A stretch of DNA of 64,000 nt. It comes from Acidobacteriota bacterium. Lineage in GTDB: Bacteria; Acidobacteriota; Vicinamibacteria; Marinacidobacterales; Marinacidobacteraceae. Positions 1 to 64,000 of the stretch are shown here, in pieces. The translations under genes were made by a program, and so were the position numbers. A model generated the notes under the pieces. That model searched no databases, had not been told where the DNA came from, and saw only the letters and a list, made by a program, of their open reading frames with translations. Position 1 is the first letter of the stretch, and the number at the start of each line of letters is the position of its first letter. The stretch spans positions 4,122 through 68,121 of the forward strand of contig JAJEFG010000108.1 in the NCBI GenBank assembly GCA_022820545.1, read 5' to 3'.

Positions 1-647
1 CGGCGGCGCGGACCCGGTGGACGCGGAGCGCTGGAAGGAGCAGTAGCGGCTTCTTCCGGCGCCTGGCCGCCCACGACCGCCCGTGCTTCGCGTGCGGGCG
101 GTGGTTCCCCGGCGGCGAAGGGCGGGACCGCGAGCAGGTCCACCTCGTTCGTGAGCATCCGCTCGCCGTCGAAGACGAACCGGCCCGAGAACGGTTGCCG
201 ACGCAGGAGGAGCGGGAGCCAGACGGCGTCGTCTTCCCACATGCGCCCGTAGGGGATGGACGCGAGGTCCGCCCAGAGCGGGGTCGCCTCGACGGTCGCC
301 TCGGGCTCGCCGGCGAACCCGCCGGCGCGGAACACGTAGACGTGGATCGAGTAGCCGTCCACGAACTGGAAGCGCAGCTCCCCGGCGGGACGGATCCCGG
401 TGGGGCGGATGCGGATCTCCTCCTCCGCCTCGCGGACCGCCGCGGCGCGCGGCGTCTCGCCGGGTTCCAGCCGTCCGCCGGGTCCGTTGACCTTCCCCTG
501 TCCCAGCCCCCGGTGCTTCTCGATCAGCAGGATCCGGCCGTCACGGACCACGAAGAGCAGCGTGGCGCGTTCCTCGGGGGTCCAGCCATCCCAGGAGAAC
601 GCCCGGAGGAACGCCCGCGCCTCGGCGGAGATGCCGTTCTCCGTCAA
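1..647 (-). CDS. NUDIX hydrolase, 3' end runs off the window start; start codon uncertain (possible TTG near 647 overlapping the downstream gene stop)
   Basis: Minus-strand translation of about 380-480 gives a Nudix box '...GGRLEPGETPRAAAVREAEEEIRIRP...' (GX5EX7REUXEEXGU pattern). The frame stays open to position 1. This gene is absent from the ORF track, likely because no ATG start or in-window stop was found. Confidence 0.5.
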   Translation of the reverse strand, partial: MTENGISAEARAFLRAFSWDGWTPEERATLLFVVRDGRILLIEKHRGLGQGKVNGPGGRLEPGETPRAAAVREAEEEIRIRPTGIRPAGELRFQFVDGYSIHVYVFRAGGFAGEPEATVEATPLWADLASIPYGRMWEDDAVWLPLLLRRQPFSGRFVFDGERMLTNEVDLLAVPPFAAGEPPPAREARAVVGGQAPEEAATAPSSAPRPPGPRR

Positions 648-1645
648 CTGCCGTCCCAGCCGACCCCCGAGAGGCGGCCGAGCAGCGACCCCTCGCCCTT
701 GCCGCCGCCGCCCGTCTGCGGCGCCGCCTGGTGGATGCGGCCGGCCAGGCGGCTGAACGGCAGCGACTGCAGCCAGACCCAGCCCGGGCCGGTGAGGCTC
801 GCGAAGAAGAAGCCCTCGCCGCCGAAGATGGCCGACTTGATGCCGCCGACGAACTGGATGTCGTAGTCCACCGAGGGGGCGAGCGCGACGAGACACCCGG
901 TGTCCACCCGCAGGTTCTCGCCGGCGGCCAGTTCCTTCTTGACGACCGTGCCGCCGGCGTGGAGGAAGGCCAGCCCGTCGCCCTCGAGCGACTGCATGAT
1001 GAAGCCCTCGCCGCCGAACAGCGCCGTCCCGATCTTGCGCTGGAACGCGATGCCGATCGAGACGCCCTTGGCGCCGCAGAGGAACGCGTCCTTCTGGGCG
1101 ACGAGCCGGCCGCCCAGCTCGTCGAGCTGGACCGGCAGGATCTTGCCCGGATAGGGCGAGGCGAACGCCACGTGCTGTTTCCCGCCGCCCCGGTTCACGA
1201 ACTCCGTCATGAACAGGCTCTCGCCGGTGAGCAGCCGCTTGCCGGCGCCCAGCATCTTGTCCGTGAAACCCGTCTGGTTCCCGTCGCCGAAGATCGTCTG
1301 CATCTCGATGCCGGCGCTCATGAACATCATGGCGCCCGCTTCGGCCACCGCCCCCTCGCCGGGGTCGAGCTCGACCTCCACGAACTGCATCTCCTCGCCG
1401 TAGATCCGGTAGTCCACCTCGTGCATCCGGCGCGGCGCCGGGGGACGCGGCGGCAGCGAGCCGTTCCCGATGCCGGTCCGCAGTTCCGGGACATCGGAGG
1501 CCGGTGTCCAGGAGCTTTCTCCGACCGGGCACACCAGCGTGCCCGCGGTCCAGCGGCCGGTCTGGAGCGACTGCAGGACGTCGGCGGTGGCGAACGGACC
1601 GAGCGTCCGGCCTCCTTCGGCTACGTACCATTGACTGGTTGACAT
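644..1645 (-). CDS. AIM24-family protein (TIGR00266/DUF124-like) with an N-terminal GYF-like DUF4339 domain
   Basis: ORF 644..1753; internal Met 'MSTSQWYVAEGGRTLGPFATADVLQSLQTGRW' (DUF4339-like) is preceded by AAGGAG on the minus strand. The rest is Gly-rich and AIM24-like (GGEGF..., repeated FGGEGF motifs). Confidence 0.7.
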   Translation of the reverse strand: MSTSQWYVAEGGRTLGPFATADVLQSLQTGRWTAGTLVCPVGESSWTPASDVPELRTGIGNGSLPPRPPAPRRMHEVDYRIYGEEMQFVEVELDPGEGAVAEAGAMMFMSAGIEMQTIFGDGNQTGFTDKMLGAGKRLLTGESLFMTEFVNRGGGKQHVAFASPYPGKILPVQLDELGGRLVAQKDAFLCGAKGVSIGIAFQRKIGTALFGGEGFIMQSLEGDGLAFLHAGGTVVKKELAAGENLRVDTGCLVALAPSVDYDIQFVGGIKSAIFGGEGFFFASLTGPGWVWLQSLPFSRLAGRIHQAAPQTGGGGKGEGSLLGRLSGVGWDGS

Positions 1646-1685
1646 GTTTTCTCCTTTCGCGAACCCCGGCCTGCCCGGCGCGTCC

Positions 1686-1814
1686 TCAGCTCCCTCCGCA
1701 GTGAAACAGGAGGAGTCCGCCGAGGGCGAGCGCCGCCAGGACGATGGGCGCAAGAGCCACTACGAAGTGCCAGCGCTGCGGGTTCGGTCCGCCCGCGTCC
1801 GCCGGCCCGTTCAT
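1686..1814 (-). CDS. small hydrophobic protein (42 aa), hypothetical
   Basis: Internal Met of ORF 1686..1874: 'MNGPADAGGPNPQRWHFVVALAPIVLAALALGGLLLFHCGGS' has one TM helix. It lies directly upstream of the AIM24 gene on the same strand. No clear SD sequence. Confidence 0.25.
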   Translation of the reverse strand: MNGPADAGGPNPQRWHFVVALAPIVLAALALGGLLLFHCGGS

Positions 1815-1879
1815 TGGGGAACCGTAGCAGTCCGGCCACCGCGTCCGGCACCGCGCCGGGCCCCCTGACCCCAACGGAA

Positions 1880-3262
1880 ATGGAGCCTTCGGACGCTTTG
1901 CCGCCGCCTTCCGACCGGCTTCGCGCGGACCTCCTGTCGATTCACCGGGCGGCGCTCCGGGCGGCCGATCCGGAACGGATCCTGGAGCGGGACCTCCGGG
2001 GGGACGCGGCGTCCGGCTGGACCTTCCGGGGCCAGCCCCTGCTGCCTCCCCCGCGGACGGGGGGGGAACCGGTCTTCCTGTTCGGCGCCGGCAAGGCGGC
2101 CGCCGCGCTCGCCCGGGGGGTCCGGCGCGCGCTCGCCGGCGAGGCCGTGCGCGGGCGGATCATCGTGAAGCACGGTCACCGGCTCGAGGTACCCGGGGTG
2201 GTGGTCGAGGAGGCGGGACACCCGGTTCCGGACGCCCACTCGGTGGCGGCGACGAAGCGCCTGCTCGCCGACCTCCGGGAGGCCGGCGGGAGCGGCCGGG
2301 TCCTCGTGCTGCTGACCGGGGGGGCGTCGGCGCTGCTCGTCGCCCCGGCGGCGGGCATCACCCTGGAGGACAAGTCGCGGGTCAGTTCCCTGCTGCTCGC
2401 CTGCGGCGCCGACATCCACGAGATCAACACGGTCCGCAAGCACCTCTCCGCCGTCAAGGGCGGTGGCCTCATCCCCCTGCTGCCGCCGGGGCGGGCCGCG
2501 GCGCTCGTGATCTCCGACGTGATCGGCGACCAGTTGACCTCGATCGGTTCGGGGCCGGCCACGGGGGATCCCACCACGTTCGGCGACGCGCTGGGAGTGC
2601 TCGAGAAGTTCGCCCTGGTGGAGCGGGTTCCGGAAGGGGTGATCCGGCGCTTTCGCGACGGGGTCGCCGGGGCCGTCCCGGAGACGCCCGACGCGCCCGG
2701 CGAGGCGGTTCCCCACCACATCGTGGCCAGCAACTTCCATTCGCTCCGCGCGGCCGAAGCGGAAGCGTCCCGGCTCGGTTATCGCACCGAGGTCTTCGGC
2801 CGGGACCTCGGGGGCGAGGTTCACGAAACCGCCCGGCGGTTCGCGGGCCGGCTGGCCGTCCTTGGTTCGGACCCGGCGCCGGGTGCGCTCCTCGCGGGAG
2901 GAGAGCTGACCCTCCGGGTGACGGGCGACGGGCGCGGCGGACGCAGCCAGGAGTTCGCGCTGGTCGCGGCGGGACATCTGGAGGGGGTTTCCGGCGCCGC
3001 CCTGCTCGCCGCGGGGACCGACGGCACCGACGGCCCCACGGACGCGGCCGGGGCCTTCGCGGACGGAGCGTCCTGGAGCCGGGCGCGGCAGCGGGGCGTC
3101 GACCCGGACACGGCGCTCCGGAACAACGACTCCTGGTCCCTGTTCCGGGCCACGGGGGACCTGCTCGTCACCGGTCCCACCGGGACGAACGTCATGGACC
3201 TCATGGTGGGGCTGACCGCCGGGGGTGAGGTTTCCGGAAGCGGGGAGGGGAACGCGGACTAA
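1880..3262 (+). CDS. glycerate kinase (MOFRL/DUF4147 family, GckA/TtuD-like)
   Basis: Translation 'FLFGAGKAAAALARGV...VLVLLTGGASALL...IHEINTVRKHLSAVKGG...' is characteristic of the glycerate 2-kinase MOFRL family. Start taken at the internal ATG (MEPSDAL). Confidence 0.8.
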   Translation: MEPSDALPPPSDRLRADLLSIHRAALRAADPERILERDLRGDAASGWTFRGQPLLPPPRTGGEPVFLFGAGKAAAALARGVRRALAGEAVRGRIIVKHGHRLEVPGVVVEEAGHPVPDAHSVAATKRLLADLREAGGSGRVLVLLTGGASALLVAPAAGITLEDKSRVSSLLLACGADIHEINTVRKHLSAVKGGGLIPLLPPGRAAALVISDVIGDQLTSIGSGPATGDPTTFGDALGVLEKFALVERVPEGVIRRFRDGVAGAVPETPDAPGEAVPHHIVASNFHSLRAAEAEASRLGYRTEVFGRDLGGEVHETARRFAGRLAVLGSDPAPGALLAGGELTLRVTGDGRGGRSQEFALVAAGHLEGVSGAALLAAGTDGTDGPTDAAGAFADGASWSRARQRGVDPDTALRNNDSWSLFRATGDLLVTGPTGTNVMDLMVGLTAGGEVSGSGEGNAD

Positions 3263-3960
3263 CCCGAACCCCTCCGCTGGTACCGGCGCCCGCGCGAGGC
3301 CGCGGAGCGGTTGCCCACCCGCGCACGCTGCCCGGCGAAGGAAGTCCGGAGCGCCCGCTTGATCCGCGCGATCCGGCGGCCCACGGAGGAAGCGCTGAGC
3401 GGCACCGCCCGCAGGCGCGCGATCTGCGGAATGGTGTAGAGGTCCCGAAAGTAGAGCTGAACCAGGAGCCGGTTCAGCGCGTGCTGCCGATCGTCCTGCG
3501 AGATCCGCCGCAGGACCGTCTCGACGCCCTCGTTCAGCTCGCGCTGCAGAACGGCCGCCTCCGGATCGTCAACGACGTCTTCGGGAGGACTCTCCGCCAG
3601 GGCGGCCTCGAGCCGCCAGATCTCCTCGGGCGGAAACGTCTCCTCGACGCTGTGCCGGTAGCGGTCGTGCCGGAACCGGTCCCGGAGGATGTTCTCCGCG
3701 ATCCGCTGGATGAAGACCTCGAACGCCTCCTCGCGGGTGCCGGCGAAACCGCGGATCACCCGGCGCCCGTCCGAGACGAGCCGCTCCATGACGTCCTGCG
3801 ACAGGTCGTCCAGGGCGCTGTCGTCCATCGGCTGCCGCCCCGCGAAGCGCGCGCGCAGGACCACTCCCAGAAGGGGCCGGCAGCGTCGGAACAGGACTCC
3901 CCAGAGGGGGTCGTCCGGACGCGCCGCGACGAGGCGGCGAATCAGCTCCCAGGAGTCCAT
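3259..3960 (-). CDS. RNA polymerase sigma factor, ECF (sigma-70 regions 2 and 4) family
   Basis: 233 aa with an ECF-like region 2 ('FEVFIQRIAENILRDRFR') and region 4 ('NRLLVQLYFRDLYTIPQIARLRAVPLSASSVGRRIARIKRAL'). It is convergent with glycerate kinase and has no adjacent anti-sigma gene downstream. Confidence 0.8.
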   Translation of the reverse strand: MDSWELIRRLVAARPDDPLWGVLFRRCRPLLGVVLRARFAGRQPMDDSALDDLSQDVMERLVSDGRRVIRGFAGTREEAFEVFIQRIAENILRDRFRHDRYRHSVEETFPPEEIWRLEAALAESPPEDVVDDPEAAVLQRELNEGVETVLRRISQDDRQHALNRLLVQLYFRDLYTIPQIARLRAVPLSASSVGRRIARIKRALRTSFAGQRARVGNRSAASRGRRYQRRGSG

Positions 3961-4046
3961 GAGCAGAGGGAGCCGGGGAGTCTATTGCGTCGTAACTGCT
4001 TCTGAACTCCTTTTTTTGGGGCTTGTTCCGAGTTCGTTACGCCACA

Positions 4047-4454
4047 TTACACCGGAGCGGCCACGCCTTGGCCGCCTCCTCTTCGCGGGGCGGATGCGAG
4101 CAGCGCGACCGTGGTCACGGCGGCCAGGACGCCGTCGGAGGCGGCGAACACCAGGAACAGCGGAGGGGAATCCCGGAGCAGGAAGTCCAGCACGAAGAGC
4201 AGGGCCCCGCCTCCCTTGAGCACGGGTCCCATGATCCAGATGTACCAGCGGTTCGCTTCCAGGTTCCTGAGGATCGCGAAGTACCCGAGGCCGACCGCGA
4301 GCGCGAAGAGCCCGTTCAGGTTCGCGTGGACCGGGAAGCGGGGCGGCTCGGTGCCGAACAGTTGCCGAACCTCCTCCAGCGCGAAGAGGAGCGCGCCGCC
4401 CAGGAGCACGTCGTAGACGCCGCTGACGACGACGACGCCGAGGAGCAACTTCAT
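4047..4454 (-). CDS. small integral membrane protein (about 4 TM), hypothetical; upstream of and co-oriented with the ECF sigma gene
   Basis: 135 aa, strongly hydrophobic segments (MKLLLGVVVVSGVYDVLLGGALLFAL..., GLFALAVGLGYFAIL..., GGGALLFVLDFLL..., LFLVFAASDGVLAAVTTVALLA). Confidence 0.5.
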   Translation of the reverse strand: MKLLLGVVVVSGVYDVLLGGALLFALEEVRQLFGTEPPRFPVHANLNGLFALAVGLGYFAILRNLEANRWYIWIMGPVLKGGGALLFVLDFLLRDSPPLFLVFAASDGVLAAVTTVALLASAPRRGGGQGVAAPV

Positions 4455-4647
4455 CGCCCAAGCGTAACGGCCAGGGACCCCGCGAAGTGCCGCCAGCGCC
4501 CTGTCATCCGCCCATTACAGGCCGTTGGGCCCCGGCTATACTGACTGGCTACCCCGTGTGGAGAACCGCATGCGGCGCCCGGGTATTGGCGGGTTGCGCG
4601 CGCCGCTTCGCGATGGTCCAGGTCCGCGGGGTGCTGCAAGCAGTTCC

Positions 4648-5184
4648 GTGCCGTCCCCGTTCCACTCCACGACCGTCCTGGCCGTCCGCCGCGGCGGAAG
4701 CACGACGCTCGCCGCCGACGGACAGGTCACCCTGGGGGACATCGTGGTGAAGCACGGGGCGCGCAAGCTGCGCCGGATGAGCGAAGGCGCGGTCCTCGCC
4801 GGTTTCGCCGGGGCCACCGCGGACGCCCAGGCGCTGTTCGCCAAGTTCGAGACGAAGCTCGAGGCCCACCGGGGCAACCTCGAACGCGCGTGCGTGGAAC
4901 TCGCGCAGGACTGGCGGACCGACCGGGTGCTCCGCCATCTGGATGCCCTGCTGCTCGTCGCCGACAAGGACCACGTCTTCCTCCTTTCGGGGGACGGCGA
5001 CCTCATGCAGCCCGACGACGGCATCATGGCGATCGGCGCGGGCGCGCCCTTCGCGATGGCGGCGGCGCGCGCCCTCGCGTCCCGGACCGAACTCACCGCC
5101 CGGGAGATCGCGGAGGAGGCGATGCGCGTCACCGGCGGCATCTGCATCTACACGAACGGTCAGGTGATCTACGAAGAGGTGTGA
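4648..5184 (+). CDS. hslV: ATP-dependent protease subunit HslV
   Basis: Conserved HslV sequence 'TTVLAVRRGG..LAADGQVTLGDIVVKHGARKLRR...GFAGATADAQALF...' . The track ORF starts at 4525, but there is no ATG directly before the catalytic Thr; a GTG start around 4648 is likely, exact start uncertain. Confidence 0.85.
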   Translation: MPSPFHSTTVLAVRRGGSTTLAADGQVTLGDIVVKHGARKLRRMSEGAVLAGFAGATADAQALFAKFETKLEAHRGNLERACVELAQDWRTDRVLRHLDALLLVADKDHVFLLSGDGDLMQPDDGIMAIGAGAPFAMAAARALASRTELTAREIAEEAMRVTGGICIYTNGQVIYEEV

Positions 5185-5208
5185 CTTCTGGTCGAGTATC
5201 TACCCGCC

Positions 5209-6627
<1,419 letters not shown>

Positions 6628-6661
6628 CGGCGCTCCGACTGTCGCCGATGGCCGGACCTCG

Positions 6662-8428
6662 ATGAGGACCCTGGCCGCGCTGGCTCTCGTCCTGATCGCC
6701 GCCGCCGGAAGCTGCGGCCGCCGGGGTCCGCCGCTCGCTCCGCTTCAGGTGGACCCGGAAACGCCCCGGGTCCTGCCGCTCCGGCAGGAGAACGGCGCGG
6801 TCGTGGTGCGCTGGCACGCGCCCCGCCTCGACTCCGGGGGGGACCCCGCGGACCTGCGGCTGCGCCGGGCGATCGTGTCCTACCGGGTCCTGGACCTCCA
6901 CGCGCTCGCCGCCGAGGAGCGCGCCTCCCAGCGCCAGCCGCCGGAGGAAACGGACGAAGAGGACCCTGACGCCACCCCGTCCGGTGACGAGGACGCTGCC
7001 GAAGTTTCCGAACCGGAGAGCCCGGTGTCGGAGGAGCCGGCCGCGCCGGACACGGTGGCGCCCGAGACCGGAGAGCCCGCCCCCGGGGAAGAAGCGCCTT
7101 TGCCGGATGCCGGGCCCGCGGAGGCCGCCGAACCGGCGACGGAGGAACCGTCCCCCGAGGCGCCCGCCCCCGAGCAGCCGCCCGTAGCGACGGAGGAACC
7201 GTCCCCCGCCGGCGGGGCGCCCCCGGAGGAAGCGGAAGCGCAGCCGGAGCAGGAACCGGTGCCGGAGGGGGAACCGGAGCAGGACCCGGTGCCGGAGGGG
7301 GAACCGGAGCAGGACCCGGCAACCGACCCGGAGCCCGACGAGACCCAGGAAGAGCCGGACCCCGAAGCACCCGCCGGAGAGGAGCCCGGCGGTGAGACCC
7401 AGGAAGAGCCGGAGCCCGAGGCCGAGCCGGAACCCGAGGGCACCCTCCTCGACTACGAGGAACTCGAGTTCGAGGTGCTCTCCGAGATCGAGTCGGAAGT
7501 GCCCGGGGAGGAACAGGTCCTCGAGCTGCCGGTGGAACCGGACTGGATCGGCCGCCGCCTCGAGGTCACCGTCCGCTACGAGGCGCGCGGGGGCGCCAGC
7601 GAGGAGAGCGAACCCCAGTCCCTCGACGTCACCGGTCCGCTGCCGCTGGTGGAGGGGCTTCTTGTCGAGGTCGGGCCGCGCGAGCTGACCATCCGCTGGC
7701 AGGACCCCCGCGACGCCCTGGGCGAGGCGCTCCTGGCGGACCCCGTGTTCGAGGTCTTCCGGCGGCGCGGAGAGGATTCCGAGCGGGTGGGACGGTCCTT
7801 CGGCCCGAGCCAGACCGACGCCGGCGTCGTCTGGGGGGAGGAGGTCTGCTATCGCGCGCGGCTCGTGGTGGCGGGGGTCGCGGAAGAGCGGGTGATCCCC
7901 GATCCCGGACCCGTCGCGCCGCCCGGCGCCGAGGAGGACGAGGGCGCCGGCGAGCCTCCGGCTCCGGACGAAACCGGCGAGGCGGACGCCCCGGAGACAC
8001 CCGAAGCGGAACCCGGTGATTCCGAGTCCGGGGAGGAGCCGTGGACCCCGATCCCGGTCCGGGTCCCCGGCGCCGGAACCGGGGCGCTGAGCGTCGGACC
8101 GATGTCGGCCGAGGAATGCGTGGTTCCGGTGGACGTCTTCCCGCCGGTCCCGCCTTCGGACCTCCGCCTCTTCTGGCGCAGCGAGGCGACCGAACTCAGT
8201 TGGAGGGACTCGGCCTCCACCGACGTCGCCGGATATCACGTCTACCGCTCCGGACCGGCCGGCGCCGGCTTCCAGCGCCTCACGGAGTCGCTCGTGGAGC
8301 AGACGAGCTATACGGACGCGGAGCGCGATCCGCGGGCCGCCTATCGCTACGCCGTCACGGCGGTGGACGGCGCCGACCCGCCGAACGAGAGCCTGCCCTC
8401 CGACCCCCGCACCGCGAATCCGCGATAA
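6662..8428 (+). CDS. lipoprotein with a long acidic Pro/Glu-rich low-complexity region and C-terminal fibronectin-III-like domain(s), hypothetical
   Basis: Internal ATG (MRTLAALALVLIAAAGSC, lipobox-like) 35 bp after the hslU stop. Residues about 95-260 are dominated by E/P/A/D (EPEQDPVPEGEPEQDP...). The C-terminus reads '...LSWRDSASTDVAGYHVYRS...YRYAVTAVDGADPPNES', which is FN3-like. The track ORF (6428) overlaps hslU, so its N-terminal extension was rejected. Confidence 0.7.
   Translation: MRTLAALALVLIAAAGSCGRRGPPLAPLQVDPETPRVLPLRQENGAVVVRWHAPRLDSGGDPADLRLRRAIVSYRVLDLHALAAEERASQRQPPEETDEEDPDATPSGDEDAAEVSEPESPVSEEPAAPDTVAPETGEPAPGEEAPLPDAGPAEAAEPATEEPSPEAPAPEQPPVATEEPSPAGGAPPEEAEAQPEQEPVPEGEPEQDPVPEGEPEQDPATDPEPDETQEEPDPEAPAGEEPGGETQEEPEPEAEPEPEGTLLDYEELEFEVLSEIESEVPGEEQVLELPVEPDWIGRRLEVTVRYEARGGASEESEPQSLDVTGPLPLVEGLLVEVGPRELTIRWQDPRDALGEALLADPVFEVFRRRGEDSERVGRSFGPSQTDAGVVWGEEVCYRARLVVAGVAEERVIPDPGPVAPPGAEEDEGAGEPPAPDETGEADAPETPEAEPGDSESGEEPWTPIPVRVPGAGTGALSVGPMSAEECVVPVDVFPPVPPSDLRLFWRSEATELSWRDSASTDVAGYHVYRSGPAGAGFQRLTESLVEQTSYTDAERDPRAAYRYAVTAVDGADPPNESLPSDPRTANPR
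7261..7320 (+). repeat. perfect 30-bp tandem duplication inside the acidic lipoprotein gene (encodes PEGEPEQDPV x2)
   Basis: gccggagggggaaccggagcaggacccggt occurs twice in tandem (7261-7290 and 7291-7320), with a degenerate third copy just upstream. Confidence 0.8.
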
Positions 8429-8476
8429 GCGGCCGCGGCGCACACTGGCGGGCCGGCCAGCGGCCGTGAGCGCCTC

Positions 8477-8600
8477 GGAGCGCCGGCCTCCGGCCGGCAT
8501 CGCGCGGGAGCGCGAAACCCGCGCTGATGGCGCTGTCTCGGAGCGCCGGCCTCCGGCCGGCATCGCGCGGGAGCGCGAAACCAGCGCTGATGGCGCTCCG
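8477..8600 (+). repeat. two tandem copies (about 62 bp each) of a GC-rich two-hairpin intergenic repeat (REP-like family)
   Basis: ggagcgccggcctccggccggcatcgcgcgggagcgcgaaac(c/a)cgcgctgatggcgct repeated twice. Hairpin 1 is GCCGGCC-TCC-GGCCGGC and hairpin 2 is GCGCG-GGA-GCGCG followed by GAAAC. The same family recurs at seven other loci. Confidence 0.8.
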
Positions 8601-8727
8601 AGCTCCAGCCGTTCTCGCGACGGCCTGGAACGCCGCGTCACTCGTGCCGCCAACCGGTAGAATTGTGTCGGGGTTTGGGGACCTGGATTCCGGGCCGAAT
8701 TCCGGATTGACGAGGTGCCGGGCGCGC

Positions 8728-9375
8728 ATGCAGATCTTTCTTGACACCGCGAACGTTGACGAGATTTCGCGGGCCGCCGCGATGGGGCTCGTGGACGGGG
8801 TCACGACGAACCCGTCGCTCATGGCGAAGGAGACGGGCGACCCGCGGGAGATCCTGGCCGCGATCGCCGAAACGGTTTCCGGCGACGTCTCGGCGGAGGT
8901 CCTCTCGACCGACACCGCCGGGATGGTGGCCGAAGGCCGCGAGCTCGCGACCATCGCCCCGAACATCATCATCAAGTGCCCGCTGACCCCCGACGGCCTG
9001 CGCGCGGTCCGCGAGCTGAAGGAGGAGGGGATCCGGGTCAACGTGACCCTCTGCTTCAGCGTTCCGCAGGCGCTCTTCGCGGCGAAGGCGGGCGCCTACA
9101 TCGTGAGCCCCTTCGTCGGCCGGCTCGACGACATCTCCGCTCCCGGCATGCAGTTGATCGCGGACATCCGCGAGGTCTACGACAACTACGGCTTCGCCAC
9201 CCGGATCCTGGTCGCCAGCATCCGGAACCCCCTGCACGTCGTGGAGGCGGCGCGGCTGGGAGCCGACATCGCCACCATGCCCGCCAAGGTGCTCGACCTG
9301 CTCATCAGGCATCCGTTGACGGACATCGGCCTCGAGCGTTTCCTGAAGGACTGGGAGGCAGCGAGGGTCACCTGA
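8728..9375 (+). CDS. tal: transaldolase, short form (fructose-6-phosphate aldolase/Tal family)
   Basis: '[13 protein letters not shown]...GVTTNPSL...[32 protein letters not shown]...IVSPFVGR' is a classic short transaldolase. Start at the internal ATG; upstream residues of the track ORF overlap the repeat region. Confidence 0.85.
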
Positions 9376-9388
9376 TCCTCCGGATCGG

Positions 9389-10954
9389 GTGGCGCCGAAA
9401 TCCGAAGGGTCTCCGGACGCCTTCGCCGAACTCGAGGCGCGGAACCGCCGCGCCGAGGAAGGCGGGGGCGCCGCCCGGCTCGAGCGGCAGCGGCGTTCCG
9501 GCAGACTGACGGCGCGCGAGCGGATCGCGACCCTCGTCGACGCCGGGTCCTTCGAGGAGACCGGAAGACTGGTCGAGCATCGCTCGCGCGATTTCGGACT
9601 GGACGAGCAGCGCTATCCCGGGGACGGCGTCGTGACCGGCTACGGCCGGATCGACGGGCGCCTCGCCTACCTGTTCGCGCAGGACTTCACGGTTCTCGGC
9701 GGCTCGCTGAGCGAGGCGGTCGCGGAGAAGATCTGCCGGACCATGGACCTCGCGGTCCGCCAGGGCGCCCCCATCATCGGGCTGAACGACTCCGGGGGCG
9801 CGCGCATCCAGGAAGGGGTGGTCTCGCTCGCCGGATACGCCGACATCTTCCTGAGGAACACGCTGGCGTCGGGAGTGGTTCCGCAGATTTCGGCCATCCT
9901 CGGGCCCTGCGCGGGGGGCGCCGTGTATTCCCCGGCCATCACCGACTTCACGATCATGTCGCGCGGCACCAGCTACATGTTCGTGACCGGGCCGGACGTG
10001 ATCCGCGCCGTGACCCACGAGGAGGTCACGATGGAGGACCTCGGCGGCGCGGAGACCCACAACACGGTCTCGGGGAACGCGCACTTCCTGGGAGAGAACG
10101 ACGAGGACTGCCTCGACCTGATCCGGCAGCTCCTCTCCTTCCTGCCGTCGAACAACCTGGAGGAGCCGCCGCGGCGTCCCTCGGCGGATCCGCCCGACCG
10201 GGAGGTCCCGTCGCTCGACAGTCTCGTTCCGGAGGAACCCGACCGGCCGTACGACATCAAGGACCTGATCGGCGAAGTGGTGGACGACGGCGAGTTCCTG
10301 GAAGTCCAGGCGCTCCACGCCGGGAACCTGGTGGTCGGTTTCGCGCGGCTCGCCGGGGCCCCGGTGGGGATCCTCGCGAACCAGCCGGCGGTGCTGGCCG
10401 GCGTCCTGGACATCCAGGCTTCCGTGAAGGGCGCCCGCTTCGTCCGTTTCTGCGACGCCTTCAACATCCCGCTGATCACGTTCGAGGACGTGCCGGGCTT
10501 CCTGCCGGGGACCCAGCAGGAGTGGGGAGGCATCATCCGGCACGGGGCGAAGCTGCTCTATGCCTTCGCGGAGGCCACCGTTCCCAAGGTCACGGTGATC
10601 ACCCGCAAGGCGTACGGCGGCGCCTACTGCGTGATGGCGAGCAAGCACATCCGGACCGACCTCAACTACGCCTGGCCGAACGCCGAGATCGCGGTGATGG
10701 GGCCGGAGGGCGCCGTGAACGTCCTCTACCGGCGGGAACTCGAAAAGGCCGAGGACGCGGAGGCAGAGCGCGCCGCCCGGGTGGCCGCCTACCGCGAGCG
10801 CTTCGCGAACCCGTACGTGGCGGCGGAGCGGGGGTACGTGGACGAGGTCATCCCGCCGCGGGCCACCCGCCGGAAACTGACCGCCGCGCTCGCCTCGCTG
10901 GCCACCAAGCGCGACCGGAACCCTCCGAAGAAGCACGGGAACATCCCGCTCTGA
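9389..10954 (+). CDS. acyl-CoA carboxylase carboxyltransferase subunit (PccB/AccD5-like, fused CT beta/alpha)
   Basis: 521 aa; '[16 protein letters not shown]...[12 protein letters not shown]...[14 protein letters not shown]...[14 protein letters not shown]' is typical of propionyl-CoA/methylmalonyl-CoA carboxyltransferase. Confidence 0.85.
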
Positions 10955-10981
10955 GTCCATGCCCGGACCGCCGGCCGCCTG

Positions 10982-12496
10982 ATGTTCCGCCGCGTCCTCG
11001 TCGCCAACCGGGGTGAGATCGCGGTCCGGATCATCCGGGCCTGCCGCGACCTCGGCGTCTCGCCGGTGACGGTCCACTCCGAGGCCGACCGGGACAGCCT
11101 GCACGTGCGGCTGGCCGACGAATCCTTCGAGGTGGGGGGAGCGGCCTCCCGCGACAGCTACCTGAACGGCGAGCGGGTCCTCGAGGCGGCGCGGGCCATG
11201 GAGGCGGAGGCCCTTCATCCGGGGTACGGGTTCCTGGCGGAGAACGGCGATTTCGCCGCGCGCTGCGCCGAGCGCGGCCTCGTCTTCGTGGGACCGCCTC
11301 CCGAGGCCATGCGCCGGATGGGGGACAAGGCCGCGGCTCGGGAGACGGCGGTCGAGGCCGGCGTTCCGGTCGTCCCGGGCTCGGACATCGTCGCGGGGAA
11401 GGACGCCGAGCGCGCCGCCCCGGGGATCGGGTTCCCGCTGCTCATCAAGGCCGCGGCCGGGGGCGGGGGGATGGGAATGCGCCTCGTGCGGGAACCTTCG
11501 GACTTCCCGGACTCCCTCCGGGAGGCGCAGTCCGAAGCGGAGGCGGCCTTCGGCGACGCCCGGGTGTTCCTCGAGCGCTTCGTGGAGAACCCGCGCCACG
11601 TGGAGATCCAGGTGTTCGGCGACGACTTCGGGTCCGTGGTTCACCTCGGGGAGCGCGACTGTTCGATCCAGCGCCGGAACCAGAAGCTCCTCGAAGAGAG
11701 CCCCTCACCCGCGATCTCGCCGGAACTCCGGGCCGGGATGGGAGAGGCGGCCGTGCGGCTCGCGCGCGGCGCCGGCTACCGGAACGCCGGGACCGTGGAG
11801 TTCCTGCTCGATCCGGAAGGGCGCTTCCATTTCCTCGAAATGAACGCGCGGCTCCAGGTCGAGCATCCGGTCACCGAACTCGTATCGGGGTTGGACCTCG
11901 TCGCGCTCCAGTTGCGGATCGCCGCCGGCGAGCCGCTCGGCTTCACGCAGTCCGAGGTCTCGCTCAGCGGCGCGGCGATCGAGCTCCGGATCACCGCGGA
12001 GGATCCGTTCGCCGGCTTCGTCCCGGCCACCGGCCGTATCCGGGAGTTCCGTCCCCCCGCCGGTCCGGGGGTCCGCTGCGACGCCGGGATCGTTTCGGGC
12101 AGCGTGGTCTCCCCGCACTACGACCCCCTGCTCGCCAAGATCATCGTTTCCGGGCCCGACCGGGAAACGGCCCGGAAACGGGCCATCCGGGCCGTCCGGG
12201 AGACCCGGCTCGTCGGAGTCGCCTCGACCCTGCCCTTCTTCGAGCGGGTGCTGGCCAGCGCGCCCTTCCGCAGCGGGGACTTCGATACCTCGTTCGTCTC
12301 CGCGCACTGGCCCGCGCTCAGCCGGGACGGCGAGGACGGCGGCCGTGGGACGCATGCCGAACTGGCGCCCCTGGCGCTCGCGGCGGCGGCCGCCGAGCTG
12401 TGGCGGCGGGAAGGCTCGAACCCGCCCGCGTCCGGCGCGCCCCCGTCCCGGTGGCGGCTCGCCGGCGTCGCGGAAGCGCATCGCGAACGGCTCTGA
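10982..12496 (+). CDS. accC: biotin carboxylase subunit of acyl-CoA carboxylase
   Basis: 'MFRRVLVANRGEIAVRIIRACRDLG...HPGYGFLAEN...GPPPEAMRRMGDKAAARE...' ATP-grasp biotin carboxylase; 504 aa. Confidence 0.9.
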   Translation: MFRRVLVANRGEIAVRIIRACRDLGVSPVTVHSEADRDSLHVRLADESFEVGGAASRDSYLNGERVLEAARAMEAEALHPGYGFLAENGDFAARCAERGLVFVGPPPEAMRRMGDKAAARETAVEAGVPVVPGSDIVAGKDAERAAPGIGFPLLIKAAAGGGGMGMRLVREPSDFPDSLREAQSEAEAAFGDARVFLERFVENPRHVEIQVFGDDFGSVVHLGERDCSIQRRNQKLLEESPSPAISPELRAGMGEAAVRLARGAGYRNAGTVEFLLDPEGRFHFLEMNARLQVEHPVTELVSGLDLVALQLRIAAGEPLGFTQSEVSLSGAAIELRITAEDPFAGFVPATGRIREFRPPAGPGVRCDAGIVSGSVVSPHYDPLLAKIIVSGPDRETARKRAIRAVRETRLVGVASTLPFFERVLASAPFRSGDFDTSFVSAHWPALSRDGEDGGRGTHAELAPLALAAAAAELWRREGSNPPASGAPPSRWRLAGVAEAHRERL

Positions 12497-13020
12497 TGCG
12501 GCGCACCCTCTCGCTCGACGGCCAGGACCGCCGGGTCGAGGTACGGGCGGAGGCGGGCGGTGTCCTGCGGGTCGGGATCGAGGGCGGCGACGGCGAACTG
12601 GTCGCTCGCCAGACCCCCGGTGGCTGGACGGTCACGAACGGCCGCCGCACGGTCGAGGCCGGCGTCACCGGCGAGCGGACCGGCGAGCTGGTGGTCCAGA
12701 TCGCCGGACACACCTGGCGGCTCGCAACCGGCCGGAACGCGGCCGGCGGCTCCCGCCGTAGCGGTTCCGCGGCCGGCGGGGCGGCGGGTGGACGCGCCGA
12801 GGTGCGGACCCCGATGCCGGGCAAGGTGGTACGCGTCCTGCGGGAAGAGGGCGAGCAGGTCGCCGCCGGCGACGGTGTGCTGGTGTTCGAGGCCATGAAG
12901 ATGCAGAACGAGGTCCGGGCTCCGGAGAGCGGGGTCATCGCTAACATGAGGGCTGCCGCGGGAACTCCCATGGAGGGCGGCGAACTACTGTTCGTCGTGG
13001 AGCCCGCGGAATCTGCGTGA
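12496..13020 (+). CDS. biotin carboxyl carrier protein (biotin/lipoyl attachment domain)
   Basis: C-terminal 'GDGVLVFEAMKMQNEVRAPESGVI' biotinyl-lysine motif (EAMKM). The ATG overlaps the accC TGA (ATGA-type coupling). N-terminal part is low-complexity. Confidence 0.75.
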   Translation: MRRTLSLDGQDRRVEVRAEAGGVLRVGIEGGDGELVARQTPGGWTVTNGRRTVEAGVTGERTGELVVQIAGHTWRLATGRNAAGGSRRSGSAAGGAAGGRAEVRTPMPGKVVRVLREEGEQVAAGDGVLVFEAMKMQNEVRAPESGVIANMRAAAGTPMEGGELLFVVEPAESA

Positions 13021-16000
13021 CTGCTTCCGCTCCGAACCGCCCGAACCGCCGGTTCCGGCTGGTGTTGGTGGGCGCCGCCGCCGCCTCGGCGTTGTCCCTC
13101 GGGGTGATCTTCTGGGTCGTTTCGAGCCTGGATCCCGAGCGTCTGGGCGCCTATGTCACCGGCCGGCTCAGCGCCGTGCTGGGCCGCCCGGTCGCGGCGA
13201 GCGGCTTCGAGTTCTCGCTTCCGCGGGGGGAGTTCGTCCTTCGCGGACTCCAGCTCGGGAGGGAGCCCACCGACATCGGTCCGCCGCCCCCCGCCTTTTC
13301 GATCGACCGGATCCGCGGCCGCCTGAGCTGGCGTTCGCTGTTTCCGGCGCGCCTCCACCTCGAGAGCCTCGATGTCGAGGGGGTGGGCCTCTGGGGTCTC
13401 GACGACGGTGGCAGACCGCAACCGGAGTCCGCCCCCCTGGGACCCGCCATCGAGGCGGTGGCTGCCCGGCTTTCGTTCTCTTCGAACCGGATATCGGTGT
13501 CCGGAACCACGATCGGGTACCGGAACCGGCCGACGCCGTGGGAAGTCCGCGCCGACGACGTCGCCTTCAGCCTCCGGACCGGCGAGGAGGGAGGGGTGGA
13601 CGGCGAAATCCGGTCCGGTTGGGGCGTGATCCGCCTCTGGGAACGCCCGGATCTTCCGATGGCGCTGTCGTCGGACTTCCGGATCCGGGAGAACGACCTG
13701 CACATCGACTTCCTCGAGCTGCGCTCCGACCTGCTCGAGGTGCGCTTCGACGGAACCATGGACATGGCCAACGATCTCGACGGCCGCCTCCGGATGGTCG
13801 GAACCGGGGACGCCGGCGGTCTGGGCCGATTCCTGTTCGAGTTCGAGGGCATGGACACCGAGGGGGATCCCTGGCTCCAGTTCGACGGAACGGCGGGGTT
13901 CCAGGAGAACGGTCTGGCGATCGACGGTGACTTCGCATTGCCGCGGAGCCGTTTCTTCGGCGTTCCCCTGCGGGACTGGACGGGAGTCGTGCACTGGGAT
14001 CCCGAGCGCGTCGAGATCCTCTCCTCGCGGGGACTCGCGTCCGAGGGACCGGCCACCCTGCGGCTGCTCCAGGTGCAGCCGCGGGAGGAGAACCCGGCGG
14101 AGATCCTCCTGAGCGTCCGCGACGGAGCGCTGGCGCCCTCCCTCGAGGGCGTCTTCGGAACGCCGACCACGATCCGTTCGCTGGTGACGCTCGACGCGGA
14201 CCTGCGCATGCCCCTCGCCGATCCGGGGCTGATGACCGGGACCATCCAGGCCACCGGCCTGATGCCGGACGCCACGGCGCCGGGAGAGCTGCCGCTCGGC
14301 TTCGAGGCCGACCTGCGGATGGATGACACGGCGACCGACATCCTCCGCGTCGTCCTGGAAGGCGAGGCCTTCCGCGGCTCCATGGAAGGCCGCTATCCCC
14401 GAGCCGGGGACGCGAGCATCACGGCGACCGCGCTCGCGGGAGAATCGGCCGAGGCCGACGCGATGCAGCAGGAGCTGCGGCGGGTGCTCTTCGCGGAGGA
14501 TCCCGAGACGACGTACTGGGACGTCGCGGGGGCCGGGGGGTTCGAGGGCGTCGTCCGCGGCCGGTGGCCCGATCTCGTGCTGGAGGGAGAGGTCGAGGGC
14601 CAGACGATGCGCTTCTCCACGATCGACACGGAAACCCTGATCGCGACCGGGAGGATCGTGCGCGACGCGATCTTCCTCGACAGCCTGAACGCGCGGTTCG
14701 GCGAGGGGACGATCTCCGCCTCGGGAGTCTTCGACCGCGCCGCCGTCGACTATCCGGACATGGAGTTCGACGCCGACTGGGAGGCGTGGGACGCCCGGGA
14801 GATCATCGATTTCCTCGAGTGGGACCTCGAGGCGGACGGAACCACGAGCGGCCGCAGCCACACCGTGCGGCGGGACGAGCGCTACACGGGAGGCGGGTCC
14901 GCGACCGGTTCCGACGGGCACGTCCTCGAACAGCCGTTCGACGAGGTGGCCATCACCTGGGACATGGACGGCGACACGGCCCGGCTGGCCCCCATGAGCG
15001 GGACGTTTCGGGAAGGCACGGCCGAAGGGACCCTCGACATCGGCCTCGTGGACTGGGAGATGGAGGGTCTCGTCACCGGCAGCGACTACCCCCTGACGCC
15101 CGGCCTGGCGCCCGAGTGGATTTCCATCCGCTCCGATTTCCGCCTCGAGGTCGGCGGCGACCTCCTGGTTCCGGAACTCCGCCTCGAGGCGCGGGTGCCG
15201 AACGCCGCGGTCCTCGGCCTGTCCCTCGGCCCCGGCGACATCCGGGGGTCGGTCTACGGCGAGGACTTCGAGGGCAGCGGGACGCTGGATTCGGGCGCCG
15301 CGTCCTTCCGGATGCAGGGACGGGTCCCGCTCGGCACCGACGGCGCCGGCACCGTCACGATCCGGGGCGTGGACGTCGCGCCCATCCTCTTCGACGCGCC
15401 GGCCGAACGCGGGTTCTCCATCGTGGTCGGCGGGTCCGGAGACTTCCACATCGAGGATCCGCTCGACGAATGGATGACCGGGGCCGCGACGCTCGAGACC
15501 CTGAGGATCACCGCGCCGGACTTCGTGGCCGAGACCGGCGGGCCGACCACCGTCCGCCTGCAGGACGCGCGGGTGCACGTCGCGGGTCTCCGTCTCCTGC
15601 ATGCCGACAGCCAACTGGCGCTCGAGGGGTCCATCGGGCTGGATGACGAGCTCCTCGATCTGTCGCTGCTGGGACAGACGTCGCTGCTCGCCACCGCGCC
15701 CTTCGTACCCTGGCTTGCCGCGGACGGCGCGTTCGGCCTCGAAGCCGCGGTGGTCGGCCCCTGGACCGAGCCGGAAGTCCTGGGCACCGGGACGATCCGG
15801 AACGGCTCCTTCCGCGTCGAGGGGTTTCCGCACGCCCTGACCGACGTGGAGGGCACCGTCGATTTCGATCAGCGGACGCTGCGGATCGCGGAGGTCATCG
15901 GCCGCATGGGCGGCGGCGAGGCCGTCGTCTCCGGCTCGATCTCGGTCGAGGACGCGGAGTTCGCCGCCACCGACCTGCGCGTCCAGCTCACCGGCTCCAG

Positions 16001-16931
16001 CCTTCGCTATCCGAGTGACCTGAGCGCGACCGTGGACGCCGACCTGCGGCTCCTCGGCGATCAGAGCGGCCGCCTCCTCACCGGGGAGGTGATCCTCGAC
16101 GAGGCGGTATGGAGCCGCGAATACGAGTTCTTCGCGAGTATCCTCGCCGACGTCAACAGCGTCGCGCGCCCCGAGGAGACCGAATCGAGCGGGTTCCTGG
16201 ACGAGCTGCGGATGGACATCCAGGTGGAGACGGACTCGCCCTTCGCGGTCCGGAACTCCATCTTCCAGCTCGACGCCGCGGCGGACTTCGGCCTCCGGGG
16301 GACCGCCGGCTCCCCCGCGGTGCTGGGGCGCGCCGACCTCGTCGGGGGCGAGGTGTACTTCAGCGCGCACCGGTTCCAGATCGCCTCCGGGCGCGCCGAC
16401 TTCATCGATCCCGAGGGGATCGAACCGGTGTTCGAGATCGAGGCCGAGACCAGCGTCCGCAGCTACCGGGTGCGGCTCGCCGCGACGGGAACGGCGGAGC
16501 AGATCGACGCGAACCTCAGCTCCGAGCCGCCCCTCCGGGAGGCCGACATCCTCCGGCTCCTCGCCGGCGCCCCGGAGCAGGATCTTCTGAGGGCGGCGAG
16601 CGACGACGAACTCGCGGCGGCCTCCGCGGCGAGCCTGCTGAGCCAGCAGCTCAGCAACATGATCGGCCGGCGCGCCGGCCGGGTGTTCGGGATCGACCGG
16701 GTCAGCATCGATCCCTTCATGATCGGCCGTTTCAGCAATCCGACCGCGAGGGTCACGCTGGGCAAGCAGGTGACCCGCGATCTCAACGTCCGCTACTCCT
16801 CGAGCCTGTCGGACGCCGAGGAGTCCATCATCGTGGTCGAGTACACCCCGAGCGGCCCCGTCTCCTGGATCTTCTCGCGGGACCAGGATGGCTCGCTGGG
16901 GGTGGACGTCCGGTTTCATCGGAGTTTCTAG
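13017..16931 (+). CDS. tamB: translocation and assembly module protein TamB-like (DUF490 family), 1304 aa
   Basis: N-terminal signal-anchor (RFRLVLVGAAAASALSLGVIFWVV), very long beta-rich repetitive body, and a C-terminal DUF490-like region ('...RVTLGKQVTRDLNVRYSSSLSDAEESIIVVEYTPSGPVSWIFSRDQDGSLGVDVRFHRSF'). GTG start overlaps the BCCP stop. Confidence 0.8.
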   Translation: MTASAPNRPNRRFRLVLVGAAAASALSLGVIFWVVSSLDPERLGAYVTGRLSAVLGRPVAASGFEFSLPRGEFVLRGLQLGREPTDIGPPPPAFSIDRIRGRLSWRSLFPARLHLESLDVEGVGLWGLDDGGRPQPESAPLGPAIEAVAARLSFSSNRISVSGTTIGYRNRPTPWEVRADDVAFSLRTGEEGGVDGEIRSGWGVIRLWERPDLPMALSSDFRIRENDLHIDFLELRSDLLEVRFDGTMDMANDLDGRLRMVGTGDAGGLGRFLFEFEGMDTEGDPWLQFDGTAGFQENGLAIDGDFALPRSRFFGVPLRDWTGVVHWDPERVEILSSRGLASEGPATLRLLQVQPREENPAEILLSVRDGALAPSLEGVFGTPTTIRSLVTLDADLRMPLADPGLMTGTIQATGLMPDATAPGELPLGFEADLRMDDTATDILRVVLEGEAFRGSMEGRYPRAGDASITATALAGESAEADAMQQELRRVLFAEDPETTYWDVAGAGGFEGVVRGRWPDLVLEGEVEGQTMRFSTIDTETLIATGRIVRDAIFLDSLNARFGEGTISASGVFDRAAVDYPDMEFDADWEAWDAREIIDFLEWDLEADGTTSGRSHTVRRDERYTGGGSATGSDGHVLEQPFDEVAITWDMDGDTARLAPMSGTFREGTAEGTLDIGLVDWEMEGLVTGSDYPLTPGLAPEWISIRSDFRLEVGGDLLVPELRLEARVPNAAVLGLSLGPGDIRGSVYGEDFEGSGTLDSGAASFRMQGRVPLGTDGAGTVTIRGVDVAPILFDAPAERGFSIVVGGSGDFHIEDPLDEWMTGAATLETLRITAPDFVAETGGPTTVRLQDARVHVAGLRLLHADSQLALEGSIGLDDELLDLSLLGQTSLLATAPFVPWLAADGAFGLEAAVVGPWTEPEVLGTGTIRNGSFRVEGFPHALTDVEGTVDFDQRTLRIAEVIGRMGGGEAVVSGSISVEDAEFAATDLRVQLTGSSLRYPSDLSATVDADLRLLGDQSGRLLTGEVILDEAVWSREYEFFASILADVNSVARPEETESSGFLDELRMDIQVETDSPFAVRNSIFQLDAAADFGLRGTAGSPAVLGRADLVGGEVYFSAHRFQIASGRADFIDPEGIEPVFEIEAETSVRSYRVRLAATGTAEQIDANLSSEPPLREADILRLLAGAPEQDLLRAASDDELAAASAASLLSQQLSNMIGRRAGRVFGIDRVSIDPFMIGRFSNPTARVTLGKQVTRDLNVRYSSSLSDAEESIIVVEYTPSGPVSWIFSRDQDGSLGVDVRFHRSF

Positions 16932-16937
16932 CCCACC

Positions 16938-19724
16938 GTGGTGGAAGCACCCCGCACCGTCATGGGCGCGGCCTGGACGGCGCACCGGCCGGTTCTCCTT
17001 GCCGGCATCCTGTCGGCAACGTTCGCGGTCGCCGCCGGCGGGCAAACCGTGACCGACCAGCCCGAGGATCCGCTCTCGCAGCGCGTGGACTCGGTCGTGG
17101 TCCGCTGGGCCGACGGGAGCGCCGAACCGGTGCCCGACGAGGTCTCCCGTCTGATTTCGGTGCGTCCGGGAACCCGTTTCCGCCCGCTGGTCGCGCGCCA
17201 GTCGGTGAAACAGGTGTTCGCGCTCGGCCGTTTCCGCGATGTCCGGGTGCGCTCGGAGGAAGCGCCGGGCGGGGACCTGCGGCTCATCTTCGAACTCGAC
17301 CCCATACCCGGCATCGCCCGGCTGAGCGTCGAAGGCGCTCCCCCCGGCGAGGACCTGAACCTCATCGCCACGCTCGGCCTCGAGGCGGGGGAGCCCGTCC
17401 CCGACGACCTCCCGGTCCGGGCGGAGGCCGGCGAAGACTGGCTTCGCTCGCGCGGCTACGTGAGCGCGGAGGTGAACATCCAGAGCGTTCCGGAGGGCCG
17501 GGATGCGCTGCTCGAGGTGACGGTGGCCGCCGCCGAGCGGGCGCGGGTGGCCTCGATCGAGGCCCTCGGGGTGGACGATGAACTGGGCCGCGACCTCATC
17601 TCGGCGCTGGGGATCTCGGGGGACGATCCCTGGATCGAAGCGGAGGTCACGGCGCGGCTGCCGGAGGTGGAGGCAAGGCTCCGCGACCGCGGGTTCCTGT
17701 TCGGCACGGCAACCCTCGATTGGAGGCCGACCGGCGCGGGGGACGTCCAGGTCTTCCTGTCCGTGGACCGCGGCCCCGAAGTCGCCCTGGAGGTGCAGGG
17801 GTTCGGCGCGGCGCAGGGAGACGCGGAGGGCGTGGTGGCCGGGCTTTCCGGACAGACCCTGACGCTCGACGCGATCGAGGCCGCCCGGCAGGAGCTTCTC
17901 GACGAACTCCGGCGCGAGGGACGGCGGGAGGGCGCCGTCACGGTGGAGAGCGTCGAGAGCGCGGACGGTGGAGACCGGACCTTCGTGTTCTCGGCCGACC
18001 CGGGCCCCCGATACGTCGTCGGCGCCGTCTCGTCGGAGGGTGCGCCCCCGGAGGAAGCGGACACCGTCGCCGAAGTCCTGCTGCCGCTCCGGCCCGGCCG
18101 CCCCTACCGTGAGGAGGAGTGGCAGGCGCTGACCGAGAGCGTGCGGCGGACGCTCCGCGGCCTGGGATACTTCCAGGCCGAGGTCGTGCCGCTCCCGCCC
18201 CAGCCCGGGGAGCCCGGGGACGATGGCCTTTCGCTCGATCTCCGGGTCCGCATCGAGCCGGGTCCACTCGCCTCCGTCGCGGCGGCGCGTTTCGAGGGGA
18301 GTGACGCGTTCACGGACGCCGAGCTGGCGGAGGTGGCGGCCATCGTGCCCGGTGCGCCCTACGTGGCCGAAGAGATCGTGAACGCCCGGGAGGACCTGGA
18401 GGCGTTCCACCGGAACCGGGGATACCTGGAGGCGGTGGTGGAGGTCGAGGCTCCGGTCGATCCGGTCACTCACGAGGCGGAGGTCGTCTTCCGGATCCGC
18501 CCCGGGAGCTACTTCACGGTCGGGGGCATCATCGTGGCGGGCCTCGGCACCACGCGGGACTCCGTGATCCGCTCCCGTCTCCCCTTTGCGGAGGGGGACG
18601 CGCTGGGAAGCGGCGATCTGCTGGAAGTGCGCCGGCGTCTCGTGTCCATGGGGATCTTCCGGAGCGTGGACGTGAATCTCCTGGAACCCGAGGAGCCGAT
18701 CAGCGAACGCAACGTGCTGATTCGGGTGGTGGAGGGCCCGCGCACCAGCATCGGCTACGGCGCCGGCTACAGCGAGCGCGAGCAGGTTCGGGGAGAGGGC
18801 GAATGGACCCGGAACAACCTCTTCGGGATGGGCCACACCCTGAGCCTGTTCGGCCGGTTCTCGCTCAGGGGCACGCGCATGGTGGCCACCTACCGGGGGG
18901 CGGAGAGCGTGGAGGGCGACATCCCCATCTTCGTGAGCGCGTTCCGGGAGTCGCAGGACCGCGAGAGTCTCGACTTCATCCGCTCCGGCATCGGCGTCCA
19001 GGTGACCCGCAGGATCCTGGGGCGGAACGTGTTCCTGCGCTACGACCTGACCACCAGCGAGCTGTTCGACCTGAAGATCAACCCGATCCAGATCGATCGC
19101 AACTTCGCCGACAACCTCTGGCTCTCGGCGGTCTCGGCGTCGGTGGTCACCGACACCCGCGACGATCCCGTGGACCCCCGCCGGGGCCGGTTCGGAATCG
19201 TGGACGTGGAGTGGTCCTCGGCGCTCCTCAGGTCCCGGGCGCCCTTCCTGAAGGGGTTGGGGCAGCAGTACCTGTTCTTTCCCATCGGCCAGCAGGTCGT
19301 CCTCGCCGTCAGCGGGCGGCTCGGCCTCGCGTGGACGCTGGGTGCGGACCAGCCGGCCCTGGTTCCGATCACCGAGCGGTTCTTCGCCGGGGGAGCCACC
19401 AGCCTTCGCGGCTACAAGCTGGACCGCGCCGGACCGCTCGATCCGAGCGGATACCCGGTCGGCGGGAACATGCTCATCGTGGGGAACCTCGAGGTCCGGT
19501 TCCCGATCATGGGAAGCCTGCGGGGCGCCGTGTTCTCGGACCACGGCGGGGTCTACAGCGAGGTCGCCTCGTTCCGCCTGCCGGACCTGGGGCACAACGT
19601 CGGCGCCGGGCTCCGCTGGAACACCCCGCTGGGACCGCTCCGGTTCGACTACGGAGTCCGGTTGGGCGACATCGGCGACGCCCCGCGCGGCCAGTGGCAC
19701 TTCACCATCGGCCACGCGTTCTAG
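16938..19724 (+). CDS. bamA: outer membrane protein assembly factor BamA/Omp85 family (POTRA repeats + beta-barrel)
   Basis: Signal peptide, then multiple POTRA-like segments; the C-terminal barrel ends with an aromatic residue 'GQWHFTIGHAF'. 'FFAGGATSLRGY', typical of the Omp85 barrel, is present. The ATG at about 16962 (MGAAW...) may be the true start. Confidence 0.85.
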   Translation: MVEAPRTVMGAAWTAHRPVLLAGILSATFAVAAGGQTVTDQPEDPLSQRVDSVVVRWADGSAEPVPDEVSRLISVRPGTRFRPLVARQSVKQVFALGRFRDVRVRSEEAPGGDLRLIFELDPIPGIARLSVEGAPPGEDLNLIATLGLEAGEPVPDDLPVRAEAGEDWLRSRGYVSAEVNIQSVPEGRDALLEVTVAAAERARVASIEALGVDDELGRDLISALGISGDDPWIEAEVTARLPEVEARLRDRGFLFGTATLDWRPTGAGDVQVFLSVDRGPEVALEVQGFGAAQGDAEGVVAGLSGQTLTLDAIEAARQELLDELRREGRREGAVTVESVESADGGDRTFVFSADPGPRYVVGAVSSEGAPPEEADTVAEVLLPLRPGRPYREEEWQALTESVRRTLRGLGYFQAEVVPLPPQPGEPGDDGLSLDLRVRIEPGPLASVAAARFEGSDAFTDAELAEVAAIVPGAPYVAEEIVNAREDLEAFHRNRGYLEAVVEVEAPVDPVTHEAEVVFRIRPGSYFTVGGIIVAGLGTTRDSVIRSRLPFAEGDALGSGDLLEVRRRLVSMGIFRSVDVNLLEPEEPISERNVLIRVVEGPRTSIGYGAGYSEREQVRGEGEWTRNNLFGMGHTLSLFGRFSLRGTRMVATYRGAESVEGDIPIFVSAFRESQDRESLDFIRSGIGVQVTRRILGRNVFLRYDLTTSELFDLKINPIQIDRNFADNLWLSAVSASVVTDTRDDPVDPRRGRFGIVDVEWSSALLRSRAPFLKGLGQQYLFFPIGQQVVLAVSGRLGLAWTLGADQPALVPITERFFAGGATSLRGYKLDRAGPLDPSGYPVGGNMLIVGNLEVRFPIMGSLRGAVFSDHGGVYSEVASFRLPDLGHNVGAGLRWNTPLGPLRFDYGVRLGDIGDAPRGQWHFTIGHAF

Positions 19725-19730
19725 CGGCTT

Positions 19731-19800
19731 GGAGCGCCGGCTTCAGCCGGCACGCGCTTGCGCGGCAGCGCACGGCGCGACCCCACGGGGCAGGAGCGGC
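19731..19800 (+). repeat. REP-like two-hairpin intergenic repeat (family copy E)
   Basis: ggagcgccggcttcagccggcacgcgcttgcgcggcagcgcacggcgcg... ; hairpin 1 is GCCGGC-TTCA-GCCGGC (compensatory variant of the family stem). Confidence 0.6.
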
Positions 19801-20026
19801 CCCCGCGCCTCGCCCGGGATCCGGCAACCGGCCCCGTCTGTGCCAGACTGCCCCCGTGCCCGGACACGGCCGAATCCCGGCGAGAGGCCTGAACTCCCAC
19901 GAGCGCCGCTTCCGCTGGTCTGTCCGCCTCGTATTCGGCTTCGTTCTGCTGCTTGGCCCCGTCCCCGCTGTTTCGGGAGGCGGTGGGGCGGGCGGGCGCG
20001 GGCAGGTTCAGGCGCGAACGGAAGCC

Positions 20027-20602
20027 ATGCCGATCGACCGGGTACTCGCGGTCGTGGACGGGGAACCGATCACCTACTCGGAAGTCCTGGAGGCGATCGC
20101 CCTCACACCGGGGGTGACGCCGCCCCCGACCCTGGAGGAGACCCTGGAACGCCTCATCGATGCGAGGCTCATGGAGCACGAGGCCCGCCGGTATCTGCAG
20201 GACCCGCCGTCGGAAGAGGAAAGCGAGGCCACGCTGCGGGCCCTCATGGACCGCTTCGCGACCCCGGGGGACTACCGCGCCACGCTGCGCCGGCTCGGCA
20301 TCGCCGAGGACTATCTGCGGAAACGGATCGAGCGGGAACTGATCGTGGACCGCTACGTGGACCGCCGTTTCCGGCCGCTGGTCCAGGTGGCCCAGCGAGA
20401 GGTCGAGGAGTACTACCGGACCGTGCTCCTCCCGGACCTCGACGCCGGTTCGCCTGCAACTTTGGTTGAAGTGGAGAGCCTGATCCGCAATATACTTGAA
20501 CAGCGCGATCTGAATCGGCGGATTTCCGCCTGGGTGGACGAGTTGAAGTCCAGCGCCAGTATCGTGCGATTGCCGCTCTCCGAGCCGCCCCGGTTGGACT
20601 GA
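20027..20602 (+). CDS. SurA N-terminal-domain-like periplasmic chaperone (start uncertain; probably begins upstream with a non-ATG start to include the signal peptide)
   Basis: 'MPIDRVLAVVDGEPITYSEVLEA...' resembles the SurA N-terminal chaperone domain. The same frame upstream encodes a signal-peptide-like 'RRFRWSVRLVFGFVLLLGPVPAVSGG' with no in-frame ATG/GTG/TTG (possible CTG or ATC start near 19896). Confidence 0.55.
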   Translation: MPIDRVLAVVDGEPITYSEVLEAIALTPGVTPPPTLEETLERLIDARLMEHEARRYLQDPPSEEESEATLRALMDRFATPGDYRATLRRLGIAEDYLRKRIERELIVDRYVDRRFRPLVQVAQREVEEYYRTVLLPDLDAGSPATLVEVESLIRNILEQRDLNRRISAWVDELKSSASIVRLPLSEPPRLD

Positions 20603-20837
20603 GTCCTTCGGTCCCGCCGGGGCGATCCGAAGGTCCCGTCCGCGGGGAAGGGAACCCTGGGTTCGGGTGCGGCGTTATTCCTGTACCCATGGGTGAGGAG
20701 GAGTGAGTCACCGCACCTGCGGGTGACCCAATGTTCCGCTCGGAGACGGAGCGGTTGGAGCAGTGAGGATGGCACGCTGCGTGCTTACCGAGCTATAGAC
20801 ACAAAGTAGGCCAACAAGGAGATATCTGGAGGGCGTT
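20603..20837 (+). promoter_or_regulatory. long structured 5' leader/promoter region of the sigma-70 gene with several hairpins and an AT-richer -10/RBS region
   Basis: Hairpins tccttcgg...ccgaagg, gtcaccgcacctgcgggtgac and ccgctcggagacggagcgg. The AT-richer 'gagctatagacacaaagtaggccaacaaggagatatctggagggcgttATG' gives an SD (GGAGGG) 6 nt before the ATG. Confidence 0.3.
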
Positions 20838-21872
20838 ATGGACCCTACGAGTACGGATTACGAAACCATCGAGTTCGTGGACGAGGTCTTCGACCTTGAA
20901 GAGGAAGAGGAAGAGTCCACGGAAGACGAGGCAAACGAGGCGAGAGAACTCGGTCTCGCGCCGGACACGCACCAGACCGGCGACCTGGATTCGATGGGGC
21001 TCTATCTGCGGGACACCCACCGGCACCGGCTGCTCACCAAGAACGACGAGCAGCGCTACAGCCGGGCCATGCAGAAGGCCCTTCGCGACATCGAGGGCAC
21101 CGAGGACCCGTCGAACGAGGACCTCGCGGCCTTCTACAAGAACCGCGAGAAGATGATCGAGGGGAATCTGCGCCTCGTCATCTCCATCGCCAAGCAGTCC
21201 CGGGGGAAGGGGCTCCCGCTGGGCGATCTCATCCAGGAAGGCAACATCGGACTCATGCAGGCGGTTCGCAAGTTCGAGCCCGAGCGGAATCTCAAGTTCT
21301 CCACCTACGCGACGTGGTGGATCCGGCAGGCGATCTGGCGGGCGCTCTCGCAGAAGTCCCGCACCATCAAGGTCCCGATCAACAAGCTGGATCTCCATCG
21401 CAAGGCTTCCAAGGTCAGGGCGGAACTCGAGCAGCGCTACCGGAACGATCCGGCGCGCCGCGGCAAGCGGCAGTTCCCGTCCACCGATGACGTCGCCCGC
21501 GAGATCGGCGTACCGCCGGAGAGGCTTCGCGACGCGCTCCGTTCGGTGCCGCAGATCGACTCGCTCGATGCGCCGCTGGTTCCCGACGGGACGCCGCGGA
21601 TCCAGCTGACTCCCGATCCGGACCAGTTGAACCCGATCGAGGGCGTCACGGACGCCGAGCAGCGCCGCCACGTGCGGGATGCGATCTCGGACCTCCCCGA
21701 CCGGCTGCAGCACGTGCTCAAGCGCCGCTTCGGCATCCTGGGCGGTCCGGAGGCCAACCTCGAGGAGATCGGGCGCGAGCTCCACCTCACCCGGGAGCGG
21801 GTGCGGCAGCTCGAGGCGGAAGCGCTCACGCGGCTCCGCCAGGATCCGCGCCTCCGCGTCTCCGCGAACTGA
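20838..21872 (+). CDS. RNA polymerase sigma factor, sigma-70 family (RpoD/RpoS-like; regions 1.2, 2, 3, 4) with an acidic N-terminus
   Basis: '[61 protein letters not shown]' (region 2) and '[27 protein letters not shown]' (region 4.2). Confidence 0.85.
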
Positions 21873-21883
21873 CCGCGCGCTTC

Positions 21884-21930
21884 GGAGCGCCGGCCTCCGG
21901 CCGGCATCGCGGCCGAAGGCCGCGAAACGC
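21884..21930 (+). repeat. REP-like two-hairpin intergenic repeat (family copy B)
   Basis: ggagcgccggcctccggccggcatcgcggccgaaggccgcgaaacgcc ; hairpin 2 is GCGGCC-GAA-GGCCGC followed by GAAAC. Confidence 0.7.
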
Positions 21931-22083
21931 CTCCTCCGTGGCAACAACGCGGCCCCTCAGTTTCGCGGCGCCTGGCGCCCGGCACGCGCGCCTCGCCGCG
22001 CTGGCGATGCGTGTCGCCTCGCTGCGCTCGGCGATGCCGACCAGAGGTCGGCGCTCCGTGCCGGAACCGACCCGCCGGATACG

Positions 22084-23703
22084 ATGGCGCCCATGCGCCG
22101 TCCTCTGCCGTTCCCGACTCCCTTGCGGGCCGGGGCGCTTGCCGCCCTGGCCCTGCTGTTCGCCGCCCGCAGCGATGCCGCTCAGCCCCGCGAGATCGAA
22201 CTCACCACCGCCACAATCGCCGAGATCAACGAGGCGGTGGATGCCGGCGTCCTGACCGCCGAGCGGCTCGTCGAGCTGTGCCTGGCGCGGATCGCGGCCT
22301 ACGACGATCAGGGGCCGCGGATCAACGCCGTCATCTCGGTGAATCCGAACGCCCGGGAGCGGGCCCGGGAATTGGACGCCGAACGGGAGCGCTCCGGGCG
22401 CCGCTCACCGCTGCACGGGATCCCGGTCCTCCTCAAGGACAACTTCGACACGGCGGACATTCCCACCACCGCGGGGTCCTTCCTGCTCCAGGACTCGCGT
22501 CCCCCGGACGACGCCTTCGTGGTGCGGAAGCTGCGGGAGGCCGGCGCGATCGTGCTGGCCAAGGTGAACCTCAGCGAGTTCGCCTCCGGCGGCGCCATGA
22601 GTTCGCTCGGCGGAATCACCCGGAACCCGCACGATCCCACCCGCACCCCCGCCGGTTCTTCCGGCGGCACCGGGGCGGCGGTCGCGGCCGGGTACGGTTT
22701 CGTCGGGCTGGGCTCGGACACCGGCGGTTCCATTCGCGGCCCCTCCACCGCGAACGGGCTGGCGGGCCTCAAACCGACGCTCGGGCTCCTGAGCCGCGAC
22801 GGCATCGTGCCCCTGGCGCTTTCCTTCGACACCGGCGGACCGATGGCGCGCAGCGTGTACGACGTGGCGGTGTCGCTCGGAACCATGGTGGGGGTGGACG
22901 AAGCCGACGCGGCGACGTCGAGGAGCGCCGGGCAGTTCCACGACGACTACACCCAGTTCCTGGACGCGGAGGCGCTGTCCGGGGCCCGGCTGGGCGTGGC
23001 CCGCGATTTCATGGGCACCGACCGCGAGGTGGACTGGGCGATCGAGGCGGCGCTCGATGCGATGCGCGACGCCGGGGCCGAGGTCTTCGACGTGCGCTTC
23101 CCGGAGTGGCTGCTCGAGGTCGAGAGCGACTTCTACCTGGCGGTGCGCTGGCCGGAGTTCCGCAAGCAGATCGCGGAGTACCTGCAAGGCCTGGGTGACG
23201 GCTATCCGCAGACCCTGGACGAACTGGTCGAGCGCTCCATGCGGCTTCCCTCCCACGGAGACGGACTGCGTCCCAACCCGGGGCGCTGGAGCCTGTTTCT
23301 CCGCGAGAACGCCAGCGGGGAGGTCACCGACTACGCCCACCTCGCGGTGCGGGAGCACGCGCTCCCGCTGGTCCGCGCGCTGGTGGAAGGCCTGATGGAC
23401 CACGAGAACCTCGACGCCATCGTCTATCCGACCTCTCCGGCGCGGCCGGCGCTCCTCGACCGTCCTCCGGATCTCTACGGGCCCTCGCCCGTGCGCCTCG
23501 CCAACATGAGCGGTTTCCCGGACCTGATCGTGCCCGCGGGGTTCACCGGGGGAGGACTCCCGGTGGGCATCTCGTTCCTGGGCCGGGCGTTCAGCGAGCC
23601 CCGGCTGCTGGCCCTCGGCTACGCGTTCGAGCAGCGGGTGCGGGCCCACCGCGTCCCCGCGCACACGCCGCCGCTGCCGGGCGAACGGATCACGATTCCG
23701 TGA
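22084..23703 (+). CDS. amidase (amidase-signature family), secreted (signal peptide)
   Basis: 'GIPVLLKDNFDTADIPTTAGS...' and the AS signature 'GGSSGGTGAAVAAGYGFVGLGSDTGGSIRGPS'. N-terminus 'MAPMRRPLPFPTPLRAGALAALALLFAARSDAA' is a signal peptide. Confidence 0.8.
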   Translation: MAPMRRPLPFPTPLRAGALAALALLFAARSDAAQPREIELTTATIAEINEAVDAGVLTAERLVELCLARIAAYDDQGPRINAVISVNPNARERARELDAERERSGRRSPLHGIPVLLKDNFDTADIPTTAGSFLLQDSRPPDDAFVVRKLREAGAIVLAKVNLSEFASGGAMSSLGGITRNPHDPTRTPAGSSGGTGAAVAAGYGFVGLGSDTGGSIRGPSTANGLAGLKPTLGLLSRDGIVPLALSFDTGGPMARSVYDVAVSLGTMVGVDEADAATSRSAGQFHDDYTQFLDAEALSGARLGVARDFMGTDREVDWAIEAALDAMRDAGAEVFDVRFPEWLLEVESDFYLAVRWPEFRKQIAEYLQGLGDGYPQTLDELVERSMRLPSHGDGLRPNPGRWSLFLRENASGEVTDYAHLAVREHALPLVRALVEGLMDHENLDAIVYPTSPARPALLDRPPDLYGPSPVRLANMSGFPDLIVPAGFTGGGLPVGISFLGRAFSEPRLLALGYAFEQRVRAHRVPAHTPPLPGERITIP

Positions 23704-23716
23704 TCCTCGGGATACC

Positions 23717-24667
23717 CTAATCCGGGATCCGCAGCACCCCTTCGGCGACCTCGACGGCCTGTCCGCCGACGCGGACCAGCGAGGGCTGGCCGCCCTCGCG
23801 TTCGACCTCCACGTGGATCGAACTGGGACGGCCCATCTCGTAGCCCTGTTCGATCACGAGGCGGACCGGGTCCCGGTCGCCGTTCTTCACCAGTCCGTGC
23901 CGGACCAGCCAGGCGCCCAGCGCGCCCGCGGCGCTGCCGGTCGCCGGGTCTTCGTGGACGCCGAGTCCCGGGGCGAACATCCGCGCGTGCGCGGCGCTCG
24001 CCTCGCGGGCGCACTCGGTCGAGAAGACCATCATGCAGTCGGAGCCGATTTCCTCGCGGTTGAGCAGCGCCTGCGCCGCCATCGGATCCAGTTCGAGCTT
24101 CTCGATGCTGCGCAGCGACCGCACCGGCACCATCAACTGGGGAAGCGCCGTCGAGACGACCTGCGCCGGCCGGCCGTCGGGAAGGAGCTCGTCGGCGCCG
24201 ATACCGAGGCAGCCGGCGAGGGAACTCCGATCGGTGAACTCGGCGAAGAAGCGGGGGGGCGCCTGGGTCATGACGACCTGCTCCACCTCGCCTCCGCGAA
24301 CCCGGATGTCCACCGGAAGGACTCCGGCGCCGCATTCCTGGTGGATGCGGTGGACGCCGGTGCCGAGGTTGGCGAGCGCCTCGCCGAGACCCAGTTCACC
24401 GCGCCGGGCGAGCACGAAGAAGGTGCCCACCACGGGGTGGCCCGCGAGCGGGAGCTCCGTGTTGGGGGTGAAGATGCGAAGCCGGCAGAGCGCCTGCACG
24501 GCGGTCGGCGGCAGCACGAACGCGGTCTCCGAGAGGTTCATCTCGGCGGCGATGCGCTGCATCTCCTCGCCCGACAGCCCCTCGGCGCCGGTCACGATGG
24601 CCAGCGGATTCCCGGCGAACGCGCGGTCGGTGAAGACGTCCGCCTGGAGGAACCGGTATTCGCGCAC
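23717..24667 (-). CDS. PhzF family phenazine-biosynthesis-like protein (isomerase fold)
   Basis: 'YRFLQADVFTDRAFAGNPLAIV...' N-terminal PhzF motif and '...HEDPATGSAAGALGAWL' C-terminal motif. The track ORF extends to 25060 with an Arg/Gly-rich artifact; a likely GTG start sits near 24667, about 14 bp downstream of the rnhA stop. Confidence 0.65.
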   Translation of the reverse strand: MREYRFLQADVFTDRAFAGNPLAIVTGAEGLSGEEMQRIAAEMNLSETAFVLPPTAVQALCRLRIFTPNTELPLAGHPVVGTFFVLARRGELGLGEALANLGTGVHRIHQECGAGVLPVDIRVRGGEVEQVVMTQAPPRFFAEFTDRSSLAGCLGIGADELLPDGRPAQVVSTALPQLMVPVRSLRSIEKLELDPMAAQALLNREEIGSDCMMVFSTECAREASAAHARMFAPGLGVHEDPATGSAAGALGAWLVRHGLVKNGDRDPVRLVIEQGYEMGRPSSIHVEVEREGGQPSLVRVGGQAVEVAEGVLRIPD

Positions 24668-24680
24668 GAACGCCCCGAGT

Positions 24681-25166
24681 CTATCCGTTGGGGCCAAAGA
24701 GCCGGCCGCTCCGGCTGGGCGCGGGCGCCCGCCGCCCCTGCCGGACGGCCTCTTCCGAGGCGAGGTCATGGGCCCTCTCGTTCCCCGGGTGGCCGGCATG
24801 ACCCCGGACCCACTCGAACCGCACGGCGGGCCGCCGGGCGCGCGCGGCGGCCAGCCGCCGCCAGAGGTCGGCGTTCTTGACCGGACGGCGGTTCGCGGTC
24901 TGCCAGCCACGCCGGACCCAGGACGGAAGCCACTCGGTGATGCCCTTGACCACGTACTGGCTGTCGCAGAACACCGTGGCCGAGGCTCCGTCCGGCACCG
25001 CTTCCACCGCCCGGATCGCGGCGGTGAGCTCCATGCGGTTGTTCGTGGTGTCCGGCTCACCCCCCGAGAGGACCCTTTCCTCGCCGGAATCGGTCACGAA
25101 TACCGCCGCCCACCCCCCCGGCCCGGGGTTCCCGAGGCAGGAGCCGTCGCACGCGATCTGCAACAT
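24681..25166 (-). CDS. rnhA: ribonuclease HI
   Basis: 'MLQIACDGSCLGNPGPGGWAAV...TNNRMELTAAIRAVEA...DSQYVV.GI..W...W.....W....PVKN.DLW' matches canonical RNase H. Confidence 0.85.
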   Translation of the reverse strand: MLQIACDGSCLGNPGPGGWAAVFVTDSGEERVLSGGEPDTTNNRMELTAAIRAVEAVPDGASATVFCDSQYVVKGITEWLPSWVRRGWQTANRRPVKNADLWRRLAAARARRPAVRFEWVRGHAGHPGNERAHDLASEEAVRQGRRAPAPSRSGRLFGPNG

Positions 25167-25207
25167 CCGCTCGGTATCCTACGTGGCGGGTCCTTCCCCC
25201 CGTTCGA

Positions 25208-25765
25208 ATGTCCTGGATCCACATGGTTCCGCCCACCGCCCCCGAGGGGCAGGAGGGGCGGCTCGGGGAGCTCTACCGGCGGCACCGGCGTCCGGACGGG
25301 CTGGTGGACAACATCCTGAGGGTCTCCAGCCTGAACCCGGAAGCGCTGGAGCACCACCTGTCGCTCTATGAACACCTGATGCGGGGCGAATCGGGCCTCA
25401 GCCTCGCCGAACGGGAACTGATCGCCGTCACCGTCTCGGTGGTCAACGACTGCCACTATTGAATCGAGCATCACCGGAGAGGTCTTCTCCGGCTGACCCG
25501 GGATCCGCAATTGGTGGATGCCCTGCGCCGTGATCCGGAGGGCTGCCCCCTCGCGCCCCGCCAGCGGGCGCTCGCCGACTACGCCATCAAGCTGGCGCGC
25601 ACCCCGGGGAGCCTGGTGGAGCGGGATCTCGAGCCGCTCCGCGGCGCCGGACTCTCCGACCGCGACATCCACGACGCCTGCGCGCTGGCGTCCTACTACT
25701 GCTTCGTGAACCGCATGGCGAACGGCCTCGGCGTGGAGCTGGAGGAGGCCGAATCCGGCAGTTAG
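25208..25765 (+). CDS. AhpD/CMD-family (alkylhydroperoxidase AhpD core domain, peroxidase-related) protein with an in-frame TGA at the active-site position; predicted selenoprotein (Sec at codon 85)
   Basis: Track ORFs 25208..25462 and 25511..25765 are in the same frame and separated only by TGA at 25460-25462. Read-through gives 'VSVVNDCHY-U-IEHHRRGLLRLTRDPQLVDALRRDP...', which is the AhpD-core CxxCxxxH motif with the second Cys replaced by the TGA codon. The downstream half continues with family-typical sequence (LADYAIKLARTPGSL..DLEPLRGAGLSDRDIHDA). Confidence 0.65.
25463..25495 (+). promoter_or_regulatory. candidate bacterial SECIS element (stem-loop starting 11 nt after the in-frame UGA)
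   Basis: UGA-AUCGAGCAUCA-CCGGAGA-GGUCU-UCUCCGG-CUGA: a perfect 7-bp stem, extendable by UCA/UGA with a 1-nt internal mismatch. The apical loop contains GGUC, as in the E. coli fdhF SECIS apical region. The spacing of 11 nt from UGA is canonical. Confidence 0.6.
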
Positions 25766-25784
25766 CCCGGATGGCGCACCGGCT

Positions 25785-25845
25785 GGGAACGCCGGTCTCC
25801 AGACCGGCACCGCGGCGCTCCGCGCCGCGCACCATGCGGACCCGG
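25785..25845 (+). repeat. REP-like two-hairpin intergenic repeat (family copy H)
   Basis: gggaacgccggtctccagaccggcaccgcggcgctccgcgccgcgcacc ; hairpin 1 is GCCGGTC-TCCA-GACCGGC and hairpin 2 is GCGGCGC-TCC-GCGCCGC. A cccggatgg motif just upstream is also seen flanking copies C and D. Confidence 0.6.
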
Positions 25846-25922
25846 GAGGGGGCCGTTGCCGGGATGTTTCCCGGTGGCGCCGCGAAGACGAGGAGCGACG
25901 CCCCCTCCCTGGTCCGCCCGGG

Positions 25923-27857
25923 CTACGGACCTCCGGGACTGCCCTGAACCGCGGCGTCGAGGCGTTCGAGCTTCTCGTAGAGGGCCGGCAGCCGGCTCTT
26001 CAGGTCCTCGTAGGTTGCCGTGACCTCCCGGGATCCCTCGCGGTCGCCGAAGAAACCGGGCGCCGCCATGCGTGCTTCCAGGCTCTCGACGGCGGCCTCG
26101 GTGTCCGCGATCGCCTCGAACACCTCACGCCATTCGCGCCGCAACTGCCGCAACCGGTTCTTCCCGGGCGGCCGGCGCGCGCCGGTCTTGCCGGCCTGCT
26201 TCGCGTTCCGCTTCGGGCGTTTCGCCGCAGCGGGTGCGGGCGCCGGCGGAGCGGCCGCCTCGGGCTCCGGGGGGGCGATCCGCGCCAGGTAGTCCGAGTA
26301 GTTGCCCCAGTAGAGGGCCGCTCCGCCGCCGCCGATCGCGGTTACCCGGGTGGCCAGGGCGTCCATGAAGTACCGGTCGTGCGCGACGAACACGATCGTG
26401 CCCTGGTAGTTCGAAAGCGCGTCCAGGAGCGCCCGCTTGGCGTCGAGGTCGAGATGATTGGTCGGTTCGTCGAGGAGGAGAAGGTTCGCCGGACGGAGGA
26501 ACAGGCGGGCCAGCGCCAGCCGGCTTCGTTCGCCGCCGGAGAGGACCGCCGTCTTCTTCTCCACGGTCTCCCCCGAGAACAGGAACGCACCCAGGATGTT
26601 GCGGATCTCGGGGAGCATGGCGAGCGGCGCCGCGTCGGCCATGGTTTCCCGCACCGTCCGGTCGGGGTCGAGATCGTGCCGGTCCGGCCCGTAGTAGGCG
26701 ATCCGGACGTTGTGGCCAAGCTCCCGATGGCCGGAGTCCAGGCCTTCCTCACCGGCGATCAGCCGGATGAGGGTGGATTTCCCGGCGCCGTTCGGCCCGA
26801 TGAGCGCGAGGCGCTGGCCGCGCTCCACGACGAGGTCCACATCGCGGAAGACCTCGTTCGTTCCGAACGCCTTGGAAACGCCGGTGAGCGTCATCAGGAC
26901 CCGCCCTGAACGCGGCGGGTGCGGCAGGCGCAGGGCCACCCGCCGGGGTTCGGGCGGGACTTCGATCCGCTCGATCTTCTCGAGCATGCGGACCCGGCTC
27001 TGGACCTGCCGCGCGCGGCTGGCCTGGTAGCGGAACCGGTTGATGAAGCGTTCGTTCCGCTCGATCTCGGCCGCCTGCTCGGCGGCCCGCTTGCGGAGGT
27101 CGGCGATCTCGGCGGCCCGCTGGGTCTCGTAGCGGCTGTAGGTGCCCGGGTAGTTGCCGAGCCGGCCGAGGCCGATCTCGGTGATCCGGGTCACCACGGA
27201 GTCGAGGAAGTAGCGGTCGTGGGCGACCAGCACCAGGCCGCCGCGGTGCCGGGCCAGGAAACCGAGCAGCCAGGTGCGGGCTTCGATGTCCAGGTAGTTC
27301 GTGGGCTCGTCGAGGAGGACGAGGTCGTTCGCCTCGGCCAGCAGCCGGGCGAGGGCGATGCGCATCTGCCAGCCCTGGCTGAAGGTCTCGACGGGGCGGT
27401 CCTCGTCCCCGGGCGCGAACCCCAGGCCGGAGAGGACTTCGCTGATGCGGGTGTCCATTTCGTAACCGCCGCGGCGCTGCCACTCCTCCTCCAGTTCTCC
27501 GTAGCGGGCGACGAGTTCGGGCTGGTCCGGCGTCTCCTCGAGCGTTTCCGCCACTTCCTCCTGTTCGCGCCGCAGCCGGAGCAGGTCGGCAAAGGCGGTC
27601 CGCACCTCCCCGGAAACGGTGCGGCCCTCGAGGCTCAGCCCCTCCTGGGGCAGGTATCCGACGCGTTTCCGCCTGGCCAGCACGACCTTTCCGGCGTCGG
27701 GACGAACCAGTCCCGCGAGGATCTTCAGGAGGGTGGTCTTGCCGGACCCGTTGGGTCCGACCAGGCCGACGCGGTCGCCGTCGCCGACCTGCCAGGACAC
27801 CTCACGGAGCAGCACCTGTTCTCCGTAGGCCTTGGTGGCCTCGACGAGCTGGATCAT
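25923..27857 (-). CDS. ABC-F family ATPase (tandem ABC domains, no TMD; Uup/YheS/EttA-like)
   Basis: Two Walker A motifs (GPNGSGKTTLLKILAG; GPNGAGKSTLIRLIAG), two LSGG signatures, an inter-domain linker and a C-terminal coiled-coil/basic tail. Confidence 0.85.
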   Translation of the reverse strand: MIQLVEATKAYGEQVLLREVSWQVGDGDRVGLVGPNGSGKTTLLKILAGLVRPDAGKVVLARRKRVGYLPQEGLSLEGRTVSGEVRTAFADLLRLRREQEEVAETLEETPDQPELVARYGELEEEWQRRGGYEMDTRISEVLSGLGFAPGDEDRPVETFSQGWQMRIALARLLAEANDLVLLDEPTNYLDIEARTWLLGFLARHRGGLVLVAHDRYFLDSVVTRITEIGLGRLGNYPGTYSRYETQRAAEIADLRKRAAEQAAEIERNERFINRFRYQASRARQVQSRVRMLEKIERIEVPPEPRRVALRLPHPPRSGRVLMTLTGVSKAFGTNEVFRDVDLVVERGQRLALIGPNGAGKSTLIRLIAGEEGLDSGHRELGHNVRIAYYGPDRHDLDPDRTVRETMADAAPLAMLPEIRNILGAFLFSGETVEKKTAVLSGGERSRLALARLFLRPANLLLLDEPTNHLDLDAKRALLDALSNYQGTIVFVAHDRYFMDALATRVTAIGGGGAALYWGNYSDYLARIAPPEPEAAAPPAPAPAAAKRPKRNAKQAGKTGARRPPGKNRLRQLRREWREVFEAIADTEAAVESLEARMAAPGFFGDREGSREVTATYEDLKSRLPALYEKLERLDAAVQGSPGGP

Positions 27858-27975
27858 CGGGCTGGTGGCCGGGAACCGTATCGCGGGGGCCGGCCTCCGC
27901 CCGGTCGTCCGGGTTCCGTGCGGACACCGTTTCCGGCGATGGGAGTTCGCGCGTGTTGGTCATAATGGGGGTTCC

Positions 27976-30900
27976 ATGTTTCGGAGCACCCAGCCGCGCC
28001 TCCCGTGGCTCCTGCCGCTCGCGGCGGCCGTCGTCCTGTCGTCTGTCGGCGCCCGTACACAACAGCGGGAGGCGGACGCCGGGATGAGCCGCGGGGTGGC
28101 GCTGCTCGAGCAGTTCCGGTTCTCGGACGCCGCCGCCGAGTTCGCGCGGGTGGTGGAACTCCGGCCCGAGTCGGCGGCCGCCCACGTGAACCTGGGCATC
28201 GCCTGGTTCAACGAGCGTGATTTCCTCGCCGCCCGCGCTTCCTTCGCCCGGGCGCTCGATCTCGATCCCGAGGGGCTCCACGCCCAATACAACCTGGGTC
28301 TCATCGAGAAGCTCGAGGGCAACACCGAGGCGGCGCTCGCCGCCTTCCGGCAGGTCGCCGAAGCCGACCCCGACGATGCGATGACCCAGTACTACCTGGG
28401 CGCCGCCTTCGCCGCGGTCGGCCGCCTCGAGGAGGCGGAGGCCGCCCTGCGGACCGCGATCCAGCTTCAGCCCGAGCACGAGTCCGCGCACTTCAGTCTG
28501 GGGAACGTCCTCGTGCGCGCGGGCCGCCGGGAAGAGGGCCGCGCCCAGTTGATGCGGTTCCAGGAACTGAAGAACAGCTTTTCGGGGGGCGGGGTCTCCG
28601 CCGGGCTCCAGTACACCGAGCTCGGGCCGTATGCGGAAGCGGTCGAAGCGCGTCCGGTGTCGCTGCACGGCGGCCAGGACGAACCCGCATCGACGGGTCA
28701 GGTCCGTTTCTCCGAGGCCACCGGAGAATGGAATCTGGAGCTGCCGGCTGCCGGCGCGCCGCCCGATCTTCCCGGGGCGGTGAGGGCGGAGGACTACTCG
28801 GCCGACTGGGTGGCGGCGAACCTCCTGCCCCAGCTCGGCTCGGGCGTCGCGATCCGCGACCTGGACGCGGACGGCCGGCCGGAGATCGTCCTCGTTCGGG
28901 ACGGGAGCGTGGTCGTGTTCCGGAACACGGGCGCCGGTTTCGAGGCCTGGGAGGACACGGGGCTCGAAACGGACGGGGCGGTCGGCGTGACCCTCGGTGA
29001 CGTGGACCTCGACGGAGATCCGGACCTCTACGCGGCGGGAGCCGGCCCGAACGCGCTCTTTTGGAACCAGTCGGGTGAGGCTGGAGCGCTCTTCGCCCGG
29101 GCGGACGCCTCGGGCGCCGAGGGAGACGACCTTTCGGTGGGCGCCACTCTCGCCGACTTCGATCACGACGGCGACCTCGATATCCAGGTCTCCAACTACG
29201 CCCCCGCTTCGCTGGCGGGGCTCGACGCCGTCCCGGAGGTCCTCCGCGTTCCGGACGATCTTCCGGGGGCCCCGAACCGTCTCTACCGGAACAACGGGGA
29301 CGGCAGCTTCACGGACGTCGCCTCGGAGACCCGGACCGACGGCGGGGCGCGGCGCAGTCTCTTCGCGCTGTTCTCGGACTGGGACGACGACCGTGACGTG
29401 GACTTCCTGGTGATGAACGACGGCAGCCCGGTGCAGGTCTTCTCGAACGACCGCGTCGGAACGTTCACCGAGAGCGCGGAGGCCTGGGGCGTCGAGACGG
29501 CCAGGCGGATGCGGGGGGCAGCGGCCGCCGACTACGACCGGGACGGCTTCTTCGACCTGCTGCTCTCGGCCGAGGGAAGCGCGCTGAACCTGCTGCTCCG
29601 GGGATCCGGCCCCGACGGGTTCTCTCCGGACGTCGGGTCCCCCTTCCTGCTGCGCGCCGGCGTGCCGGGGGCGCGGTACGGGGTCTCGTTCGTCGATGCG
29701 GACCACGACCTGGATCTGGACCTCCTCCTGGCCACCTCCGGGGCCGACGGGCCCCTCACCCTCTATGAGAACTCCCCCGCCGGGTTCTCACGCGCCGGGG
29801 TGGTCCCCGCCGGCCTCGACGCCGGCGAGGAACCGCGGGCGCTCGCGACCGGGGACCTCGACGGTGACGGAGATCTCGACGCCGTGATCGGCACCACGCG
29901 GGGGCGCGTCTTCGCCTTCCGGAACGATCAGACGGGGGCCGGAAACTGGCTGGCGGTCAGCCCGCGGGGCCTCCGCAGCAATCTGGACGGGGTCGGCGCC
30001 AAGATCGAGGTGCGGGTCGCCGGGGTGAGCCAGCGCCGGCAGGTGCGGACCACGTCGGGATACCTCTCCCAGAGCGATCTTCCCGTCCACTTCGGGCTGG
30101 GGGACGCGGTCGCGGCCGACTACGTCCGCTTCCTCTGGCCGGGAGGGGTGAAGCAGGTCGAGCTGGACGTGCCGGCGCTGGCCGTGGCGTCGGTCGAGGA
30201 GCTGAACCGGAAGGGCACGTCCTGTCCCGTCCTCTACGCCTGGGACGGACAGCGGATCCGCTTCGTCACCGATTTCCTCGGCGGCAGCGCGCTCGGAAAC
30301 CTGCTCGCTCCCGGCACCTACAACGTCCCGGACACCGCCGAAGTCGTGAAGATGGAGGCGTTTCCGCTCGTGCCCCGGGACGGCGCCTACGAGATGCGCT
30401 GGGTGAACCAGCTCGAGGAGGTCATCTTCTACGACCGGGCGGCGCTCTGGGTGGTGGACCATCCGGAGGATGTGGACGTGTTCCCGCTCGAACGCCTGAT
30501 GCCGGGTCCCCCGTATCCCGACCCGGGACTGATCGCGGTCCGGAACCGGCGGGCTCCGTCCCGGGCGTCGTCCTCGACGGCCGCGGGGACGCGCGAGGTG
30601 ACCGCGGCGCTCGCCCGGGTGGACCGCGTCTATGTGGACGATTTCGCCCTCCTTCCCTTCAAGGGATATGCGGAGACGCACGACCTGACCCTCACGTTCG
30701 ACGGCGTGCGACCCGGCGTCCCCCAGGTCCTCCTCCTCTACGGCTGGGTGGACTACGCCGACTCGAGTTCCAACCTCGCCGCTTCCCACGCCGGGGTCGG
30801 AGCCCAGCCGCCGATCCTGGAGATCGCCGACGGCGACGGGTTCCGCCTCGCCACCGACCGGATGGGATTCCCGGCGGGCCTGCCCAAGACGATGGTGGTG

Positions 30901-31569
30901 CCCCTCGCGGATATCCCGGTCGAGACCGGGCGGCCGCTCAGGATCCGGACCAACATGCGGATCTACTGGGACCGGATCGAGCTTGCCGAGGTCGCCGACG
31001 TTCCGCTTCAGGAGTGGCGGCTCGATGCCCGGACGGCCGAGTTCGGCTTCGCGGGATATCCCGAACCCCATCGGCCCCGCGGGATCCCCCCCACCGAGTA
31101 CCGCTACGGGACCCGCGCGGCGCGGGACATCTGGGGCGCCCACGAGGGGGAGTACACGAGGTACGGGGACGTGCTGCCCCTCCTCCACGAGATCGACGAC
31201 CGCTACGTCATCGCCCGGCACGGAGACGAGCTGCGGCTCCGGTTCGACGCGCGGCAGGTCCCGCCGCGGCCCCCCGGGACCCGCCGTTCGTTCTTCGCGT
31301 TCGCCGACGGTTTCGGCAAGGACATGGACCTGAACTCCGCCCGGCCGCACACGATCGAGCCGCTGCCGTTCCACGGGATGCCGAGCTATCCGTATCCCCC
31401 GGACGCCTATCCGGACACCGAGGAGCTGGCGCGCTGGCGCGCCGAGTACAACACCCGGCGGATCGGCCCGGAGGGACGGCACGGGTTTCTCGACGACGGC
31501 GAACCGCCGATTGAAACGACCGGCGAGCCGGGTCGCGCCGCCGCGGGCCGGGAGCGGCGTCGCGAGTAG
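27976..31569 (+). CDS. large secreted TPR-repeat + FG-GAP/VCBS-repeat + ASPIC/UnbV-domain protein (CRTAC1 family)
   Basis: Internal ATG (MFRSTQPRLPWLLPLAAAVVLSS, a signal peptide). N-terminal TPR repeats (AAAHVNLGIAWF.., LHAQYNLGLIE.., AMTQYYLGAAF.., ESAHFSLGNVL..). Multiple 'DLDGDGDLD/DFDHDGDLD' FG-GAP-like calcium-binding repeats. The C-terminal region is typical of the ASPIC/UnbV domain. Confidence 0.75.
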   Translation: MFRSTQPRLPWLLPLAAAVVLSSVGARTQQREADAGMSRGVALLEQFRFSDAAAEFARVVELRPESAAAHVNLGIAWFNERDFLAARASFARALDLDPEGLHAQYNLGLIEKLEGNTEAALAAFRQVAEADPDDAMTQYYLGAAFAAVGRLEEAEAALRTAIQLQPEHESAHFSLGNVLVRAGRREEGRAQLMRFQELKNSFSGGGVSAGLQYTELGPYAEAVEARPVSLHGGQDEPASTGQVRFSEATGEWNLELPAAGAPPDLPGAVRAEDYSADWVAANLLPQLGSGVAIRDLDADGRPEIVLVRDGSVVVFRNTGAGFEAWEDTGLETDGAVGVTLGDVDLDGDPDLYAAGAGPNALFWNQSGEAGALFARADASGAEGDDLSVGATLADFDHDGDLDIQVSNYAPASLAGLDAVPEVLRVPDDLPGAPNRLYRNNGDGSFTDVASETRTDGGARRSLFALFSDWDDDRDVDFLVMNDGSPVQVFSNDRVGTFTESAEAWGVETARRMRGAAAADYDRDGFFDLLLSAEGSALNLLLRGSGPDGFSPDVGSPFLLRAGVPGARYGVSFVDADHDLDLDLLLATSGADGPLTLYENSPAGFSRAGVVPAGLDAGEEPRALATGDLDGDGDLDAVIGTTRGRVFAFRNDQTGAGNWLAVSPRGLRSNLDGVGAKIEVRVAGVSQRRQVRTTSGYLSQSDLPVHFGLGDAVAADYVRFLWPGGVKQVELDVPALAVASVEELNRKGTSCPVLYAWDGQRIRFVTDFLGGSALGNLLAPGTYNVPDTAEVVKMEAFPLVPRDGAYEMRWVNQLEEVIFYDRAALWVVDHPEDVDVFPLERLMPGPPYPDPGLIAVRNRRAPSRASSSTAAGTREVTAALARVDRVYVDDFALLPFKGYAETHDLTLTFDGVRPGVPQVLLLYGWVDYADSSSNLAASHAGVGAQPPILEIADGDGFRLATDRMGFPAGLPKTMVVPLADIPVETGRPLRIRTNMRIYWDRIELAEVADVPLQEWRLDARTAEFGFAGYPEPHRPRGIPPTEYRYGTRAARDIWGAHEGEYTRYGDVLPLLHEIDDRYVIARHGDELRLRFDARQVPPRPPGTRRSFFAFADGFGKDMDLNSARPHTIEPLPFHGMPSYPYPPDAYPDTEELARWRAEYNTRRIGPEGRHGFLDDGEPPIETTGEPGRAAAGRERRRE

Positions 31570-31571
31570 CC

Positions 31572-32045
31572 ATGCCCCGAGACACCCTGCGCGCCGAGCT
31601 CTACCGGTTGCTCTTCGACGACCGGCAGGGGGCGGCCGCGTTCCTGGCGCCGCGGATGCTCGCGGATCCGCAGTCGCTCACCCCTGAGGTGCGCTGGTGC
31701 CTGGTCTACCTGCTACGCGGGATCCGTTCGGTGGCGGCGAGCAGCCGCCTGCTGGAGCCGGACTCGGTGCTTCACCTGGTGGCGCACACGGTGGAAGCGG
31801 CGCGCCGGGCGACTGCCGGTGTCGATGGGCACTGGTACGAGATCGCGAGAGAACTGCCGGGCCACTGGTTGCGGCGCTACGAGCGGGGAGAGGTCCGGTA
31901 CTCGCTGGACGAACTCCGCTACCTGAACGTGCTGCTCGCCCGGTTGTGGTCCGTGGAGCGGCAGCGGATCGCCTACATGGACCCGCCGTTGCTCCCCCGC
32001 TACCTGCGCCCCGAAGGGCAGGCGGCGATGCTCCAGGCGGGGTGA
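31572..32045 (+). CDS. hypothetical protein (157 aa), starts 3 bp after the CRTAC1-family gene
   Basis: ORF with ATG immediately after the upstream stop and the same orientation; no recognisable motif. Confidence 0.4.
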   Translation: MPRDTLRAELYRLLFDDRQGAAAFLAPRMLADPQSLTPEVRWCLVYLLRGIRSVAASSRLLEPDSVLHLVAHTVEAARRATAGVDGHWYEIARELPGHWLRRYERGEVRYSLDELRYLNVLLARLWSVERQRIAYMDPPLLPRYLRPEGQAAMLQAG

Positions 32046-32058
32046 ACCCGCAGAGAGG

Positions 32059-33156
32059 CTAGAAGCCCCCTTCGCAGACCCCGTCCTCGATGTCGAGGAT
32101 CATGTCCTCGACGTCCGCGGCCCGCGAGTCGCCCCCGGCCAGGCGCATGAACGCCCGGAAGTAACGCTCCGCGGTGCTGCACTGGCCGCGATTGAAGGCG
32201 ATCACACCCAGCGAGTAGTTCGCATCCCGGGCGTTCGGGTTGTTGGGATCCGCCGCGAGCGCCGCGCCGTAGTGGCGCATCATGCCGTTCTCGTCGGTGC
32301 TGCGTCCCGCGATGAACCCGAGCATCCAGTGGACCTCGGTGGCGTACTGCCCTTCCGGTTCCGCTTCGAGATACTTGCTCAGCCGCTCGGCGGCCGAGTC
32401 GAACTCCTGGGCGTTGTAGGCGAGCTGGCCGGCCAGGAAGAGAACCTGCGGCAACTGCGGGATGTCCGGGTTCAGGGCGATCACGGCCGCGAAGGACTCT
32501 TCGGCGCCCGCGTCGTCGTCCTCCTGGAGTAGCGCGTATCCAAGCCGGAAATGCGCTTCCGCGTCGCTGGGGTTGGCTTCGGCCATTTCGCGGAGCAGGG
32601 GAATCGCTGCCGCCCGGTCACCCATTTCGCTCTTGGCGATCGCGACGGTGCGCCGGGCGATGGCGATCTGCTCGCCGAGTTGGGCCGCCATCCCCGGATT
32701 CGCATCGACGGCCGAGAGGAACTCCTCGAAGGAACCGATGGCTGCCTCCTGGTCTCCGGTTCCCTGATGGGCGAAACCGAGGAAGAGATGGGCAACGAAG
32801 AAGTCGGGAGCGACCGCGAGGATCGCCGGGCAGGCGGTGAGGGTGGTGTCCCAGGCCCCCGCCTGCGCCGACTCCATGCACTGCTGCTGGTTCTGGTAGT
32901 TGATCGTGGTGTGGGCGTAGTCCACGTTCTCCTTGTAGAACTCGTACGAAGGATGGCTCTCGTCGTGTGCGGAGAGCAGCGGTTCGCAGGCCGCGATCAC
33001 GTCTTCCCAGACCTGACTCTCGATGGCGGCCTCGCACACTTCGTCCGGATCCTCCTGGAGAAGCGCGTGTGGGAGGGCCGCGGAGAGCGCGAGCCCTGGG
33101 AAGGCGAGGGTCGCAACGAGCAGAAGCGGGATTCCGATGTTGCTCCGGAGTGACAT
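32059..33156 (-). CDS. secreted TPR-repeat protein, paralog 1 of a tandem triplet
   Basis: Signal peptide MSLRSNIGIPLLLVATLAFPGLALSAA. TPR-like motifs (AEAHFRLGYALL, AQLAYNAQEFDSA, ANYSLGVIAFN). C-terminus ends CEGGF. SD GAGGAGG upstream. Confidence 0.7.
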   Translation of the reverse strand: MSLRSNIGIPLLLVATLAFPGLALSAALPHALLQEDPDEVCEAAIESQVWEDVIAACEPLLSAHDESHPSYEFYKENVDYAHTTINYQNQQQCMESAQAGAWDTTLTACPAILAVAPDFFVAHLFLGFAHQGTGDQEAAIGSFEEFLSAVDANPGMAAQLGEQIAIARRTVAIAKSEMGDRAAAIPLLREMAEANPSDAEAHFRLGYALLQEDDDAGAEESFAAVIALNPDIPQLPQVLFLAGQLAYNAQEFDSAAERLSKYLEAEPEGQYATEVHWMLGFIAGRSTDENGMMRHYGAALAADPNNPNARDANYSLGVIAFNRGQCSTAERYFRAFMRLAGGDSRAADVEDMILDIEDGVCEGGF

Positions 33157-33368
33157 GACAGAACCTCCTCGAGGGCGGGTAGGGCGCTACGGCCGGCGAA
33201 AGCCGGCCAAACCCCCAGAGTCCCCGTCCCCATTACGGGAACGAAGCAGCCTAGCACAGGCAACGAATGGTGGTGTAAAGGCGAATACGGACATGGAACA
33301 GCGAACGGCTACTGCGGATTCGGAGCCCGTGAGGAAGGCTTCGGACGGGACCGTGCGGGTCGTCAGCC

Positions 33369-34424
33369 TCAGCCGCCCTCGCAGCCACCCTCCGCGATCG
33401 ACGCGAGGATCTCGGTCACCTGGGCGGCGTTCGCGTGGTCGGGCGCCAGCTCCATGAACGTCTGGTAGTGCGTCTCGGCGTTTCCGCAGTCGTCGCGGTT
33501 GTAGAAGATGGTGCCGAGGGCGAAGTTGGCGTCCACGATCCGCGGATCCCCCGCCGCCGACCCGGACAGGAAGCCCTGGTAGTGGGTGACGGCGCGGTCC
33601 TCGTCCGAGCCCTGGAGCGCCTGCGCCAGCATGAAGTGGGCGTCCGGGACGCCCCGGTCGCCTCCGGCGTTGGCCAGGTAGGCGGTCAGCCGGGTATCGG
33701 CCCTGGCGTAGTCGCCGGCGTTGTAGTTGAGCTGTCCGGCCAGGAACAGAACGCTGGCGATCGGGTTCGGGGCGTTGTCGATCACGACCGAAAACGCCCG
33801 CTCGGCGCCCGCGCTGTCGCCCGTCGACAGGAGGGCGACGGCCAGCCGGTAGTGGACCTCAACGTCGGTCCCGTTCGCTCGGCCAGCCGCCTGCAGCAGG
33901 GGAATGGCGTCCTGCATCGCGCCCGCCCGCGCGTACGCGATCCCGCCGGAGCGCTGGGCGGTGGCCACCTGGTCCGAGAGCTGCGACGCCGCCTCCGAGT
34001 TTCCCCGGACCCCGTCCAGGAAGGCGGTGAAGTTGACCGCGGTGTTCGCCCAGTCCTCTTTCGTCTGGTGGGCGACGCCGAGGAAGTAGTTCATGATGAA
34101 CGCGCCGGGGTTCGCCTCGACCGCCATCTGGCAGTAGGCGATCACGCTGTCCCACTGCTGGGCCTCGAACGCCGGCTGGCACTGGAGGCTGTAGGCGTAG
34201 TTCACGGTCTGCGCCCAGTGGGCGTAGTACGGATGGTCCTCGGGAAGCACCTCGAGCACCTCGGGGCAGGCCGCGAGGACCTGTTCGTAGTTGGCGCCGT
34301 CCACCGCCTGCATGCAGGCGGCGGCCTTCTGCGGGTCCACATCCTGGGCCGTCGCCTCCTGGGCGCTTCCCATGAGGACGCCGAACGCGGCAACAACGGA
34401 CAGGGCGAGGAATCGGGTAGGCAT
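33369..34424 (-). CDS. secreted TPR-repeat protein, paralog 2
   Basis: Internal ATG with AAGGAG SD; signal peptide MPTRFLALSVVAAFGVLMGSAQEATA. Clear similarity to paralog 1 along its whole length (e.g. ...CQMAVEANPGAF..NYFLGVAHQ.., ..VEVHYRLAVALL.., ..ANFALGTIFYNRDDCGNAETHYQTFMELA.., C-terminal CEGG). Confidence 0.7.
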   Translation of the reverse strand: MPTRFLALSVVAAFGVLMGSAQEATAQDVDPQKAAACMQAVDGANYEQVLAACPEVLEVLPEDHPYYAHWAQTVNYAYSLQCQPAFEAQQWDSVIAYCQMAVEANPGAFIMNYFLGVAHQTKEDWANTAVNFTAFLDGVRGNSEAASQLSDQVATAQRSGGIAYARAGAMQDAIPLLQAAGRANGTDVEVHYRLAVALLSTGDSAGAERAFSVVIDNAPNPIASVLFLAGQLNYNAGDYARADTRLTAYLANAGGDRGVPDAHFMLAQALQGSDEDRAVTHYQGFLSGSAAGDPRIVDANFALGTIFYNRDDCGNAETHYQTFMELAPDHANAAQVTEILASIAEGGCEGG

Positions 34425-34510
34425 GACGAATGTCTCCTTGACGGGATGACCGGACGCCCCGTGGCGCGCACTTGGAATAGGGCGGTCGCGGCCCGTGCGA
34501 ACGGGGGAAA

Positions 34511-35479
34511 CTAGCATAGCCCTTGGGAATTGGGCGAATTCCCGGCGGGAGCCGGACAGGGTGCGAAACCCTCCTCCAGGTAGCGCCGGACCTCGGACGC
34601 GCGTTCGTGGTCCGGCGCAATCCGCAGGAAGTCCTCGTAGTGCCGGCGGGCCTGATCGCACTCCTCCCGGTCGGCCGCGATGGTGCCGAGGAAGTAGTGC
34701 GCGACCGCCGCGCGGGGACTGTCCGGTTCGGCCTCCAGGAGCGCGGCGAAGTGGCCCCGCGCCTCGTCGGCGGCGCCGGGGTCCGCGGTCTCGGACTCCG
34801 AGCTGCGCAGGGCGATGGACCCGGCCATCCAGTGGGCGTCGGCGGCAAAGGGGCCGGCCGGCGCCGCTTCCAGGTAGCGGCCGAGGTGAGCGCCCGCCGC
34901 TTCGTAGTCCCCCGCGTCGTAGCGGAGTTGCCCGGCGAAGAAGAGCGCCTGGCTGATCTGGGGGGCTTCCCGGATCACGACGGCAAAGGCCGCCTCCGCC
35001 CCTTCACCGTCACCCCGCTGCATCAGGCCGACCCCGAGGAAGAAGTGAACTTCGGCGTCGGCCGGATCCGCTTCGGCGGTCCTCCGGAGGAGTGGGAGTG
35101 CGGTCTCGGGGTCTCCGCCGCGAAACCACGCCAGCCCGGCGCTCCGCGCCGCGATCCCGAGTTGCTCGTCCGGTCGCGGAGCGTCTTCGGGCAGCGCCTC
35201 CGCGGCGGTGAGGAAGGACTCGAACGCGGCTCCGGCCTTCGTCCATTCCTGCCTCGCCTGGTAGGCGAAACCCAGGAAGTAGTGGATGCCGTAGGTGTCG
35301 GGGGCCTCGCGGATCGCTTCCTCGCAGCGGGTGACGGCGGCGTCCCAGTCGGACGCCTGCGCGGCCGCCTCGCATTCCGAAACGGCGTCCGCGCCCTGCT
35401 GCGCCGGCAGCGCGAACAGGGGACCGGCGGCGAGCAGGCAGGCGGCGCTCCAGCCGGGCCTACCCGGCGCGCGATTCAC
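34511..35479 (-). CDS. secreted TPR-repeat protein, paralog 3
   Basis: Signal peptide MNRAPGRPGWSAACLLAAGPLFALPAQQ; TPR motifs (YGIHYFLGFAYQ, AEVHFFLGVGLM, AVAHYFLGTIAADREECDQARRHYEDFLRIAPD); homologous to paralogs 1 and 2. Confidence 0.7.
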   Translation of the reverse strand: MNRAPGRPGWSAACLLAAGPLFALPAQQGADAVSECEAAAQASDWDAAVTRCEEAIREAPDTYGIHYFLGFAYQARQEWTKAGAAFESFLTAAEALPEDAPRPDEQLGIAARSAGLAWFRGGDPETALPLLRRTAEADPADAEVHFFLGVGLMQRGDGEGAEAAFAVVIREAPQISQALFFAGQLRYDAGDYEAAGAHLGRYLEAAPAGPFAADAHWMAGSIALRSSESETADPGAADEARGHFAALLEAEPDSPRAAVAHYFLGTIAADREECDQARRHYEDFLRIAPDHERASEVRRYLEEGFAPCPAPAGNSPNSQGLC

Positions 35480-35804
35480 TGGAGGACGAGGAGGTCTTCG
35501 CGCCGCTCGTCGCTGCCGGCGTGGCTCCCGAACTCTCCTTCGCCTTTGTCTTTCCGGAGTCCGGTTTCTCCGGTCCGCCCTTCGCCCCCGACCCGTTCTT
35601 CCCGTTCGCAGCCTTGTCGCCGGACTTCCTCGCGTAGTCGGTCACGTACCAGCCGCTCCCCAGGAACTGGATGGCCGGGCTGGAGACGATCCGGTGGGCG
35701 GCTCCCCCGCAGTGCCGGCAGGCATCGAGCGGCTCGTCGCTGATGCGCTGGATGGCCTCGAACACCTGCTCGCAGTCGTCGCAGCGATATTCGTAGATGG
35801 GCAT
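35460..35804 (-). CDS. FmdB-family zinc-ribbon regulatory protein with Gly/Ser/Lys-rich C-terminal tail
   Basis: 'MPIYEYRCDDCEQVFE...CRHCGG' has two CxxC pairs (Zn ribbon), typical of the FmdB/YhfH family. Its 3' end overlaps the start of TPR paralog 3 by about 20 bp. Confidence 0.7.
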   Translation of the reverse strand: MPIYEYRCDDCEQVFEAIQRISDEPLDACRHCGGAAHRIVSSPAIQFLGSGWYVTDYARKSGDKAANGKNGSGAKGGPEKPDSGKTKAKESSGATPAATSGAKTSSSSSESRAG

Positions 35805-35864
35805 GGGCTCTCCGAGCGTCGGCGCGGGGAGTGTAGCGAAGAAACGCGCGCCTCTTGTCCACCC

Positions 35865-37439
35865 CTAACGCCGCAGAGGCGGGGTGGTTGGCGGCGGATT
35901 CCGGTGGCCGGTCGCCTGCTCGTAAGCGAACGAGATGCGGAACAGCGCGCCCTCGCCGAGGGCGTTCCCGAGAAGTTGCAGGCCGCCCGGGAGCCCTGAC
36001 GGGGTAAAGCCCATGGGAACGGTGACCGCCGGAAACCCGGTGGGAGGGGAGAGCTGGGGCGAGTTGTTTCCGTCGGGCGTGGTCAGGTCGCCCAGGAGGC
36101 GCGGGGGGTTGCTCCAAGTGGGGAAGGCGAGCGCGTCGAGGTCCTGATCCTCGAACAGGCCCCCGACCTCGGCCCGGAGTTCCCCGGCGCGCCGGTTCGC
36201 TTCGGCGCAGACGTCCTCCGGCTCGCCCTCCACTTCAAGGGCGGTTTCGAGGCGCGGCCGGATCGACGGGTGGAAGTCGCCGCCCTCCACCAGCTCCTCG
36301 AGCGTCGTCACCGGAGCGTTCGGTCCGAGGCTTGCCAGGTAGGCCTCGAGCTGGGCGCGGAAGGGGTTGCACCACAGCGATCCCTCGGCTTCGAGCCCTT
36401 CGATCCGCACCGGATCCACGACGGTGACCCCCAGCCCCTCGAGGTCGGCGAGGGCCGCCTCGAAGAGCGCTCCGATGTCGGGGTCCGCGGTTTCGGTGTC
36501 GCTGAGTTGCCGGACGACGCCGATCCGGAAGCCGGTGAGCGGTCCCGCGTCGAGGTACCGGAGATAGTCGCCCTCGCGCTCGAACCCCTCCGTGGCGTCG
36601 TCGGCCGGGTCCGGCCCCGCCAGGACGTCGAAGACCCGCACGCCGTCTTCGACGGTGCGCGCCATCGGGCCGCCGATGTCCCGGAACAGGTTGAGCGGCA
36701 CGATCCCGTCCCGGCTCGTCAGGCCCATCGTCGACCGGATCCCGAAGAGGGCGTTGTGGGACGAAGGCCCGCGGATGGAGTTGCCGGTGTCCGTCCCGAG
36801 GCCGACGGCCCCGAAGCTCGCGGCCACGGCTGCCCCGGTGCCTCCCGAGGACCCGGCCGGCACCCGGTAGGGGTCGTAGGGGTTCCTGACGTGACCCGGA
36901 ATGACGGAGCCGAGGCTCTGATAGGCGCTGAAGGCGAACTCGGCCATGTGGGACTTGGCGAGCACGATGGCGCCCGCTTCGCGGATCCGCTGCACCTGGA
37001 AGGCGTCATCGGGCGGGATCGAGTCCGCGAGCGACGCCGACCCGGCGCTCGTGGGGAGGTCCGCGGTGTCGTAGTTGTCCTTCACGATCATCGGGACGCA
37101 CTCGAGCGGCCGGTCCGGGTCGAGCCCGGAACCCGCGAGACGCTCGTCGGCTTCCGCGGCCCGCTCCATCGCCTGCGGATTGACCGTGACGATCGCGTGG
37201 AGGGCCGGGCCCTCGCGGTCGTAGGCCTCGATCCGGGCCAGGTACGCCGCGACCAGTTCCGCGCAGGTGAAGTCGCCAGCCTGCAGGCCCTGATGGATCC
37301 CGGCGATATCGAGTTCCACCACGTCGAGCCCGCCCACCGCTTCCGGCGCCGGAGCGCCGCAGCCGGCCGCACCGCAGGCCGCGACCAGCGCCAGTGCGAT
37401 CCTGTTTCCTCTTCCGAGAGTCCCCGCTGTACCAGCCAT
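35865..37439 (-). CDS. amidase (amidase-signature family), lipoprotein/secreted, paralog of 22084..23703
   Basis: 'GVPMIVKDNYDTADLPTSAGS...' and 'GGSSGGTGAAVAASFGAVGLGTDTGNSIRGPS' AS signature; N-terminus 'MAGTAGTLGRGNRIALALVAACGAAGCG' (lipobox). Confidence 0.8.
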   Translation of the reverse strand: MAGTAGTLGRGNRIALALVAACGAAGCGAPAPEAVGGLDVVELDIAGIHQGLQAGDFTCAELVAAYLARIEAYDREGPALHAIVTVNPQAMERAAEADERLAGSGLDPDRPLECVPMIVKDNYDTADLPTSAGSASLADSIPPDDAFQVQRIREAGAIVLAKSHMAEFAFSAYQSLGSVIPGHVRNPYDPYRVPAGSSGGTGAAVAASFGAVGLGTDTGNSIRGPSSHNALFGIRSTMGLTSRDGIVPLNLFRDIGGPMARTVEDGVRVFDVLAGPDPADDATEGFEREGDYLRYLDAGPLTGFRIGVVRQLSDTETADPDIGALFEAALADLEGLGVTVVDPVRIEGLEAEGSLWCNPFRAQLEAYLASLGPNAPVTTLEELVEGGDFHPSIRPRLETALEVEGEPEDVCAEANRRAGELRAEVGGLFEDQDLDALAFPTWSNPPRLLGDLTTPDGNNSPQLSPPTGFPAVTVPMGFTPSGLPGGLQLLGNALGEGALFRISFAYEQATGHRNPPPTTPPLRR

Positions 37440-37581
37440 GACCCGATTCTATGCGTCCACTGCCCTCGGGCCCCGGGAGCCGGGCTCGGCAGCGAACGGC
37501 TGAGGAAGGCGCCGCCGGCGCCGCCTGGCCCCGGGATGGCGGATGCGGTTTGCCGGATTCCTTCGTTACAATCCCGCGCCC

Positions 37582-37686
37582 ATGACGCTCAGCGAGTCAG
37601 CCCGGTCGCACCATTCACGGCAATGGCTGTGGCGATGGCGATTTTGCATCAGGCCGGGCTCGTCTCGCGTCCGTTCGATCCACTGA
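37582..37686 (+). CDS. trpL: candidate trp operon leader peptide (34 aa) with three Trp codons
   Basis: ATG (37582) to TGA (37684-37686): MTLSESARSHHSRQWLWRWRFCIRPGSSRVRSIH. TGG codons at about 37624, 37630 and 37636 (W-L-W-R-W). Located 138 nt upstream of trpD. A -10-like TACAAT sits 10 nt upstream of the ATG (possible leaderless start); no SD. Confidence 0.5.
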   Translation: MTLSESARSHHSRQWLWRWRFCIRPGSSRVRSIH

Positions 37687-37823
37687 TTGCGGCGGGAGGC
37701 GGCCCGACCCGGGACGCCTCCGGACGACGGCGCGAGAGGGTGCTTCAGGGCGCCCGCCAAGGCTTCGAGGTTCCCGGTTCGGGACGCGCTGACCGTCACC
37801 CACCCCACCAAGGAGCCACCCCC
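37687..37823 (+). promoter_or_regulatory. candidate attenuator region between the leader peptide and trpD (alternative GC hairpins)
   Basis: Segments ggcgggaggcg / cgcctccgg / ggcgcccgcc can pair 1:2 (GGAGGCG...CGCCUCC) or 1:3 (GGCGGG...CCCGCC). No U-tract follows, as is common in high-GC attenuators. SD AAGGAG at 37810 precedes the trpD GTG. Confidence 0.35.
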
Positions 37824-38855
37824 GTGATCGCCCCCCTCCTCGAAACCCTGCTCTCCGGCGAGGCCGCCGATTCCGGCGCGCTGGAGACCGCTCTCCACCG
37901 GATCCTGGCCGGCGAGAGTGACGTCGCCCAGACGGCGGGACTGCTCGTCGCCCTCAGGATCAACGAGCCCGATGCCGCGACGCTGGCCGCGTGCGCCCGC
38001 GCGCTCCGGGGTCACCGGAAGGCCGTCATGTCGCAGGTGCGGCCGCTGGTGGACACCTGCGGAACCGGCGGCGACAAGAGCGGCACGTTCAACATCTCCA
38101 CGGCTTCGGCGCTGGTGGTCGCGGCCGCCGGCGGCGCGGTGGCCAAGCACGGCAACCGCAGCGTCTCGTCCATCACCGGCAGCGCCGACGTCCTGGAAGC
38201 CTGCGGCGCGCCGCTCCACCTCGAGCCCGCTCAGGCTTCCCGGATCCTGGACTCCACGGGCTTCGTGTTCCTGTTCGCTCCCGCCTTCCACCCCGCCATG
38301 GCCCACGTCGGGCCGGCGCGCCGCGCGCTCGGGATCCGCACCCTCTTCAACGTCCTCGGCCCGCTCGCGAACCCGGCGCTCGCCGACCGTCAGTTGATCG
38401 GTGTCTACGATCCGTCCCTGACGGAGACCGTCGCGGGGGCACTCGCCGAGCTCGGGTCCGCCTCGGCGCTCGTGGTGCACTGCGAGGGGCTGGACGAGAT
38501 CGGCCTTCACGCCACGACCCGGGGCCACGCCCTGAACGACGGGAAGGTGAGTCCGGTCGAGATCCGGGCCTCCGAACTGGGACTCCGCGAAGCCTCGATC
38601 GAGGAGTTGCGCGGCGGCGCCACCTCCCAGAACGCGGAGATCCTGCGCGCCGTGCTCTCCGGGGAGGACGACGGCCCGAAGCGGGACGTGGTCGCCGCGA
38701 ACGCGGGCGCCGCGCTCACCGTGGCCGGCCTCGAGCCGGACCTGCAGGCCGGCGTGAAGACCGCGTTGGAGACACTCGCGTCGGGCCGCGCGCTGCGCAC
38801 CCTGGAACGCTACGTGGAGACCAGCATGCGGATGACCGGAATGAATGTGGCGTGA
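37824..38855 (+). CDS. trpD: anthranilate phosphoribosyltransferase
   Basis: '...LVDTCGTGGDKSGTFNISTASALVVAAAGGAVAKHGNRSVSS..GSADVLEA...' canonical TrpD. GTG start after AAGGAG; the track ORF (36270) is an upstream artifact. Confidence 0.9.
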   Translation: MIAPLLETLLSGEAADSGALETALHRILAGESDVAQTAGLLVALRINEPDAATLAACARALRGHRKAVMSQVRPLVDTCGTGGDKSGTFNISTASALVVAAAGGAVAKHGNRSVSSITGSADVLEACGAPLHLEPAQASRILDSTGFVFLFAPAFHPAMAHVGPARRALGIRTLFNVLGPLANPALADRQLIGVYDPSLTETVAGALAELGSASALVVHCEGLDEIGLHATTRGHALNDGKVSPVEIRASELGLREASIEELRGGATSQNAEILRAVLSGEDDGPKRDVVAANAGAALTVAGLEPDLQAGVKTALETLASGRALRTLERYVETSMRMTGMNVA

Positions 38856-39628
38856 CCGAACGGGTACTCGAGCGGCTCGTGCGAGCCGCCGAGGCGAGAG
38901 CGGAGCGGCTCGCGGCGGAACCGGACCCCGGGCCTCCTGACCGGGAGCCTCCTTCCTTCCGGGAGGCGGTCGGCGGGCGGGGCGCGCTGTCGGTGATCGC
39001 CGAGTTCAAGCGGAAGAGTCCGAGCGCCGGGGCGATCCGCGACGACCATCCCGGCGCCCGGGCGCTGGCCTACCGGGAGGCCGGCGCCTCCGCCGTCTCC
39101 GTGCTGACCGACCCGGATGCCTTCGGGGGGTCCCTCGCGGACCTGCACGCGGCTTCGGCGGCCTCCGGCCTCCCCATCCTGATGAAGGACTTCGTCGTCG
39201 ATTCGGCGCAGATCCGGGCGGGCCGGGCGGCGGGAGCGTCCGCCGTGCTGCTGATCGTCCGCTGCCTGGACGACGCCAGGCTGCGCCGTCTCCATCGGGA
39301 GGCGCGCTCGCTGGGGCTCGACACGCTGGTCGAAGTGCACGACGCGCCGGAACTCGATCGCGCCCTGGCGCTCGAGGACGCCATCGTGGGGATCAACAAC
39401 CGGGACCTGGACACACTGCGGACGGATCGCGGCCGCGCCCGCGACCTCCTCCCCCGGGTTCCGCCCGGACGGATCGCGGTCGCCGAGAGCGGGTATCTCG
39501 AGCCGGAGCACCTGGCGGAGTTGCGGGGGCGGGCGGACGCGGTGCTCATCGGGACGGCGTTGATGCGCGCGGCCGATCCCTCGGCATTCCTCCGGGCCGC
39601 AACCGAACCGGTGCCGGCCGGCGTCTGA
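38852..39628 (+). CDS. trpC: indole-3-glycerol phosphate synthase
   Basis: 'ALSVIAEFKRKSPSAGAI.....A..Y...GASAVSVLTD...F.GS..DL.......LPILMKDFVVD..Q...' typical IGPS. GTG overlapping the trpD stop (GTGA). Confidence 0.85.
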   Translation: MTERVLERLVRAAEARAERLAAEPDPGPPDREPPSFREAVGGRGALSVIAEFKRKSPSAGAIRDDHPGARALAYREAGASAVSVLTDPDAFGGSLADLHAASAASGLPILMKDFVVDSAQIRAGRAAGASAVLLIVRCLDDARLRRLHREARSLGLDTLVEVHDAPELDRALALEDAIVGINNRDLDTLRTDRGRARDLLPRVPPGRIAVAESGYLEPEHLAELRGRADAVLIGTALMRAADPSAFLRAATEPVPAGV

Positions 39629-39640
39629 CCGGCGCGTGTC

Positions 39641-40264
39641 GTGGAGATCAAGATCTGCGGCCTCCGGAGGCCGGAGGACGCCCGTCTGGCCGTGCGGCTC
39701 GGGGCGCAGTGGATCGGCGTGGTCCGGGCTCCGGACTCCCCGCGCTCGGCAACGCTCGAAGAAGCCCGGCAGGTGATCGCGGCCGCCCGGGAAGTCAATC
39801 CGGAGGTCCTTCCCGTGCTCGCGACCGGGAGGCGCACCCGCGACGAGGTCGCGTCGGACGCGTTCGCGCTGGGGGTGGAGCGGGTCCAGCCCCACGGTCT
39901 TTCCGAGGCCGGGATCCGGACGCTGACACAGGCCGGCCTCATCGTGCACCGGGTCGTGACCGTGCCCGAATCCGCGGCCCGGCTTCCGGACTTCGAGCCC
40001 CCCGAGGCGGACGACGGGCCGCTCGTGTTCGACGTGGGAGGGGGCGGCAGCGGCCGCGCCTTCGACTGGCGCATCCTCGGGGAGCGCGCGCCGGGACGGG
40101 CGTTCATCGCGGGAGGCCTGCGGCCGGAGAACGTCGGGCGGCTGCTCCCCTACCGGCCCTGGGGCGTGGACGTCTCGAGCGGGATCGAGTCGTCGCCCGG
40201 CGTCAAGGATCCGGAGCGGCTGCAGCGGTTCTTCGATCTGGTGCGGCCGCTGGCCGTGTCATGA
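39641..40264 (+). CDS. trpF: phosphoribosylanthranilate isomerase
   Basis: 'MEIKICGLRRPEDARLAVRLGAQWIGVV...' and C-terminal 'FIAGGLRPENVGRLL..RPWGVDVSSGIE' typical PRAI. Confidence 0.85.
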   Translation: MEIKICGLRRPEDARLAVRLGAQWIGVVRAPDSPRSATLEEARQVIAAAREVNPEVLPVLATGRRTRDEVASDAFALGVERVQPHGLSEAGIRTLTQAGLIVHRVVTVPESAARLPDFEPPEADDGPLVFDVGGGGSGRAFDWRILGERAPGRAFIAGGLRPENVGRLLPYRPWGVDVSSGIESSPGVKDPERLQRFFDLVRPLAVS

Positions 40265-41457
40265 AGGCGTCACTCCGTCCTCGCCTGGGCGCGTTCGGCT
40301 CCTTCGGGGGGCGTTTCGCTCCGGAACTCCTCACCCCCGCGCTCGAGGAACTGGAGACGGCCCGGCGGGAGATCGTCCCCACGCCGGCGTTCCGGGACGA
40401 ACTGGACCGCGAGGCGCGCGCCTGGGTGGGGCGGCCGACTCCGCTCACCAGAGCTCCCCGGTTCTCGGATCGGGCCGGCCTCGAAACCGTCTTCAAGCGG
40501 GAGGACCTGCTCCACGGCGGAGCGCACAAGGCCAACAACGTCCTGGGGCAGGCGCTCCTGGCCCGGCACATGGGCAAGACCCGGCTGATCGCGGAGACCG
40601 GCGCCGGACAGCACGGGACCGCGACCGCGATGATCGCCGCCCGTTTCGGAATGCAGGCGGTGATCTACATGGGGGAGAAGGACATGGAGCGCCAGGCCCC
40701 CAACGTGAAGCGGATGGAGCTCTGCGGCGCCGAGGTCATCCCCGTGACGGCGGGCGCCCGGACGCTCAAGGACGCGATCAACGAGGCGCTCCGCGACTGG
40801 ACGGCGAGCCTGTCCACCACCCACTACCTGCTCGGGACGGCCGCCGGACCCCACCCCTTTCCGCGGCTGGTGCGGGACTTCCAGGCGGTCATCGGCCGCG
40901 AGGCGAAGCGGCAGTGGCGGCGGGAGTTCGGAGGACTGCCCGACGTGGTGGTGGCCTGCGTCGGCGGCGGCAGCAACGCGATCGGCATCTTTCACGCCTT
41001 CGTGCCCGACAAGTCGGTGCGGCTCGTGGGCGTCGAGCCCGGCGGAGCGGGACTCGACAGCGGCCGTCACGGGGCCACCCTGGTTCGCGGGACGCCCGGC
41101 CTGCTCCACGGGGCCCGGACGATGATCCTGCAGGACGACGAAGGGCAGATCCTCGAGCCGCACAGCATCTCCGCCGGACTCGACTATCCCGGCGTCGGCC
41201 CCGAGCACGCGCACCTTCAGGAGACCGGCCGGGCCCGCTACGTCGCCGCCACCGACGAGGAAGCGCTGGCGGCCTTCGAGGTGCTGTCGGCCACCGAGGG
41301 GATCGTCCCCGCCTTCGAGCCCTCGCACGCGCTCGCGTTCGTCCTGCGCGCCCGGGAGTCGGGAGAGCTCGCCGCCGGGGCGCGGGTGCTCCTGAACCTC
41401 TGTGGCCGGGGCGACAAGGATCTGGAGACCTATTTCGCGCTGGGCCGGTCCTCATGA
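40261..41457 (+). CDS. trpB: tryptophan synthase beta chain
   Basis: 'FGSFGGRFAPELL...FKREDLLHGGAHKANNVLGQALLA..MGKTRLIAETGAGQHGTATA...' canonical TrpB PLP motifs. ATG overlaps the trpF stop. Confidence 0.9.
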   Translation: MKASLRPRLGAFGSFGGRFAPELLTPALEELETARREIVPTPAFRDELDREARAWVGRPTPLTRAPRFSDRAGLETVFKREDLLHGGAHKANNVLGQALLARHMGKTRLIAETGAGQHGTATAMIAARFGMQAVIYMGEKDMERQAPNVKRMELCGAEVIPVTAGARTLKDAINEALRDWTASLSTTHYLLGTAAGPHPFPRLVRDFQAVIGREAKRQWRREFGGLPDVVVACVGGGSNAIGIFHAFVPDKSVRLVGVEPGGAGLDSGRHGATLVRGTPGLLHGARTMILQDDEGQILEPHSISAGLDYPGVGPEHAHLQETGRARYVAATDEEALAAFEVLSATEGIVPAFEPSHALAFVLRARESGELAAGARVLLNLCGRGDKDLETYFALGRSS

Positions 41458-42251
41458 GCCTGGCCGCGCTCCGCACCTCGATGGAGCAGGGACCGGCGGT
41501 TTCGCCCTTCCTGATGCTCGGCGATCCGACTCCGGACCTCAGCGTGGAGTTGGCCCGGACGGCCGTCGCGGCGGGCGCCGGGATGCTCGAGATCGGTCTT
41601 CCGTACAGCGATCCGGCGGCCGACGGGCCGGCCATCCAGGCGGCCACCGGGCGCGCCCTCGCCGCGGGGACGTCCACCCGGCGCGGGTTCCGGCTCCTGG
41701 CGAGGATCGCGGAGGCCTGTCCCGGCATCCCGCTCAACCTGTTGGTGTACGGCAATCTCGTGCACCGGATCGGATACGAACGGTTCACGGATACCGTGAG
41801 CCAGGCGGGGGCTTCCACCCTGCTCGTGCCGGACATCCCGCTCGAGGAGGCGCTCCCGTTGCGCCGGGCCTGCCGGGGCGCCGGCCTCGGCCACGTGGAG
41901 CTTGCCGGGCCTCTCACTCCGGCGCCGCGCCTCGCGCGTCTCGCGCAGGGTTCCGCTTTCCTCTACCTCGCGGGGTTTCAGGGGGTGACGGGCGTCCGTC
42001 ACGGTGGGTTCGCCGCGGTCCTGGGCCGCGTCACCGAAGTGGCGGAATCCGTGGACGTTCCCGTCTGTCTCGGGTTCGGGATCTCCAGCCGCGACCAGAT
42101 CGTCCGCGCCTTCGGGGCCGGCGCGCGGATCGCGGTCGTCGGCAGCCATCTGGCGCGGGTGGTGGGGACCCTCTACGGCGCTCCGGCGGACGCGGAGCGC
42201 CTCGTCGCCGGTTACCGTTCCGCCGTGCTCGCGCTCGCCTCGAACGGGTAG
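41454..42251 (+). CDS. trpA: tryptophan synthase alpha chain
   Basis: '...FLMLGDPTPDLSVELARTAVAAGAGMLEIGLPYSDPAADGPAIQ...' canonical TrpA. ATG overlaps the trpB TGA. Confidence 0.9.
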   Translation: MSLAALRTSMEQGPAVSPFLMLGDPTPDLSVELARTAVAAGAGMLEIGLPYSDPAADGPAIQAATGRALAAGTSTRRGFRLLARIAEACPGIPLNLLVYGNLVHRIGYERFTDTVSQAGASTLLVPDIPLEEALPLRRACRGAGLGHVELAGPLTPAPRLARLAQGSAFLYLAGFQGVTGVRHGGFAAVLGRVTEVAESVDVPVCLGFGISSRDQIVRAFGAGARIAVVGSHLARVVGTLYGAPADAERLVAGYRSAVLALASNG

Positions 42252-42271
42252 GGAAGCGAAAAGGACGAACC

Positions 42272-43276
42272 ATGCTGGTCATCATGCAGACGGCCCCTAC
42301 CGAGGAGCAGTGCGCCCGTGTCGAGACCGCGATCCGGGACATGGGTTTCACGCCGCTCCGGGTGCCGGGCGCCGACCGGACCGCGATCTGCGTCACCGGG
42401 AACCGGGGGCCGGTGGACCCCTCGTTCCTGATCCGGCTCCCCGGGGTCGCCCGCTGCATTCCCGTCACCAAGCCGTTCAAGCTGGTCAGCCGCGAGGTCC
42501 ACCCGGCGGACACCGTGGTGGAGATCGGCGGTGTGCCGGTGGGCGGACCCGACCCGGTGGTGATCGCCGGACCGTGCAGCGTCGAGACCGAGGCGCGGAC
42601 GGTCGAGATCGCGCGCGCCCTCCGTACGGCGAACGCCGACCTGTTCCGCGCGCGACTGGGGTCGGAGAGTGTCGGGCCGTACCAGTTCGCAGGGGTCGGC
42701 GAGGAGGGCCTCCATACCCTGGAGCGGGTGCGCGAGGAGACCGGGATCCCGGTGATTACGGAGATCGCGGACCCGCGTACCGCCGAGCGCGTGGCCGAGC
42801 GCGTCGATGCCGTCGAGATCGCCGGTCGTCACATGGAGAACGAGCCGCTTCTCGAGATCGCCGCCGGCATCGCGGTGCCCATCATTCTGGAACGAGCGCC
42901 GTCCGCAACCGTGGACGAGTGGCTGATGGCGGCGGAATCCCTTCTCGCCCGCGAGAAGCGGGATGTGGTCCTCTGCGAGCGCGGCATCCGGACCGGCGGC
43001 GAGCGGCGTACCCTGCTCGATCTCCACGGGGTCCCGGTGGTCCGGCGGATGTCCCATTTGCCAGTGCTGGTGGACCCTTCGCACGCGGTTGCGGAGCGGG
43101 ATCGTGTGCGCCCACTGGCTCGCGCCGCGCTCAGCGCCGGCGCCTCCGGCATCGCGATCGCGGTGCACACCCACCCGGACACCGCCTACACCGACCCGCG
43201 GCAGACCGTGGACATCCCGACCTTCGAGGGCATCCAGCGCGACCTCGTCCGGATCGGCGCGTTGGAGGCGATATAA
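42272..43276 (+). CDS. 3-deoxy-7-phosphoheptulonate (DAHP) synthase, AroA(G)/KDO8PS-like class I-beta type with N-terminal ACT/ferredoxin-like regulatory domain
   Basis: N-terminal 'MLVIMQTAPTEEQCARVETAIRDMGFTPLRVPGADRTAICVTGNR' regulatory domain, then 'VIAGPCSVE...' catalytic barrel typical of Thermotoga/Bacillus-type DAHP synthase. Last gene of the trp cluster. Confidence 0.85.
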   Translation: MLVIMQTAPTEEQCARVETAIRDMGFTPLRVPGADRTAICVTGNRGPVDPSFLIRLPGVARCIPVTKPFKLVSREVHPADTVVEIGGVPVGGPDPVVIAGPCSVETEARTVEIARALRTANADLFRARLGSESVGPYQFAGVGEEGLHTLERVREETGIPVITEIADPRTAERVAERVDAVEIAGRHMENEPLLEIAAGIAVPIILERAPSATVDEWLMAAESLLAREKRDVVLCERGIRTGGERRTLLDLHGVPVVRRMSHLPVLVDPSHAVAERDRVRPLARAALSAGASGIAIAVHTHPDTAYTDPRQTVDIPTFEGIQRDLVRIGALEAI

Positions 43277-43295
43277 CAGGCGGTCCGCCCGTCCC

Positions 43296-44186
43296 ATGAC
43301 CGAGCCATCCCCTCCGCCGACGCCCGACGCGGGCGACGTCTCGTTCGCGCGGACCCTGCTGCAGTTCTTCGTGATCCCCATGCTGGTGGTGATCCTCGGG
43401 GTGGGGATCTTCCTCGGGTTCGCGTGGCTCGTCTCCGACGACACGACCGCCGGGGAACAGCTCCAGCGGATCCGTTCCGGGGGACACCGCGAAGCGCGGC
43501 AGGCGGCGTTCGAACTCGCGAACCGCATCCAGCACGGCGATCCCGCGGAATTCCGCGCGCTCGGGCCCGACCTGGTGCGGGCCTTCGAAGACGCGGCGCC
43601 GCCGGCCGATCCGTGGGTGCGCCAGTACCTCGCCCTCGCCCTCGGAACCCTGTCCGAAGCGACGGCGGTTCCGGTGCTCGCCGGGGCGCTCGCCGATCCG
43701 GACGAGACGGTGCGGGTCTACGCGGCCTGGGCGCTTGGCTCCATCGGGGGCGGCGCCGCGGTTTCCGCGCTCGGCGAAGCCAGCCGGGCCGAGGACGCGG
43801 GACTCCGCACCATGGCGGTCTACGGGCTCGGGGCGATCGGCGATCCCGCGGGCGCCGAGGCGCTCCGGCGGGCGGTCGACGACCCCGTGCTGGACGTTTC
43901 CGTGAACGCGGTGGTGGCGCTCGCCCGCATCGGTGACGCGGCGGCCGCCGAACGGCTGCTCGGCATGATGGAGCCGGACTACTGGGCGAACGTGCCGGGC
44001 ATGCTGGACGGCGAGCGGACGCTCGCCCGGCTGAGCGCCGTGCAGGCGGCGGGCGTGCTCGAGACCCCGGTGGTCCGGGCCCGGCTCGAGGAGGTGGCGG
44101 CGAACGATCCGGATCTCAAGGTCCGGGAGGCCGCGCTCTCGGCGCTCGCGGGCGGAGGGACGGCGAGGCAGCCGGCGCCTCCGTGA
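43296..44186 (+). CDS. HEAT-repeat (PBS-lyase-like) protein with N-terminal TM anchor, hypothetical
   Basis: N-terminal hydrophobic 'LLQFFVIPMLVVILGVGIFLGFAWL', then repeated 'xVRxxAAxALGxIGxxxAVxxL' HEAT-like units. Confidence 0.6.
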   Translation: MTEPSPPPTPDAGDVSFARTLLQFFVIPMLVVILGVGIFLGFAWLVSDDTTAGEQLQRIRSGGHREARQAAFELANRIQHGDPAEFRALGPDLVRAFEDAAPPADPWVRQYLALALGTLSEATAVPVLAGALADPDETVRVYAAWALGSIGGGAAVSALGEASRAEDAGLRTMAVYGLGAIGDPAGAEALRRAVDDPVLDVSVNAVVALARIGDAAAAERLLGMMEPDYWANVPGMLDGERTLARLSAVQAAGVLETPVVRARLEEVAANDPDLKVREAALSALAGGGTARQPAPP

Positions 44187-44286
44187 GATGCCGCGAGCGG
44201 TCGAAAAACGAAGAAACTCATGACTCGACCTCCGGAGGCTTCCGTTAGAATCCCGCGCCGATCCAGAATTACTCCAACTGCAATCG

Positions 44287-44841
44287 ATGCCTGACCCCCC
44301 GGCCCAACCGGCAGCCCCCAAACCGGCTCCGAGGCGGGCTGCCAGCGCCGCGAAGAAGGTCACTCGCCGGGAGTTCCCGTTCCTCGCCATCGGCTGGGGC
44401 ATGTTCACGGCCGCGATGGCGGCCGGGCTGACCGCGGCGGGCCGGTTCATGTTCCCGAACGTGCTCACCGAGCCGCCATCGACGTTCACCGCGGGCTTCC
44501 CGGATGACTTCGCCATCGGGGTCGTCGACACCCGTTTCAAGGAGCGCTACCAGGTCTGGATCGTCCGGGACGAGGAAGGGATCTACGCCCTGTCCACCAT
44601 CTGCACTCATCTCGGGTGCACGCCGAACTGGCTGGAGGCCGAGGCCAAGTTCAAGTGCCCCTGCCACGGCAGCGGGTTCTACGCCACCGGAATCAACTTC
44701 GAGGGTCCGGCCCCGCGGCCGCTCGAAAGGGTCGGTGTCAGTCTGGCCGAGGACGGTCAGGTTCTCATCGACAAGTCGCGCCTCTTCAAGTTCGAGGCAG
44801 GTCAGTGGAACGACCCCGCCTCGTTCCTGCCGCTCACGTAG
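44287..44841 (+). CDS. Rieske [2Fe-2S] protein of a cytochrome b-type complex
   Basis: Rieske boxes 'CTHLGC' and 'CPCHGS' with correct spacing; N-terminal TM anchor. Confidence 0.85.
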   Translation: MPDPPAQPAAPKPAPRRAASAAKKVTRREFPFLAIGWGMFTAAMAAGLTAAGRFMFPNVLTEPPSTFTAGFPDDFAIGVVDTRFKERYQVWIVRDEEGIYALSTICTHLGCTPNWLEAEAKFKCPCHGSGFYATGINFEGPAPRPLERVGVSLAEDGQVLIDKSRLFKFEAGQWNDPASFLPLT

Positions 44842-44859
44842 TCGAAAGGCAGGGGCGTC

Positions 44860-45660
44860 ATGTTGAACCGCATCCTCGCCCCTCTCTCCGCCGCCTGGAA
44901 GGAGGCGACGGACTCGCAGGTCTGGACCTCGATCTTCCGTCACGGCAAGCCGGTCAGCAACCGGAACCGGGCGCTCGTGATGATGAGCAACGTGTTCCTG
45001 CACCTGCACCCGGTCAAGTCCCGGAAGGCGGGCATCAAGCTCCGTTACACGTGGTGCATGGGGGGGATCACCTTCTTCCTGTTCCTGGTGCTCACCTTCA
45101 CCGGGCTGCTCCTGATGTTCTACTACCGGCCCACCGTGGAGTACGCCTACGCGGACATCGTGGACCTGCAGGAGCACGTCCCGCTCGGCATCATGCGGGA
45201 ACTCCACCGCTGGGGCGCGCACGCCATGGTCATCACGGTGTGGCTGCACATGCTGCGGGTGTTCATGACCGGCTCCTACAAGCCGCCGCGGGAGTTCAAC
45301 TGGGGCATCGGGGTGGTCCTGCTGGTGCTCACCCTGCTCCTGTCCTTCACCGGCTACCTGCTTCCCTGGGACCAGCTGGCGATCTGGGCGATCGCGGTGG
45401 GTTCCAACATGGCGCGCGCGACGCCGCTCCTCGGAACGGAAGGGCCGTTATCGGCGTCCCTCACCCTGGGGGACATCAGCCTCATCAACGCGGGGAACGA
45501 CGCGCGCTTCGCGTTGCTGGGCGCCCGTTCGGTCGGCCAGCCGACGCTTCTCCGCTTCTACGTCCTTCACTGTGTCGGGCTACCCCTTGCCGCCGCCTTC
45601 CTGATGGCGGTGCATTTCTGGCGGGTCCGCAAGGACGGGGGTATCTCGGGGCCGATGTAG
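44860..45660 (+). CDS. cytochrome b, N-terminal (b6-like) subunit
   Basis: Four-TM cytochrome b6-like sequence with haem-ligand His pairs (e.g. '[21 protein letters not shown]', '...[17 protein letters not shown]'). Confidence 0.85.
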
Positions 45661-45711
45661 GTCCGAATCCAGCTTTGAGAGAAGACGTTCCCGCCGCGAC
45701 CCGTTGAGACC

Positions 45712-46833
45712 GTGATCGACCTCTTCAAGGATCTCGTCAACTGGGCCTCGGGGCCTACGGTCCTGTTCACGATCGCGACGCTCGGCCTGCTGGCGGCCTT
45801 CCGCTTCACCCAGGTCTGGAGCAAGACCTCGGCGAAGGTGTTCTTCGTGGTCCTCGCCGTGTTCTACACCGCGAGCATGTGGGACCCCGACTTCTTCCTG
45901 ATCGTCGCGAAGCCCGACAACATCCCGATCACGGGGGTCATCTTCCTCGTCTTCTTCTTCACCTGGTACGCGATGCACCAGGGCATCCAGAACGACCGGC
46001 GGAGCGCGGGCGAACAGGAGGTCCTCGAGAAGCAGGAGTCCGAAAAGGTCTGGGTGTGGCCCGATCTCGTCTATACCGAGATGCTCGCGATGGTGATTCT
46101 CAGCATCGTGCTGCTGGTGTGGTCCATCCTGCTGGCGGCGCCGCTGGAGCAGCCGGCCAACCCCGCCGATTCACCGAACCCGTCCAAGGCGCCCTGGTAC
46201 TTCCTCGGGCTCCAGGAGATGCTCGTCTATTTCGACCCCTGGCTCGCGGGGGTGGTCTTCCCCACGCTGATCATCGTGGGGCTGATGGCGATTCCCTACA
46301 TCGACACGAACCCGAAGGGCAACGGCTACTTCACCTTCAAGGAGCGGAAGGCCGAGATCGTCATCTTCCTGTTCGGCTTCCTGATCCTCTGGTGCCTGCT
46401 GGTGGTTTCGGGCACGTTCCTGAGGGGGCCCAACTGGAACTTCTTCGGCCCCTACGAGTACTGGGACGTGCACCGGGTGGAGCCGCTGCTGAACGTCAAC
46501 GTCTCCGACTTCTTCTGGGTGAAGCTGCTCGGGCGTCCCTTGCCGACCGGCGGGTTCTTCGCGGCGCTCATGCGGGAATGGCTCGGCATCCTGATGGTGG
46601 GGGCCTACCTGTTCGTGCTTCCGGTGGTCATGTCGTGGCCGAGGGACCGGTTCCCCACCGGGCTCAAGTGGCTGAGCTGCCACCACTACTTCGAAAAGAT
46701 GGGCGCCACCCGCTACTACGTCGGCGTCAGCCTCTTCCTGATGATGATGAGCCTGCCGATCAAGATGTACCTGCGGTGGGCGTTCAACCTGAAGTACATC
46801 GTCGCCTTCCCGGAAATCTTCTTCAACATCTAG
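45712..46833 (+). CDS. cytochrome b C-terminal (subunit IV-like) protein with long extension
   Basis: 'PANPADSPNPSKAPWYFLGLQEML' corresponds to the PEWY/Qo-site region of the split cytochrome b subunit IV; several TM helices; GTG start. Confidence 0.75.
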   Translation: MIDLFKDLVNWASGPTVLFTIATLGLLAAFRFTQVWSKTSAKVFFVVLAVFYTASMWDPDFFLIVAKPDNIPITGVIFLVFFFTWYAMHQGIQNDRRSAGEQEVLEKQESEKVWVWPDLVYTEMLAMVILSIVLLVWSILLAAPLEQPANPADSPNPSKAPWYFLGLQEMLVYFDPWLAGVVFPTLIIVGLMAIPYIDTNPKGNGYFTFKERKAEIVIFLFGFLILWCLLVVSGTFLRGPNWNFFGPYEYWDVHRVEPLLNVNVSDFFWVKLLGRPLPTGGFFAALMREWLGILMVGAYLFVLPVVMSWPRDRFPTGLKWLSCHHYFEKMGATRYYVGVSLFLMMMSLPIKMYLRWAFNLKYIVAFPEIFFNI

Positions 46834-46843
46834 GCAGCCCGCA

Positions 46844-49651
46844 GTGTCCAAAGTCGCGCCCGGCCACGCTCACAACATCTCGAAGCTGAACGTCATCTTC
46901 GCGGTCTCGAGCGTCTTCCTCCTGTTCTCGACGCTGTGGATGATCTGGTTCGATTACTCGCGCGAGTGGAAGGGGTTCCAGCGGCAGTTCGTCCAGATGG
47001 AACGCGACCTGACCGCGCGGCAGATCCAGGAAGCGCAGCAGGGGATCAACCAGGCGGACCTCCAGAGCGTGCAGGCGGAACTCCAGCAGGCCCAGACGGC
47101 CCTCGCCGCCGAGCAGGCCGTGCTCGAGGCGCTCGAAGCCGAGATCGCGGACCTCGACACCAGCCGGACGCTGGCGGACATCCGCGAGCGCGAGATCAAG
47201 GCGGTCTACGACTCCGACAAGTTCTATTACGAGGAGACCCGCGAGCGCGGGACGCCGCTCGGCAGGGCGGTGAGCGACGAGGAGTTCCAGGCGCTCGAGA
47301 CGAGCTTCTTCACGGCGCGGGACGCCCGGGTGGCCCTCGACTTCGAGTTGACCCAGAAGCGGGCCGAACTCCGCGAACAGCGCTCCAGCGTGACGGAGCT
47401 GACCGGGCGCATGGAAGAGCTGACCCAGGCGGTGACGCTCGCCCGCAACAAGCTCGACAGCCTGGCGCCCAGCTTCCCGAACACCTTCCGCAACCTTCCC
47501 GTCGTGGACTTCATCGATCCCTCGATCGAGGTCCGGCAGGTGCTGGTCCGGAACGTCACCGAGGAACTCAACTTCGCCCAGGTGCCGCGGATCGACCGCT
47601 GCCAGACCTGTCATCTCGCGATCGACAACCCCGACTACGCGGACGCGCCCCAGCCCTTCACCACGCACCCGGACCTGGACCTCTTCGTCAGCCGCGAGTC
47701 CAGCCATCCGGTGGACGACTTCGGCTGCACCTCCTGCCACCTCGGCCGGGGACGCAAGCTGAGTTTCAGCGGGGCCACCCACATGCCCGAGTCGGTCGAC
47801 GAAGAGCACGCGTGGATGGAGCAGTACGACTGGAAGGAAGACCACTACTGGGACAGCCCGATGTACCAGACCGACCTCACGGAGGCGGGCTGCATCAAGT
47901 GTCACCGCGACCAGGTCTTCATTCCCGGAGCCCGGAAGCTCAACCAGAGCCGGATGACCTATGAACTCGCCGGCTGCTGGGGGTGCCACAACACGGCCGG
48001 CTACGAGGACAAGCGGAACCGCGGGCCTTCGCTGAAGGCGATCGCCCACAAGACCGATCGCGACTTCGTGGCGCGCTGGATCCGGGACCCGAAGATGTTC
48101 CGGGAGTCCACCTGGATGCCGACGTTCTGGGATCTCGACAACAACCCGGACTCCGAACTCAGGGCCCGCAACGACACCGAGGTCGCGGCGATCGTGGAGT
48201 ACGTCTTCGAGAATTCCACGGACGACGCCGACTACGCCGCCCCGCCGCGCGGCAACGCGGCGCGGGGGGAGACGCTCGTCAACGAGATCGGCTGTCTCGG
48301 CTGCCACCTGGTGGACGAGAGCGGCTACGACCAGGCGAGCATCTATCGCCGCCGTGGCCCGGCGCTGGTCGGCACCGGCACCAAGCTCGACCCCGGTTTC
48401 GTCTATGAGTGGGTCAGGAATCCCCGGCACTACTGGGAAGAGACCTACATGCCGGACCTCCGGCTCACCGATCAGGAGGCCGCCGACATCACCGCCTGGC
48501 TCATGGGGCTCGAAGCGGCCGGTTTCGCCTCGATGGCGGTGCCGCAGCCGGACGCCGGCGAACTCGACGAACTGACTCGCGAGTTCCTGAGGACCAGCCT
48601 CCCGGATGCGATGGCCGCCGAGCGTCTCGCCGGGATGTCGGAGCAGGAGAAGCTGCTCTTTTCGGGTGAATGGCTGATTCGCCGGCACGGCTGCTTCGGC
48701 TGCCACGAGATCTCCGGCTTCGAGGAGGCCCAGAAGATCGGGGTGGACCTCTCCACCTGGGGGTCCAAGATGGTGACCCGCCTCGACTTCGGGTACATCG
48801 ACATCCCGCACACCCGCCAGGCCTGGCTGGAGCAGAAGCTCGCCGCGCCCCGGAGTTACGACCGCGGGAAGGTCAAGGCCCCGGCCGAGAAACTCCGCAT
48901 GCCGCAGTTCGGTTTCACCGACAGCGACCGGCGGCACATCGTGCGGAACGTGCTGGGCCTGGTGCGCGACGAGTTCCCCCAGGAGGGAACCAAGACGCTC
49001 TCCGCGGCCGAAGCGGTCGCCGAGCAGGCGCGCCACCTCATCCACAACTACAACTGCCGCGGCTGCCATCTCATCGACGGTGTCGGCGGCGGGATCTACG
49101 AGACGATCGAGGACACGGGAATGCGCCCGCCCGACCTGCATACCCAGGGAAGGCGGACCCAGGCCGACTGGCTCTACCACTTCCTCGAGGATCCGACGGA
49201 AGTGCGGTTCTGGCTGACCGCGCGGATGCCGAGCTTCAACTTCACCAACGAGGAAGCCAACACCCTGATCTCCGGGTTCCTGGCGATGGACGGCGGCCAG
49301 CCGTTCGACGACGAACAGGACCGGGTGTACGACCGGGCGGAACTCCGCGTTGGGGCGCAACTTCTCGACCAGCTCCAGTGCGAGCGCTGCCACATCGCGG
49401 CCGCCGCCGGCACCATGGAGGCGTCGCAGCTCGCGCCGTCCTTCCGCCTCGCGGGGGAACGCCTCACCCACGACTGGATCGTGGACTGGATGCTCGACCC
49501 GCAGTCGATCACCCCGGGCACGCAGATGCCGCAGTTCTGGCCGACCGATCAGCAGGGCAACCGGTTGACACCCCTGCCGGACATTCTGGACGGCGACCCG
49601 ATGGCGCAGATGCGCGCGGTGGCGTCGTACCTGATGAACTACGACCGCTGA
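46844..49651 (+). CDS. membrane-anchored octaheme c-type cytochrome (8 CxxCH)
   Basis: CxxCH motifs CQTCH, CTSCH, CIKCH, CWGCH, CLGCH, CFGCH, CRGCH, CERCH. N-terminal TM helix, then a Gln/Ala-rich coiled-coil segment. Directly downstream of the Rieske/cyt b genes. Confidence 0.8.
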   Translation: MSKVAPGHAHNISKLNVIFAVSSVFLLFSTLWMIWFDYSREWKGFQRQFVQMERDLTARQIQEAQQGINQADLQSVQAELQQAQTALAAEQAVLEALEAEIADLDTSRTLADIREREIKAVYDSDKFYYEETRERGTPLGRAVSDEEFQALETSFFTARDARVALDFELTQKRAELREQRSSVTELTGRMEELTQAVTLARNKLDSLAPSFPNTFRNLPVVDFIDPSIEVRQVLVRNVTEELNFAQVPRIDRCQTCHLAIDNPDYADAPQPFTTHPDLDLFVSRESSHPVDDFGCTSCHLGRGRKLSFSGATHMPESVDEEHAWMEQYDWKEDHYWDSPMYQTDLTEAGCIKCHRDQVFIPGARKLNQSRMTYELAGCWGCHNTAGYEDKRNRGPSLKAIAHKTDRDFVARWIRDPKMFRESTWMPTFWDLDNNPDSELRARNDTEVAAIVEYVFENSTDDADYAAPPRGNAARGETLVNEIGCLGCHLVDESGYDQASIYRRRGPALVGTGTKLDPGFVYEWVRNPRHYWEETYMPDLRLTDQEAADITAWLMGLEAAGFASMAVPQPDAGELDELTREFLRTSLPDAMAAERLAGMSEQEKLLFSGEWLIRRHGCFGCHEISGFEEAQKIGVDLSTWGSKMVTRLDFGYIDIPHTRQAWLEQKLAAPRSYDRGKVKAPAEKLRMPQFGFTDSDRRHIVRNVLGLVRDEFPQEGTKTLSAAEAVAEQARHLIHNYNCRGCHLIDGVGGGIYETIEDTGMRPPDLHTQGRRTQADWLYHFLEDPTEVRFWLTARMPSFNFTNEEANTLISGFLAMDGGQPFDDEQDRVYDRAELRVGAQLLDQLQCERCHIAAAAGTMEASQLAPSFRLAGERLTHDWIVDWMLDPQSITPGTQMPQFWPTDQQGNRLTPLPDILDGDPMAQMRAVASYLMNYDR

Positions 49652-49734
49652 TCCGTTGGGATCTCTGATCGAAGCCGCACCGGAACGCCCCTTCGGGCGG
49701 GCGTTCCGTCAGTAAACCCCAGGAGAAGCATCAG

Positions 49735-50604
49735 ATGGCCGATGAACCGAAGGGAAGCCGCGGAAGTCTCCAGGGGATCGCCATGGCGGTCGTCATCTGG
49801 GCGATCGTGGTGATCTCGTCGCTCTACTACGTTCGTTACGGAGTGCCCGAGCTGGCCTCCGATCGCGGTTATCTCGACAGCCTCTACTACGTGATCCTCG
49901 GGATCACCGGGGCTGCCTACATCCTCTACCAGCTCGCGCTCGGCTACGTCATCTACCGGTACCGCGGCGACCGGCCCGGCGCCGAGTCGAGCCACTGGCA
50001 CGAGAGCCACAAGCTCGAACTCACCTGGACCATCGGGACGGCGGCCATCCTCATCCCCATCGTCTTCACCGGCCTGATCTACTGGGACCGGGTCCGGGGG
50101 CCGGCGCCGGACGACGCGGTGACGGTGATGGCCGTCGGGGCGCAGTTCCAGTGGGACTTCCACTATCCGGGGGCGGACGGTGAGTTCGGCCGCTTCGACC
50201 CCACGCTCTACGCCATCGACAACCAGATCGGACTCGACGAGACCGATCCGGCGGCGGCGGACGACTGGGTGCTCACCAACCAGTTGGTGATCCCGGTGAA
50301 TCGTCCGACGCGCATCCTGATGCGGTCGAAGGATGTCCAGCACGCCATCTTCCTGCCCAACTTCCGGGTGAAGCAGGACCTGGTCCCGGGCATGACCACC
50401 GAGGTCTGGTTCACCCCGGTCAAGACCGGGAGTTACGAGGTGGCGTGCGCCGAGCTCTGCGGACTCGGCCACTACCGGATGCGCGCCTTCCTCGAGGTGA
50501 TGGAAGAGGCCGACTACCAGCAGTGGCTGAGCGACAACGCACCGGCCGCGGTGGCGGACGTGGCGGACCCGGCGGCGGAGGCCCCGCCCGCCTCGGCCGA
50601 GTAG
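49735..50604 (+). CDS. ctaC: cytochrome c oxidase subunit II (CuA)
   Basis: Two N-terminal TM helices and the CuA motif '...HAIFLPNFRVKQDLVPGMTTEVWFTPVKTGSYEVACAELCGLGHYRM'. Confidence 0.85.
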   Translation: MADEPKGSRGSLQGIAMAVVIWAIVVISSLYYVRYGVPELASDRGYLDSLYYVILGITGAAYILYQLALGYVIYRYRGDRPGAESSHWHESHKLELTWTIGTAAILIPIVFTGLIYWDRVRGPAPDDAVTVMAVGAQFQWDFHYPGADGEFGRFDPTLYAIDNQIGLDETDPAAADDWVLTNQLVIPVNRPTRILMRSKDVQHAIFLPNFRVKQDLVPGMTTEVWFTPVKTGSYEVACAELCGLGHYRMRAFLEVMEEADYQQWLSDNAPAAVADVADPAAEAPPASAE

Positions 50605-50664
50605 GCGGGCAGATCAGGAATCGAACCAGGAAGCGGATCCCCCCAAGAACTACGGAGTAACGCG

Positions 50665-52389
50665 ATGGAGCACGAAAAGCAAGGCTTCGTGAGCAGGTAC
50701 ATCTTCAGCTTCGATCACAAGATGATCGGCAAGCAGTACTTCACGCTCGCGATGAGCATGGGGTTCATCGGCGGGATCCTGGCGGTGCTGATCCGCCTCC
50801 AGCTCGGCTTCCCCTCGCAGCCGTTCCCCTTCCTCGAGAACCTGTTCCCGGTCGGCATGGCCAGCGGGATCATGACCCCCGAGTTCTACGTCTCGCTGTT
50901 CACCATGCACGGGACGATCATGGTGTTCTTCCTGCTCTCGCTGCTGCCCGTCAGCGGTTTCGGGAACTTCCTGATTCCGTTGCAGATCGGGGCGCGCGAC
51001 ATGGCGTTCCCGTTCCTGAACATGCTGTCCTTCTGGACGGTGGTCCCGGGGGCGATCATCATCATCATTTCCTTCTTCGTGGAGGGCGGCGCCGCCGCCT
51101 CCGGCTGGACGGCCTACCCGCCGCTCTCGGCGATCCGCAGCGCCATACCGGGCTCCGACCTGGGCCAGACCCTCTGGCTGGTCGGAATGATCTTCTTCGT
51201 GGCCTCCTTCACCATGGGCGGCCTCAACTTCGTGGTGACGATCCTGAACCTCAGAACGAAGGGGCTCCGGATGATGCGCATGCCGCTCACCACCTGGGCC
51301 CAGTTCATCGTCGGCATCCTGGGCCTGCTGTCCTTCCCGGCGCTGGCCGCGGGCGCGCTGCTGCTGACCTTCGACCGCTCCCTCGGAACCAGCTTCTTCC
51401 TGCCGGCGGGCATCTTCATCGGCGACACGCTGATGCCCCACGAGGGCGGCACCCCGCTGCTCTGGCAGCACCTCTTCTGGTTCCTCGGCCACCCCGAGGT
51501 CTACATCATCATGCTGCCGGCCATGGGGTTCACCTCGGACATCCTGGCCACCTTCTGCCGCCGGCCCATCTTCGGCTACCGCTCCATGGTCTACGCCATC
51601 TGGGCGATCGGCACGCTGAGCTTCCTGGTCTGGGGGCATCACATGTTCGTGAGCGGGATGAGCCCGTTCCTCGGCAGCCTCTTCGTGGTGACCACGCTCG
51701 CGATCGCCATCCCCTCGGCGGTCAAGGCGTTCAACTGGCTGTTCACGATCGCGCGGGCGAAGATCCATTTCACCAGCGCCTCCCTGTTCGGGCTGGGGGT
51801 GGTTTCGCTGTTCGTGACCGGCGGCCTGACCGGGATCTTCCTGGGCACGAACGCCACCGACATCCAGTTGCACGACACCTACTTCGTGGTCGGGCACTTC
51901 CACTTCATCATGGCGGGCGCCGGGCTCTTCGGCGCCTTCGGAGCGGTCTACTACTGGTATCCCAAGATGTTCGGCAGGATGCTGAGCGAGCGTCTCGGGA
52001 AGATCCACTTCTGGATCACCTTCGTCGCCTACTACGCGGTGTTCTTCCCGATGCACTACCTGGGCGTCTCCGGGATGATGCGCCGCATCTACGACCCGAA
52101 CGTCTACGAATACCTGCAGCCCCTGCAGCCGGTGAACCTGTTCATCACGATCTCGGCGTTCGTGCTGTTCGCCGGGCAGTTGCTCTTCATCTACAACTAC
52201 TTCGTGAGCATGCGCCGCGGCGCGCCGGCCACCGCGAACCCGTGGAACTCCGCGGGCCTCGAATGGTCCACGCCGGCCTATCCGGGACACGGAAACTGGG
52301 AAGGCGAGATTCCGCCGGCCCACCGCTGGCCCTACGACTACTCCGAGCCCGGCAAGAAGCGTGACTTCACGCCGCAGTGGGAGGCCTGA
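50665..52389 (+). CDS. ctaD: cytochrome c oxidase subunit I (haem-copper oxidase, A-type)
   Basis: 12-TM subunit I with conserved 'WFLGHPEVYIIMLPAMG', 'HHMFVSGM', 'GHFHFIMAGAGLF' motifs. Confidence 0.9.
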   Translation: MEHEKQGFVSRYIFSFDHKMIGKQYFTLAMSMGFIGGILAVLIRLQLGFPSQPFPFLENLFPVGMASGIMTPEFYVSLFTMHGTIMVFFLLSLLPVSGFGNFLIPLQIGARDMAFPFLNMLSFWTVVPGAIIIIISFFVEGGAAASGWTAYPPLSAIRSAIPGSDLGQTLWLVGMIFFVASFTMGGLNFVVTILNLRTKGLRMMRMPLTTWAQFIVGILGLLSFPALAAGALLLTFDRSLGTSFFLPAGIFIGDTLMPHEGGTPLLWQHLFWFLGHPEVYIIMLPAMGFTSDILATFCRRPIFGYRSMVYAIWAIGTLSFLVWGHHMFVSGMSPFLGSLFVVTTLAIAIPSAVKAFNWLFTIARAKIHFTSASLFGLGVVSLFVTGGLTGIFLGTNATDIQLHDTYFVVGHFHFIMAGAGLFGAFGAVYYWYPKMFGRMLSERLGKIHFWITFVAYYAVFFPMHYLGVSGMMRRIYDPNVYEYLQPLQPVNLFITISAFVLFAGQLLFIYNYFVSMRRGAPATANPWNSAGLEWSTPAYPGHGNWEGEIPPAHRWPYDYSEPGKKRDFTPQWEA

Positions 52390-52400
52390 GCCTTCTCAGG

Positions 52401-53018
52401 ATGCCGAAGGCAGGTTTCCCGATGAGTTCGACCGCCGCCGGAGTCGCCGCGCCCATCGACGCGGCGCGGACCCCCGCCGACCGCCGTCACATCAACCGCC
52501 TCGGCCTGTTCGTGGCCCTCGGCGGGATCACGATGCTGTTCGCGGCCTTCACGTCCGCCTACATCGTGCGGAGCGGGGGCGGGGACTGGGCGGCCCTCGA
52601 GCTGCCTCCGGTCCTCTGGATGAGCACGGCGCTGATCGCGGCCAGTTCCCTCACGCTCGAGCTGGCGCGACGGGCCTTCCGGCGCGGCAGCCTCCCGTCG
52701 TTCCGGTCGTGGAGCGCCGCGACCGCGGCGCTCGGCACCGGGTTCCTGGCGAGTCAGTACGCCGCCTGGCTATCGTTGAACGAGGCCGGCATCTACCTCC
52801 AGAGCCACCCGAAGAGTTCCTTCTTCTTCGTGCTGACCGGGGTCCACGCCGTCCATCTGCTCGCCGGCGTCCTGGCGCTGCTCGCGCTGTTCGGGCTGGC
52901 CGCCGCCGGCCGGCTCGTTCCGGGGCGTTCGGACGCGCCCACCCTGACCGCCATCTACTGGCATTTCGTAGGCGGCCTGTGGATCTATCTGCTGGCCGTA
53001 CTGTCTCTTCTCGGCTGA
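52401..53018 (+). CDS. ctaE: cytochrome c oxidase subunit III-family protein (copy 1)
   Basis: Five-TM subunit III-like; C-terminal 'AIYWHFVGGLWIYLLAV'. Start ATG at 52401 or 52422 (track ORF start 52377 overlaps ctaD). Confidence 0.7.
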   Translation: MPKAGFPMSSTAAGVAAPIDAARTPADRRHINRLGLFVALGGITMLFAAFTSAYIVRSGGGDWAALELPPVLWMSTALIAASSLTLELARRAFRRGSLPSFRSWSAATAALGTGFLASQYAAWLSLNEAGIYLQSHPKSSFFFVLTGVHAVHLLAGVLALLALFGLAAAGRLVPGRSDAPTLTAIYWHFVGGLWIYLLAVLSLLG

Positions 53019-53066
53019 TGTCTTCGCCAGGAAACGTGACGTGAGCCGACTGGGAGAGGAGGACGC

Positions 53067-53672
53067 ATGAGCCAGACCGCGATTGCCCAGGCGGACTGGG
53101 GGGGTGGTGCAAGCCCCTTCGGTGTGACCTGGCAAAAGATGATGATGTGGTTCTTCATCGTCACCGACGCGCTGCTGTTCGCGGGCCTGCTGGTCAGCTA
53201 CGGCGTGGTGCGGATTGCCACGGGGGACTGGCCGACGCAGAGCGAGGTCTTCAGCCTCACCTACATCGCGACGATGACGTTCGTGCTGATCACCTCATCG
53301 GCCACCATGGCGTGCGGGGTGAAGGCGGCCGAGCTCGGGCGCCCGAAGACCGCCGCCAAGTTCGTCTGGCTCACCATCCTCGGAGGCTTCATCTTCCTCG
53401 GGATGCAGGCCTTCGAGTGGTCCGTCTTCATCGGCGATGGCGGCGGAATCACCGGCAATCCGTGGGGCTCGCCCACCTTCAGCCAGTTCTTCTTCATCAT
53501 CACCGGCTTCCACGGGTTCCACGTCCTCACCGGCGTGATCGTGCTGCTGGTGGTGGCGGTCCGGGCCGCCATGGGCCGCTATTCCCCCGCCGGCGTCGAG
53601 AACGCCGGCCTCTACTGGCACTTCGTGGACCTCGTCTGGGTCTTCGTTTTCGCCCTCTTCTATCTGGTCTAG
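53067..53672 (+). CDS. cytochrome c oxidase subunit III-family protein (copy 2)
   Basis: '...FFIVTDALLFAGLL...FHGFHVLTGVIVL...LYWHFVDLVWVFVFALFY', subunit III signature; a second tandem paralog. Confidence 0.75.
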   Translation: MSQTAIAQADWGGGASPFGVTWQKMMMWFFIVTDALLFAGLLVSYGVVRIATGDWPTQSEVFSLTYIATMTFVLITSSATMACGVKAAELGRPKTAAKFVWLTILGGFIFLGMQAFEWSVFIGDGGGITGNPWGSPTFSQFFFIITGFHGFHVLTGVIVLLVVAVRAAMGRYSPAGVENAGLYWHFVDLVWVFVFALFYLV

Positions 53673-53682
53673 GAGAAGCCAA

Positions 53683-54000
53683 GTGTCAAGTGACGCCCAT
53701 CCCTACCGCTTCTACTGGCTCCTCTGGGTGGTGCTCCTCGCCGTCACCCTCCTCATGATCGCGATCGAAGGCGCGAACCTGCCCGCCGCGCTGGCCGTGG
53801 TGGTCCTGCTCTTCGGATCGGCGATCAAGGCGACCCTCATCATCTTCTACTACATGCACCTCAAGTTCGAGCACATGGGCCTGATCATGACGGTGCTGGT
53901 CGGCCTGTTCGTGACCGCGATCCTGATGTTCGTGCTCCCGGCCTACGACGGGGGCCACATCCTGGACTCGTTCCAGAACCTGAGGGAATATTCGGGCTGA
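53683..54000 (+). CDS. ctaF: cytochrome c oxidase subunit IV (prokaryotic caa3-type CtaF-like small subunit)
   Basis: 105 aa, 3 TM, 'YWLLWVVLLAVTLLMIA...ATLIIFYYMHLKFEH' typical of bacterial oxidase subunit IV; GTG start. Confidence 0.6.
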   Translation: MSSDAHPYRFYWLLWVVLLAVTLLMIAIEGANLPAALAVVVLLFGSAIKATLIIFYYMHLKFEHMGLIMTVLVGLFVTAILMFVLPAYDGGHILDSFQNLREYSG

Positions 54001-54005
54001 CCGCG

Positions 54006-54308
54006 ATGTCCCGTTCCGGCCTGCTCGTCCTGATCGCGGTGGCGGCGCTCCTGGCGCTGCTCCCCGGCGATGCGTCCGCCCAGTGTTCCATGTGCCGGAC
54101 CGCCCTCGAGCAGAACGAAGAGGTTGCCGCCAGCTTCAACAACGCGATCCTGTTCCTGCTGGCGATGCCGTACGCGGTCTTCGCCTCGGGGGCGGGCTAC
54201 GTGCTGCTCTCGCGCCGGCGACGCGCGCGCAGGTCCGTCGCCGTGATGGCTCCGAAAGTCCGCGCCGAACTGCTTGCCGCCGACGATCCGGTCACCGTCA
54301 CCTCCTGA
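54006..54308 (+). CDS. small signal-peptide/TM protein with CxxC (100 aa), hypothetical
   Basis: 'MSRSGLLVLIAVAALLALLPGDASAQCSMCRTALEQ...' then one TM helix and an Arg-rich segment. Starts 6 bp after the subunit IV gene. Confidence 0.4.
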   Translation: MSRSGLLVLIAVAALLALLPGDASAQCSMCRTALEQNEEVAASFNNAILFLLAMPYAVFASGAGYVLLSRRRRARRSVAVMAPKVRAELLAADDPVTVTS

Positions 54309-54311
54309 TCT

Positions 54312-54368
54312 TGGGAGCGCCGGTCTTCAGACCGGCACGCGGCCCGTTGCGCCGCAGAGAGCGTAGGG
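54312..54368 (+). repeat. REP-like two-hairpin intergenic repeat (family copy F, 'TAGGG-tail' subtype)
   Basis: gggagcgccggtcttcagaccggcacgcggcccgttgcgccgcagagagcgtaggg ; hairpin 1 is GCCGGTC-TTCA-GACCGGC. Confidence 0.6.
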
Positions 54369-54405
54369 ACGTTCCGCCGCATAGCGCGACGGTTCGGAGC
54401 GCCGG

Positions 54406-54470
54406 CCTCTGGCCGGCATCGCTCCCCACCGGGGAGCGAAACATGCCCTAATGTTCAACCCGGATGGCGG
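54406..54470 (+). repeat. REP-like two-hairpin repeat (family copy C), immediately upstream of the hydantoinase-like gene
   Basis: ggagcgccggcctctggccggcatcgctccccaccggggagcgaaacatgccc...caacccggatgg ; hairpin 2 is GCTCCCC-ACC-GGGGAGC followed by GAAAC. Confidence 0.7.
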
Positions 54471-54515
54471 GCAGCGCGTTGCTTCGGCGCCGGCCCCGCC
54501 GGCCAGGAGGACGCC

Positions 54516-55955
54516 ATGACCCGCCTGTTGAACCTCCCCACCCTCCTGTCGGCCGGCCTGCTGGCGGCCGGACCGTTCGCACCCGACGTGGCGGCGCAGG
54601 AGGTCCTCATCCGCGGGGGCACGGTGGTCACCTCGGAGGGGCGGTTCGACGCGGACGTGCGGGTGCGGGACGGGACCGTCGTCGAGATCGGGACCGGACT
54701 GGCCGCGGGGGACGGCGCCCGCGCGATCGACGCTGGCGGGCTGCTGGTCCTGCCGGGCGGGGTGGACCCGCACGTCCACCTGGGGGGAAGGCTCCGCGAC
54801 GACTACCGCACCGGGTCGCGGGCGGCGCTCGCGGGAGGCATCACCACCATCTCGAACTTCGCCTTCCCGGCCGAGGGGCGGACGCTCGCCCAGGCCATCG
54901 AGCGCGAGGCGGCGCTCATCCGCGAGCAGGCGATCGCGGACGTCATCCTGCACGCCGGCATCAACGACCCGGGAACCCAGGAGGGCCAGATGACCACCCT
55001 GGCCGCCGAGACCGGCCAGACCAGCACCAAGATCTTCATGGTGCGGAGCGGGTTCGACGCCGAGGTGTCCGGCTACCTGGCGACCATGGACGCGGCGGGG
55101 CGCGCCGGCATCCTGACCATGGTGCACTGCGAGGACGGCCCCATCCTCGCCCGCGCGGTGGCCGAGCTCACCGCCGCAGGACGCACCTCGCTCGAGTACT
55201 TCCCGGACAGCCGCCCGGTGGTCGGGGAAGTGGTGGCCACCCAGCGCGCGATCGCCATGTCCGAGGCCACCGGAGCGCCCATCTACGCGGTTCACGTCTC
55301 CTCCGAAGGCGCGCTGCGGGTGCTGCAGGAGGCCCGGGACCGCGGGCTCGGCGTCTTCGTCGAGACCCGGCCCATCTACCTCCACTTCACCCGGGCGCGC
55401 TTCGAGAGCCCGGACCGCGGGTTGTACGTCGGACAGCCGCCGCTGCGCGGGCAGCGCGACCAGGACGCCCTCTGGGCGGGCATCGCGAGCGGATCGGTGC
55501 ACGTGCTCGGCACCGACCACGTCGCGTATCTCCGCGAGGAGAAGCTGGACCCGTCGCAGACCATCGCGCGTCATCGGGCCGGCCTGAACAACCTCCAGGT
55601 GGTGCGGCCGATGCTCTGGTCCGAGGGCGTCGTCCAGGGGCGCATCTCCGAGGAGCGCTTCGTGGCGGTGACCTCGACGAACGCCGCCAAGCTCTTCGGC
55701 CTCTATCCCCGGAAGGGCACGGTCGCGGTGGGCTCCGACGCCGACCTCGTCCTCTGGGATCCGGACGAGACGCGCACCATCCGCGACGAGGACATGTTCT
55801 CCGGGACCGGCTTTTCGGTCTACTCGGGTTGGGAAGTCACCGGCTGGCCGGTGATGACGCTGCGCCGGGGAGAGGTCGTCTACGAGAACGGCGAGATCCT
55901 GGCCGGGGCGGGCAGCGGCGAACTGCTCCGCCGCGGGAGATGGCAGGCCCCGTAG
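54516..55955 (+). CDS. cyclic amidohydrolase (dihydropyrimidinase/D-hydantoinase-like, amidohydrolase superfamily) with N-terminal signal peptide
   Basis: 'LIRGGTVVTSEG...LLVLPGGVDPHVHLGG...' metal-binding HxH, '...MVHCEDG..', '...VHVSS..', '...GTDHV' motifs of the dihydropyrimidinase/hydantoinase family. N-terminus 'MTRLLNLPTLLSAGLLAAGPFAPDVAAQ'. Confidence 0.75.
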   Translation: MTRLLNLPTLLSAGLLAAGPFAPDVAAQEVLIRGGTVVTSEGRFDADVRVRDGTVVEIGTGLAAGDGARAIDAGGLLVLPGGVDPHVHLGGRLRDDYRTGSRAALAGGITTISNFAFPAEGRTLAQAIEREAALIREQAIADVILHAGINDPGTQEGQMTTLAAETGQTSTKIFMVRSGFDAEVSGYLATMDAAGRAGILTMVHCEDGPILARAVAELTAAGRTSLEYFPDSRPVVGEVVATQRAIAMSEATGAPIYAVHVSSEGALRVLQEARDRGLGVFVETRPIYLHFTRARFESPDRGLYVGQPPLRGQRDQDALWAGIASGSVHVLGTDHVAYLREEKLDPSQTIARHRAGLNNLQVVRPMLWSEGVVQGRISEERFVAVTSTNAAKLFGLYPRKGTVAVGSDADLVLWDPDETRTIRDEDMFSGTGFSVYSGWEVTGWPVMTLRRGEVVYENGEILAGAGSGELLRRGRWQAP

Positions 55956-55975
55956 GATCGCGGCGCCCCCGGCTC

Positions 55976-56047
55976 GGAGCGCCGGCCTCTGGCCGGCATC
56001 GCTCCCCATCGGGGAGCGAAACACGCCTGGTCGTTCAGCCCGGATGG
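55976..56047 (+). repeat. REP-like two-hairpin repeat (family copy D), immediately downstream of the hydantoinase-like gene; near-identical to copy C
   Basis: ggagcgccggcctctggccggcatcgctccccatcggggagcgaaacacgcc...cagcccggatgg, a direct repeat of copy C. Confidence 0.7.
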
Positions 56048-56076
56048 TTGAGCCCGGGTATCGCGGGCTCTCCGGA

Positions 56077-57018
56077 TCACTCCTCGCTCGGGAACGCGTA
56101 GTAGCCGTTCCGCGTGCGCGCCAGCAGGTCGCGGCGTCCGCGGACCGAGACCTCGATCTCGCGCCACTCGCCCTCCCGCTCCGCCTTCCGCGGGATGTAG
56201 GCAAGCCGGTACTGGGCGTGCATGTCCGCCTCGATCCGGGCGAAGCTGCCGATGAGATCGCCGGTCCGCTCCGGGAAGAGCGCCTGACCGCCGGTCTCTT
56301 CGGTGAGCCGGCGCAGGAACCGCTTGTTGACCCGGGCGCCGTTTCCTTCGAACCCGATGGCGTAGACGACGGCGTCGGTGAGCCGGGCGGCCTCGATGGT
56401 GTCGCCGGCGCTCATCTCGCTGCCGAAGCCCATGCTCCGCGAGTCGTCGCCGTCGGTGAAGATGAGGAGCGCCTTGCGGTCCCCGTCGGCGAAATGGAGC
56501 CGCTCGAGGGCCATGATCGAGGCGTCGTAGAGCGCGGTGGGCCCCAGCGGGTCGAGGGCCATGATGTTGGCGGTGAGCCGGAACCGGTCGTCGGTGAACT
56601 CGCCTCCGAACCGGACCCGGTCGTTGAACTCGCCGATCATGGCGACGTCGCCCTCCCACAACCGGTCCACGAAGGTGGCGGCCGCTTCCTTCACGTAGTC
56701 GAGGCTCACCCTCATGCTCAGGGAGGCGTCGAGCAGCACCAGGATCGTGAGCGGGGCCGCCTCGGCAGCGAAGAAGCTGATCTGCTGGGGAACTCCGTCC
56801 TCGCGGACCACGAAGTCGTCGGCGGTGAGGCCGGAGACGAAACGGCCGCGCTCGTCCGTCACCGCCACCCCCAGGTTGACCGCTTCGACCTGCACCTGGA
56901 TGCGGAAGGGATCCTGCCGTGTCTCGCGGACCGCCGCGAAGGCGATTGTCGCTGCGGTGGCGGCGAAGAGAGCGGCGGCCAGGCCGGCCGGCGCGCTTCT
57001 CCGTATCCAGCGGGACAT
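56077..57018 (-). CDS. von Willebrand factor type A (VWA) domain protein with N-terminal TM anchor
   Basis: '...LTILVLLDASLSM...' MIDAS DxSxS motif, 'LLIFTDGDD' and a C-terminal region typical of the VWA 'vWA-like' family. Confidence 0.7.
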   Translation of the reverse strand: MSRWIRRSAPAGLAAALFAATAATIAFAAVRETRQDPFRIQVQVEAVNLGVAVTDERGRFVSGLTADDFVVREDGVPQQISFFAAEAAPLTILVLLDASLSMRVSLDYVKEAAATFVDRLWEGDVAMIGEFNDRVRFGGEFTDDRFRLTANIMALDPLGPTALYDASIMALERLHFADGDRKALLIFTDGDDSRSMGFGSEMSAGDTIEAARLTDAVVYAIGFEGNGARVNKRFLRRLTEETGGQALFPERTGDLIGSFARIEADMHAQYRLAYIPRKAEREGEWREIEVSVRGRRDLLARTRNGYYAFPSEE

Positions 57019-57286
57019 TTGCGAAGTTTCCCCCTCGGTGCCCGGTATTCTGTCTCGCCGACCGGGATTGGGCGATGGCGGATTCCGGGAACCGTCCCGA
57101 CGACGCGGCGGGAGAATCGAAGCGGGCCCCGAGATTCGCGGGCTGCTACAATTCCCGGCCCGAATCGGGGGCGAAACCGCCCCGCCGAGTCGGTTTCCCG
57201 GCTGTCAGGTGCGGCCCGAACCTGTCAGGCCGACCGGTTACCGACCGCATCATTCCCCTGCCCACGGAACGGAGGTTCCTCGCAAG

Positions 57287-58075
57287 ATGCTTCACAGAGC
57301 CCCTCGCACGCTCATTCTGGTCGCGATTCCCCTCGCCGCCGCCCTGATGGTCGGCTGCGGCGGTGGCGGCGAATCGGACACCGCGATGGACGCCGTCCCG
57401 GCCGCCGCCATGACCACCGTGGACCCGGCGACCGCCGGGACCATCAGCGGCAAGATCATGCTCGACGGCGAAGCCCCGCCGGCCGACGCCATCCAGATGG
57501 CCGCGGACCCGAACTGCGCCCGCATGCACGACAGCCCGGTGATGACCGAGTTCGTGCTCACCGACATGGAGGGCGGCCTGCAGAACGCCTTCGTGTACAT
57601 CAAGGGCGGCCTCGAAGGCATGAGCTTCCCGGTGCCGACCGAGCCGGTCGTCCTGAACCAGGAGGGCTGCGTCTACGTGCCGCACGTGCTGGGCATCCAG
57701 GTGGGCCAGGAACTCAACATCCTGAACAGCGACGCGACGCTCCACAACATCCACGCCACCCCGACCGTGAACCAGGAGTTCAACATCGGGCAGCCGGTAG
57801 CCAACATGAGCACCACCCGCACCTTCGACAGCGTGGAGATCATGGTGCCCTTCAAGTGCGACGTGCACCGCTGGATGAACAGCTACGCGGGCGTCCTCGA
57901 CCACCCCTACTTCGCGGTGAGCAGCATGGACGGCTCCTTCAGCATCGGCAACGTGCCCCCGGGCGACTACACGGTCGGCGTCTGGCACGAGCGCCTCGGC
58001 GAGATGGAGATGGCGGTGACGGTCGGCGAGATGGCCACCGCGGACGCCAGCTTCACCTACAGCGCCGCCGAGTAG
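57287..58075 (+). CDS. amicyanin/pseudoazurin-like (type-1 copper-site-like) lipoprotein, hypothetical
   Basis: Lipobox 'LMVGC'; candidate T1Cu ligands His (HNIHATP) ... 'KCDVHRWM' (C-x2-H-x2-M, as in amicyanin). SD GGAGG 8 nt before the ATG. Adjacent to the oxidase cluster. Confidence 0.5.
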   Translation: MLHRAPRTLILVAIPLAAALMVGCGGGGESDTAMDAVPAAAMTTVDPATAGTISGKIMLDGEAPPADAIQMAADPNCARMHDSPVMTEFVLTDMEGGLQNAFVYIKGGLEGMSFPVPTEPVVLNQEGCVYVPHVLGIQVGQELNILNSDATLHNIHATPTVNQEFNIGQPVANMSTTRTFDSVEIMVPFKCDVHRWMNSYAGVLDHPYFAVSSMDGSFSIGNVPPGDYTVGVWHERLGEMEMAVTVGEMATADASFTYSAAE

Positions 58076-58122
58076 GCCAACCATCCTGGCGGGCGACACC
58101 CGCCAGGATCGCACCGCCGGCC

Positions 58123-58200
58123 GGGAGCGCCGGCCGGTTCTCGCGGTAGCGGCCTTCAGACCGGCACCGCTGGGCGCAGCCCAGCGAAGAGCGCGTAGGG
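58123..58200 (+). repeat. REP-like intergenic repeat (family copy G, divergent, 'TAGGG-tail' subtype)
   Basis: gggagcgccggccgg...ggccttcagaccggcaccgctgggcgcagcccagcgaagagcgcgtaggg ; hairpin 2 is GCTGGGC-GCA-GCCCAGC. Confidence 0.5.
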
Positions 58201-58288
58201 CCAGGTGGCCGGGTGGCGCATCCGGGCCGCGCTCCCATCGGGGCGATCGGGTCGCGTGACCCTGTCGACCCGCTCACTGGGGGTTGGG

Positions 58289-59572
58289 CTACTCCCCCTC
58301 CGCGTGCGGCCGAGATCCCTCCGGAGCGCCTTCGGGCCAGGGCGTCTTGCGGAGATCCCCGGCCCAGCGTTCGAGCACCTTGTCCCCACCGAGTTGCCGG
58401 ACCCGGTTGTAGTCGAAGAGCGCCCGCTGGCGCTGGCCACGGCCGTCGCGGGCATTGCCGCGACGGAAGTGCAGCATCAGCCGGACATCGGGGGGCGGGG
58501 AGGACTGGAGGCCCTGTGAGAAGGCGGCCTCGGCCTCTTCCCAGCTCTCCTCGAACAGCCAGGACTCGCCCAGCCTGAGTTCCGGGATGCCGCGCGTGGT
58601 CAGATGGTAGTTCCCGAAGCCGGCGTCCCGCCGTTCGATGAACACCAGCAGCGCGTCGCGCGCCTCGGCAGTCTCTCCGTGGTACAGGCGGATCCCGATC
58701 TCTTCGAGGGCGAAGTCCGGGTTCTTCGGGAACTGCTCGCGGAGCGTGCTGACGGCGGTGAGGGCGTCGTCCAACCGGTCCTCCCGCTGCATGAAGAGTA
58801 CGAGCGCCCAGAGGGCGCCCCAGCGCGAGCGTTGTCCTTCGCGGGCGGTGCGGGCGACCCAGTCGAGACCCCGGTCCCTCTCGCCCCGCATGCCGAAGAG
58901 GAACGCGAGCATGCGGAGGGCGCGCGGGAGGGTGGCGATCGCGTAGTCCTGGGCGCCCGGGGCGTGGTAGGCGTCGGCGAAGCCAGGATCCGCTTCCAGG
59001 ACCTCACGGTGGAGGCTGGCCGCGCGGCGCATGGCTCGCGCGGCGGAGAAGTAGGCGCGTTGCACGGTGCCGTCCCAGGCCGCCTTCATCGATTCGATCG
59101 AGCCGAGGTAGTAGAGGTTCAGCAGGTCCCCGGGATCGCGCTGCCGCACCGCTTCGCAGCGTCGTCTTGCCTCTTCGAGCTGGTCCTCGAAGAACCGTGT
59201 TTCCTCGTCGGTTACCACCGCGGTCCCGCTCTGCTCCCAGAACCGGTCGCCCCGGTGCGATGACCCCCGCATCGCTCCCACGCGCTGGCCCACCTTCGTC
59301 CAGGTGACGGCGGCGTGGCCGTAGGGTCCGGCAGCGAAGTCGGGGAACCGGTCATCGAGGCGCTCGAAGATCTCCCCGGCCGCCTCGAAGTCATAGTTGA
59401 ACAGGTGCTGATACGCCTCGATCTCGAGGGGAAGCGCCTCATCCCCGTACGCCCGTGGCGATCCCTCGACGAGATCCTGCGGCTGTCCGTGGACGAGGCC
59501 GGACACGAGCAGAACCAGCCCGGCCAGGAAGCCGACACGGGTGGCCGTAGTTGGCGTGATCCTCATCATCAT
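58289..59572 (-). CDS. secreted TPR-like/alpha-helical hypothetical protein
   Basis: Internal triple-Met start 'MMMRITPTTATRVGFLAGLVLLVSGLVHG' (signal peptide), then a helical body of about 400 aa. The track ORF (to 60586) has a long Arg/Gly-rich N-terminal artifact antisense to the NUDIX gene. Confidence 0.5.
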   Translation of the reverse strand: MMMRITPTTATRVGFLAGLVLLVSGLVHGQPQDLVEGSPRAYGDEALPLEIEAYQHLFNYDFEAAGEIFERLDDRFPDFAAGPYGHAAVTWTKVGQRVGAMRGSSHRGDRFWEQSGTAVVTDEETRFFEDQLEEARRRCEAVRQRDPGDLLNLYYLGSIESMKAAWDGTVQRAYFSAARAMRRAASLHREVLEADPGFADAYHAPGAQDYAIATLPRALRMLAFLFGMRGERDRGLDWVARTAREGQRSRWGALWALVLFMQREDRLDDALTAVSTLREQFPKNPDFALEEIGIRLYHGETAEARDALLVFIERRDAGFGNYHLTTRGIPELRLGESWLFEESWEEAEAAFSQGLQSSPPPDVRLMLHFRRGNARDGRGQRQRALFDYNRVRQLGGDKVLERWAGDLRKTPWPEGAPEGSRPHAEGE

Positions 59573-59614
59573 CCCGCGTATTCTCCACGCTGGGCCACTT
59601 ACACTGGCACTCTG

Positions 59615-60187
59615 ATGCCCGATCGCTCCAGCGCCGTTCCCGCCCAACTGATCGACCGCAGCGTCCCGTTCGCCGGGCGGCTGCTGCGCGTGGAGCTCGA
59701 TCGGGCGAAGGAGCCCGCGGGACCGGAAGACTACGGTCCCGTGGTCCGCCGCGAAGTGGTTCGCCACCCGGGCGCGGTGGCGATCGTCGCCGTGACCCCG
59801 GAAGCGAGGCTGGTGATGGTTCGCCAGTACCGCTATGCCGCCGGCAGGTTCCTGCTCGAGATCCCGGCCGGAACGCTGGAACCCGGCGAGAGCCCCGAAG
59901 ACACGGCCCGCCGCGAGTTGCGCGAGGAGACCGGCTATTCGGCGGAGAGCCTGCGCCCGCTCGGATCGTTCTTCAGCGCTCCCGGCTTCTGCGACGAGGT
60001 GATTCACCTGTTCCGGGCGGAAGGCCTCACCCCGGGCGAGCAGGACACGGATTTCGGGGAGGACATCGACCTGGTCGAGATCCCCGTCGAAGAGGGGCGC
60101 CGGCGGCTGGCGGCGGGCGGTTTCGAGGACGCCAAGACGCTTGCCGGGCTCGGACTCTTCTTCCTGGAGGAACCCGGCCGCTCCTGA
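59615..60187 (+). CDS. NUDIX hydrolase (ADP-ribose pyrophosphatase-like)
   Basis: Nudix box 'GTLEPGESPEDTARRELREETGY'; 190 aa; NudF-like N-terminal region. Confidence 0.8.
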   Translation: MPDRSSAVPAQLIDRSVPFAGRLLRVELDRAKEPAGPEDYGPVVRREVVRHPGAVAIVAVTPEARLVMVRQYRYAAGRFLLEIPAGTLEPGESPEDTARRELREETGYSAESLRPLGSFFSAPGFCDEVIHLFRAEGLTPGEQDTDFGEDIDLVEIPVEEGRRRLAAGGFEDAKTLAGLGLFFLEEPGRS

Positions 60188-60203
60188 GCCGTTCCAAGGT
60201 CCG

Positions 60204-60731
60204 ATGGGATCCCACCGCGACACCGGGAAGCGGCCAGCCTGGCGTGGCGCCACGCTCTTCGTGGTGGCGGCCCTGGCCGGCGCCTGCGCCGAGCAGCCGG
60301 ATCCCCCCGCGCCCGGCGCTCCGGCGCCTCCCTTCGAGTTGGCGGACCTCGACGGGCGCACCCACCGCCTCTCGGACTTCGCGGGTCGGGTGGTGGTGCT
60401 CAACTTCTGGGCCACCTGGTGCCCGCCGTGCGTCGAGGAGATGCCGTCGCTGCAACGCCTCCAGGACCTCCTGGGGGACGACGGACTCGAGGTGGTCGCG
60501 GTGTCGGTGGACGAGCGGTACTCCGACATCCCGCCGTTCGTTGCCGAACACGGGCTGCGTTTCCTGGTGCTCCACGACCTCGGCAAGCGCGCCTCCCGGC
60601 GCTACGAGGTGTTCCAGTTTCCCGAGACCTGGATCATCCGCCGCGACGGGACGCTCGCCTCCCACATCATCGGGGCCCGGGACTGGGCGGCGCCCGGCTC
60701 GCTCGAGATCTTCCGGGACCTGCTCGAATAA
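60204..60731 (+). CDS. TlpA-family thiol:disulfide oxidoreductase (thioredoxin fold), lipoprotein
   Basis: 'VVVLNFWATWCPPCVEEMPSL' WCPPC active site; N-terminus 'LFVVAALAGAC' (lipobox). Confidence 0.8.
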   Translation: MGSHRDTGKRPAWRGATLFVVAALAGACAEQPDPPAPGAPAPPFELADLDGRTHRLSDFAGRVVVLNFWATWCPPCVEEMPSLQRLQDLLGDDGLEVVAVSVDERYSDIPPFVAEHGLRFLVLHDLGKRASRRYEVFQFPETWIIRRDGTLASHIIGARDWAAPGSLEIFRDLLE

Positions 60732-60760
60732 CGCTAGACTCCGCCGCTCGACCGGAGGGG

Positions 60761-61189
60761 ATGCCGGTCCCCAGTGCGGAGGCGATCCACTTGAAGATCG
60801 AAGAATCGAGTCAATTCCTGCAGGCGAACGCCGTGGCGCAGCGGGTGCGCCAGTTGATCATGGGGGCGGCGCCCAAGGTGAAGACCTCTTCGCGCCGGCC
60901 GACCGCGATTGCGCTCGCCGAGTTGAAAGCCGGCAAGCTCGAGGTCTATGACCCGAGAGAAGCCGCCGAACTGCTCGCGGAAGACAGCGAGGACCTCAGC
61001 GAGGAAGAGCGGGCCGCCGCCGAAGCGGCGCGGGCCAGCTTCGAGCAGATGTTTGCCGAGGCGGCGGGCGGCGACGTGGATCTCGATGCCTCCCCCGAGG
61101 AATCGGCCGAGCCCGCGCCGGAACCGGCGGAGACGGCGGCGGTAGAGGCGAACGGGACCGAAGCGCCGGCCGAAGCTCCAGCCGAATAG
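60761..61189 (+). CDS. hypothetical acidic protein (about 142 aa)
   Basis: Internal ATG of ORF 60419..61189; Glu/Ala-rich C-terminal half; no recognisable motif. Confidence 0.45.
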   Translation: MPVPSAEAIHLKIEESSQFLQANAVAQRVRQLIMGAAPKVKTSSRRPTAIALAELKAGKLEVYDPREAAELLAEDSEDLSEEERAAAEAARASFEQMFAEAAGGDVDLDASPEESAEPAPEPAETAAVEANGTEAPAEAPAE

Positions 61190-61239
61190 CACTGGCGCTC
61201 GCGCGCCTCTCGCGTACCCTTTGGCGCGGGAGGATTTGC

Positions 61240-62559
61240 ATGCGTTCCCGTTTTCTTCGTGGCGCCGCCGTTGCGGTGCTCGCTCTCCTGTTCGTCCCGG
61301 CCGCCGCCGGCGCCAAGACCGAGGCCCGCAACCGCTGGGAGCGGATGTGCCAGATCCGCGCCGACAAGTTCGACCTCGTCCTGCCCGAAGCCATGCGCGG
61401 GAACGGGATCGACATGTGGATCACGGTGATGAAGGAGGGATTGCGCGATCCCCTCTGGCCCGACCTCGGCCACGGCTACGTGGGGAGCACCGGCTACATC
61501 ATCTTCACCGACCGGGGTGGGGACCGCATCGAGCGGGTGGCCATCGGGGCCACCGGCTACAAGATCGAGCGCTGCGGGGTCTACGACCAGGTGGTGGACA
61601 GCGCCGATCTCGCCGCGTTCGTGCGGGAGCGCGATCCCGAGCGGATCGGCGTGAACATGTCCCGCAGCATCGGGGCGGCGGACGGGCTCTCGCACACGAG
61701 CTGGCTGCACCTCCGGGAGACGCTCGGCGAGCCCTATGCGGACCGGATGGTCTCCGCCGAGAAGCTGATCTCGGACTTCCGCTCGCGGCGGGTGGCGAGC
61801 GAGATCGTCGCCTTCGGCGAGGCTGGCGAGTGGTCGCGCAAGATCGCCGAGCGGGCCTTCTCGAACGAGGTCATCACGCCGGGCATCACCGCGCTCGAAG
61901 ACGTCGCCTGGTGGATCGAACAGCAACTGCTCGAGAACGGTCTCGACAGCTCGTTCGGGATGCCGTCCATCTACATCACCGGCCCGACCGGAATCGAAGC
62001 GACCTCGAACGAGCGCATCATCCAGCGCGGCGACCTGCTGATGATCGACTGGGGGGTCGGCTACCTGAACTTCTACACCGACATGAAGCGGATCGCCTAC
62101 GTGCTGAAGGATGGGGAGGTCGCCGTCCCGCCGGGCATCCAGAACGCCTTCGACCGGGGCCGCGCCGCCCGCGACGTCATCCGGCGGACCATCAAGCCGG
62201 GCCCGACGGCAGGGGCGATGCTGGAGCAGCTCGGCGCCGAGCTGACCGCCGCCGGCTTCCAGATGATCGAGTTCAACCAGCCCACCGACGACGACACCAC
62301 CGACGTCGTGATCGGCTGCCACTCGGTCGGGAACCTCGGGCACGGGATCGGTCCGTCCATCGCCTGGTTCAATCCCACCCGGCTCGAGTACGAGATCGTG
62401 CCCTCGAACATGTTCTCCATCGAACTCTTCGCCTACACGAAGGCCGACGAGTTCGGCGGCGCCAAGATCCGCATCCCGCTCGAAGACGACGCCATCGTCA
62501 CCGAGCGGGGCGTGGAGTGGTTCTATCCCGCCAACGACCGGATCCTGCTGATCCGGTAA
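61240..62559 (+). CDS. M24-family metallopeptidase (Xaa-Pro aminopeptidase/creatinase-like), secreted
   Basis: Signal peptide 'MRSRFLRGAAVAVLALLFVPAAAGA'; C-terminal pita-bread motifs ('...LLMIDWGVGY...', 'CHSVGNLGHGIGPSIAWF', 'MFSIELFAY') resembling the M24 HxxGHGxG pattern. Confidence 0.6.
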   Translation: MRSRFLRGAAVAVLALLFVPAAAGAKTEARNRWERMCQIRADKFDLVLPEAMRGNGIDMWITVMKEGLRDPLWPDLGHGYVGSTGYIIFTDRGGDRIERVAIGATGYKIERCGVYDQVVDSADLAAFVRERDPERIGVNMSRSIGAADGLSHTSWLHLRETLGEPYADRMVSAEKLISDFRSRRVASEIVAFGEAGEWSRKIAERAFSNEVITPGITALEDVAWWIEQQLLENGLDSSFGMPSIYITGPTGIEATSNERIIQRGDLLMIDWGVGYLNFYTDMKRIAYVLKDGEVAVPPGIQNAFDRGRAARDVIRRTIKPGPTAGAMLEQLGAELTAAGFQMIEFNQPTDDDTTDVVIGCHSVGNLGHGIGPSIAWFNPTRLEYEIVPSNMFSIELFAYTKADEFGGAKIRIPLEDDAIVTERGVEWFYPANDRILLIR

Positions 62560-62569
62560 GGAGGCCGTC

Positions 62570-64000
62570 ATGAGGCCTGATTCGGCATTCGCGAAAGCAG
62601 TTCTGTTCCTCGTTCTCCCGGCGCTCGCGGGCGCCCAGCTTCGCTCCCAGTCGGAACTCACCGCCGCGGATGCGGATCCGGGTTTCCGTCTCACGCTGGA
62701 CCACCTCGGCGGCGGCAACCGCGTCTTCGGCCTGGCCCCGCGCGACCTGCGCTGGGCCCCGGACGGTTCCGAGGTCTACTTCCGCTGGCACGAGGACCCG
62801 AAGCCCGACCAGCTTGCCGACGACGATCCCTGGTTCGCGGTGGACCGGGCGGGCGGGACCCTTCGGGAGCTGACCGAAGCAGAGGTCGGTCTCATTCCGG
62901 GGTCCAACGCGGTCCGGACCGTCTCGGGAGACACGGCGGCCTGGAGTCGGGAGGGCTCGCTCTACGTCTGGACGGAAACCGGGGGAACGCGTGCGGTCTA
63001 CGCGGTCGCCGGGCAGATCGGACAGCTCCGGCTCCGCCCCGACGGGAGCAGGGTCCTCTTCGCGACCAAGGGTCTCTCGGCGAACGCGCCCGAGAGCGGA
63101 GATCTCTGGGAACACGACGTCGCTTCGGGCGCCACCCGCCAGCTCGCGGTGGTGGTGCCGGCGAAGGAGGAGGAGACCGACCAGCAGACCTGGCTCAAGG
63201 CGCAGCAGAACGAGCTGGTCCGGGTGGTCCGCGAACGGAAGGAACGCGACGAACGCCGGGACCAGCTCCGCCGGGATCAGAACGACCTCCTGCCCCAGGA
63301 GATTCCGGTCCCGAAGGGCGAAAAGGCGGTGGACATCCGGGTGTCGCCGGACGGGAAGCACCTGGTCTTCCGGTCGCGGAAGGACCCCGCGGACCCGAAG
63401 CGCACGAGCTTCATGGAGTTCGTGAACGAGAGCGGGCAGGCCACCGAGAAGGACGCCCGCCCCAAGGTGGGGGAGACGCTCCCGTCGTGGCGCCTCGGAA
63501 TCGTGGCGGTGGACCGCGGCGTCCGCACCGAGGACATCGAGATCCGCTGGGTGGAGGACGGCATCGAGAAGGACACCGTGATGCACGGCCCCTGGTGGAG
63601 CCCGGACGGGCAGCAAGGGGTGGTGCAGGTGCTCTCCATGGACCACAAGGAGCGCTGGATCTCGCTGATCGACATGGACGCCGGGACGCTGCGCCACGTC
63701 GATCACCAGCAGGAGGAGGCCTGGATCGGCGGGCCGCTGGTGACCGGCCGCTGGTCGCCGGGGTACCTCGAGTGGCTGGCGGACAGCCAGGCGTTCGCCT
63801 TCGGGTCGGTGGCGAGCGGCTGGGCCATGCTGATGCTCGCGAATCTCGACGGCGAGGTCACGGCGCTCACCGAGGGAACGTTCGAGGTGCGGCGCGCAGA
63901 GCTGGCGCCTGGCGGCGACTCGTTCCTCGTCACCACCAGCCGCGAGCATCCCGGGGAGGAGCACCTCTACCGGCTGCCGGCGCGCGGCGGGGCCCTTGAG
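62570..64000 (+). CDS. TolB-like/DPP-IV N-terminal beta-propeller protein (S9-peptidase-associated), 3' end beyond window
   Basis: AAGGAGG SD then ATG (MRPDSAFAKAVLFLVLPALAGAQ, signal peptide). Repeated 'VSPDGKHLVF', 'WSPDGQ', 'RPDGSRVLFA' propeller blades. The open frame continues to the window end; it is not in the ORF track because there is no stop. Confidence 0.55.
   Translation, partial: MRPDSAFAKAVLFLVLPALAGAQLRSQSELTAADADPGFRLTLDHLGGGNRVFGLAPRDLRWAPDGSEVYFRWHEDPKPDQLADDDPWFAVDRAGGTLRELTEAEVGLIPGSNAVRTVSGDTAAWSREGSLYVWTETGGTRAVYAVAGQIGQLRLRPDGSRVLFATKGLSANAPESGDLWEHDVASGATRQLAVVVPAKEEETDQQTWLKAQQNELVRVVRERKERDERRDQLRRDQNDLLPQEIPVPKGEKAVDIRVSPDGKHLVFRSRKDPADPKRTSFMEFVNESGQATEKDARPKVGETLPSWRLGIVAVDRGVRTEDIEIRWVEDGIEKDTVMHGPWWSPDGQQGVVQVLSMDHKERWISLIDMDAGTLRHVDHQQEEAWIGGPLVTGRWSPGYLEWLADSQAFAFGSVASGWAMLMLANLDGEVTALTEGTFEVRRAELAPGGDSFLVTTSREHPGEEHLYRLPARGGALE

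Follow-up and report, generated by a model that had tools for sequence, protein, structure and literature searches.

A dispersed two-hairpin palindromic repeat retained at gene 3′ ends in marine and sponge-associated Acidobacteriota

Within a 64 kb stretch of Acidobacteriota DNA (the whole sequence analyzed, called the window from here on; G+C content approximately 71%), short GC-rich sequences able to form two successive hairpins recur between genes. An original prediction, made from the letters of this stretch, described at least nine copies, all in one orientation and all in sense at the 3′ end of a plus-strand gene, with compensatory changes in the stems, and suggested a transcribed 3′-UTR element rather than a randomly oriented REP or MITE. 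The question raised by the locus is whether these sequences represent a folded RNA, a mobile DNA repeat, or a repeat which is kept at the ends of transcripts.

The two-hairpin, GC-rich intergenic repeat family is real and well defined. The pattern GAGCGCCGG-N3-12-CCGGCA, a search of the kind proposed along with the prediction, had seven matches in the window, all on the plus strand, compared to 0.03 expected from dinucleotide shuffles. The direct-repeat families D1, D2 and D7 returned by a repeat finder correspond to the reported loci, including a 63-nt tandem pair at 8475-8600. Further, 96 non-identical copies, nearly all taken from other genomes, served to build a covariance model, which was run on the window without filters and scored all reported copies at 27-71 bits. 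All nine reported copies exist, far above chance, and the hairpin variants had been read correctly. In total, the 64 kb of the window hold 11 copies, ten of them on the plus strand. The eleventh, on the minus strand, is a clear and full copy which had been missing from the earlier list, and a uniform orientation has to be given up because of it. The tandem pair at 8477-8600 had been placed correctly, but the copy given as 54406-54470 in fact starts at 54394, and the one given as 58123-58200 is present with its hairpin 1 split by a 19-nt foreign repeat. The copies described individually are as follows:

8475..8537, plus strand: copy 1, first unit of the 63-nt tandem pair, 62.3 bits, starting 48 nt past a stop codon at 8428; core TCGGAGCGCC-[GGCC TCC GGCC]-GGCATCGC-[GCG GGA GCG]-CGAAAC, tail CCGCGCTGATGGCGCT.
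8538..8600, plus strand: copy 2, second tandem unit, 61.6 bits; the end of its tail, GGCGCTCC, is complementary to the 5′ GGAGCGCC.
19729..19785, plus strand: copy 3, member of a divergent subfamily, 27.4 bits, starting 6 nt past the BamA stop codon at 19724; hairpin 1 is GCCGGC-TTCA-GCCGGC, followed by CACGCG...GCGCACGGCGCGAC.
21882..21930, plus strand: copy 4, 69.8 bits, starting 11 nt past the stop codon of a sigma-70 gene at 21872; hairpin 2 is GCGGCC-GAA-GGCCGC, followed by GAAAC.
22009..22059, minus strand: copy 5, 56.9 bits (E 4e-12), forming a tail-to-tail (convergent) pair with copy 4 and lying 24 nt upstream of the start of an amidase gene, antisense to this gene and to its other neighbor gene; in hairpin 1, GCCGACC-TCT-GGTCGGC, a G-C pair has become A-T with compensation, and hairpin 2, CGAGC-GCA-GCGAG, contains a tandem G·A.
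25766..25838, plus strand: copy 6, GGAACGCC subfamily, 50.4 bits, with a 5′ extension CCCGGATGGCGCACCGGCT starting directly past a stop codon at 25765; the stem-loops read GGTC-TCCA-GACC (hairpin 1) and GCGGCGC-TCC-GCGCCGC (hairpin 2), and GCAC comes next; the region is convergent, with the end of a minus-strand ABC-F gene at 25923.
54312..54393, plus strand: copy 7, 36.7 bits, starting 3 nt past a stop codon at 54308; with GGTC-TTCA-GACC as hairpin 1 and an imperfect hairpin 2, tail AGAGAGCGTAGGG...CGCCGCATAGCGCG.
54394..54467, plus strand: copy 8, D7, 70 bits; hairpin 2 reads GCTCCCC-ACC-GGGGAGC, GAAAC comes next, and the tail ends with CCCGGATGG.
55974..56047, plus strand: copy 9, 71 bits, starting 18-20 nt past an amidohydrolase stop codon at 55955; the region is convergent, with a minus-strand VWA gene at 56077-57018.
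58122..58200, plus strand: copy 10, interrupted in hairpin 1, 38.8 bits; in order GGGAGCGCCGG, the 19-nt insert CCGGTTCTCGCGGTAGCGG (58134-58152), CC-TTCA-GACCGGCACCGC, hairpin 2 GCTGGGC-GCA-GCCCAGC and AAGAGCGCGTAGGG.

Copies 8 and 9 share 88% identity over 78 nt (repeat finder, pair at 54390 / 55970). The interrupted variant of copy 10 was found with identical junctions in two other genomes (loci L013 and L095). The genes beside the copies include housekeeping genes such as those for BamA, sigma-70, transaldolase and cytochrome oxidase, and neither tRNA nor tmRNA genes were found in the window. An Rfam search, also put forward with the prediction, matched no family: at gathering score the window had zero matches, and a permissive search around the copies at two loci gave chance-level hits only, the best being RT-13, whose 24 bits lie below its gathering score of 69.

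The repeated unit is approximately 50 nt long, plus a subfamily-specific tail of 25-45 nt, and follows the consensus (T)CG-GAGC-[GCCGGYC loop GRCCGGC]-AT-[CGC NNNN(N) loop (N)NNNN GCG]-AAAC. Hairpin 1 is near-constant, whereas in hairpin 2 the base is constant and the top hypervariable, though paired in every case. The left edge is sharp, with conservation setting in some 6 nt ahead of GAGCGCC; to the right, only the weak, C-rich tail (~25-45 nt) specific to each subfamily follows, and the first 20 nt of the 3′ flank after GAAAC contain 46% C versus 25% G. A rut-like site in this flank was rejected, as the effect is mild and explained by the subfamily tails. At least six subfamilies are present in the window, and subfamilies other than the consensus type have GGAAC in place of GGAGC, CACCGC or CACGCG in place of CATCGC, and GCAC or AAGAGCGCGTAGGG in place of GAAAC. 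A single copy is predicted to fold into two hairpins, with energies near -30 to -33 kcal/mol for RNA and near -20 for DNA, and the reverse complement folds equally well in both forms. A long-range closing stem between the 5′ GGAGCGCC and the 3′ GGCGCTCC, giving a cloverleaf-like shape, was discarded, as it occurs in some copies of one subfamily only; the MFE folds of 26 extended copies were inconsistent. The motifs CGAAAC and CTGATG in copies 1 and 2 had also brought up the idea of a ribozyme. Hammerhead and other small ribozymes were rejected, however, because the order of motifs around hairpin 2 is unlike that of the hammerhead core and CTGATG is subfamily-specific.

To describe the family beyond the window, species-representative genomes were searched with the hairpin-1 pattern. 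At least 107 blocks of 8 kb, from about 12 MAG species, matched, and the blocks listed all belong to marine or sponge-associated Acidobacteriota MAGs (at least ten MAGs). Carriers among the matches listed are several Vicinamibacteria chromosomes, ‘Ca. Marinacidobacterium’, SB0668_bin_14, SB0661_bin_8, jk18x, p16x and RHO1, and the covariance model detected 252 copies in 0.77 Mb of blocks among these listed matches. The same pattern matched 69 JGI metagenome contigs and not a single viral contig, and a viral origin was rejected. The window itself is identical to scaffolds of the ENA metagenomes KELL22-1; part of the Vicinamibacteria MAG OZ219815 is syntenic to it with ~82% identity. An exact-protein look-up for strain polymorphism gave two other contigs carrying the 100-aa protein, both identical to the window. 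The family is restricted to one clade of Acidobacteriota from the sea and from sponges (MAGs of Vicinamibacteria and of the ‘Ca. Marinacidobacterium’ type), and it is new to this host clade and to Rfam, although its kind is already known.

Both stems are under a pairing constraint. Among 117 pattern-selected copies, hairpin 2 occurs in 68 distinct sequences, nearly all of which are perfectly paired. In the alignment of 96 sequences, 94.4% of the cells are standard pairs versus 81.4% in column shuffles, 158 cells carry double changes versus 64, and the covariation score is 0.252 (0.072 in shuffles); none of 500 shuffles reached these values. When the partner was shifted by one to three columns, pairing in this alignment fell to 26-37%. 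Since hairpin 1 is fixed in these 96 sequences by construction of the pattern-selected set, it was examined separately in copies outside the pattern selection, where four positions showed paired changes (two of them G-C to A-T, one C-G to T-A and one C-G to G-C). In 135 copies aligned with the model, an alignment which leans toward the structure because it is fitted to it, 95.6% are paired versus 78.4% in shuffles, and both sides change in ten of the 15 pairs (hairpin 1, 4/7; hairpin 2, 6/8). The compensatory changes initially seen in the window copies thus hold on the larger samples of 96 and 135 copies.

Whether these changes reveal a folded RNA is a different matter. Cells of the G·U type make up ~0.6% of the total, and in hairpin 1 T·G (three cells) is as rare as C·A (three cells) among 1533 cells; mismatches show no strand asymmetry. 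Because G·U is nearly absent and both strands fold equally well, pairing cannot distinguish RNA from DNA as the selected form. Accordingly, the step from covariation to a folded structure stands as far as a real constraint on pairing is concerned, but an RNA fold is not favored over a DNA fold. The loops do differ between the strands: 28 of 65 distinct hairpin-2 triloops are GNA, almost all closed by C-G, while the hairpin-1 loops on the same strand are pyrimidine-rich, and one subfamily keeps a tandem G·A inside hairpin 2 although the neighboring pairs covary. The GNA-loop asymmetry and the tandem G·A are compatible with RNA and single-stranded DNA hairpins alike. The unit also has a pseudo-dyad symmetry about its central AT, with G/A-rich loops on opposite strands in hairpin 1 versus hairpin 2.

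Position relative to genes was analyzed using a home-made, GC3-based ORF caller, which is adequate at this G+C content but imperfect and not free of errors; for the window, its calls were checked against Pfam matches and ENA gene calls. The copies are intergenic, and the few called inside genes are attributable to the crude gene caller. In 78 co-directional intergenic regions, the copy nearest to the stop codon is in sense in 65 and in antisense in 13 cases (~83% versus ~17%); for the MAG loci, the ratio is 42:8 (n = 50), and for independent metagenome contigs it is 23:5. Single copies in co-directional regions are in sense 25 times and in antisense ten times, and single copies are found in 21 convergent versus four divergent regions. 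At gene 3′ ends (≤60 nt), the nearest copy has the orientation of the gene in 55 cases and the opposite one in 14, in contrast to gene 5′ ends, where no preference is visible (14:17). The distance between stop codon and element has a median of 18-31 nt and is often just 2-9 nt. In the window, each plus-strand copy lies 3-48 nt past a plus-strand gene, three of them in convergent regions. Hence, the statement that every copy lies in sense at the 3′ end of a plus-strand gene describes a strong tendency (~83%) but not a rule, as the antisense copy at 22009-22059 demonstrates.

The orientation of the element matches that of the gene for genes on the majority strand (35:7) as well as on the minority strand (7:1), and it consequently tracks transcription and is not a proxy for replication. 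A replication-strand cause was rejected: no clear switch was seen on three closed or near-closed chromosomes, for which the data are too sparse, and the majority/minority comparison favors gene direction instead. Retention of copies is nearly confined to the intergenic DNA at gene 3′ ends, and there it shows an orientation bias linked to transcription.

These data on position would fit a dedicated cis-acting structured RNA, i.e., a factor-dependent terminator, an mRNA-stability element or a 3′-UTR-derived small RNA, whose fold is selected gene by gene and which neither moves nor recombines. The sense bias beside stop codons, the very short distance to them, the agreement with gene direction, the strong covariation of both stems, the conservation of the unpaired GGAGC, AU and GAAAC, the GNA triloops on the sense strand and the conserved tandem G·A could all be expected from such an RNA. 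The same applies to the genomic setting, as a terminator scan found zero terminator-like sites at any gene end in 40 kb, and the counts of such sites were at or below shuffle expectation (4 vs 6.8 and 6 vs 7.3). The element itself is not a canonical intrinsic terminator, because no U tract follows the hairpins and the scan picked up none of the copies. High-GC bacteria of the mycobacterial type possess hairpin-only (‘I-shaped’) or conserved-sequence terminators, and the element resembles these in being a GC-rich stem-loop at gene ends, without a U tract, in a genome poor in canonical terminators. However, unlike such terminators, the Acidobacteriota element keeps its sequence itself from genus to genus and has the behavior of a dispersed repeat.

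It is this behavior which makes a dedicated RNA element unlikely. Antisense copies are situated directly upstream of gene starts, both in the window (22009-22059) and in locus L092. Adjacent copies on opposite strands are always arranged tail-to-tail (‘+-’), never as ‘-+’, and such inverted doublets occur even between divergent genes. Tandem arrays comprise two to seven units with periods of 63-118 nt in sense after stop codons; examples, all in sense past a stop codon, are arrays of 7x118, 7x84, 4x102 and 3x93 nt. Many loci of the MAG jk18x1bz carry, in either orientation, a ~222-nt doublet and a larger, ~350-nt unit, and these composite units adjoin another module of ~190 nt. Foreign repeats are nested inside the hairpins and have been propagated along with them: the 19-mer CCAGTTCTCCCGGTGGGGG, elsewhere the terminal inverted repeat of a ~75-nt miniature element, is inserted either in hairpin 1 at GCCGG^CC or in hairpin 2. 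Besides, near-identical copies exist at unrelated loci and in unrelated genomes; for instance, members of one subfamily in the window and in SB0668_bin_14 share 95-98% identity, although their flanks no longer align. The lack of a G·U excess, of a mismatch strand asymmetry and of an Rfam family adds to these arguments against an RNA selected gene by gene.

Comparison of orthologous sites leads to the same result. In seven or eight syntenic pairs, the site is filled in both genomes, with a differing variant, copy number or orientation of the element, and the flanks are 82-94% identical despite the differing elements. Between L065 and L079, for example, the flanks are ~94% identical, yet hairpin 1 is GGTC-TTCA-GACC in the one and GGCC-TCT-GGCC in the other, and hairpin 2 TCCCC/GGGGA versus CGACC/GGGAG. 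Similarly, L001 and L069 differ in the subfamily of the first of their three units, while units two and three are nearly identical. The subfamilies involved number a dozen or more and are old. From the swapping of variants and the conservation of subfamilies it follows that most paired differences were inherited or exchanged as whole modules and did not arise by stepwise compensation in place. We conclude that the family is a non-autonomous, dispersed, recombining, non-coding palindromic repeat, which undergoes tandem duplication, formation of inverted doublets and mosaics, gain and loss, and replacement of whole modules.

Could such a repeat be purely selfish, i.e., a miniature mobile element of the MITE or REPIN type without any function for the host? 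Its bias for 3′ ends and sense orientation would then be due to the choice of target (existing hairpins or copies, or single-stranded DNA coupled to transcription) together with purging from promoters, and divergent, promoter-containing regions are indeed avoided. One indication of mobility comes from L092, where a mosaic of ~350 nt with two copies is located between genes that abut in the window; the mosaic is flanked by the 9-bp direct repeat GTCAATT(G/C)C, and the window represents the empty site. Moreover, a truncated GGAGCGCC(GG) precedes 31 of 295 full copies by 9-14 nt, against 13 of 295 in a control window, GCCGG^CC in hairpin 1 is a recurrent entry point for the foreign 19-mer, and composite units are multi-copy. 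On the other hand, single units lack consistent terminal inverted repeats or target duplications, and no transposase was found nearby. Sites remain occupied across genomes of 82-90% identity, and sequence conservation between genera is far above that of neutral DNA; this lasting occupancy together with the high conservation suggests a constraint beyond selfish spread, and we regard a purely selfish origin as rather improbable. A DNA-level protein site (for gyrase, a nucleoid protein or a recombinase) or a cruciform signal independent of transcripts, to which the strictly Watson-Crick stems, the symmetric mismatch spectra, the equal folding of both strands as DNA, the pseudo-dyad around AT and the binding of gyrase and IHF by E. 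coli REPs would be suited, is very improbable, as it is not apparent why such a site should share the direction of the neighboring gene or lie within a few nucleotides of the stop codon.

Known classes of intergenic elements were compared with the family in order to narrow down its nature. MITEs, Correia-type elements and the NIME/dRS3 mosaics of Neisseria are likewise small, non-coding intergenic repeats, which nest in one another and may form terminator-like hairpins, and the filled and empty site with its 9-bp direct repeat as well as the neighboring 19-mer family with real terminal inverted repeats are reminiscent of them. The single two-hairpin units differ in having neither terminal inverted repeats nor a regular target-site duplication, and a MITE was rejected because the sharp left edge at -6 has no matching inverted right end across copies. 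Integron attC sites are also structured, placed in sense after ORFs, and composed of conserved ends around a variable, base-paired center. Nevertheless, the RYYYAAC / GTTRRRY core sites are missing (the ends are GGAGCGCC and GCGAAAC), the neighboring genes are housekeeping genes and not cassettes, no integrase was found in the window, and, as a difference to attC, the Acidobacteriota family forms tandem arrays and inverted doublets. Hairpin 2 with GAAAC resembles the ends of type I CRISPR repeats, which also occur in tandem arrays; a CRISPR array was rejected, since the segments between repeats are conserved between units (L020/L044 and the tandem pair of the window) and most copies are solitary, and no cas genes were seen.

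The closest relatives in kind are the REP, BIME and REPIN sequences of Proteobacteria (E. coli, Pseudomonas, and the SMAG repeats of Stenotrophomonas), which are mobilized by RAYT proteins. Shared features are short, GC-rich, extragenic palindromes of very high copy number, their location downstream of ORFs in unidirectional and convergent regions, inverted dimers, clusters and mosaics, and paired changes in the stems. In the survey by Di Nocera et al. (PMC3733652), REPs are reported to lie for the most part 3′ of ORFs, where the adjoining genes are unidirectional or convergent, to form inverted dimers and clusters, and to be heterogeneous in stems and loops. Transcription and a role as 3′ stabilizers of mRNAs or as terminators have been proposed for them (PMC3733652). 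Setting the element against a ‘randomly oriented REP/MITE’, as was done at the outset, is not supported: its antisense copies, tail-to-tail doublets, arrays, nested insertions and swaps are REP/BIME-like, and REPs themselves are reported mainly 3′ of ORFs (PMC3733652). Several differences exist, however. In classical REP superfamilies, the hairpin foot bears an unpaired tag, GTAG or CGTC (PMC3733652). The Acidobacteriota unit lacks such a tag; it is flanked by GGAGC, AT and GAAAC, and GTAG occurs only in the tails of some subfamilies, 3′ of hairpin 2. In classical REPs inverted dimers (HH/TT) predominate and head-to-tail arrangements are rare (PMC3733652), whereas the Acidobacteriota family is rich in head-to-tail arrays and its inverted dimers are tail-to-tail only. 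Further, it is built as a fixed pair of unlike hairpins, one constant and one hypervariable, and shows a strong sense bias beside stop codons. A motif scan for RAYT-like ORFs (HxH...YxxNP) found none in the 1.4 Mb of MAG loci plus the window, which amount to a few percent of each genome.

Taken together, we favor a REP/BIME-like dispersed palindromic repeat, non-autonomous and recombining, which is kept at gene 3′ ends, is probably transcribed and probably acts as a barrier or terminator at the 3′ end of mRNAs. This reading is the probable one, though held with some reserve, and its last part, the function at the mRNA 3′ end, is inferred. What is left of the proposed transcribed 3′-UTR element is thus supported by location at 3′ ends, by the sense bias in both data sets (42:8 and 23:5) and by an orientation that follows the gene, but not by covariation, which provides no evidence for RNA. 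Mechanistically, the element would be transcribed as the end of the upstream mRNA, and its two stable stem-loops (about -30 kcal/mol) would block 3′-5′ exonucleases and/or stop or pause transcription, in a stretch of the genome whose gene ends are devoid of canonical terminators made of a hairpin plus a U tract. Together with the constant hairpin 1, the single-stranded GGAGC, AU and GAAAC may be the orientation-specific part, read by a protein, for which a transposase or recombinase, or else an RNA-binding factor, would be a candidate; hairpin 2, in contrast, would need stem stability only. Selection against copies disturbing promoters and 5′ leaders may contribute to the orientation bias as well.

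A bolder version of the REP/BIME-like reading, which we consider doubtful, would make the element a clade-wide punctuation of gene ends. It would constitute an orientation-dependent, sequence-specific 3′-end signal, in which a dedicated protein reads hairpin 1 and its flanks and terminates, processes or protects the transcript, while hairpin 2 serves as an exchangeable stability clamp and the whole is spread and renewed by recombination between copies. If this were true, the ‘repeat’ would double as the standard gene-end signal of a clade lacking canonical intrinsic terminators.

While the REP-like repeats of Proteobacteria have received much study, no counterpart is known to have been described for these uncultured marine and sponge-associated Acidobacteriota. 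The family makes a useful case owing to its pair of a constant and a hypervariable hairpin, an unusually strong sense bias following the gene, and the swapping of whole paired modules. It also holds a warning for the discovery of RNAs by covariation, as a recombining, modular DNA repeat can yield strong ‘compensatory’ statistics which are no proof of an RNA fold. In practice, the covariance model can be used for masking these repeats in the annotation of MAGs, where they give rise to spurious ORFs. MPAGGRRSE, correctly recognized beforehand as a spurious minus-strand peptide, is one of these and corresponds to the reverse complement of hairpin 1. The model could also flag likely transcript ends. 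As a minor observation at these ends, the stop codon beside the element is TAG in 33 of 65 cases compared to a background of 36%, a difference which is only marginal.

A second highly conserved 19-mer, CCAGTTCTCCCGGTGGGGG, is present in the same MAGs as the two-hairpin element. Its loci, in the window and in blocks of other genomes that carry two-hairpin copies (L-numbers), are as follows.

Window 58134-58152, 19-mer in the variant form CCGGTTCTCGCGGTAGCGG
L060 6913, 19-mer
L103 1438-1791 and 6135, 19-mer
L075 6700, 19-mer
L009, L059, L013, L095, L061 and L066, further blocks with the 19-mer

Inverted pairs of the 19-mer, about 37 nt apart, form a miniature element of about 75 nt, and the 19-mer is also arrayed at intervals of about 71 and 98 nt. 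Solo copies are nested within the two-hairpin element, in its hairpin 1 or its hairpin 2; the window variant is found again in two other genomes, where its junctions are identical.

Between two-hairpin units, a motif of the form CCCGGATGGCG(C) or ...GCCGCATGGCGCC was found recurrently.

Window 25766-25783, inter-unit motif
Window 54455-54467, inter-unit motif
Window 56035-56047, inter-unit motif
Many further loci, inter-unit motif

It is often followed by CCGGCT(T/G)GGA(A/G)CGCC of the next unit and behaves like a linker of the repeat mosaic, in which respect it is comparable to the linker motifs of BIMEs.

At approximately 593-643 of the window, two minus-strand genes abut, and in the related Vicinamibacteria MAG OZ219815 (L092 3746-4106) some 350 nt of repeat mosaic lie between the same two genes. 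This mosaic is bracketed by GTCAATT(G/C)C as a direct repeat, in which the stop/start junction is duplicated; this could be a target-site duplication or, alternatively, could reflect a deletion between short repeats.

The sequence TTCGGCGCCGGCCCCGCCGGCC (window 54478-54515) resembles a decayed remnant of hairpin 1, and receives no score from the covariance model of the two-hairpin element. Since the Shine-Dalgarno sequence (AGGAGG) and start codon (ATG, 54516) of an amidohydrolase gene follow it directly, an old two-hairpin copy may now serve as the 5′ leader of this gene. A small hairpin, GCCGGC-GAAA-GCCGGC, preceded by TAGGGCGCTAC, was observed at 33181-33214; the covariance model matches it weakly (10.9 bits), and it may be a member of another family of small palindromes.

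Scanning window positions 8001-28000 and 44001-64000 gave no match to a sigma-70-like promoter; terminator-like sites (hairpin plus T run) did not exceed shuffle expectation there, and every one was located within a gene. The canonical signals scanned for seem not to be used by this organism.

The gene at 6662-8428, which has no Pfam match, contains in-frame 12/18-nt periodic repeats at 7233-7440 (CCGGAGCAGGAACCGGTGCCGGAG...), encoding a Pro/Glu-rich low-complexity segment. At 44000-54000, where the cytochrome oxidase genes (COX1, COX3, COX4_pro) are clustered, G+C falls from about 0.72 to about 0.65-0.67. GC3 nevertheless stays above 0.9, and the dip is due to the amino acids that membrane proteins use, not to foreign DNA. 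Our GC3-based caller placed no gene in the interval from BamA to the sigma-70 gene (19785-20838). An ORF on the plus strand (19901-20602) shows only a weak SurA-like N-terminal match under the Pfam cut-off and may encode a periplasmic chaperone downstream of bamA.

Follow-up and report, generated by a model that had tools for sequence, protein, structure and literature searches.

An AhpD-like selenoprotein family with a CxxU redox motif (COG2128/YciW, TIGR01926) was first reported from the Sargasso Sea metagenome (PMC1088965) and appears in selenoprotein catalogues of 2022 and 2026 (PMC9312934, PMC13188914; representative MCB9421940.1). The GOS counts for this family are 299 selenocysteine (Sec) versus 902 Cys sequences. 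The residues of the proton relay have been described for two Cys-containing proteins, Glu118/Cys130/His132/Cys133/His137 in M. tuberculosis AhpD and Glu36/Cys48/Tyr50/Cys51/His55 in PA0269 of P. aeruginosa (PMC3141380).

The locus described here lies in a 64,000-nucleotide stretch of Vicinamibacteria DNA, which was analysed as a whole and is referred to below as the window. An earlier note, made from the sequence alone, had drawn attention to two 84-amino-acid open reading frames (25208..25462 and 25511..25765) that share one frame and are separated only by a TGA. Both are present in the ORF list, and translation of 25208-25765 reveals a single internal stop, the TGA at 25460-25462, located between VVNDCHY and IEHHRRG. 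When the TGA is counted as a Sec codon, the joined frame contains 185 codons and terminates with TAG at 25763-25765. The joined product is, as had been suggested, an AhpD/CMD protein of ordinary length: it matches the TIGR01926 model with 141.4 bits (cutoff 81.8), with residues 21-177 of 185 covered, and the PF02627 CMD family at 3.2e-16. The gene start, MSWIHMV, is kept in orthologs, and the third-position GC content (GC3) is similar on both sides of the TGA (0.89 in the N-terminal half and 0.87 in the C-terminal half). The nearest solved structures, found by PDB sequence matches, are those of CxxC AhpD-like proteins, 3c1l (Mlr4105; 1.6e-30), 2pfx and 6k40 AhpD; since such matches reach 1e-30, the fold was taken as fixed. 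What looks like two small genes is in fact a single AhpD-like gene of ordinary length. We estimate at roughly 93% the probability that this gene specifies a 185-residue AhpD-like oxidoreductase whose UGA would be decoded as Sec; judging from the comparisons presented below, the internal TGA almost certainly codes for selenocysteine. The features of the locus are listed in Table 1.

Table 1. Features of the AhpD-like locus (positions refer to the window).
Feature	Position	Strand	Remarks
AhpD-like selenoprotein CDS	25208..25765	+	complete; peroxidase-related, COG2128/TIGR01926; predicted Sec
In-frame TGA, predicted Sec U85	25460..25462	+	second redox residue of C82-H-Y-U85
Proton-relay/active-site codons E70-x11-C82-x-Y84-U85-x3-H89	25415..25474	+	AhpD-type signature
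SECIS upper stem-loop (predicted)	25474..25492	+	inside CDS; perfect 7-bp stem
Hairpin 5' arm CCGGAGA	25474-25480	+	
Hairpin apical loop GGUCU	25481-25485	+	
Hairpin 3' arm UCUCCGG	25486-25492	+	
Possible lower extension	25471..25496	+	TCA 25471-73 with TGA 25494-96, C25493 bulged; weakly supported

All five positions of the AhpD proton relay are found in the product (E70, C82, Y84, U85 and H89), and the signature matches the relay pattern of M. tuberculosis AhpD and PA0269. In an alignment of full-length homologs (A1), E70, C82 and H89 are at least 90% conserved, and the column that contains the TGA is occupied by Cys, the second one of C-x-Y-C, in nearly all sequences. The alignment thus agrees with the earlier placement of the TGA on the second Cys in the CxxC redox motif.

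The ortholog set consisted of 19 sequences, 17 from GTDB species-representative genomes of Vicinamibacteria/Acidobacteriota and two from metagenome contigs; counts out of 20 given below refer to these 19 orthologs and the window gene. The orthologs show 70-94% amino-acid identity, are found in the same gene neighbourhood and span a dS of ~0.6-0.7. The TGA is kept in all 20 syntenic sequences, with TGC, TGT, TAA or TAG in none.

The TGA is followed by an 11-nt spacer (ATCGAGCATCA, 25463-25473) and then by the perfect 7-bp stem of the predicted SECIS element. Both the stem and its distance from the UGA are as had been described in the earlier note; the further 3 bp proposed there did not hold up. 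This lower extension appears in the minimum free energy (MFE) structure of a 56-nt region and includes a bulged C25493, but two of its three pairs are each broken in 4 of 20 orthologs without compensation, and therefore the conserved stem comprises 7 bp only. The bacterial SECIS (bSECIS) model (bSECISearch consensus, PMC13188914 Fig. 2) describes a loop of 3-9 nt on an upper stem of 4-16 bp, with a G at loop position 1 or 2 or at both (typically G[G/U]NN), a UGA-to-loop distance of 16-37 nt and an MFE of -7.5 kcal/mol or lower. As can be seen from Table 1, the loop of the window hairpin is 5 nt long and begins with GGUC, and the stem has 7 bp; the apical loop is separated from the UGA by 18 nt, and the energy is -10.7 kcal/mol for the 19-nt hairpin and -15.8 kcal/mol for the region from the UGA to +45. 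The spacing and the loop, which had been claimed to fit a bacterial SECIS, are within the published ranges, as are all the other values.

The stability of the hairpin by itself is not above chance. The 56-nt region folds with an MFE of -15.9 kcal/mol, compared to -14.6 +/- 2.8 kcal/mol for shuffled sequences (z = -0.47), and the MFE calculated for 54 nt does not separate Sec from Cys forms; because neither measure discriminates, no weight was put on stability, and the hairpin is therefore convincing only through its position and conservation. In the window, which has a GC content of 70%, a perfect hairpin of at least 7 bp with SECIS geometry is found after 31 of 1110 TGA trinucleotides (2.8%), and when a loop starting with GG or GU is also required, after 10 of 1110 (0.9%). 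Rfam models produced no match in the whole window at gathering thresholds, and a permissive search of positions 25300-25650 retrieved two chance miRNA matches with E > 3, neither of which overlaps the hairpin.

The loop GGUCU does not vary in any of the 20 orthologs; even the third base of the GGT Gly codon, where a change would be synonymous, is kept. Over codons 86-96, pS is 0.24, about half of the gene median of 0.45. The closing pair of the stem is GC in 8 sequences, AU in 7 and GU in 3, with mismatches in the remaining 2, and exchanges between A-U, G-C and G-U pairs in the stem arise through synonymous changes. Covariation in the close orthologs is seen at one stem pair only. In an extended alignment (A4) that contains three more distant sequences with the hairpin in the same register, double changes are observed in three of the seven stem pairs, and 96% of cells are paired, compared to 87% after shuffling (0/500) and at most 66% when partners are slid; the three added sequences were picked post hoc, after the same-register hairpin had been seen, which inflates this covariation result.

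A scan with alignment A3 gathered 80 distant homologs from metagenomes, of which 63 carry TGA at the position in question, 15 carry TGC/TGT and two carry GGT. Hairpins that fit the model were detected in 56 of 62 TGA forms versus 5 of 16 Cys/Gly forms (Fisher p = 4.5e-6), and GG at nucleotides 22-23 in 46 of 62 versus 1 of 16. The residue at U+7 is Gly in TGA forms, which provides G22/G23, and mostly Ala in Cys forms. In these alignments, the hairpin with SECIS geometry goes with the TGA forms throughout the family. Among the best-matching cluster representatives at 50% identity, 103 of 150 stop exactly at "Cxx", and the orthologs are present in the public protein collection only as fragments of 102-108 amino acids that end with ...CHY. 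Two proteins of ~2200 amino acids retrieved by the search (P0038 and P0054) were rejected as relatives; they are repetitive, and their scores were the sum of 11-20 weak matched stretches.

Decoding of the UGA as something other than Sec, either by leaky near-cognate read-through that inserts Trp or Cys or by a genome-wide reassignment of UGA, is the alternative that survives best, though it appears improbable. Low-level UGA read-through is known to occur in bacteria, and no Sec machinery was seen in the 64 kb of the window or in related loci that total ~689 kb. ARAGORN predicted no tRNA in the window, which amounts to less than 2% of a 3.5-4.5 Mb genome, and in the 19 orthologous loci it detected a single tRNA-Pro (locus L003) and no tRNA-Sec; tblastn with E. 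coli K-12 SelA, SelB and SelD returned nothing from the window and the related loci at 1e-2 or 1e-3, and Pfam annotation of ~40 window ORFs revealed no Sec genes. For so small a part of the genome, such an absence is uninformative and does not count against Sec. The phylum Acidobacteriota includes Sec users. Against this alternative, TGA terminates 17 of 38 rough ORFs in the window, and therefore UGA is not reassigned. In 15 of 17 distant non-TGA homologs the column is Cys, neither Trp nor Gly, and if Cys were the residue inserted at the UGA, some TGC or TGT codons would be expected among the 20 clade sequences, whereas none was seen. The association of SECIS-geometry hairpins that have a G-rich loop with TGA forms also argues against non-Sec decoding, as does the fact that the family is documented as a selenoprotein family.

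A pseudogene, i.e., an AhpD-like gene in which a nonsense mutation changed the TGC or TGT codon of the catalytic Cys to TGA, is very unlikely. A single base change suffices to turn a Cys codon into TGA, and public gene callers do cut orthologs at this codon (P0017 and P0020), but the identical TGA is found in every ortholog, over the divergence given above. In the ortholog alignment, dN/dS is 0.15 for codons 1-84 and 0.21 for codons 86-185, and the codons 3' of the TGA are under purifying selection. The 100 downstream codons are free of frameshifts and additional stops in all 20 sequences, and their GC3 is 0.87; the frame beyond the TGA is also intact in the 63 distant TGA-bearing homologs. 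The pseudogene reading is effectively refuted already.

The view that the locus holds two small genes, one for an 84-residue N-terminal protein that ends at the TGA and another for an 84-residue C-terminal protein that starts from the TTG at 25511, is hardly tenable either. Two ORFs of equal length are indeed listed, and split domains are known in bacteria. However, the frame runs on through the 16 codons that separate TGA and TTG, and the first 14 of them are invariant at the protein level in 20 of 20 sequences (IEHHRRGLLRLTRD); pN is 0 at codons 86-96. The TTG is not a conserved start, since 15 of 20 sequences have CTG in its place; of the 19 sequences other than the window gene, 18 have CTG, ACG or CTC. 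In addition, a split would part the two redox residues, cutting them from H89 of the same active site. The judgment made earlier, that a pseudogene or two small genes would be less parsimonious, is borne out by the conserved TGA, by selection on both sides of it and by the unconserved TTG.

Finally, one wrong base could in principle have produced TGA from a real TGC or TGT, an outcome that the earlier note had named as a refutation, but the chance of such a sequencing or assembly error is negligible, given that the same TGA is found in 19 independent assemblies of related genomes from different projects and in 63 unrelated metagenome contigs. The prediction of a selenoprotein is thus supported by the Cys alignment, the conservation of the TGA, purifying selection and the fit to the SECIS model.

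We propose that, as the gene is translated, the hairpin beginning 11 nt past the UGA would display its GGUCU apical loop, with G22, G23 and U24 (the U of UGA being nucleotide 1) placed at the positions that they occupy in E. coli fdhF. Sec-tRNA(Sec), and not release factor 2, would then be brought to the UGA, with SelB as the carrier. In the protein, Sec would replace the second Cys, and the resulting C82-x-x-U85 redox centre would sit within the AhpD proton relay and may alternate between the selenol/thiol and selenenylsulfide states. By analogy with the family, the enzyme would act by reducing either a partner peroxiredoxin or the hydroperoxide itself, and may contribute to oxidative-stress defence in an aerobic bacterium of the Vicinamibacteria (Acidobacteriota). 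Dependence on SelB, the incorporation of selenium, and the substrate and redox partner of the enzyme are what we infer.

The window was also inspected for other genes interrupted by TGA. All the pairs that were flagged are neighbouring, independent genes that share a frame, and they were rejected; they are genes for a proteasome-type protein and an AAA ATPase at 4525-6627, which we take to be HslV/HslU-like, and carboxyltransferase/biotin carboxylase genes at 9389-12496.

The practical value of recognizing the selenoprotein lies in correct annotation, as standard gene callers split or truncate the AhpD-like gene; the full-length antioxidant enzyme is given back to the proteome. The selenoprotein reading would imply a Vicinamibacteria genome with the Sec-decoding trait and a need for selenium, and would add a lineage to those from which this abundant environmental selenoprotein family is known. 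The TGA is kept in at least 18 species-level genomes, with no reversion to Cys among them. Whether Sec has been fixed in the whole marine Vicinamibacteria clade, including Ca. Marinacidobacterium, and whether the need for a SECIS has shaped the protein through the Gly at U+7, seems to us evenly balanced; if true, the clade would be a handy natural system for studies of SECIS/protein co-evolution and of Sec retention in aerobes. Our understanding of Sec decoding and of AhpD chemistry is unchanged by the window gene.

Comparison with the SECIS element of E. coli fdhF shows that both hairpins follow directly on the UGA and are part of the coding sequence. The earlier note had stated that the loop GGUCU holds the GGUC of fdhF; inspection of E. 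coli K-12 fdhF confirmed this, and in both genes the UGA is followed by 18 nt and then by GGUC at nucleotides 22-25, with the hexamer AGGUCU in common. The stem sequences are unrelated, and the upper helix of fdhF is shorter and contains a bulged U17, in contrast to the 5-nt loop and perfect 7-bp upper stem of the window hairpin. Of the fdhF-type determinants, G23 and U24 are present at matching positions and a U17-like bulge is absent from the window stem; the sole bulge in the window structure is C25493, on the 3' side and below the 7-bp stem. The bulged U17 is a SelB-binding determinant in the E. coli system and is outside the general bSECIS model.

Sequence matches suggest that the all-helical AhpD/CMD fold is common to the window protein, M. 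tuberculosis AhpD, PA0269 and the structures 3c1l, 2pfx and 6k40. The E-x11-C-x-[H/Y]-C-x3-H relay of M. tuberculosis AhpD and PA0269 agrees with that of the window protein position for position, and the difference is at the second redox position, which is Cys in these proteins and in the solved structures and predicted Sec in the window gene. Partners, AhpC and lipoamide/DlaT, are known for mycobacterial AhpD only; no adjoining peroxiredoxin gene was found in the neighbourhood of the window gene. The "distant AhpD homolog" selenoprotein (COG0599/NF041047, Geobacter) and the NF041238 AhpD_rel_CFYUT (seleno)protein have the CMD/AhpD fold and CxxU in common with the window protein. With the NF041238 model, whose cutoff is 175, the window protein reaches only 42.7 bits, and NF041047 is absent among the families listed for it; by these model matches, the window protein is not a member of either subfamily.

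The closest relative is the AhpD-like selenoprotein family introduced at the outset. The family and the window gene share the TIGR01926 model, CxxU with Sec (predicted in our case) as the second redox residue, a bSECIS hairpin that follows the codon directly, widespread Cys homologs and environmental abundance. The selenoprotein literature that we searched makes no mention of the Vicinamibacteria clade or of Ca. Marinacidobacterium. Since the CxxU AhpD-like family is included in standard catalogues of prokaryotic selenoproteins, the novelty is low: the window gene belongs to a selenoprotein family catalogued since 2005, and the result is a correct annotation and not a discovery. There is no essential difference between the family and the window gene, and what the locus contributes is its host clade, Vicinamibacteria, including metagenome-assembled genomes of Ca. 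Marinacidobacterium.

The two 84-aa ORFs that the earlier note had joined (25208..25462 and 25511..25765) lie in one common frame on the forward strand, and translation of the whole stretch bears this out: the sole internal stop of the frame is the TGA that parts them, in the context VVNDCHY*IEHHRRGLLRLTRD. GC3 is 0.89 in the N-terminal half and 0.87 in the C-terminal half, a coding-type composition on both sides of the TGA. TGA is not a reassigned codon here, as it ends 17 of the window's 38 rough ORFs; the others stop at TAG (17) or TAA (4). A near-perfect palindrome, GCCGGTCT-CC-AGACCGGC, lies 26 nt downstream of the gene's TAG stop. It was unflagged in the terminator scan because it lacks a T-run, and its possible roles are transcription termination without a T-tract and protein binding.

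Features at and around the AhpD-like gene (window positions)
Feature	Position (strand)	Details
AhpD-like gene	25208-25765 (+)	185 codons
Internal TGA	25460-25462	predicted Sec codon, U85
Hairpin 5' arm	25474-25480	CCGGAGA; starts 11 bases past TGA
Hairpin loop	25481-25485	GGTCT
Hairpin 3' arm	25486-25492	TCTCCGG
Palindrome	25791-25808	
Gene order at locus		amidase / PhzF / RNase H / AhpD-like gene / ABC-F / TPR-FG-GAP protein
Overlapping ORF	6428-8428 (+)	666 aa
Overlapping ORF	6617-8653 (-)	678 aa
IGPS ORF	37991-39628	545 aa; domain at residues 321-535 only
DAHP-synthase ORF	41402-43276	624 aa; domains at residues 291-609 only
Aerobic respiratory cluster, contiguous	44287-52389	Rieske protein, split cytochrome b, 935-aa multi-domain cytochrome c, COX2, COX1

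The two closest database proteins, P0017 and P0020 (70-73% identical), both end exactly at ...C-H/R-Y; in their contigs a TGA stands at the protein end, and then the same frame runs on. Scanning a single genome for each species retrieved 17 further orthologs (75-94% identical), all from Acidobacteriota/Vicinamibacteria MAGs, several of them named Ca. Marinacidobacterium; they share synteny with the window across ~20 kb (nucleotide identity 72-93%). With the window gene included, TGA occupies the same codon in 20/20 orthologs, and TGC, TGT, TAA or TAG in 0/20. Upstream of the TGA (codons 1-84) pairwise dN/dS is 0.15, and downstream (codons 86-185) it is 0.21, at dS ~0.6-0.7; codons 86-96 carry zero nonsynonymous changes, and 15/20 orthologs have CTG in place of the TTG at the start of the second ORF. 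It thus follows that two separate small genes are excluded, by the unchanged codons 86-96 and the unconserved TTG; that a pseudogene is excluded, by the TGA in every ortholog together with the constraint past it; and that a sequencing error, which the earlier note expected to show up as TGC or TGT, is excluded by the identical TGA throughout. The locus is one gene, its UGA is conserved and the region past the UGA is translated.

For profile comparisons, Cys stood in for the TGA in the joined protein. This product has a PF02627 (CMD) match at 3e-16 and, over nearly its whole length, hits the NCBIfam model TIGR01926 "peroxidase-related enzyme" (141.4 bits, cutoff 81.8); it falls short of the thresholds set for the other AhpD-type models, NF041238 among them. 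Among solved structures, the closest to it are AhpD-like proteins with CxxC (3c1l at 1.6e-30, 2pfx, 6k40, 2oyo and 2prr). When 30 homologs are aligned, the TGA column coincides with the second Cys of C-x-Y-C, as had been claimed from the sequence, and E70, C82 and H89 are conserved at 90% or more. The UGA therefore stands at the redox-active second position.

The hairpin downstream of the UGA has a 5-nt GGUCU loop, a 7-bp stem, a UGA-to-loop spacing of 18 nt and an energy of -10.7 kcal/mol. It satisfies every point of the bacterial SECIS model, namely a 3-9 nt loop, a 4-16 bp stem, at least one G at loop positions 1-2, a UGA-to-loop distance of 16-37 nt and an MFE of at most -7.5 kcal/mol, as set out in a 2026 review (PMC13188914). 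The stem, loop and 11-nt gap are as first described; the perfect 7 bp stand, and the proposed extension by three extra pairs needs a bulged C at 25493. The likeness to E. coli fdhF was confirmed on the actual fdhF sequence: its UGA is followed by 18 nt and GGUC, so that G22, G23 and U24 (counted from the U of UGA) are at identical positions, and AGGUCU is common to both elements. The MFE of the hairpin region (-15.9 kcal/mol) lies inside the shuffle distribution (z = -0.47), and at 70% GC a perfect hairpin of at least 7 bp with SECIS geometry follows 2.8% of all window TGA trinucleotides (0.9% with a GG/GU loop start). By itself, the hairpin is not above chance; what makes the case is position together with comparison.

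No sequence in the clade departs from this loop, not even at the third base of the GGT Gly codon, a T where genome GC3 is near 0.9. Swaps between the synonymous codons AGA/AGG and CTT/CTC/CTG leave the closing pair as G-C in 8 orthologs, A-U in 7, G-U in 3 and mismatched in 2. At synonymous sites codons 86-96 diverge by 0.24 (median for the gene, 0.45), which ranks fourth lowest among 163 windows; a second low region covers codons 157-166. When three more distant TGA forms with a same-register hairpin (L053, L081 and L076) were added, double compensatory changes were seen in 3/7 pairs, with 96% of cells paired versus 87% in shuffles (0/500) and at most 66% with partners slid; since the three were chosen after inspection, this covariation is supportive, not independent.

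The unbiased comparison is the family-wide one. A metagenome scan retrieved 80 divergent homologs (39-61% identity) with TGA (63), TGC or TGT (15) or GGT (2) at the Sec/Cys column, and past the TGA the frame continues in every case where the contig is long enough. Hairpins that fit the model, with at least 5 bp and at most -5 kcal/mol, are present in 56/62 TGA forms versus 5/16 Cys/Gly forms (Fisher p = 4.5e-6). Spacing in TGA forms clusters at 16-18 nt (45 cases) and 24 nt (9 cases), whereas that in Cys/Gly forms is scattered, and GG occupies nt 22-23 in 46/62 and 1/16, respectively. Stems vary by lineage with pairing kept (ACGGAG/CUCCGU, UGCGGAG/CUCCGCA, AUGGAGCA/UGCUCCGU, CCGGCGC/GCGCCGG, CGACCUC/GAGGUCG). 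The hairpin is thus conserved, specific to UGA forms and fdhF-like in geometry.

Among the metagenome homologs (L028-L107), the codon seven positions past Sec (window 25481-25483) is Gly (GGN) in 46/62 TGA forms and mostly Ala (GCN) in Cys/Gly forms; the SECIS need for G22/G23 appears to dictate one amino acid of the protein. The loci with 24-nt spacing (L065, L072, L084, L091, L093, L097, L099, L104 and L107) share the protein context U-x-x-A/T/S-H-x-x-D-L/F-R-A-E-V/I, 6-nt loops (CGUGCC or CGGGCC) and strongly covarying stems (CGACCUC/GAGGUCG, UGACCUC/GAGGUCA, GGAUCUC/GAGAUCC, CGACUUC/GAAGUCG), which looks like a second SECIS architecture inside one protein family.

A database search with the exact 84-aa N-terminal half gave 685 matches; the top 150 cluster representatives include 103 that stop exactly at "Cxx" and 29 with CxxCxxxH. 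Two highly repetitive proteins of ~2200 aa, P0038 and P0054, were rejected as false positives, their E ~1e-16 being the sum of 11-20 weak matches to repeats containing ...EPLxxHVxVYHSGRSDE.... The two Gly forms (L101 and L105; C-A-Y-G) have lost the second redox residue and kept the remaining motif. The 107-aa protein P0030 (L004, 1121-1444) is homologous to the C-terminal half only and starts ...TVVHHATSF; no recognisable N-terminal half or CxxU/CxxC was found upstream of it in L004, and it may be a gene remnant.

No tRNA-Sec, selA, selB or selD was found in the 64-kb window or in any retrieved locus, an absence that says little because the relatives' chromosomes, at 2.3-4.5 Mb, are far larger than the window. 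Sec users are known within Acidobacteriota; our search of the selenoprotein literature found no paper on Vicinamibacteria. The window's gene content is ordinary chromosomal: an Omp85-family (BamA-type) protein, TamB, sigma-70, acyl-CoA carboxylase subunits, trp and DAHP-synthase genes and the respiratory cluster. In that cluster the N- and C-terminal parts of cytochrome b are separate genes, and GC1 (0.53-0.67) is clearly below the rest of the window, with GC3 at least 0.92. The listed starts of the IGPS and DAHP-synthase ORFs probably lie too far upstream, as is common at 70% GC, or the ORFs carry unannotated N-terminal regions. GC3 is high in each of the two overlapping opposite-strand ORFs, and Pfam matches are absent from both.

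By analogy with bacterial Sec decoding (PMC13188914), SelB with GTP and Sec-tRNA(Sec) would bind the hairpin loop and decode the UGA. AhpD chemistry suggests that the C82/U85 pair would cycle via a selenenylsulfide, aided by E70, Y84 and H89, and so reduce hydroperoxides or a partner peroxiredoxin; the genes next to this one in the window include no peroxiredoxin. The proton-relay residues of M. tuberculosis AhpD (Glu118, Cys130, His132, Cys133, His137) and of PA0269 (Glu36, Cys48, Tyr50, Cys51, His55) (PMC3141380) match E70, C82, Y84, U85 and H89 position for position.

The "AhpD-like protein, COG2128, CxxU" has been known as a selenoprotein family since 2005, when 27 sequences were described (PMC1088965). 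It ranked fourth in abundance among selenoprotein families in the GOS survey (Sec, 299 sequences; Cys, 902) and is also present in cultured genomes; the current catalogue (PMC13188914) enters it with TIGR01926, and BSepDB gives it a page of its own. The AhpD-family selenoprotein proposed in the earlier note is supported by the TGA/Cys column, the TGA in all orthologs, selection and the TGA-specific SECIS. Judged by its sequence, the window gene is a genuine, well-supported predicted selenoprotein gene of this already known family, and shares with the COG2128/TIGR01926 CxxU proteins all membership features tested.

Follow-up and report, generated by a model that had tools for sequence, protein, structure and literature searches.

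In a genome of the class Vicinamibacteria (Acidobacteriota), the region upstream of the trp operon probably carries a trpL-type leader, consisting of a leader peptide and a set of alternative RNA helices, which is orthologous to the classical ribosome-mediated attenuators of its sister clades. The window, i.e. the whole stretch of 64,000 nt that was analysed, belongs to a genome with a G+C content of 70%. An earlier reading made from the sequence only had proposed a lineage-specific Trp leader or attenuator with an SD-less start (SD, Shine-Dalgarno sequence) for trpDCFBA and a DAHP synthase gene. That reading is supported by the conserved ORF, the homology to canonical attenuators, the compensatory changes in one hairpin of the leader (3:4, below) and the adjacency of the DAHP synthase gene. 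Attenuation by a trp leader peptide is textbook knowledge that was established chiefly for Proteobacteria and Actinobacteria, and in the E. coli trp leader peptide the Trp codons are clustered and then followed by Arg. In Acidobacteriota, no description of it was found in the searchable literature. The present case would extend the range of the known mechanism to the whole class Vicinamibacteria, with the marine and sponge-associated Ca. Marinacidobacterium included.

The gene order of the operon, trpD-C-F-B-A followed by a DAHP synthase gene, was borne out by Pfam matches:

37824..38855, + strand: trpD (anthranilate phosphoribosyltransferase), GTG start at 37824, Pfam PF00591 and PF02885
38852..39628, + strand: trpC (indole-3-glycerol phosphate synthase), Pfam PF00218
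39641..40264, + strand: trpF (PRA isomerase), Pfam PF00697
40261..41457, + strand: trpB, Pfam PF00291
41454..42251, + strand: trpA, Pfam PF00290
42272..43276, + strand: DAHP synthase (type I-beta family domain with N-terminal ferredoxin-like domain), Pfam PF18152 and PF00793

The overlapping junctions described earlier exist at trpD/C (GTGA) and at trpF/B and trpB/A (both ATGA), but trpC and trpF are separated by 12 nt. The DAHP synthase gene begins 20 nt past trpA and is the last biosynthetic gene of the unit. As had been noted, trpE and trpG lie outside the cluster; neither was detected anywhere in the window by tblastn, where the queries were ORFs from the upstream regions of relatives that bear trpE and trpG.

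The leader itself is marked by three elements upstream of trpD:

37567..37572, + strand: -10-like promoter element TACAAT
37582..37686, + strand: leader ORF, trpL-like, 34 codons plus TGA, ATG start, without SD
37624..37638, + strand: regulatory codons TGG CTG TGG CGA TGG (W15, W17, W19)

The leader ORF translates to MTLSESARSHHSRQWLWRWRFCIRPGSSRVRSIH and ends with a stop codon at 37684-86. It is present as originally described, with its three Trp codons (37624-26, 37630-32 and 37636-38) within five residues, and the spacer between it and the trpD GTG on the operon strand is 137 nt, compared with the 138 nt reported before. There are 12 clusters of at least three Trp per five residues in the 127,996 six-frame codons of the window, and for the 386-nt intergenic region, read in its three + strand frames, about 0.036 would be expected by chance. 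This rarity alone is suggestive of a non-chance origin; with conservation added, the evidence is decisive. The leader core was found only once within the window, which rules out a repeat element. The ORF would be a small gene, trpL, that annotators can recognise and that gene callers miss.

For the comparison with related genomes, clade a consisted of 16 sequences and clade b of 10 loci, together 26 in which trpD follows an intergenic region, and clade c consisted of L024, L027, L029, L035, L046-L052 and L058. The small ORF and its Trp codon or codons, whose conservation the sequence-only reading had proposed to check, are kept. All 26 loci of clades a and b have a small ORF with an invariant Arg-Trp-Arg core and at least one Trp, and in all 26 genomes it is SD-less and lies behind a conserved TAnAAT box. 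The 34-codon length, the frame (no frameshift) and the WRWRF motif are common to 16/16 clade-a sequences, and an ORF containing R-W-R occurs in 10/10 clade-b loci. Within clade a, W17 and W19 are invariant and W15 is variable, being replaced by Arg or Leu in L007-L009; judged from this alignment, the first of the three Trp codons appears to be dispensable. The leaders of some relatives hold a single Trp codon. The TGG at 37636-38 is invariant over all three clades (alignment A2), and the Arg codons flanking it show only third-base changes (CGA/CGT/CGC; CGA/CGT/CGG/CGC) with the first two bases fixed. Therefore, translation of the leader ORF is indicated, and the ORF is probably a genuine coding sequence.

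The degree of conservation is also high. When compared with L012, the fourfold-degenerate sites of trpD have an identity of 0.47 and trpD as a whole one of 0.81; the leader reaches 0.88 and its core 0.96. In general, the leader core is 0.93-0.99 identical where the fourfold-degenerate sites are 0.47-0.86 identical, and the 150 nt upstream of the leader have only 0.59-0.85 identity to the window. The leader is under strong purifying selection, with conservation far above that of the synonymous sites of trpD.

Both the TACAAT before the ATG and the missing SD were confirmed, although 9 nt lie between the box and the ATG rather than the 10 nt given previously. In all 16 clade-a sequences, T1, A2, A5 and T6 of the box are invariant and the distance from the TAnAAT box to the ATG is 8-10 nt, whereas the sequence upstream of the box diverges. 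The clade-b relatives have TAGAAT or TACAAT at a -10-like position, and clade c together with L067 has TTGACG-17-TATAAA/C (read by eye). A strict sigma-70 scan of the leader region returned no promoter. From the position of the box, we infer that the leader transcript starts between TACAAT and the ATG, i.e. that it is leaderless or near-leaderless.

The relationship to classical attenuators comes from the sister clades. Clade c leaders have a sigma-70-like promoter (TTGACG-17-TATAAA), a peptide MFDRARSAASRQWWWCV that ends at its stop codon, 1:2, 2:3 and 3:4 helices and a TTTTT tail; other sister-clade peptides end, for example, in HWWWWR, and the Trp runs extend from WW to WWWW. In L067, the peptide MRTSDLRSVIATHWWWWR with its stop codon and a terminator precede trpE of a complete trpEGDCFBA-DAHPS operon, and the locus has the same divergent amidase neighbour. 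None of the 120 best homologues of the L067 TrpE is located on contigs of clades a, b or c, which does not by itself prove that the gene is absent there. A hairpin with a U-tract terminator is present in L052, L067 and L019. Alignment A2 matches the -10 box, the ATG, one invariant TGG, segment 2, CTGA, GAGGC and GCCTC between the clades, which points to the window leader as the ortholog of the classical ribosome-mediated attenuators found at the same place in the sister clades. The number of Trp codons across the clades goes from 3-4 down to 1-3.

The following RNA segments were considered in the folding analysis:

37599..37605, + strand: segment 1 (AGCCCGG), pairs with segment 2
37654..37666, + strand: segment 2 (CCGGGCTCGTCTC), inside the leader ORF, partner of segment 1 or segment 3
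37695..37721, + strand: segments 3 and 4, hairpin GGAGGCG-G-CCCG-ACC-CGGG-A-CGCCTCC, -24.6 kcal/mol
37738..37755, + strand: second spacer hairpin, conserved, GGGTGCT-TCA(G)-GGCGCCC, 99.1% paired in clade a

The 1:2 helix (37599-605 with 37654-660; -30.8 kcal/mol in the ViennaRNA fold of 37595-37665) is 92% paired in clade a without covariation. The 2:3 helix (37655-666 with 37696-706; -35.2 kcal/mol in the fold of 37650-37712) reaches 98.9% pairing in clade a, where one pair varies between C-G and U-G. Segment 2 begins 18 nt after the first base of W19, and in the canonical attenuators it is matched in the alignment by their segment 2 (CGGGCTGCC). In the 3:4 hairpin (37695-706 with 37710-721), 94% of the cells are paired across the clades, compared with 49-57% in slid controls; three pairs are changed on both sides (G-C to A-U or the reverse), and the covariation score was reached by only 2 of 500 shuffles. 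The 3:4 hairpin at 37695-37721 is, on this alignment, evidently the ortholog of the terminator stem of the sister clades. Compensatory changes, which had been put forward as a check, are thus seen in the 3:4 hairpin but not in 1:2 or 2:3. Within clade a, no double-sided covariation was found for 1:2 and 2:3, where the region is too conserved, and RNAalifold gave 0 compensatory pairs; covariation is uninformative in this clade because the region is about 93% identical. The second spacer hairpin has a variable loop and three pairs with one-sided variation (U-G/C-G/U-A); its pair counts, like those of 1:2 and 2:3, were uninformative.

Both GC pairings that the sequence-only reading named exist as sequences in the spacer, but they are not mutually exclusive. 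The pairing ggaggcg:cgcctcc (37695-701 with 37715-21) is nested within ggcggg:cccgcc (37691-96 with 37753-58), with 2 nt shared. We therefore rejected these two hairpins as the alternative pair; the competing pairs would be 1:2, 2:3 and 3:4.

When folded alone, 37650-37728 adopts 2:3 (-39.7 kcal/mol), while the full 37582-37728 folds as 1:2 plus 3:4 (-70.4). This switch behaviour was reproduced by only 5 of 1000 dinucleotide shuffles in a test devised post hoc. The folding models thus indicate that the 1:2/2:3/3:4 switching logic would be retained thermodynamically. The fold energy of the whole leader is no better than that of shuffles (z = -0.2 to -0.7), and many alternative pairings arise by chance in a sequence of 70% G+C. 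When 75 nt downstream are added, the fold of the stalled state still contains 3:4, now as part of a longer stem, and therefore the switch would have to act co-transcriptionally. Automated stalled, full and stop folds of the clade-b leaders were too noisy to reveal a common architecture.

We propose that the leader would work as follows. Transcription would start a few bases past TACAAT, and therefore the 34-codon ORF would have at most a few untranslated 5' bases and be translated without an SD from this nearly bare 5' end. When charged tRNA-Trp is scarce, the ribosome would stall at codons 15-19 (W-L-W-R-W). Its footprint, about 12-15 nt past the stalled codon, would end before segment 2, while its bulk would block the pairing of segment 1 with segment 2. 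Segment 2 could then pair with the emerging segment 3, no 3:4 hairpin would form, and RNA polymerase would go on to transcribe trpD-C-F-B-A together with the DAHP synthase gene. With ample Trp, the ribosome would translate across segment 2 and reach the stop codon at 37684-86; 2:3 would be prevented, 3:4 would form and operon expression would fall. The stop itself may be hairpin-dependent termination by the polymerase of the organism, or the action of Rho on the C-rich tract before trpD. Only 8 nt separate the end of the leader ORF from the 3:4 hairpin, and a terminating ribosome would overlap the base of this hairpin, unlike in E. coli. The single-Trp-codon leaders of several relatives count against the attenuator reading; a single Trp codon should give a less sensitive sensor.

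Of the attenuator claimed earlier, the sensor part is present, but the U-tract terminator is absent and the output step is one that we infer. The 3:4 hairpin is followed by GGACGACGG without a U-tract, and a terminator scan of the leader gave no hairpin-plus-U-tract terminator; the defining output device of classical attenuation is missing in the window leader. Over 60 kb of the window, 15 U-tract terminator-like sites were found against about 21.7 expected, which is no enrichment, and therefore the missing U-tract at the leader is not unusual here. Two further elements lie before trpD:

37787..37823, + strand: C-rich, G-poor tract with the trpD SD
37810-15, + strand: trpD SD, AAGGAG, within the C-rich tract

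The value of C minus G for 37784-37823 is +15 (99.9th percentile). Clades a and b, mostly without a U-tract, have the C-rich tract; clade c and L067, in which a U-tract occurs, do not. In the last 50 nt before trpD, C minus G averages +9.4 for clade a and +12.4 for clade b, compared with -4.6 for the clades that keep TTTTT.

These observations raise the possibility, which we regard as real though doubtful, that the same Trp-codon sensor now has a Rho-dependent output, in which the C-rich, G-poor tract, lying directly before trpD and reaching into it, would be a rut-like loading site, and the RNA state set by the leader ribosome would decide on an early stop in trpD. The U-tract is lost in clade a and most of clade b, where the stretch before trpD is C-rich; no 40-nt patch on either strand of the 64 kb has a stronger excess of C over G than 37799-37838, which ties for first place; and Rho-dependent leader-peptide attenuators exist, e.g. 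tnaC, mgtL and speF (reviewed in PMC12360218). However, the exposure of the C-rich tract hardly differs between the two leader states in the models (unpaired probability 0.59 vs 0.62), and the tract includes the SD, so that its role may be no more than to leave the ribosome-binding site accessible. Moreover, L019 of clade b is C-rich and yet still has the hairpin followed by CTTTTCCTGT.

Taken over the clades, the orthologous trp leader might, tentatively, represent a switch of output device in progress inside a single bacterial class. The U-tract intrinsic terminator of the deep-branching relatives would have given way in the high-G+C marine lineage to a U-tract-less hairpin plus a newly acquired, strongly C-rich tract (Rho-dependent or otherwise non-canonical termination). 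Meanwhile the ORF would have been extended across segment 2, and of the Trp run W-x-W-x-W or only one R-W-R would be left. If true, the conversion series would be a natural evolutionary record of attenuation being rewired as genome composition makes U-tracts untenable.

It is very improbable that the leader acts by translational attenuation of the mycobacterial leaderless-sORF type, in which, in the absence of a stalled ribosome, the codon tract or another segment would mask the trpD ribosome-binding site. Such a case, a leaderless sORF without a terminator, is on record for another organism of high G+C (bioRxiv 10.1101/834739), and in the RNAalifold model the start of the ORF (AUGACGCUCA) is paired with UGACCGUCA (37790-98) close to the SD. 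However, this long-range helix has lost one of its pairs in L012, with no compensating change, the SD has a similar unpaired probability in all modelled states (0.35, 0.47 and 0.33), and the duplex of the W-tract with the ribosome-binding region is no better than shuffles (35/300). Masking of the SD by the Trp-codon tract was rejected on the last two results.

We give equally little credence to a decayed relic, i.e. an ancestral attenuator that has lost its terminator and has no regulation left. The loss of the U-tract and the drift of the Trp codon number across the clades would agree with it, but the leader is conserved above the trpD coding sequence where a relic would decay at the neutral rate, and clade a shows no variation in the length of the ORF, its frame or WRW.

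Least credible of all is an untranslated conserved structured RNA (riboswitch, protein-binding leader or sRNA) with an incidental ORF: very high nucleotide conservation over about 115 nt, non-synonymous variation of most residues outside WRWRF and the missing SD favour it, but the third-base-only Arg variation around the invariant TGG is typical of a coding sequence, 26/26 genomes retain the start and stop codons, the leader is homologous to leaders with WWW/WWWW runs, and no Rfam family matches. A search of the whole window against Rfam at the gathering score gave no match, RF00513 (Trp_leader) included, and a search of 37380-37900 at E <= 10 gave no leader family, only chance-level STnc450, mir-3017 and Guanidine-III at 12-18 bits. 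A T-box leader sensing tRNA-Trp was rejected on the lack of an Rfam match in the window or this region, and no TRAP-type (G/U)AG repeats were seen by eye.

With attenuation by a leader peptide as the preferred reading, the window leader can be compared with known systems. As in trpL of E. coli and Salmonella (RF00513), a short ORF with clustered Trp codons stands before the trp genes, overlapping helices 1:2, 2:3 and 3:4 would be chosen by the ribosome position, and the sister-clade leaders share the hairpin-plus-U-tract terminator. In contrast to that trpL, the window leader has no match to RF00513 in sequence or structure and no U-tract, is SD-less with a start 8-10 nt past the -10 box, and has an ORF of 34 codons that runs through segment 2 to 8 nt before 3:4. 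It also precedes trpD, because trpEG lies outside the operon, and the operon closes with DAHP synthase. The actinobacterial trp leaders (Corynebacterium glutamicum trpL and the Streptomyces trpE leader; PMC1262725) are likewise of high G+C, with a Trp-rich peptide and alternative helices upstream of trp genes, but they belong to another phylum, a sequence relationship is not established, and theirs are predicted or shown with terminators. Sinorhizobium meliloti (rnTrpL/peTrpL; PMC6614838, PMC7298713) is similar in that trpL is a ribosome-dependent attenuator with a WWW leader peptide and in that the trp genes are divided among several transcription units, of which only one carries the leader. 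It differs in that the leader there precedes trpE(G), whereas here it precedes trpD, and both the leader RNA and the peptide have known trans functions there. The mycobacterial leaderless polycysteine sORF attenuators (bioRxiv 10.1101/834739) share the high G+C, the lack of an intrinsic terminator and, probably, the leaderless-type start of the sensory ORF, but they sense Cys and their codon tract masks the downstream SD, for which there is no support here. With tnaC, mgtL and speF orf34 (PMC12360218), a Rho output may be shared if the C-rich tract is a rut site, although those leaders sense free Trp, Pro or Arg by a different logic. The derived form of the window leader (no U-tract, C-rich tract, longer ORF and SD-less start) offers a tractable case for attenuators in very G+C-rich bacteria that seemingly do not use canonical intrinsic terminators.

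The adjacency of trpA and the DAHP synthase gene also occurs in three further Vicinamibacteria genomes (L065, L066 and L067). The DAHP synthase with its ferredoxin-like domain would be a regular member of the attenuated unit, and therefore the entry of the aromatic pathway would be tied to the Trp supply.

Comparison with related genomes points to a solid, annotatable trpL-type leader upstream of trpD in the window, in a new phylum. The features concerned are as follows.

35865-37439, divergent from the operon: amidase gene, the upstream neighbour
37567-37572, + strand: TACAAT box, 9 nt before the leader ATG
37582-37686, + strand: leader ORF from ATG to TGA (37684-37686), 34 codons, translation MTLSESARSHHSRQWLWRWRFCIRPGSSRVRSIH and stop
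37624-37626, 37630-37632 and 37636-37638, + strand: leader Trp codons, read from the sequence
37824, + strand: GTG start of trpD, 137 nt past the leader stop and preceded by AAGGAG at 37810-37815
42272-43276, + strand: DAHP synthase gene, starting 20 nt past trpA
43296-44186: HEAT-repeat protein gene, starting 19 nt past the DAHP synthase gene

The sequence-only reading had claimed a 34-codon ORF with three Trp codons within five residues, and this is present. It does lie upstream of trpD, at a gap of 137 rather than 138 nt. The TACAAT box and the lack of a Shine-Dalgarno sequence before the leader ATG also stand, with the distance from box to ATG corrected from 10 to 9 nt. A second in-frame ATG at 37543, 5' of the box, is missing from most relatives. 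A promoter scan detected no sigma-70 consensus promoter at the leader region.

The window has 12 clusters of three or more Trp within five residues among its 127,996 six-frame codons; for the + strand frames of the intergenic region (386 nt) this predicts about 0.036. The Trp clustering alone is suggestive of more than chance, not decisive. The leader fold is no better than its dinucleotide shuffles (z = -0.7 and -0.2), the terminator scan found no hairpin-plus-U-tract terminator in the leader, and no Rfam family matched it. The case for the leader depends on comparison with relatives, as single-sequence folding is not decisive.

A TrpD-based scan (one genome per species) and a metagenome scan gave 64 loci in four groups: clades a, b and c, with the TrpD identities given below, and the remaining loci, in which trpG lies directly 5' of trpD. 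Judged by its closest relatives, the window (70% G+C) is from a Vicinamibacteria (Acidobacteriota) genome of the Ca. Marinacidobacterium type, which is marine and sponge-associated. In clade a (L001-L012, L018, L020, L038, L043; TrpD identity 90-99%) the 34-codon ORF is found in all without frameshift, behind a TAnAAT box 8-10 nt 5' of the ATG; WRWRF is invariant and the first Trp varies (Arg in L007; Leu in L008 and L009). In L007 and L043 the first Trp codon is lost (TGG to CGG) and a new Trp appears at codon 27 (RPGWSR), so that the ORF still has three Trp codons. All clade b loci (L013-L017, L019, L021, L030, L031, L039; 73-86%) carry a small ORF (23-41 codons) after TAGAAT or TACAAT, with one or two Trp codons inside an Arg-Trp-Arg core. 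The relatives were where the sequence-only reading had proposed to look for the ORF and its Trp codons, and all clade a and clade b loci listed keep the ORF with at least one Trp codon. In these two clades the core Arg codons vary at the third base alone (CGA/CGT/CGC; CGA/CGT/CGG/CGC), while neither TGG nor the first two bases of the Arg codons change, a pattern that would be expected of translated codons.

Two unrelated sequence types stand 5' of the conserved -10 box in clade a (columns 1-24 of the clade a leader alignment; 37540-37581 and equivalents). One has TTGCCGG just 11 nt before TACAAT (the window, L001, L004, L005, L008-L011) and the other an extended -10-like TGnTAnAAT (L003, L006, L018, L038); neither offers a consensus -35 at 16-18 nt.

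Clade c (L024, L027, L029, L035, L046-L048, L050-L052, L058; 66-70%), from soil and sediment Acidobacteriota, has a textbook attenuator before trpD. By eye, its promoter is TTGACG-17-TATAAA. Most members have the leader peptide MFDRARSAASRQWWWCV; others have GWW, WW or DRFWWWCG variants. Helix 1:2 is formed by GCCCGTTCAG with CTGAACGGGC, helix 2:3 by CGGGCTGCC with GGCAGCCCG, and the terminator is GAGGCAGCCCG...GGGTTGCCTC followed by TTTTT. One of the remaining loci, the Ca. Marinacidobacterales locus L067 (contig of L026), has the divergent amidase as in the window, then trpE-G-D-C-F-B-A-DAHP synthase; 5' of its trpE (3019-3164) are TTGACG-17-TATAAC, the peptide MRTSDLRSVIATHWWWWR, whose four Trp codons stand in tandem, and a hairpin with TTTTTT behind it.

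When representatives of all clades were aligned with MAFFT, the -10 box and leader ATG lined up, one TGG was invariant (the third Trp codon of the window), and segment 2 (CGGGCT), a CTGA motif, GAGGC (segment 3) and GCCTC (segment 4) were matched. For the hairpin 37695-37721 (3:4), 94% of cells are paired compared with 49-57% for slid partners. Double-sided changes affect three pairs, the outer and seventh pairs alternate between G-C and A-U with G-U intermediates present, and just 2 of 500 shuffles reached the covariation score. By this pairing and covariation across clades, the hairpin is the ortholog of the terminator stem. Of the compensatory changes that the sequence-only reading had suggested seeking, those in 3:4 are thus found. 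Helices 1:2 and 2:3 are 92% and 98.9% paired in clade a, with no double-sided changes; the leader is so conserved there that it holds no covariation to test them. The window and L012 have an identity of 0.47 at fourfold-degenerate sites of trpD, 0.81 in trpD, 0.88 in the leader and 0.96 in the core (Trp codons to just past the hairpin), while the 150 nt 5' of the -10 box have merely 0.59-0.85 identity to the window in clade a. These values show strong purifying selection on the leader within clade a.

The energies of the folds predicted in the window with ViennaRNA are listed below.

37595-37665: helix 1:2, Trp codons in its upper part, -30.8 kcal/mol
37650-37712: helix 2:3, leader stop codon in the apical loop, -35.2 kcal/mol
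37688-37728: helix 3:4, -24.6 kcal/mol
37650-37728: helix 2:3, -39.7 kcal/mol
37582-37728: helices 1:2 plus 3:4, -70.4 kcal/mol

These predicted folds follow classical attenuator logic. The pair of hairpins first claimed to be mutually exclusive (37695-37701 with 37715-37721; 37691-37696 with 37753-37758) is nested with two bases in common, and the two are not alternatives. In a post hoc switch test, the 5' part was deleted up to 15 nt beyond the third Trp codon and the rest refolded: the 11-pair 3' hairpin was wholly lost and 10 bases of its 5' arm paired with upstream sequence instead, which occurred in just 5 of 1000 dinucleotide shuffles. The third Trp codon has its first base 18 nt before segment 2, which would lie just outside a stalled ribosome; a ribosome reaching the stop at 37684-37686 would cover segment 2 during synthesis of segments 3 and 4. 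This geometry is compatible with the stepwise attenuation model. The ORF is longer than in the textbook case and ends 8 nt before the 3:4 hairpin, and a terminating ribosome would therefore overlap the hairpin base. With 75 nt of extra downstream RNA the hairpin is predicted in both states, so any decision must be co-transcriptional.

In the clade b locus L014 (2740-2900), a canonical segment-2 copy, CGGGCTGCCTCC, with 12 bp of complementarity to segment 3, stands upstream, not downstream, of the single Trp codon, and simple stalled-ribosome logic would therefore differ or reverse there. A second spacer hairpin at 37738-37755 (GGGTGCT...GGCGCCC) keeps its pairing in clade a via one-sided changes (U-G, C-G, U-A) with a variable loop, and was not found in clade c.

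The output stage of this leader is derived in form. The 3:4 hairpin is followed by GGACGACGG, with no U-tract. In clade b, a hairpin followed by CTTTTCCTGT is still present after the leader of L019; L017 has no such hairpin and tract there. In 60 kb of the window (1-60000), 15 hairpin-plus-U-tract sites were found compared with about 21.7 expected from shuffles. As such sites are not enriched, the organism may not rely on canonical terminators, and the genome seems to make no use of E. coli-type promoter and terminator signals. Consensus sigma-70 promoters are almost missing from the same 60 kb.

trpD is preceded by a C-rich tract, which would be suitable for Rho loading. Its patch (37784-37838) is among the strongest of the 64 kb in C-rich, G-poor composition: with both strands counted, the 40-nt window from 37799 ties for the strongest, and 37784-37823 reaches the 99.9th percentile for C over G. 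Mean C minus G in the last 50 nt before trpD is +9.4 in clade a, +12.4 in clade b and -4.6 in clade c with L067; the tract is common to relatives mostly without a U-tract and missing from those that kept one. However, no state-dependent change in tract exposure was found, and the tract may equally do no more than keep the trpD ribosome-binding site open. Masking of the trpD Shine-Dalgarno sequence by the leader, as in mycobacterial leaderless Cys sORFs (bioRxiv 10.1101/834739), is not supported here.

The window element would work like the trp leaders of E. coli, Corynebacterium, Streptomyces and Sinorhizobium. Of the defining attenuator features, position, Trp codons and conservation are present and the alternative helices are present as predicted folds; unlike classical trp attenuators it lacks a U-tract, and it matches no Rfam model. 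As in the E. coli leader (WWR), Arg stands beside Trp; in E. coli, Arg starvation partly relieves attenuation. The proposal of a lineage-specific instance gains from the conservation within clades and the homology to the textbook attenuators of clade c and L067. The searchable literature yielded no account of a trp leader from Acidobacteriota, and the phylum is mentioned just statistically in a survey of short leader genes from 2016 (PMC4833913).

The leader family belongs to the trp operon as a whole. Neither trpE nor trpG was found in the window, as had been claimed for its cluster, by tblastn with query ORFs from upstream regions bearing these genes in relatives. None of the 120 best homologues of L067 TrpE lay on a chromosome with a trpD-first operon (clades a, b and c; contigs such as those of L004, L005, L008-L013, L019 and L024). 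In the window lineage the leader stands before trpD because trpEG is no longer in the operon.

The order is trpD, trpC, trpF, trpB, trpA and a DAHP synthase with an N-terminal ferredoxin-like domain (Pfam). The overlapping junctions that had been described are real at trpD/C (GTGA), trpF/B and trpB/A (both ATGA), whereas a gap of 12 nt lies between trpC and trpF. As for the DAHP synthase noted at the operon end, L065 (clade c), L066 (clade b) and L067 likewise have one with the ferredoxin-like domain immediately 3' of trpA; its place in the trp operon is conserved in the class and no local accident. Respiratory-chain genes may be co-transcribed with the trp unit, or lie immediately behind it. 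In L066 (9032-17035) the HEAT gene overlaps the DAHP synthase gene, and Rieske, cytochrome b, cytochrome c and cytochrome oxidase genes come next on the same strand; in the window, to about 46900, at least the HEAT and cytochrome b genes are in an L066-like order.
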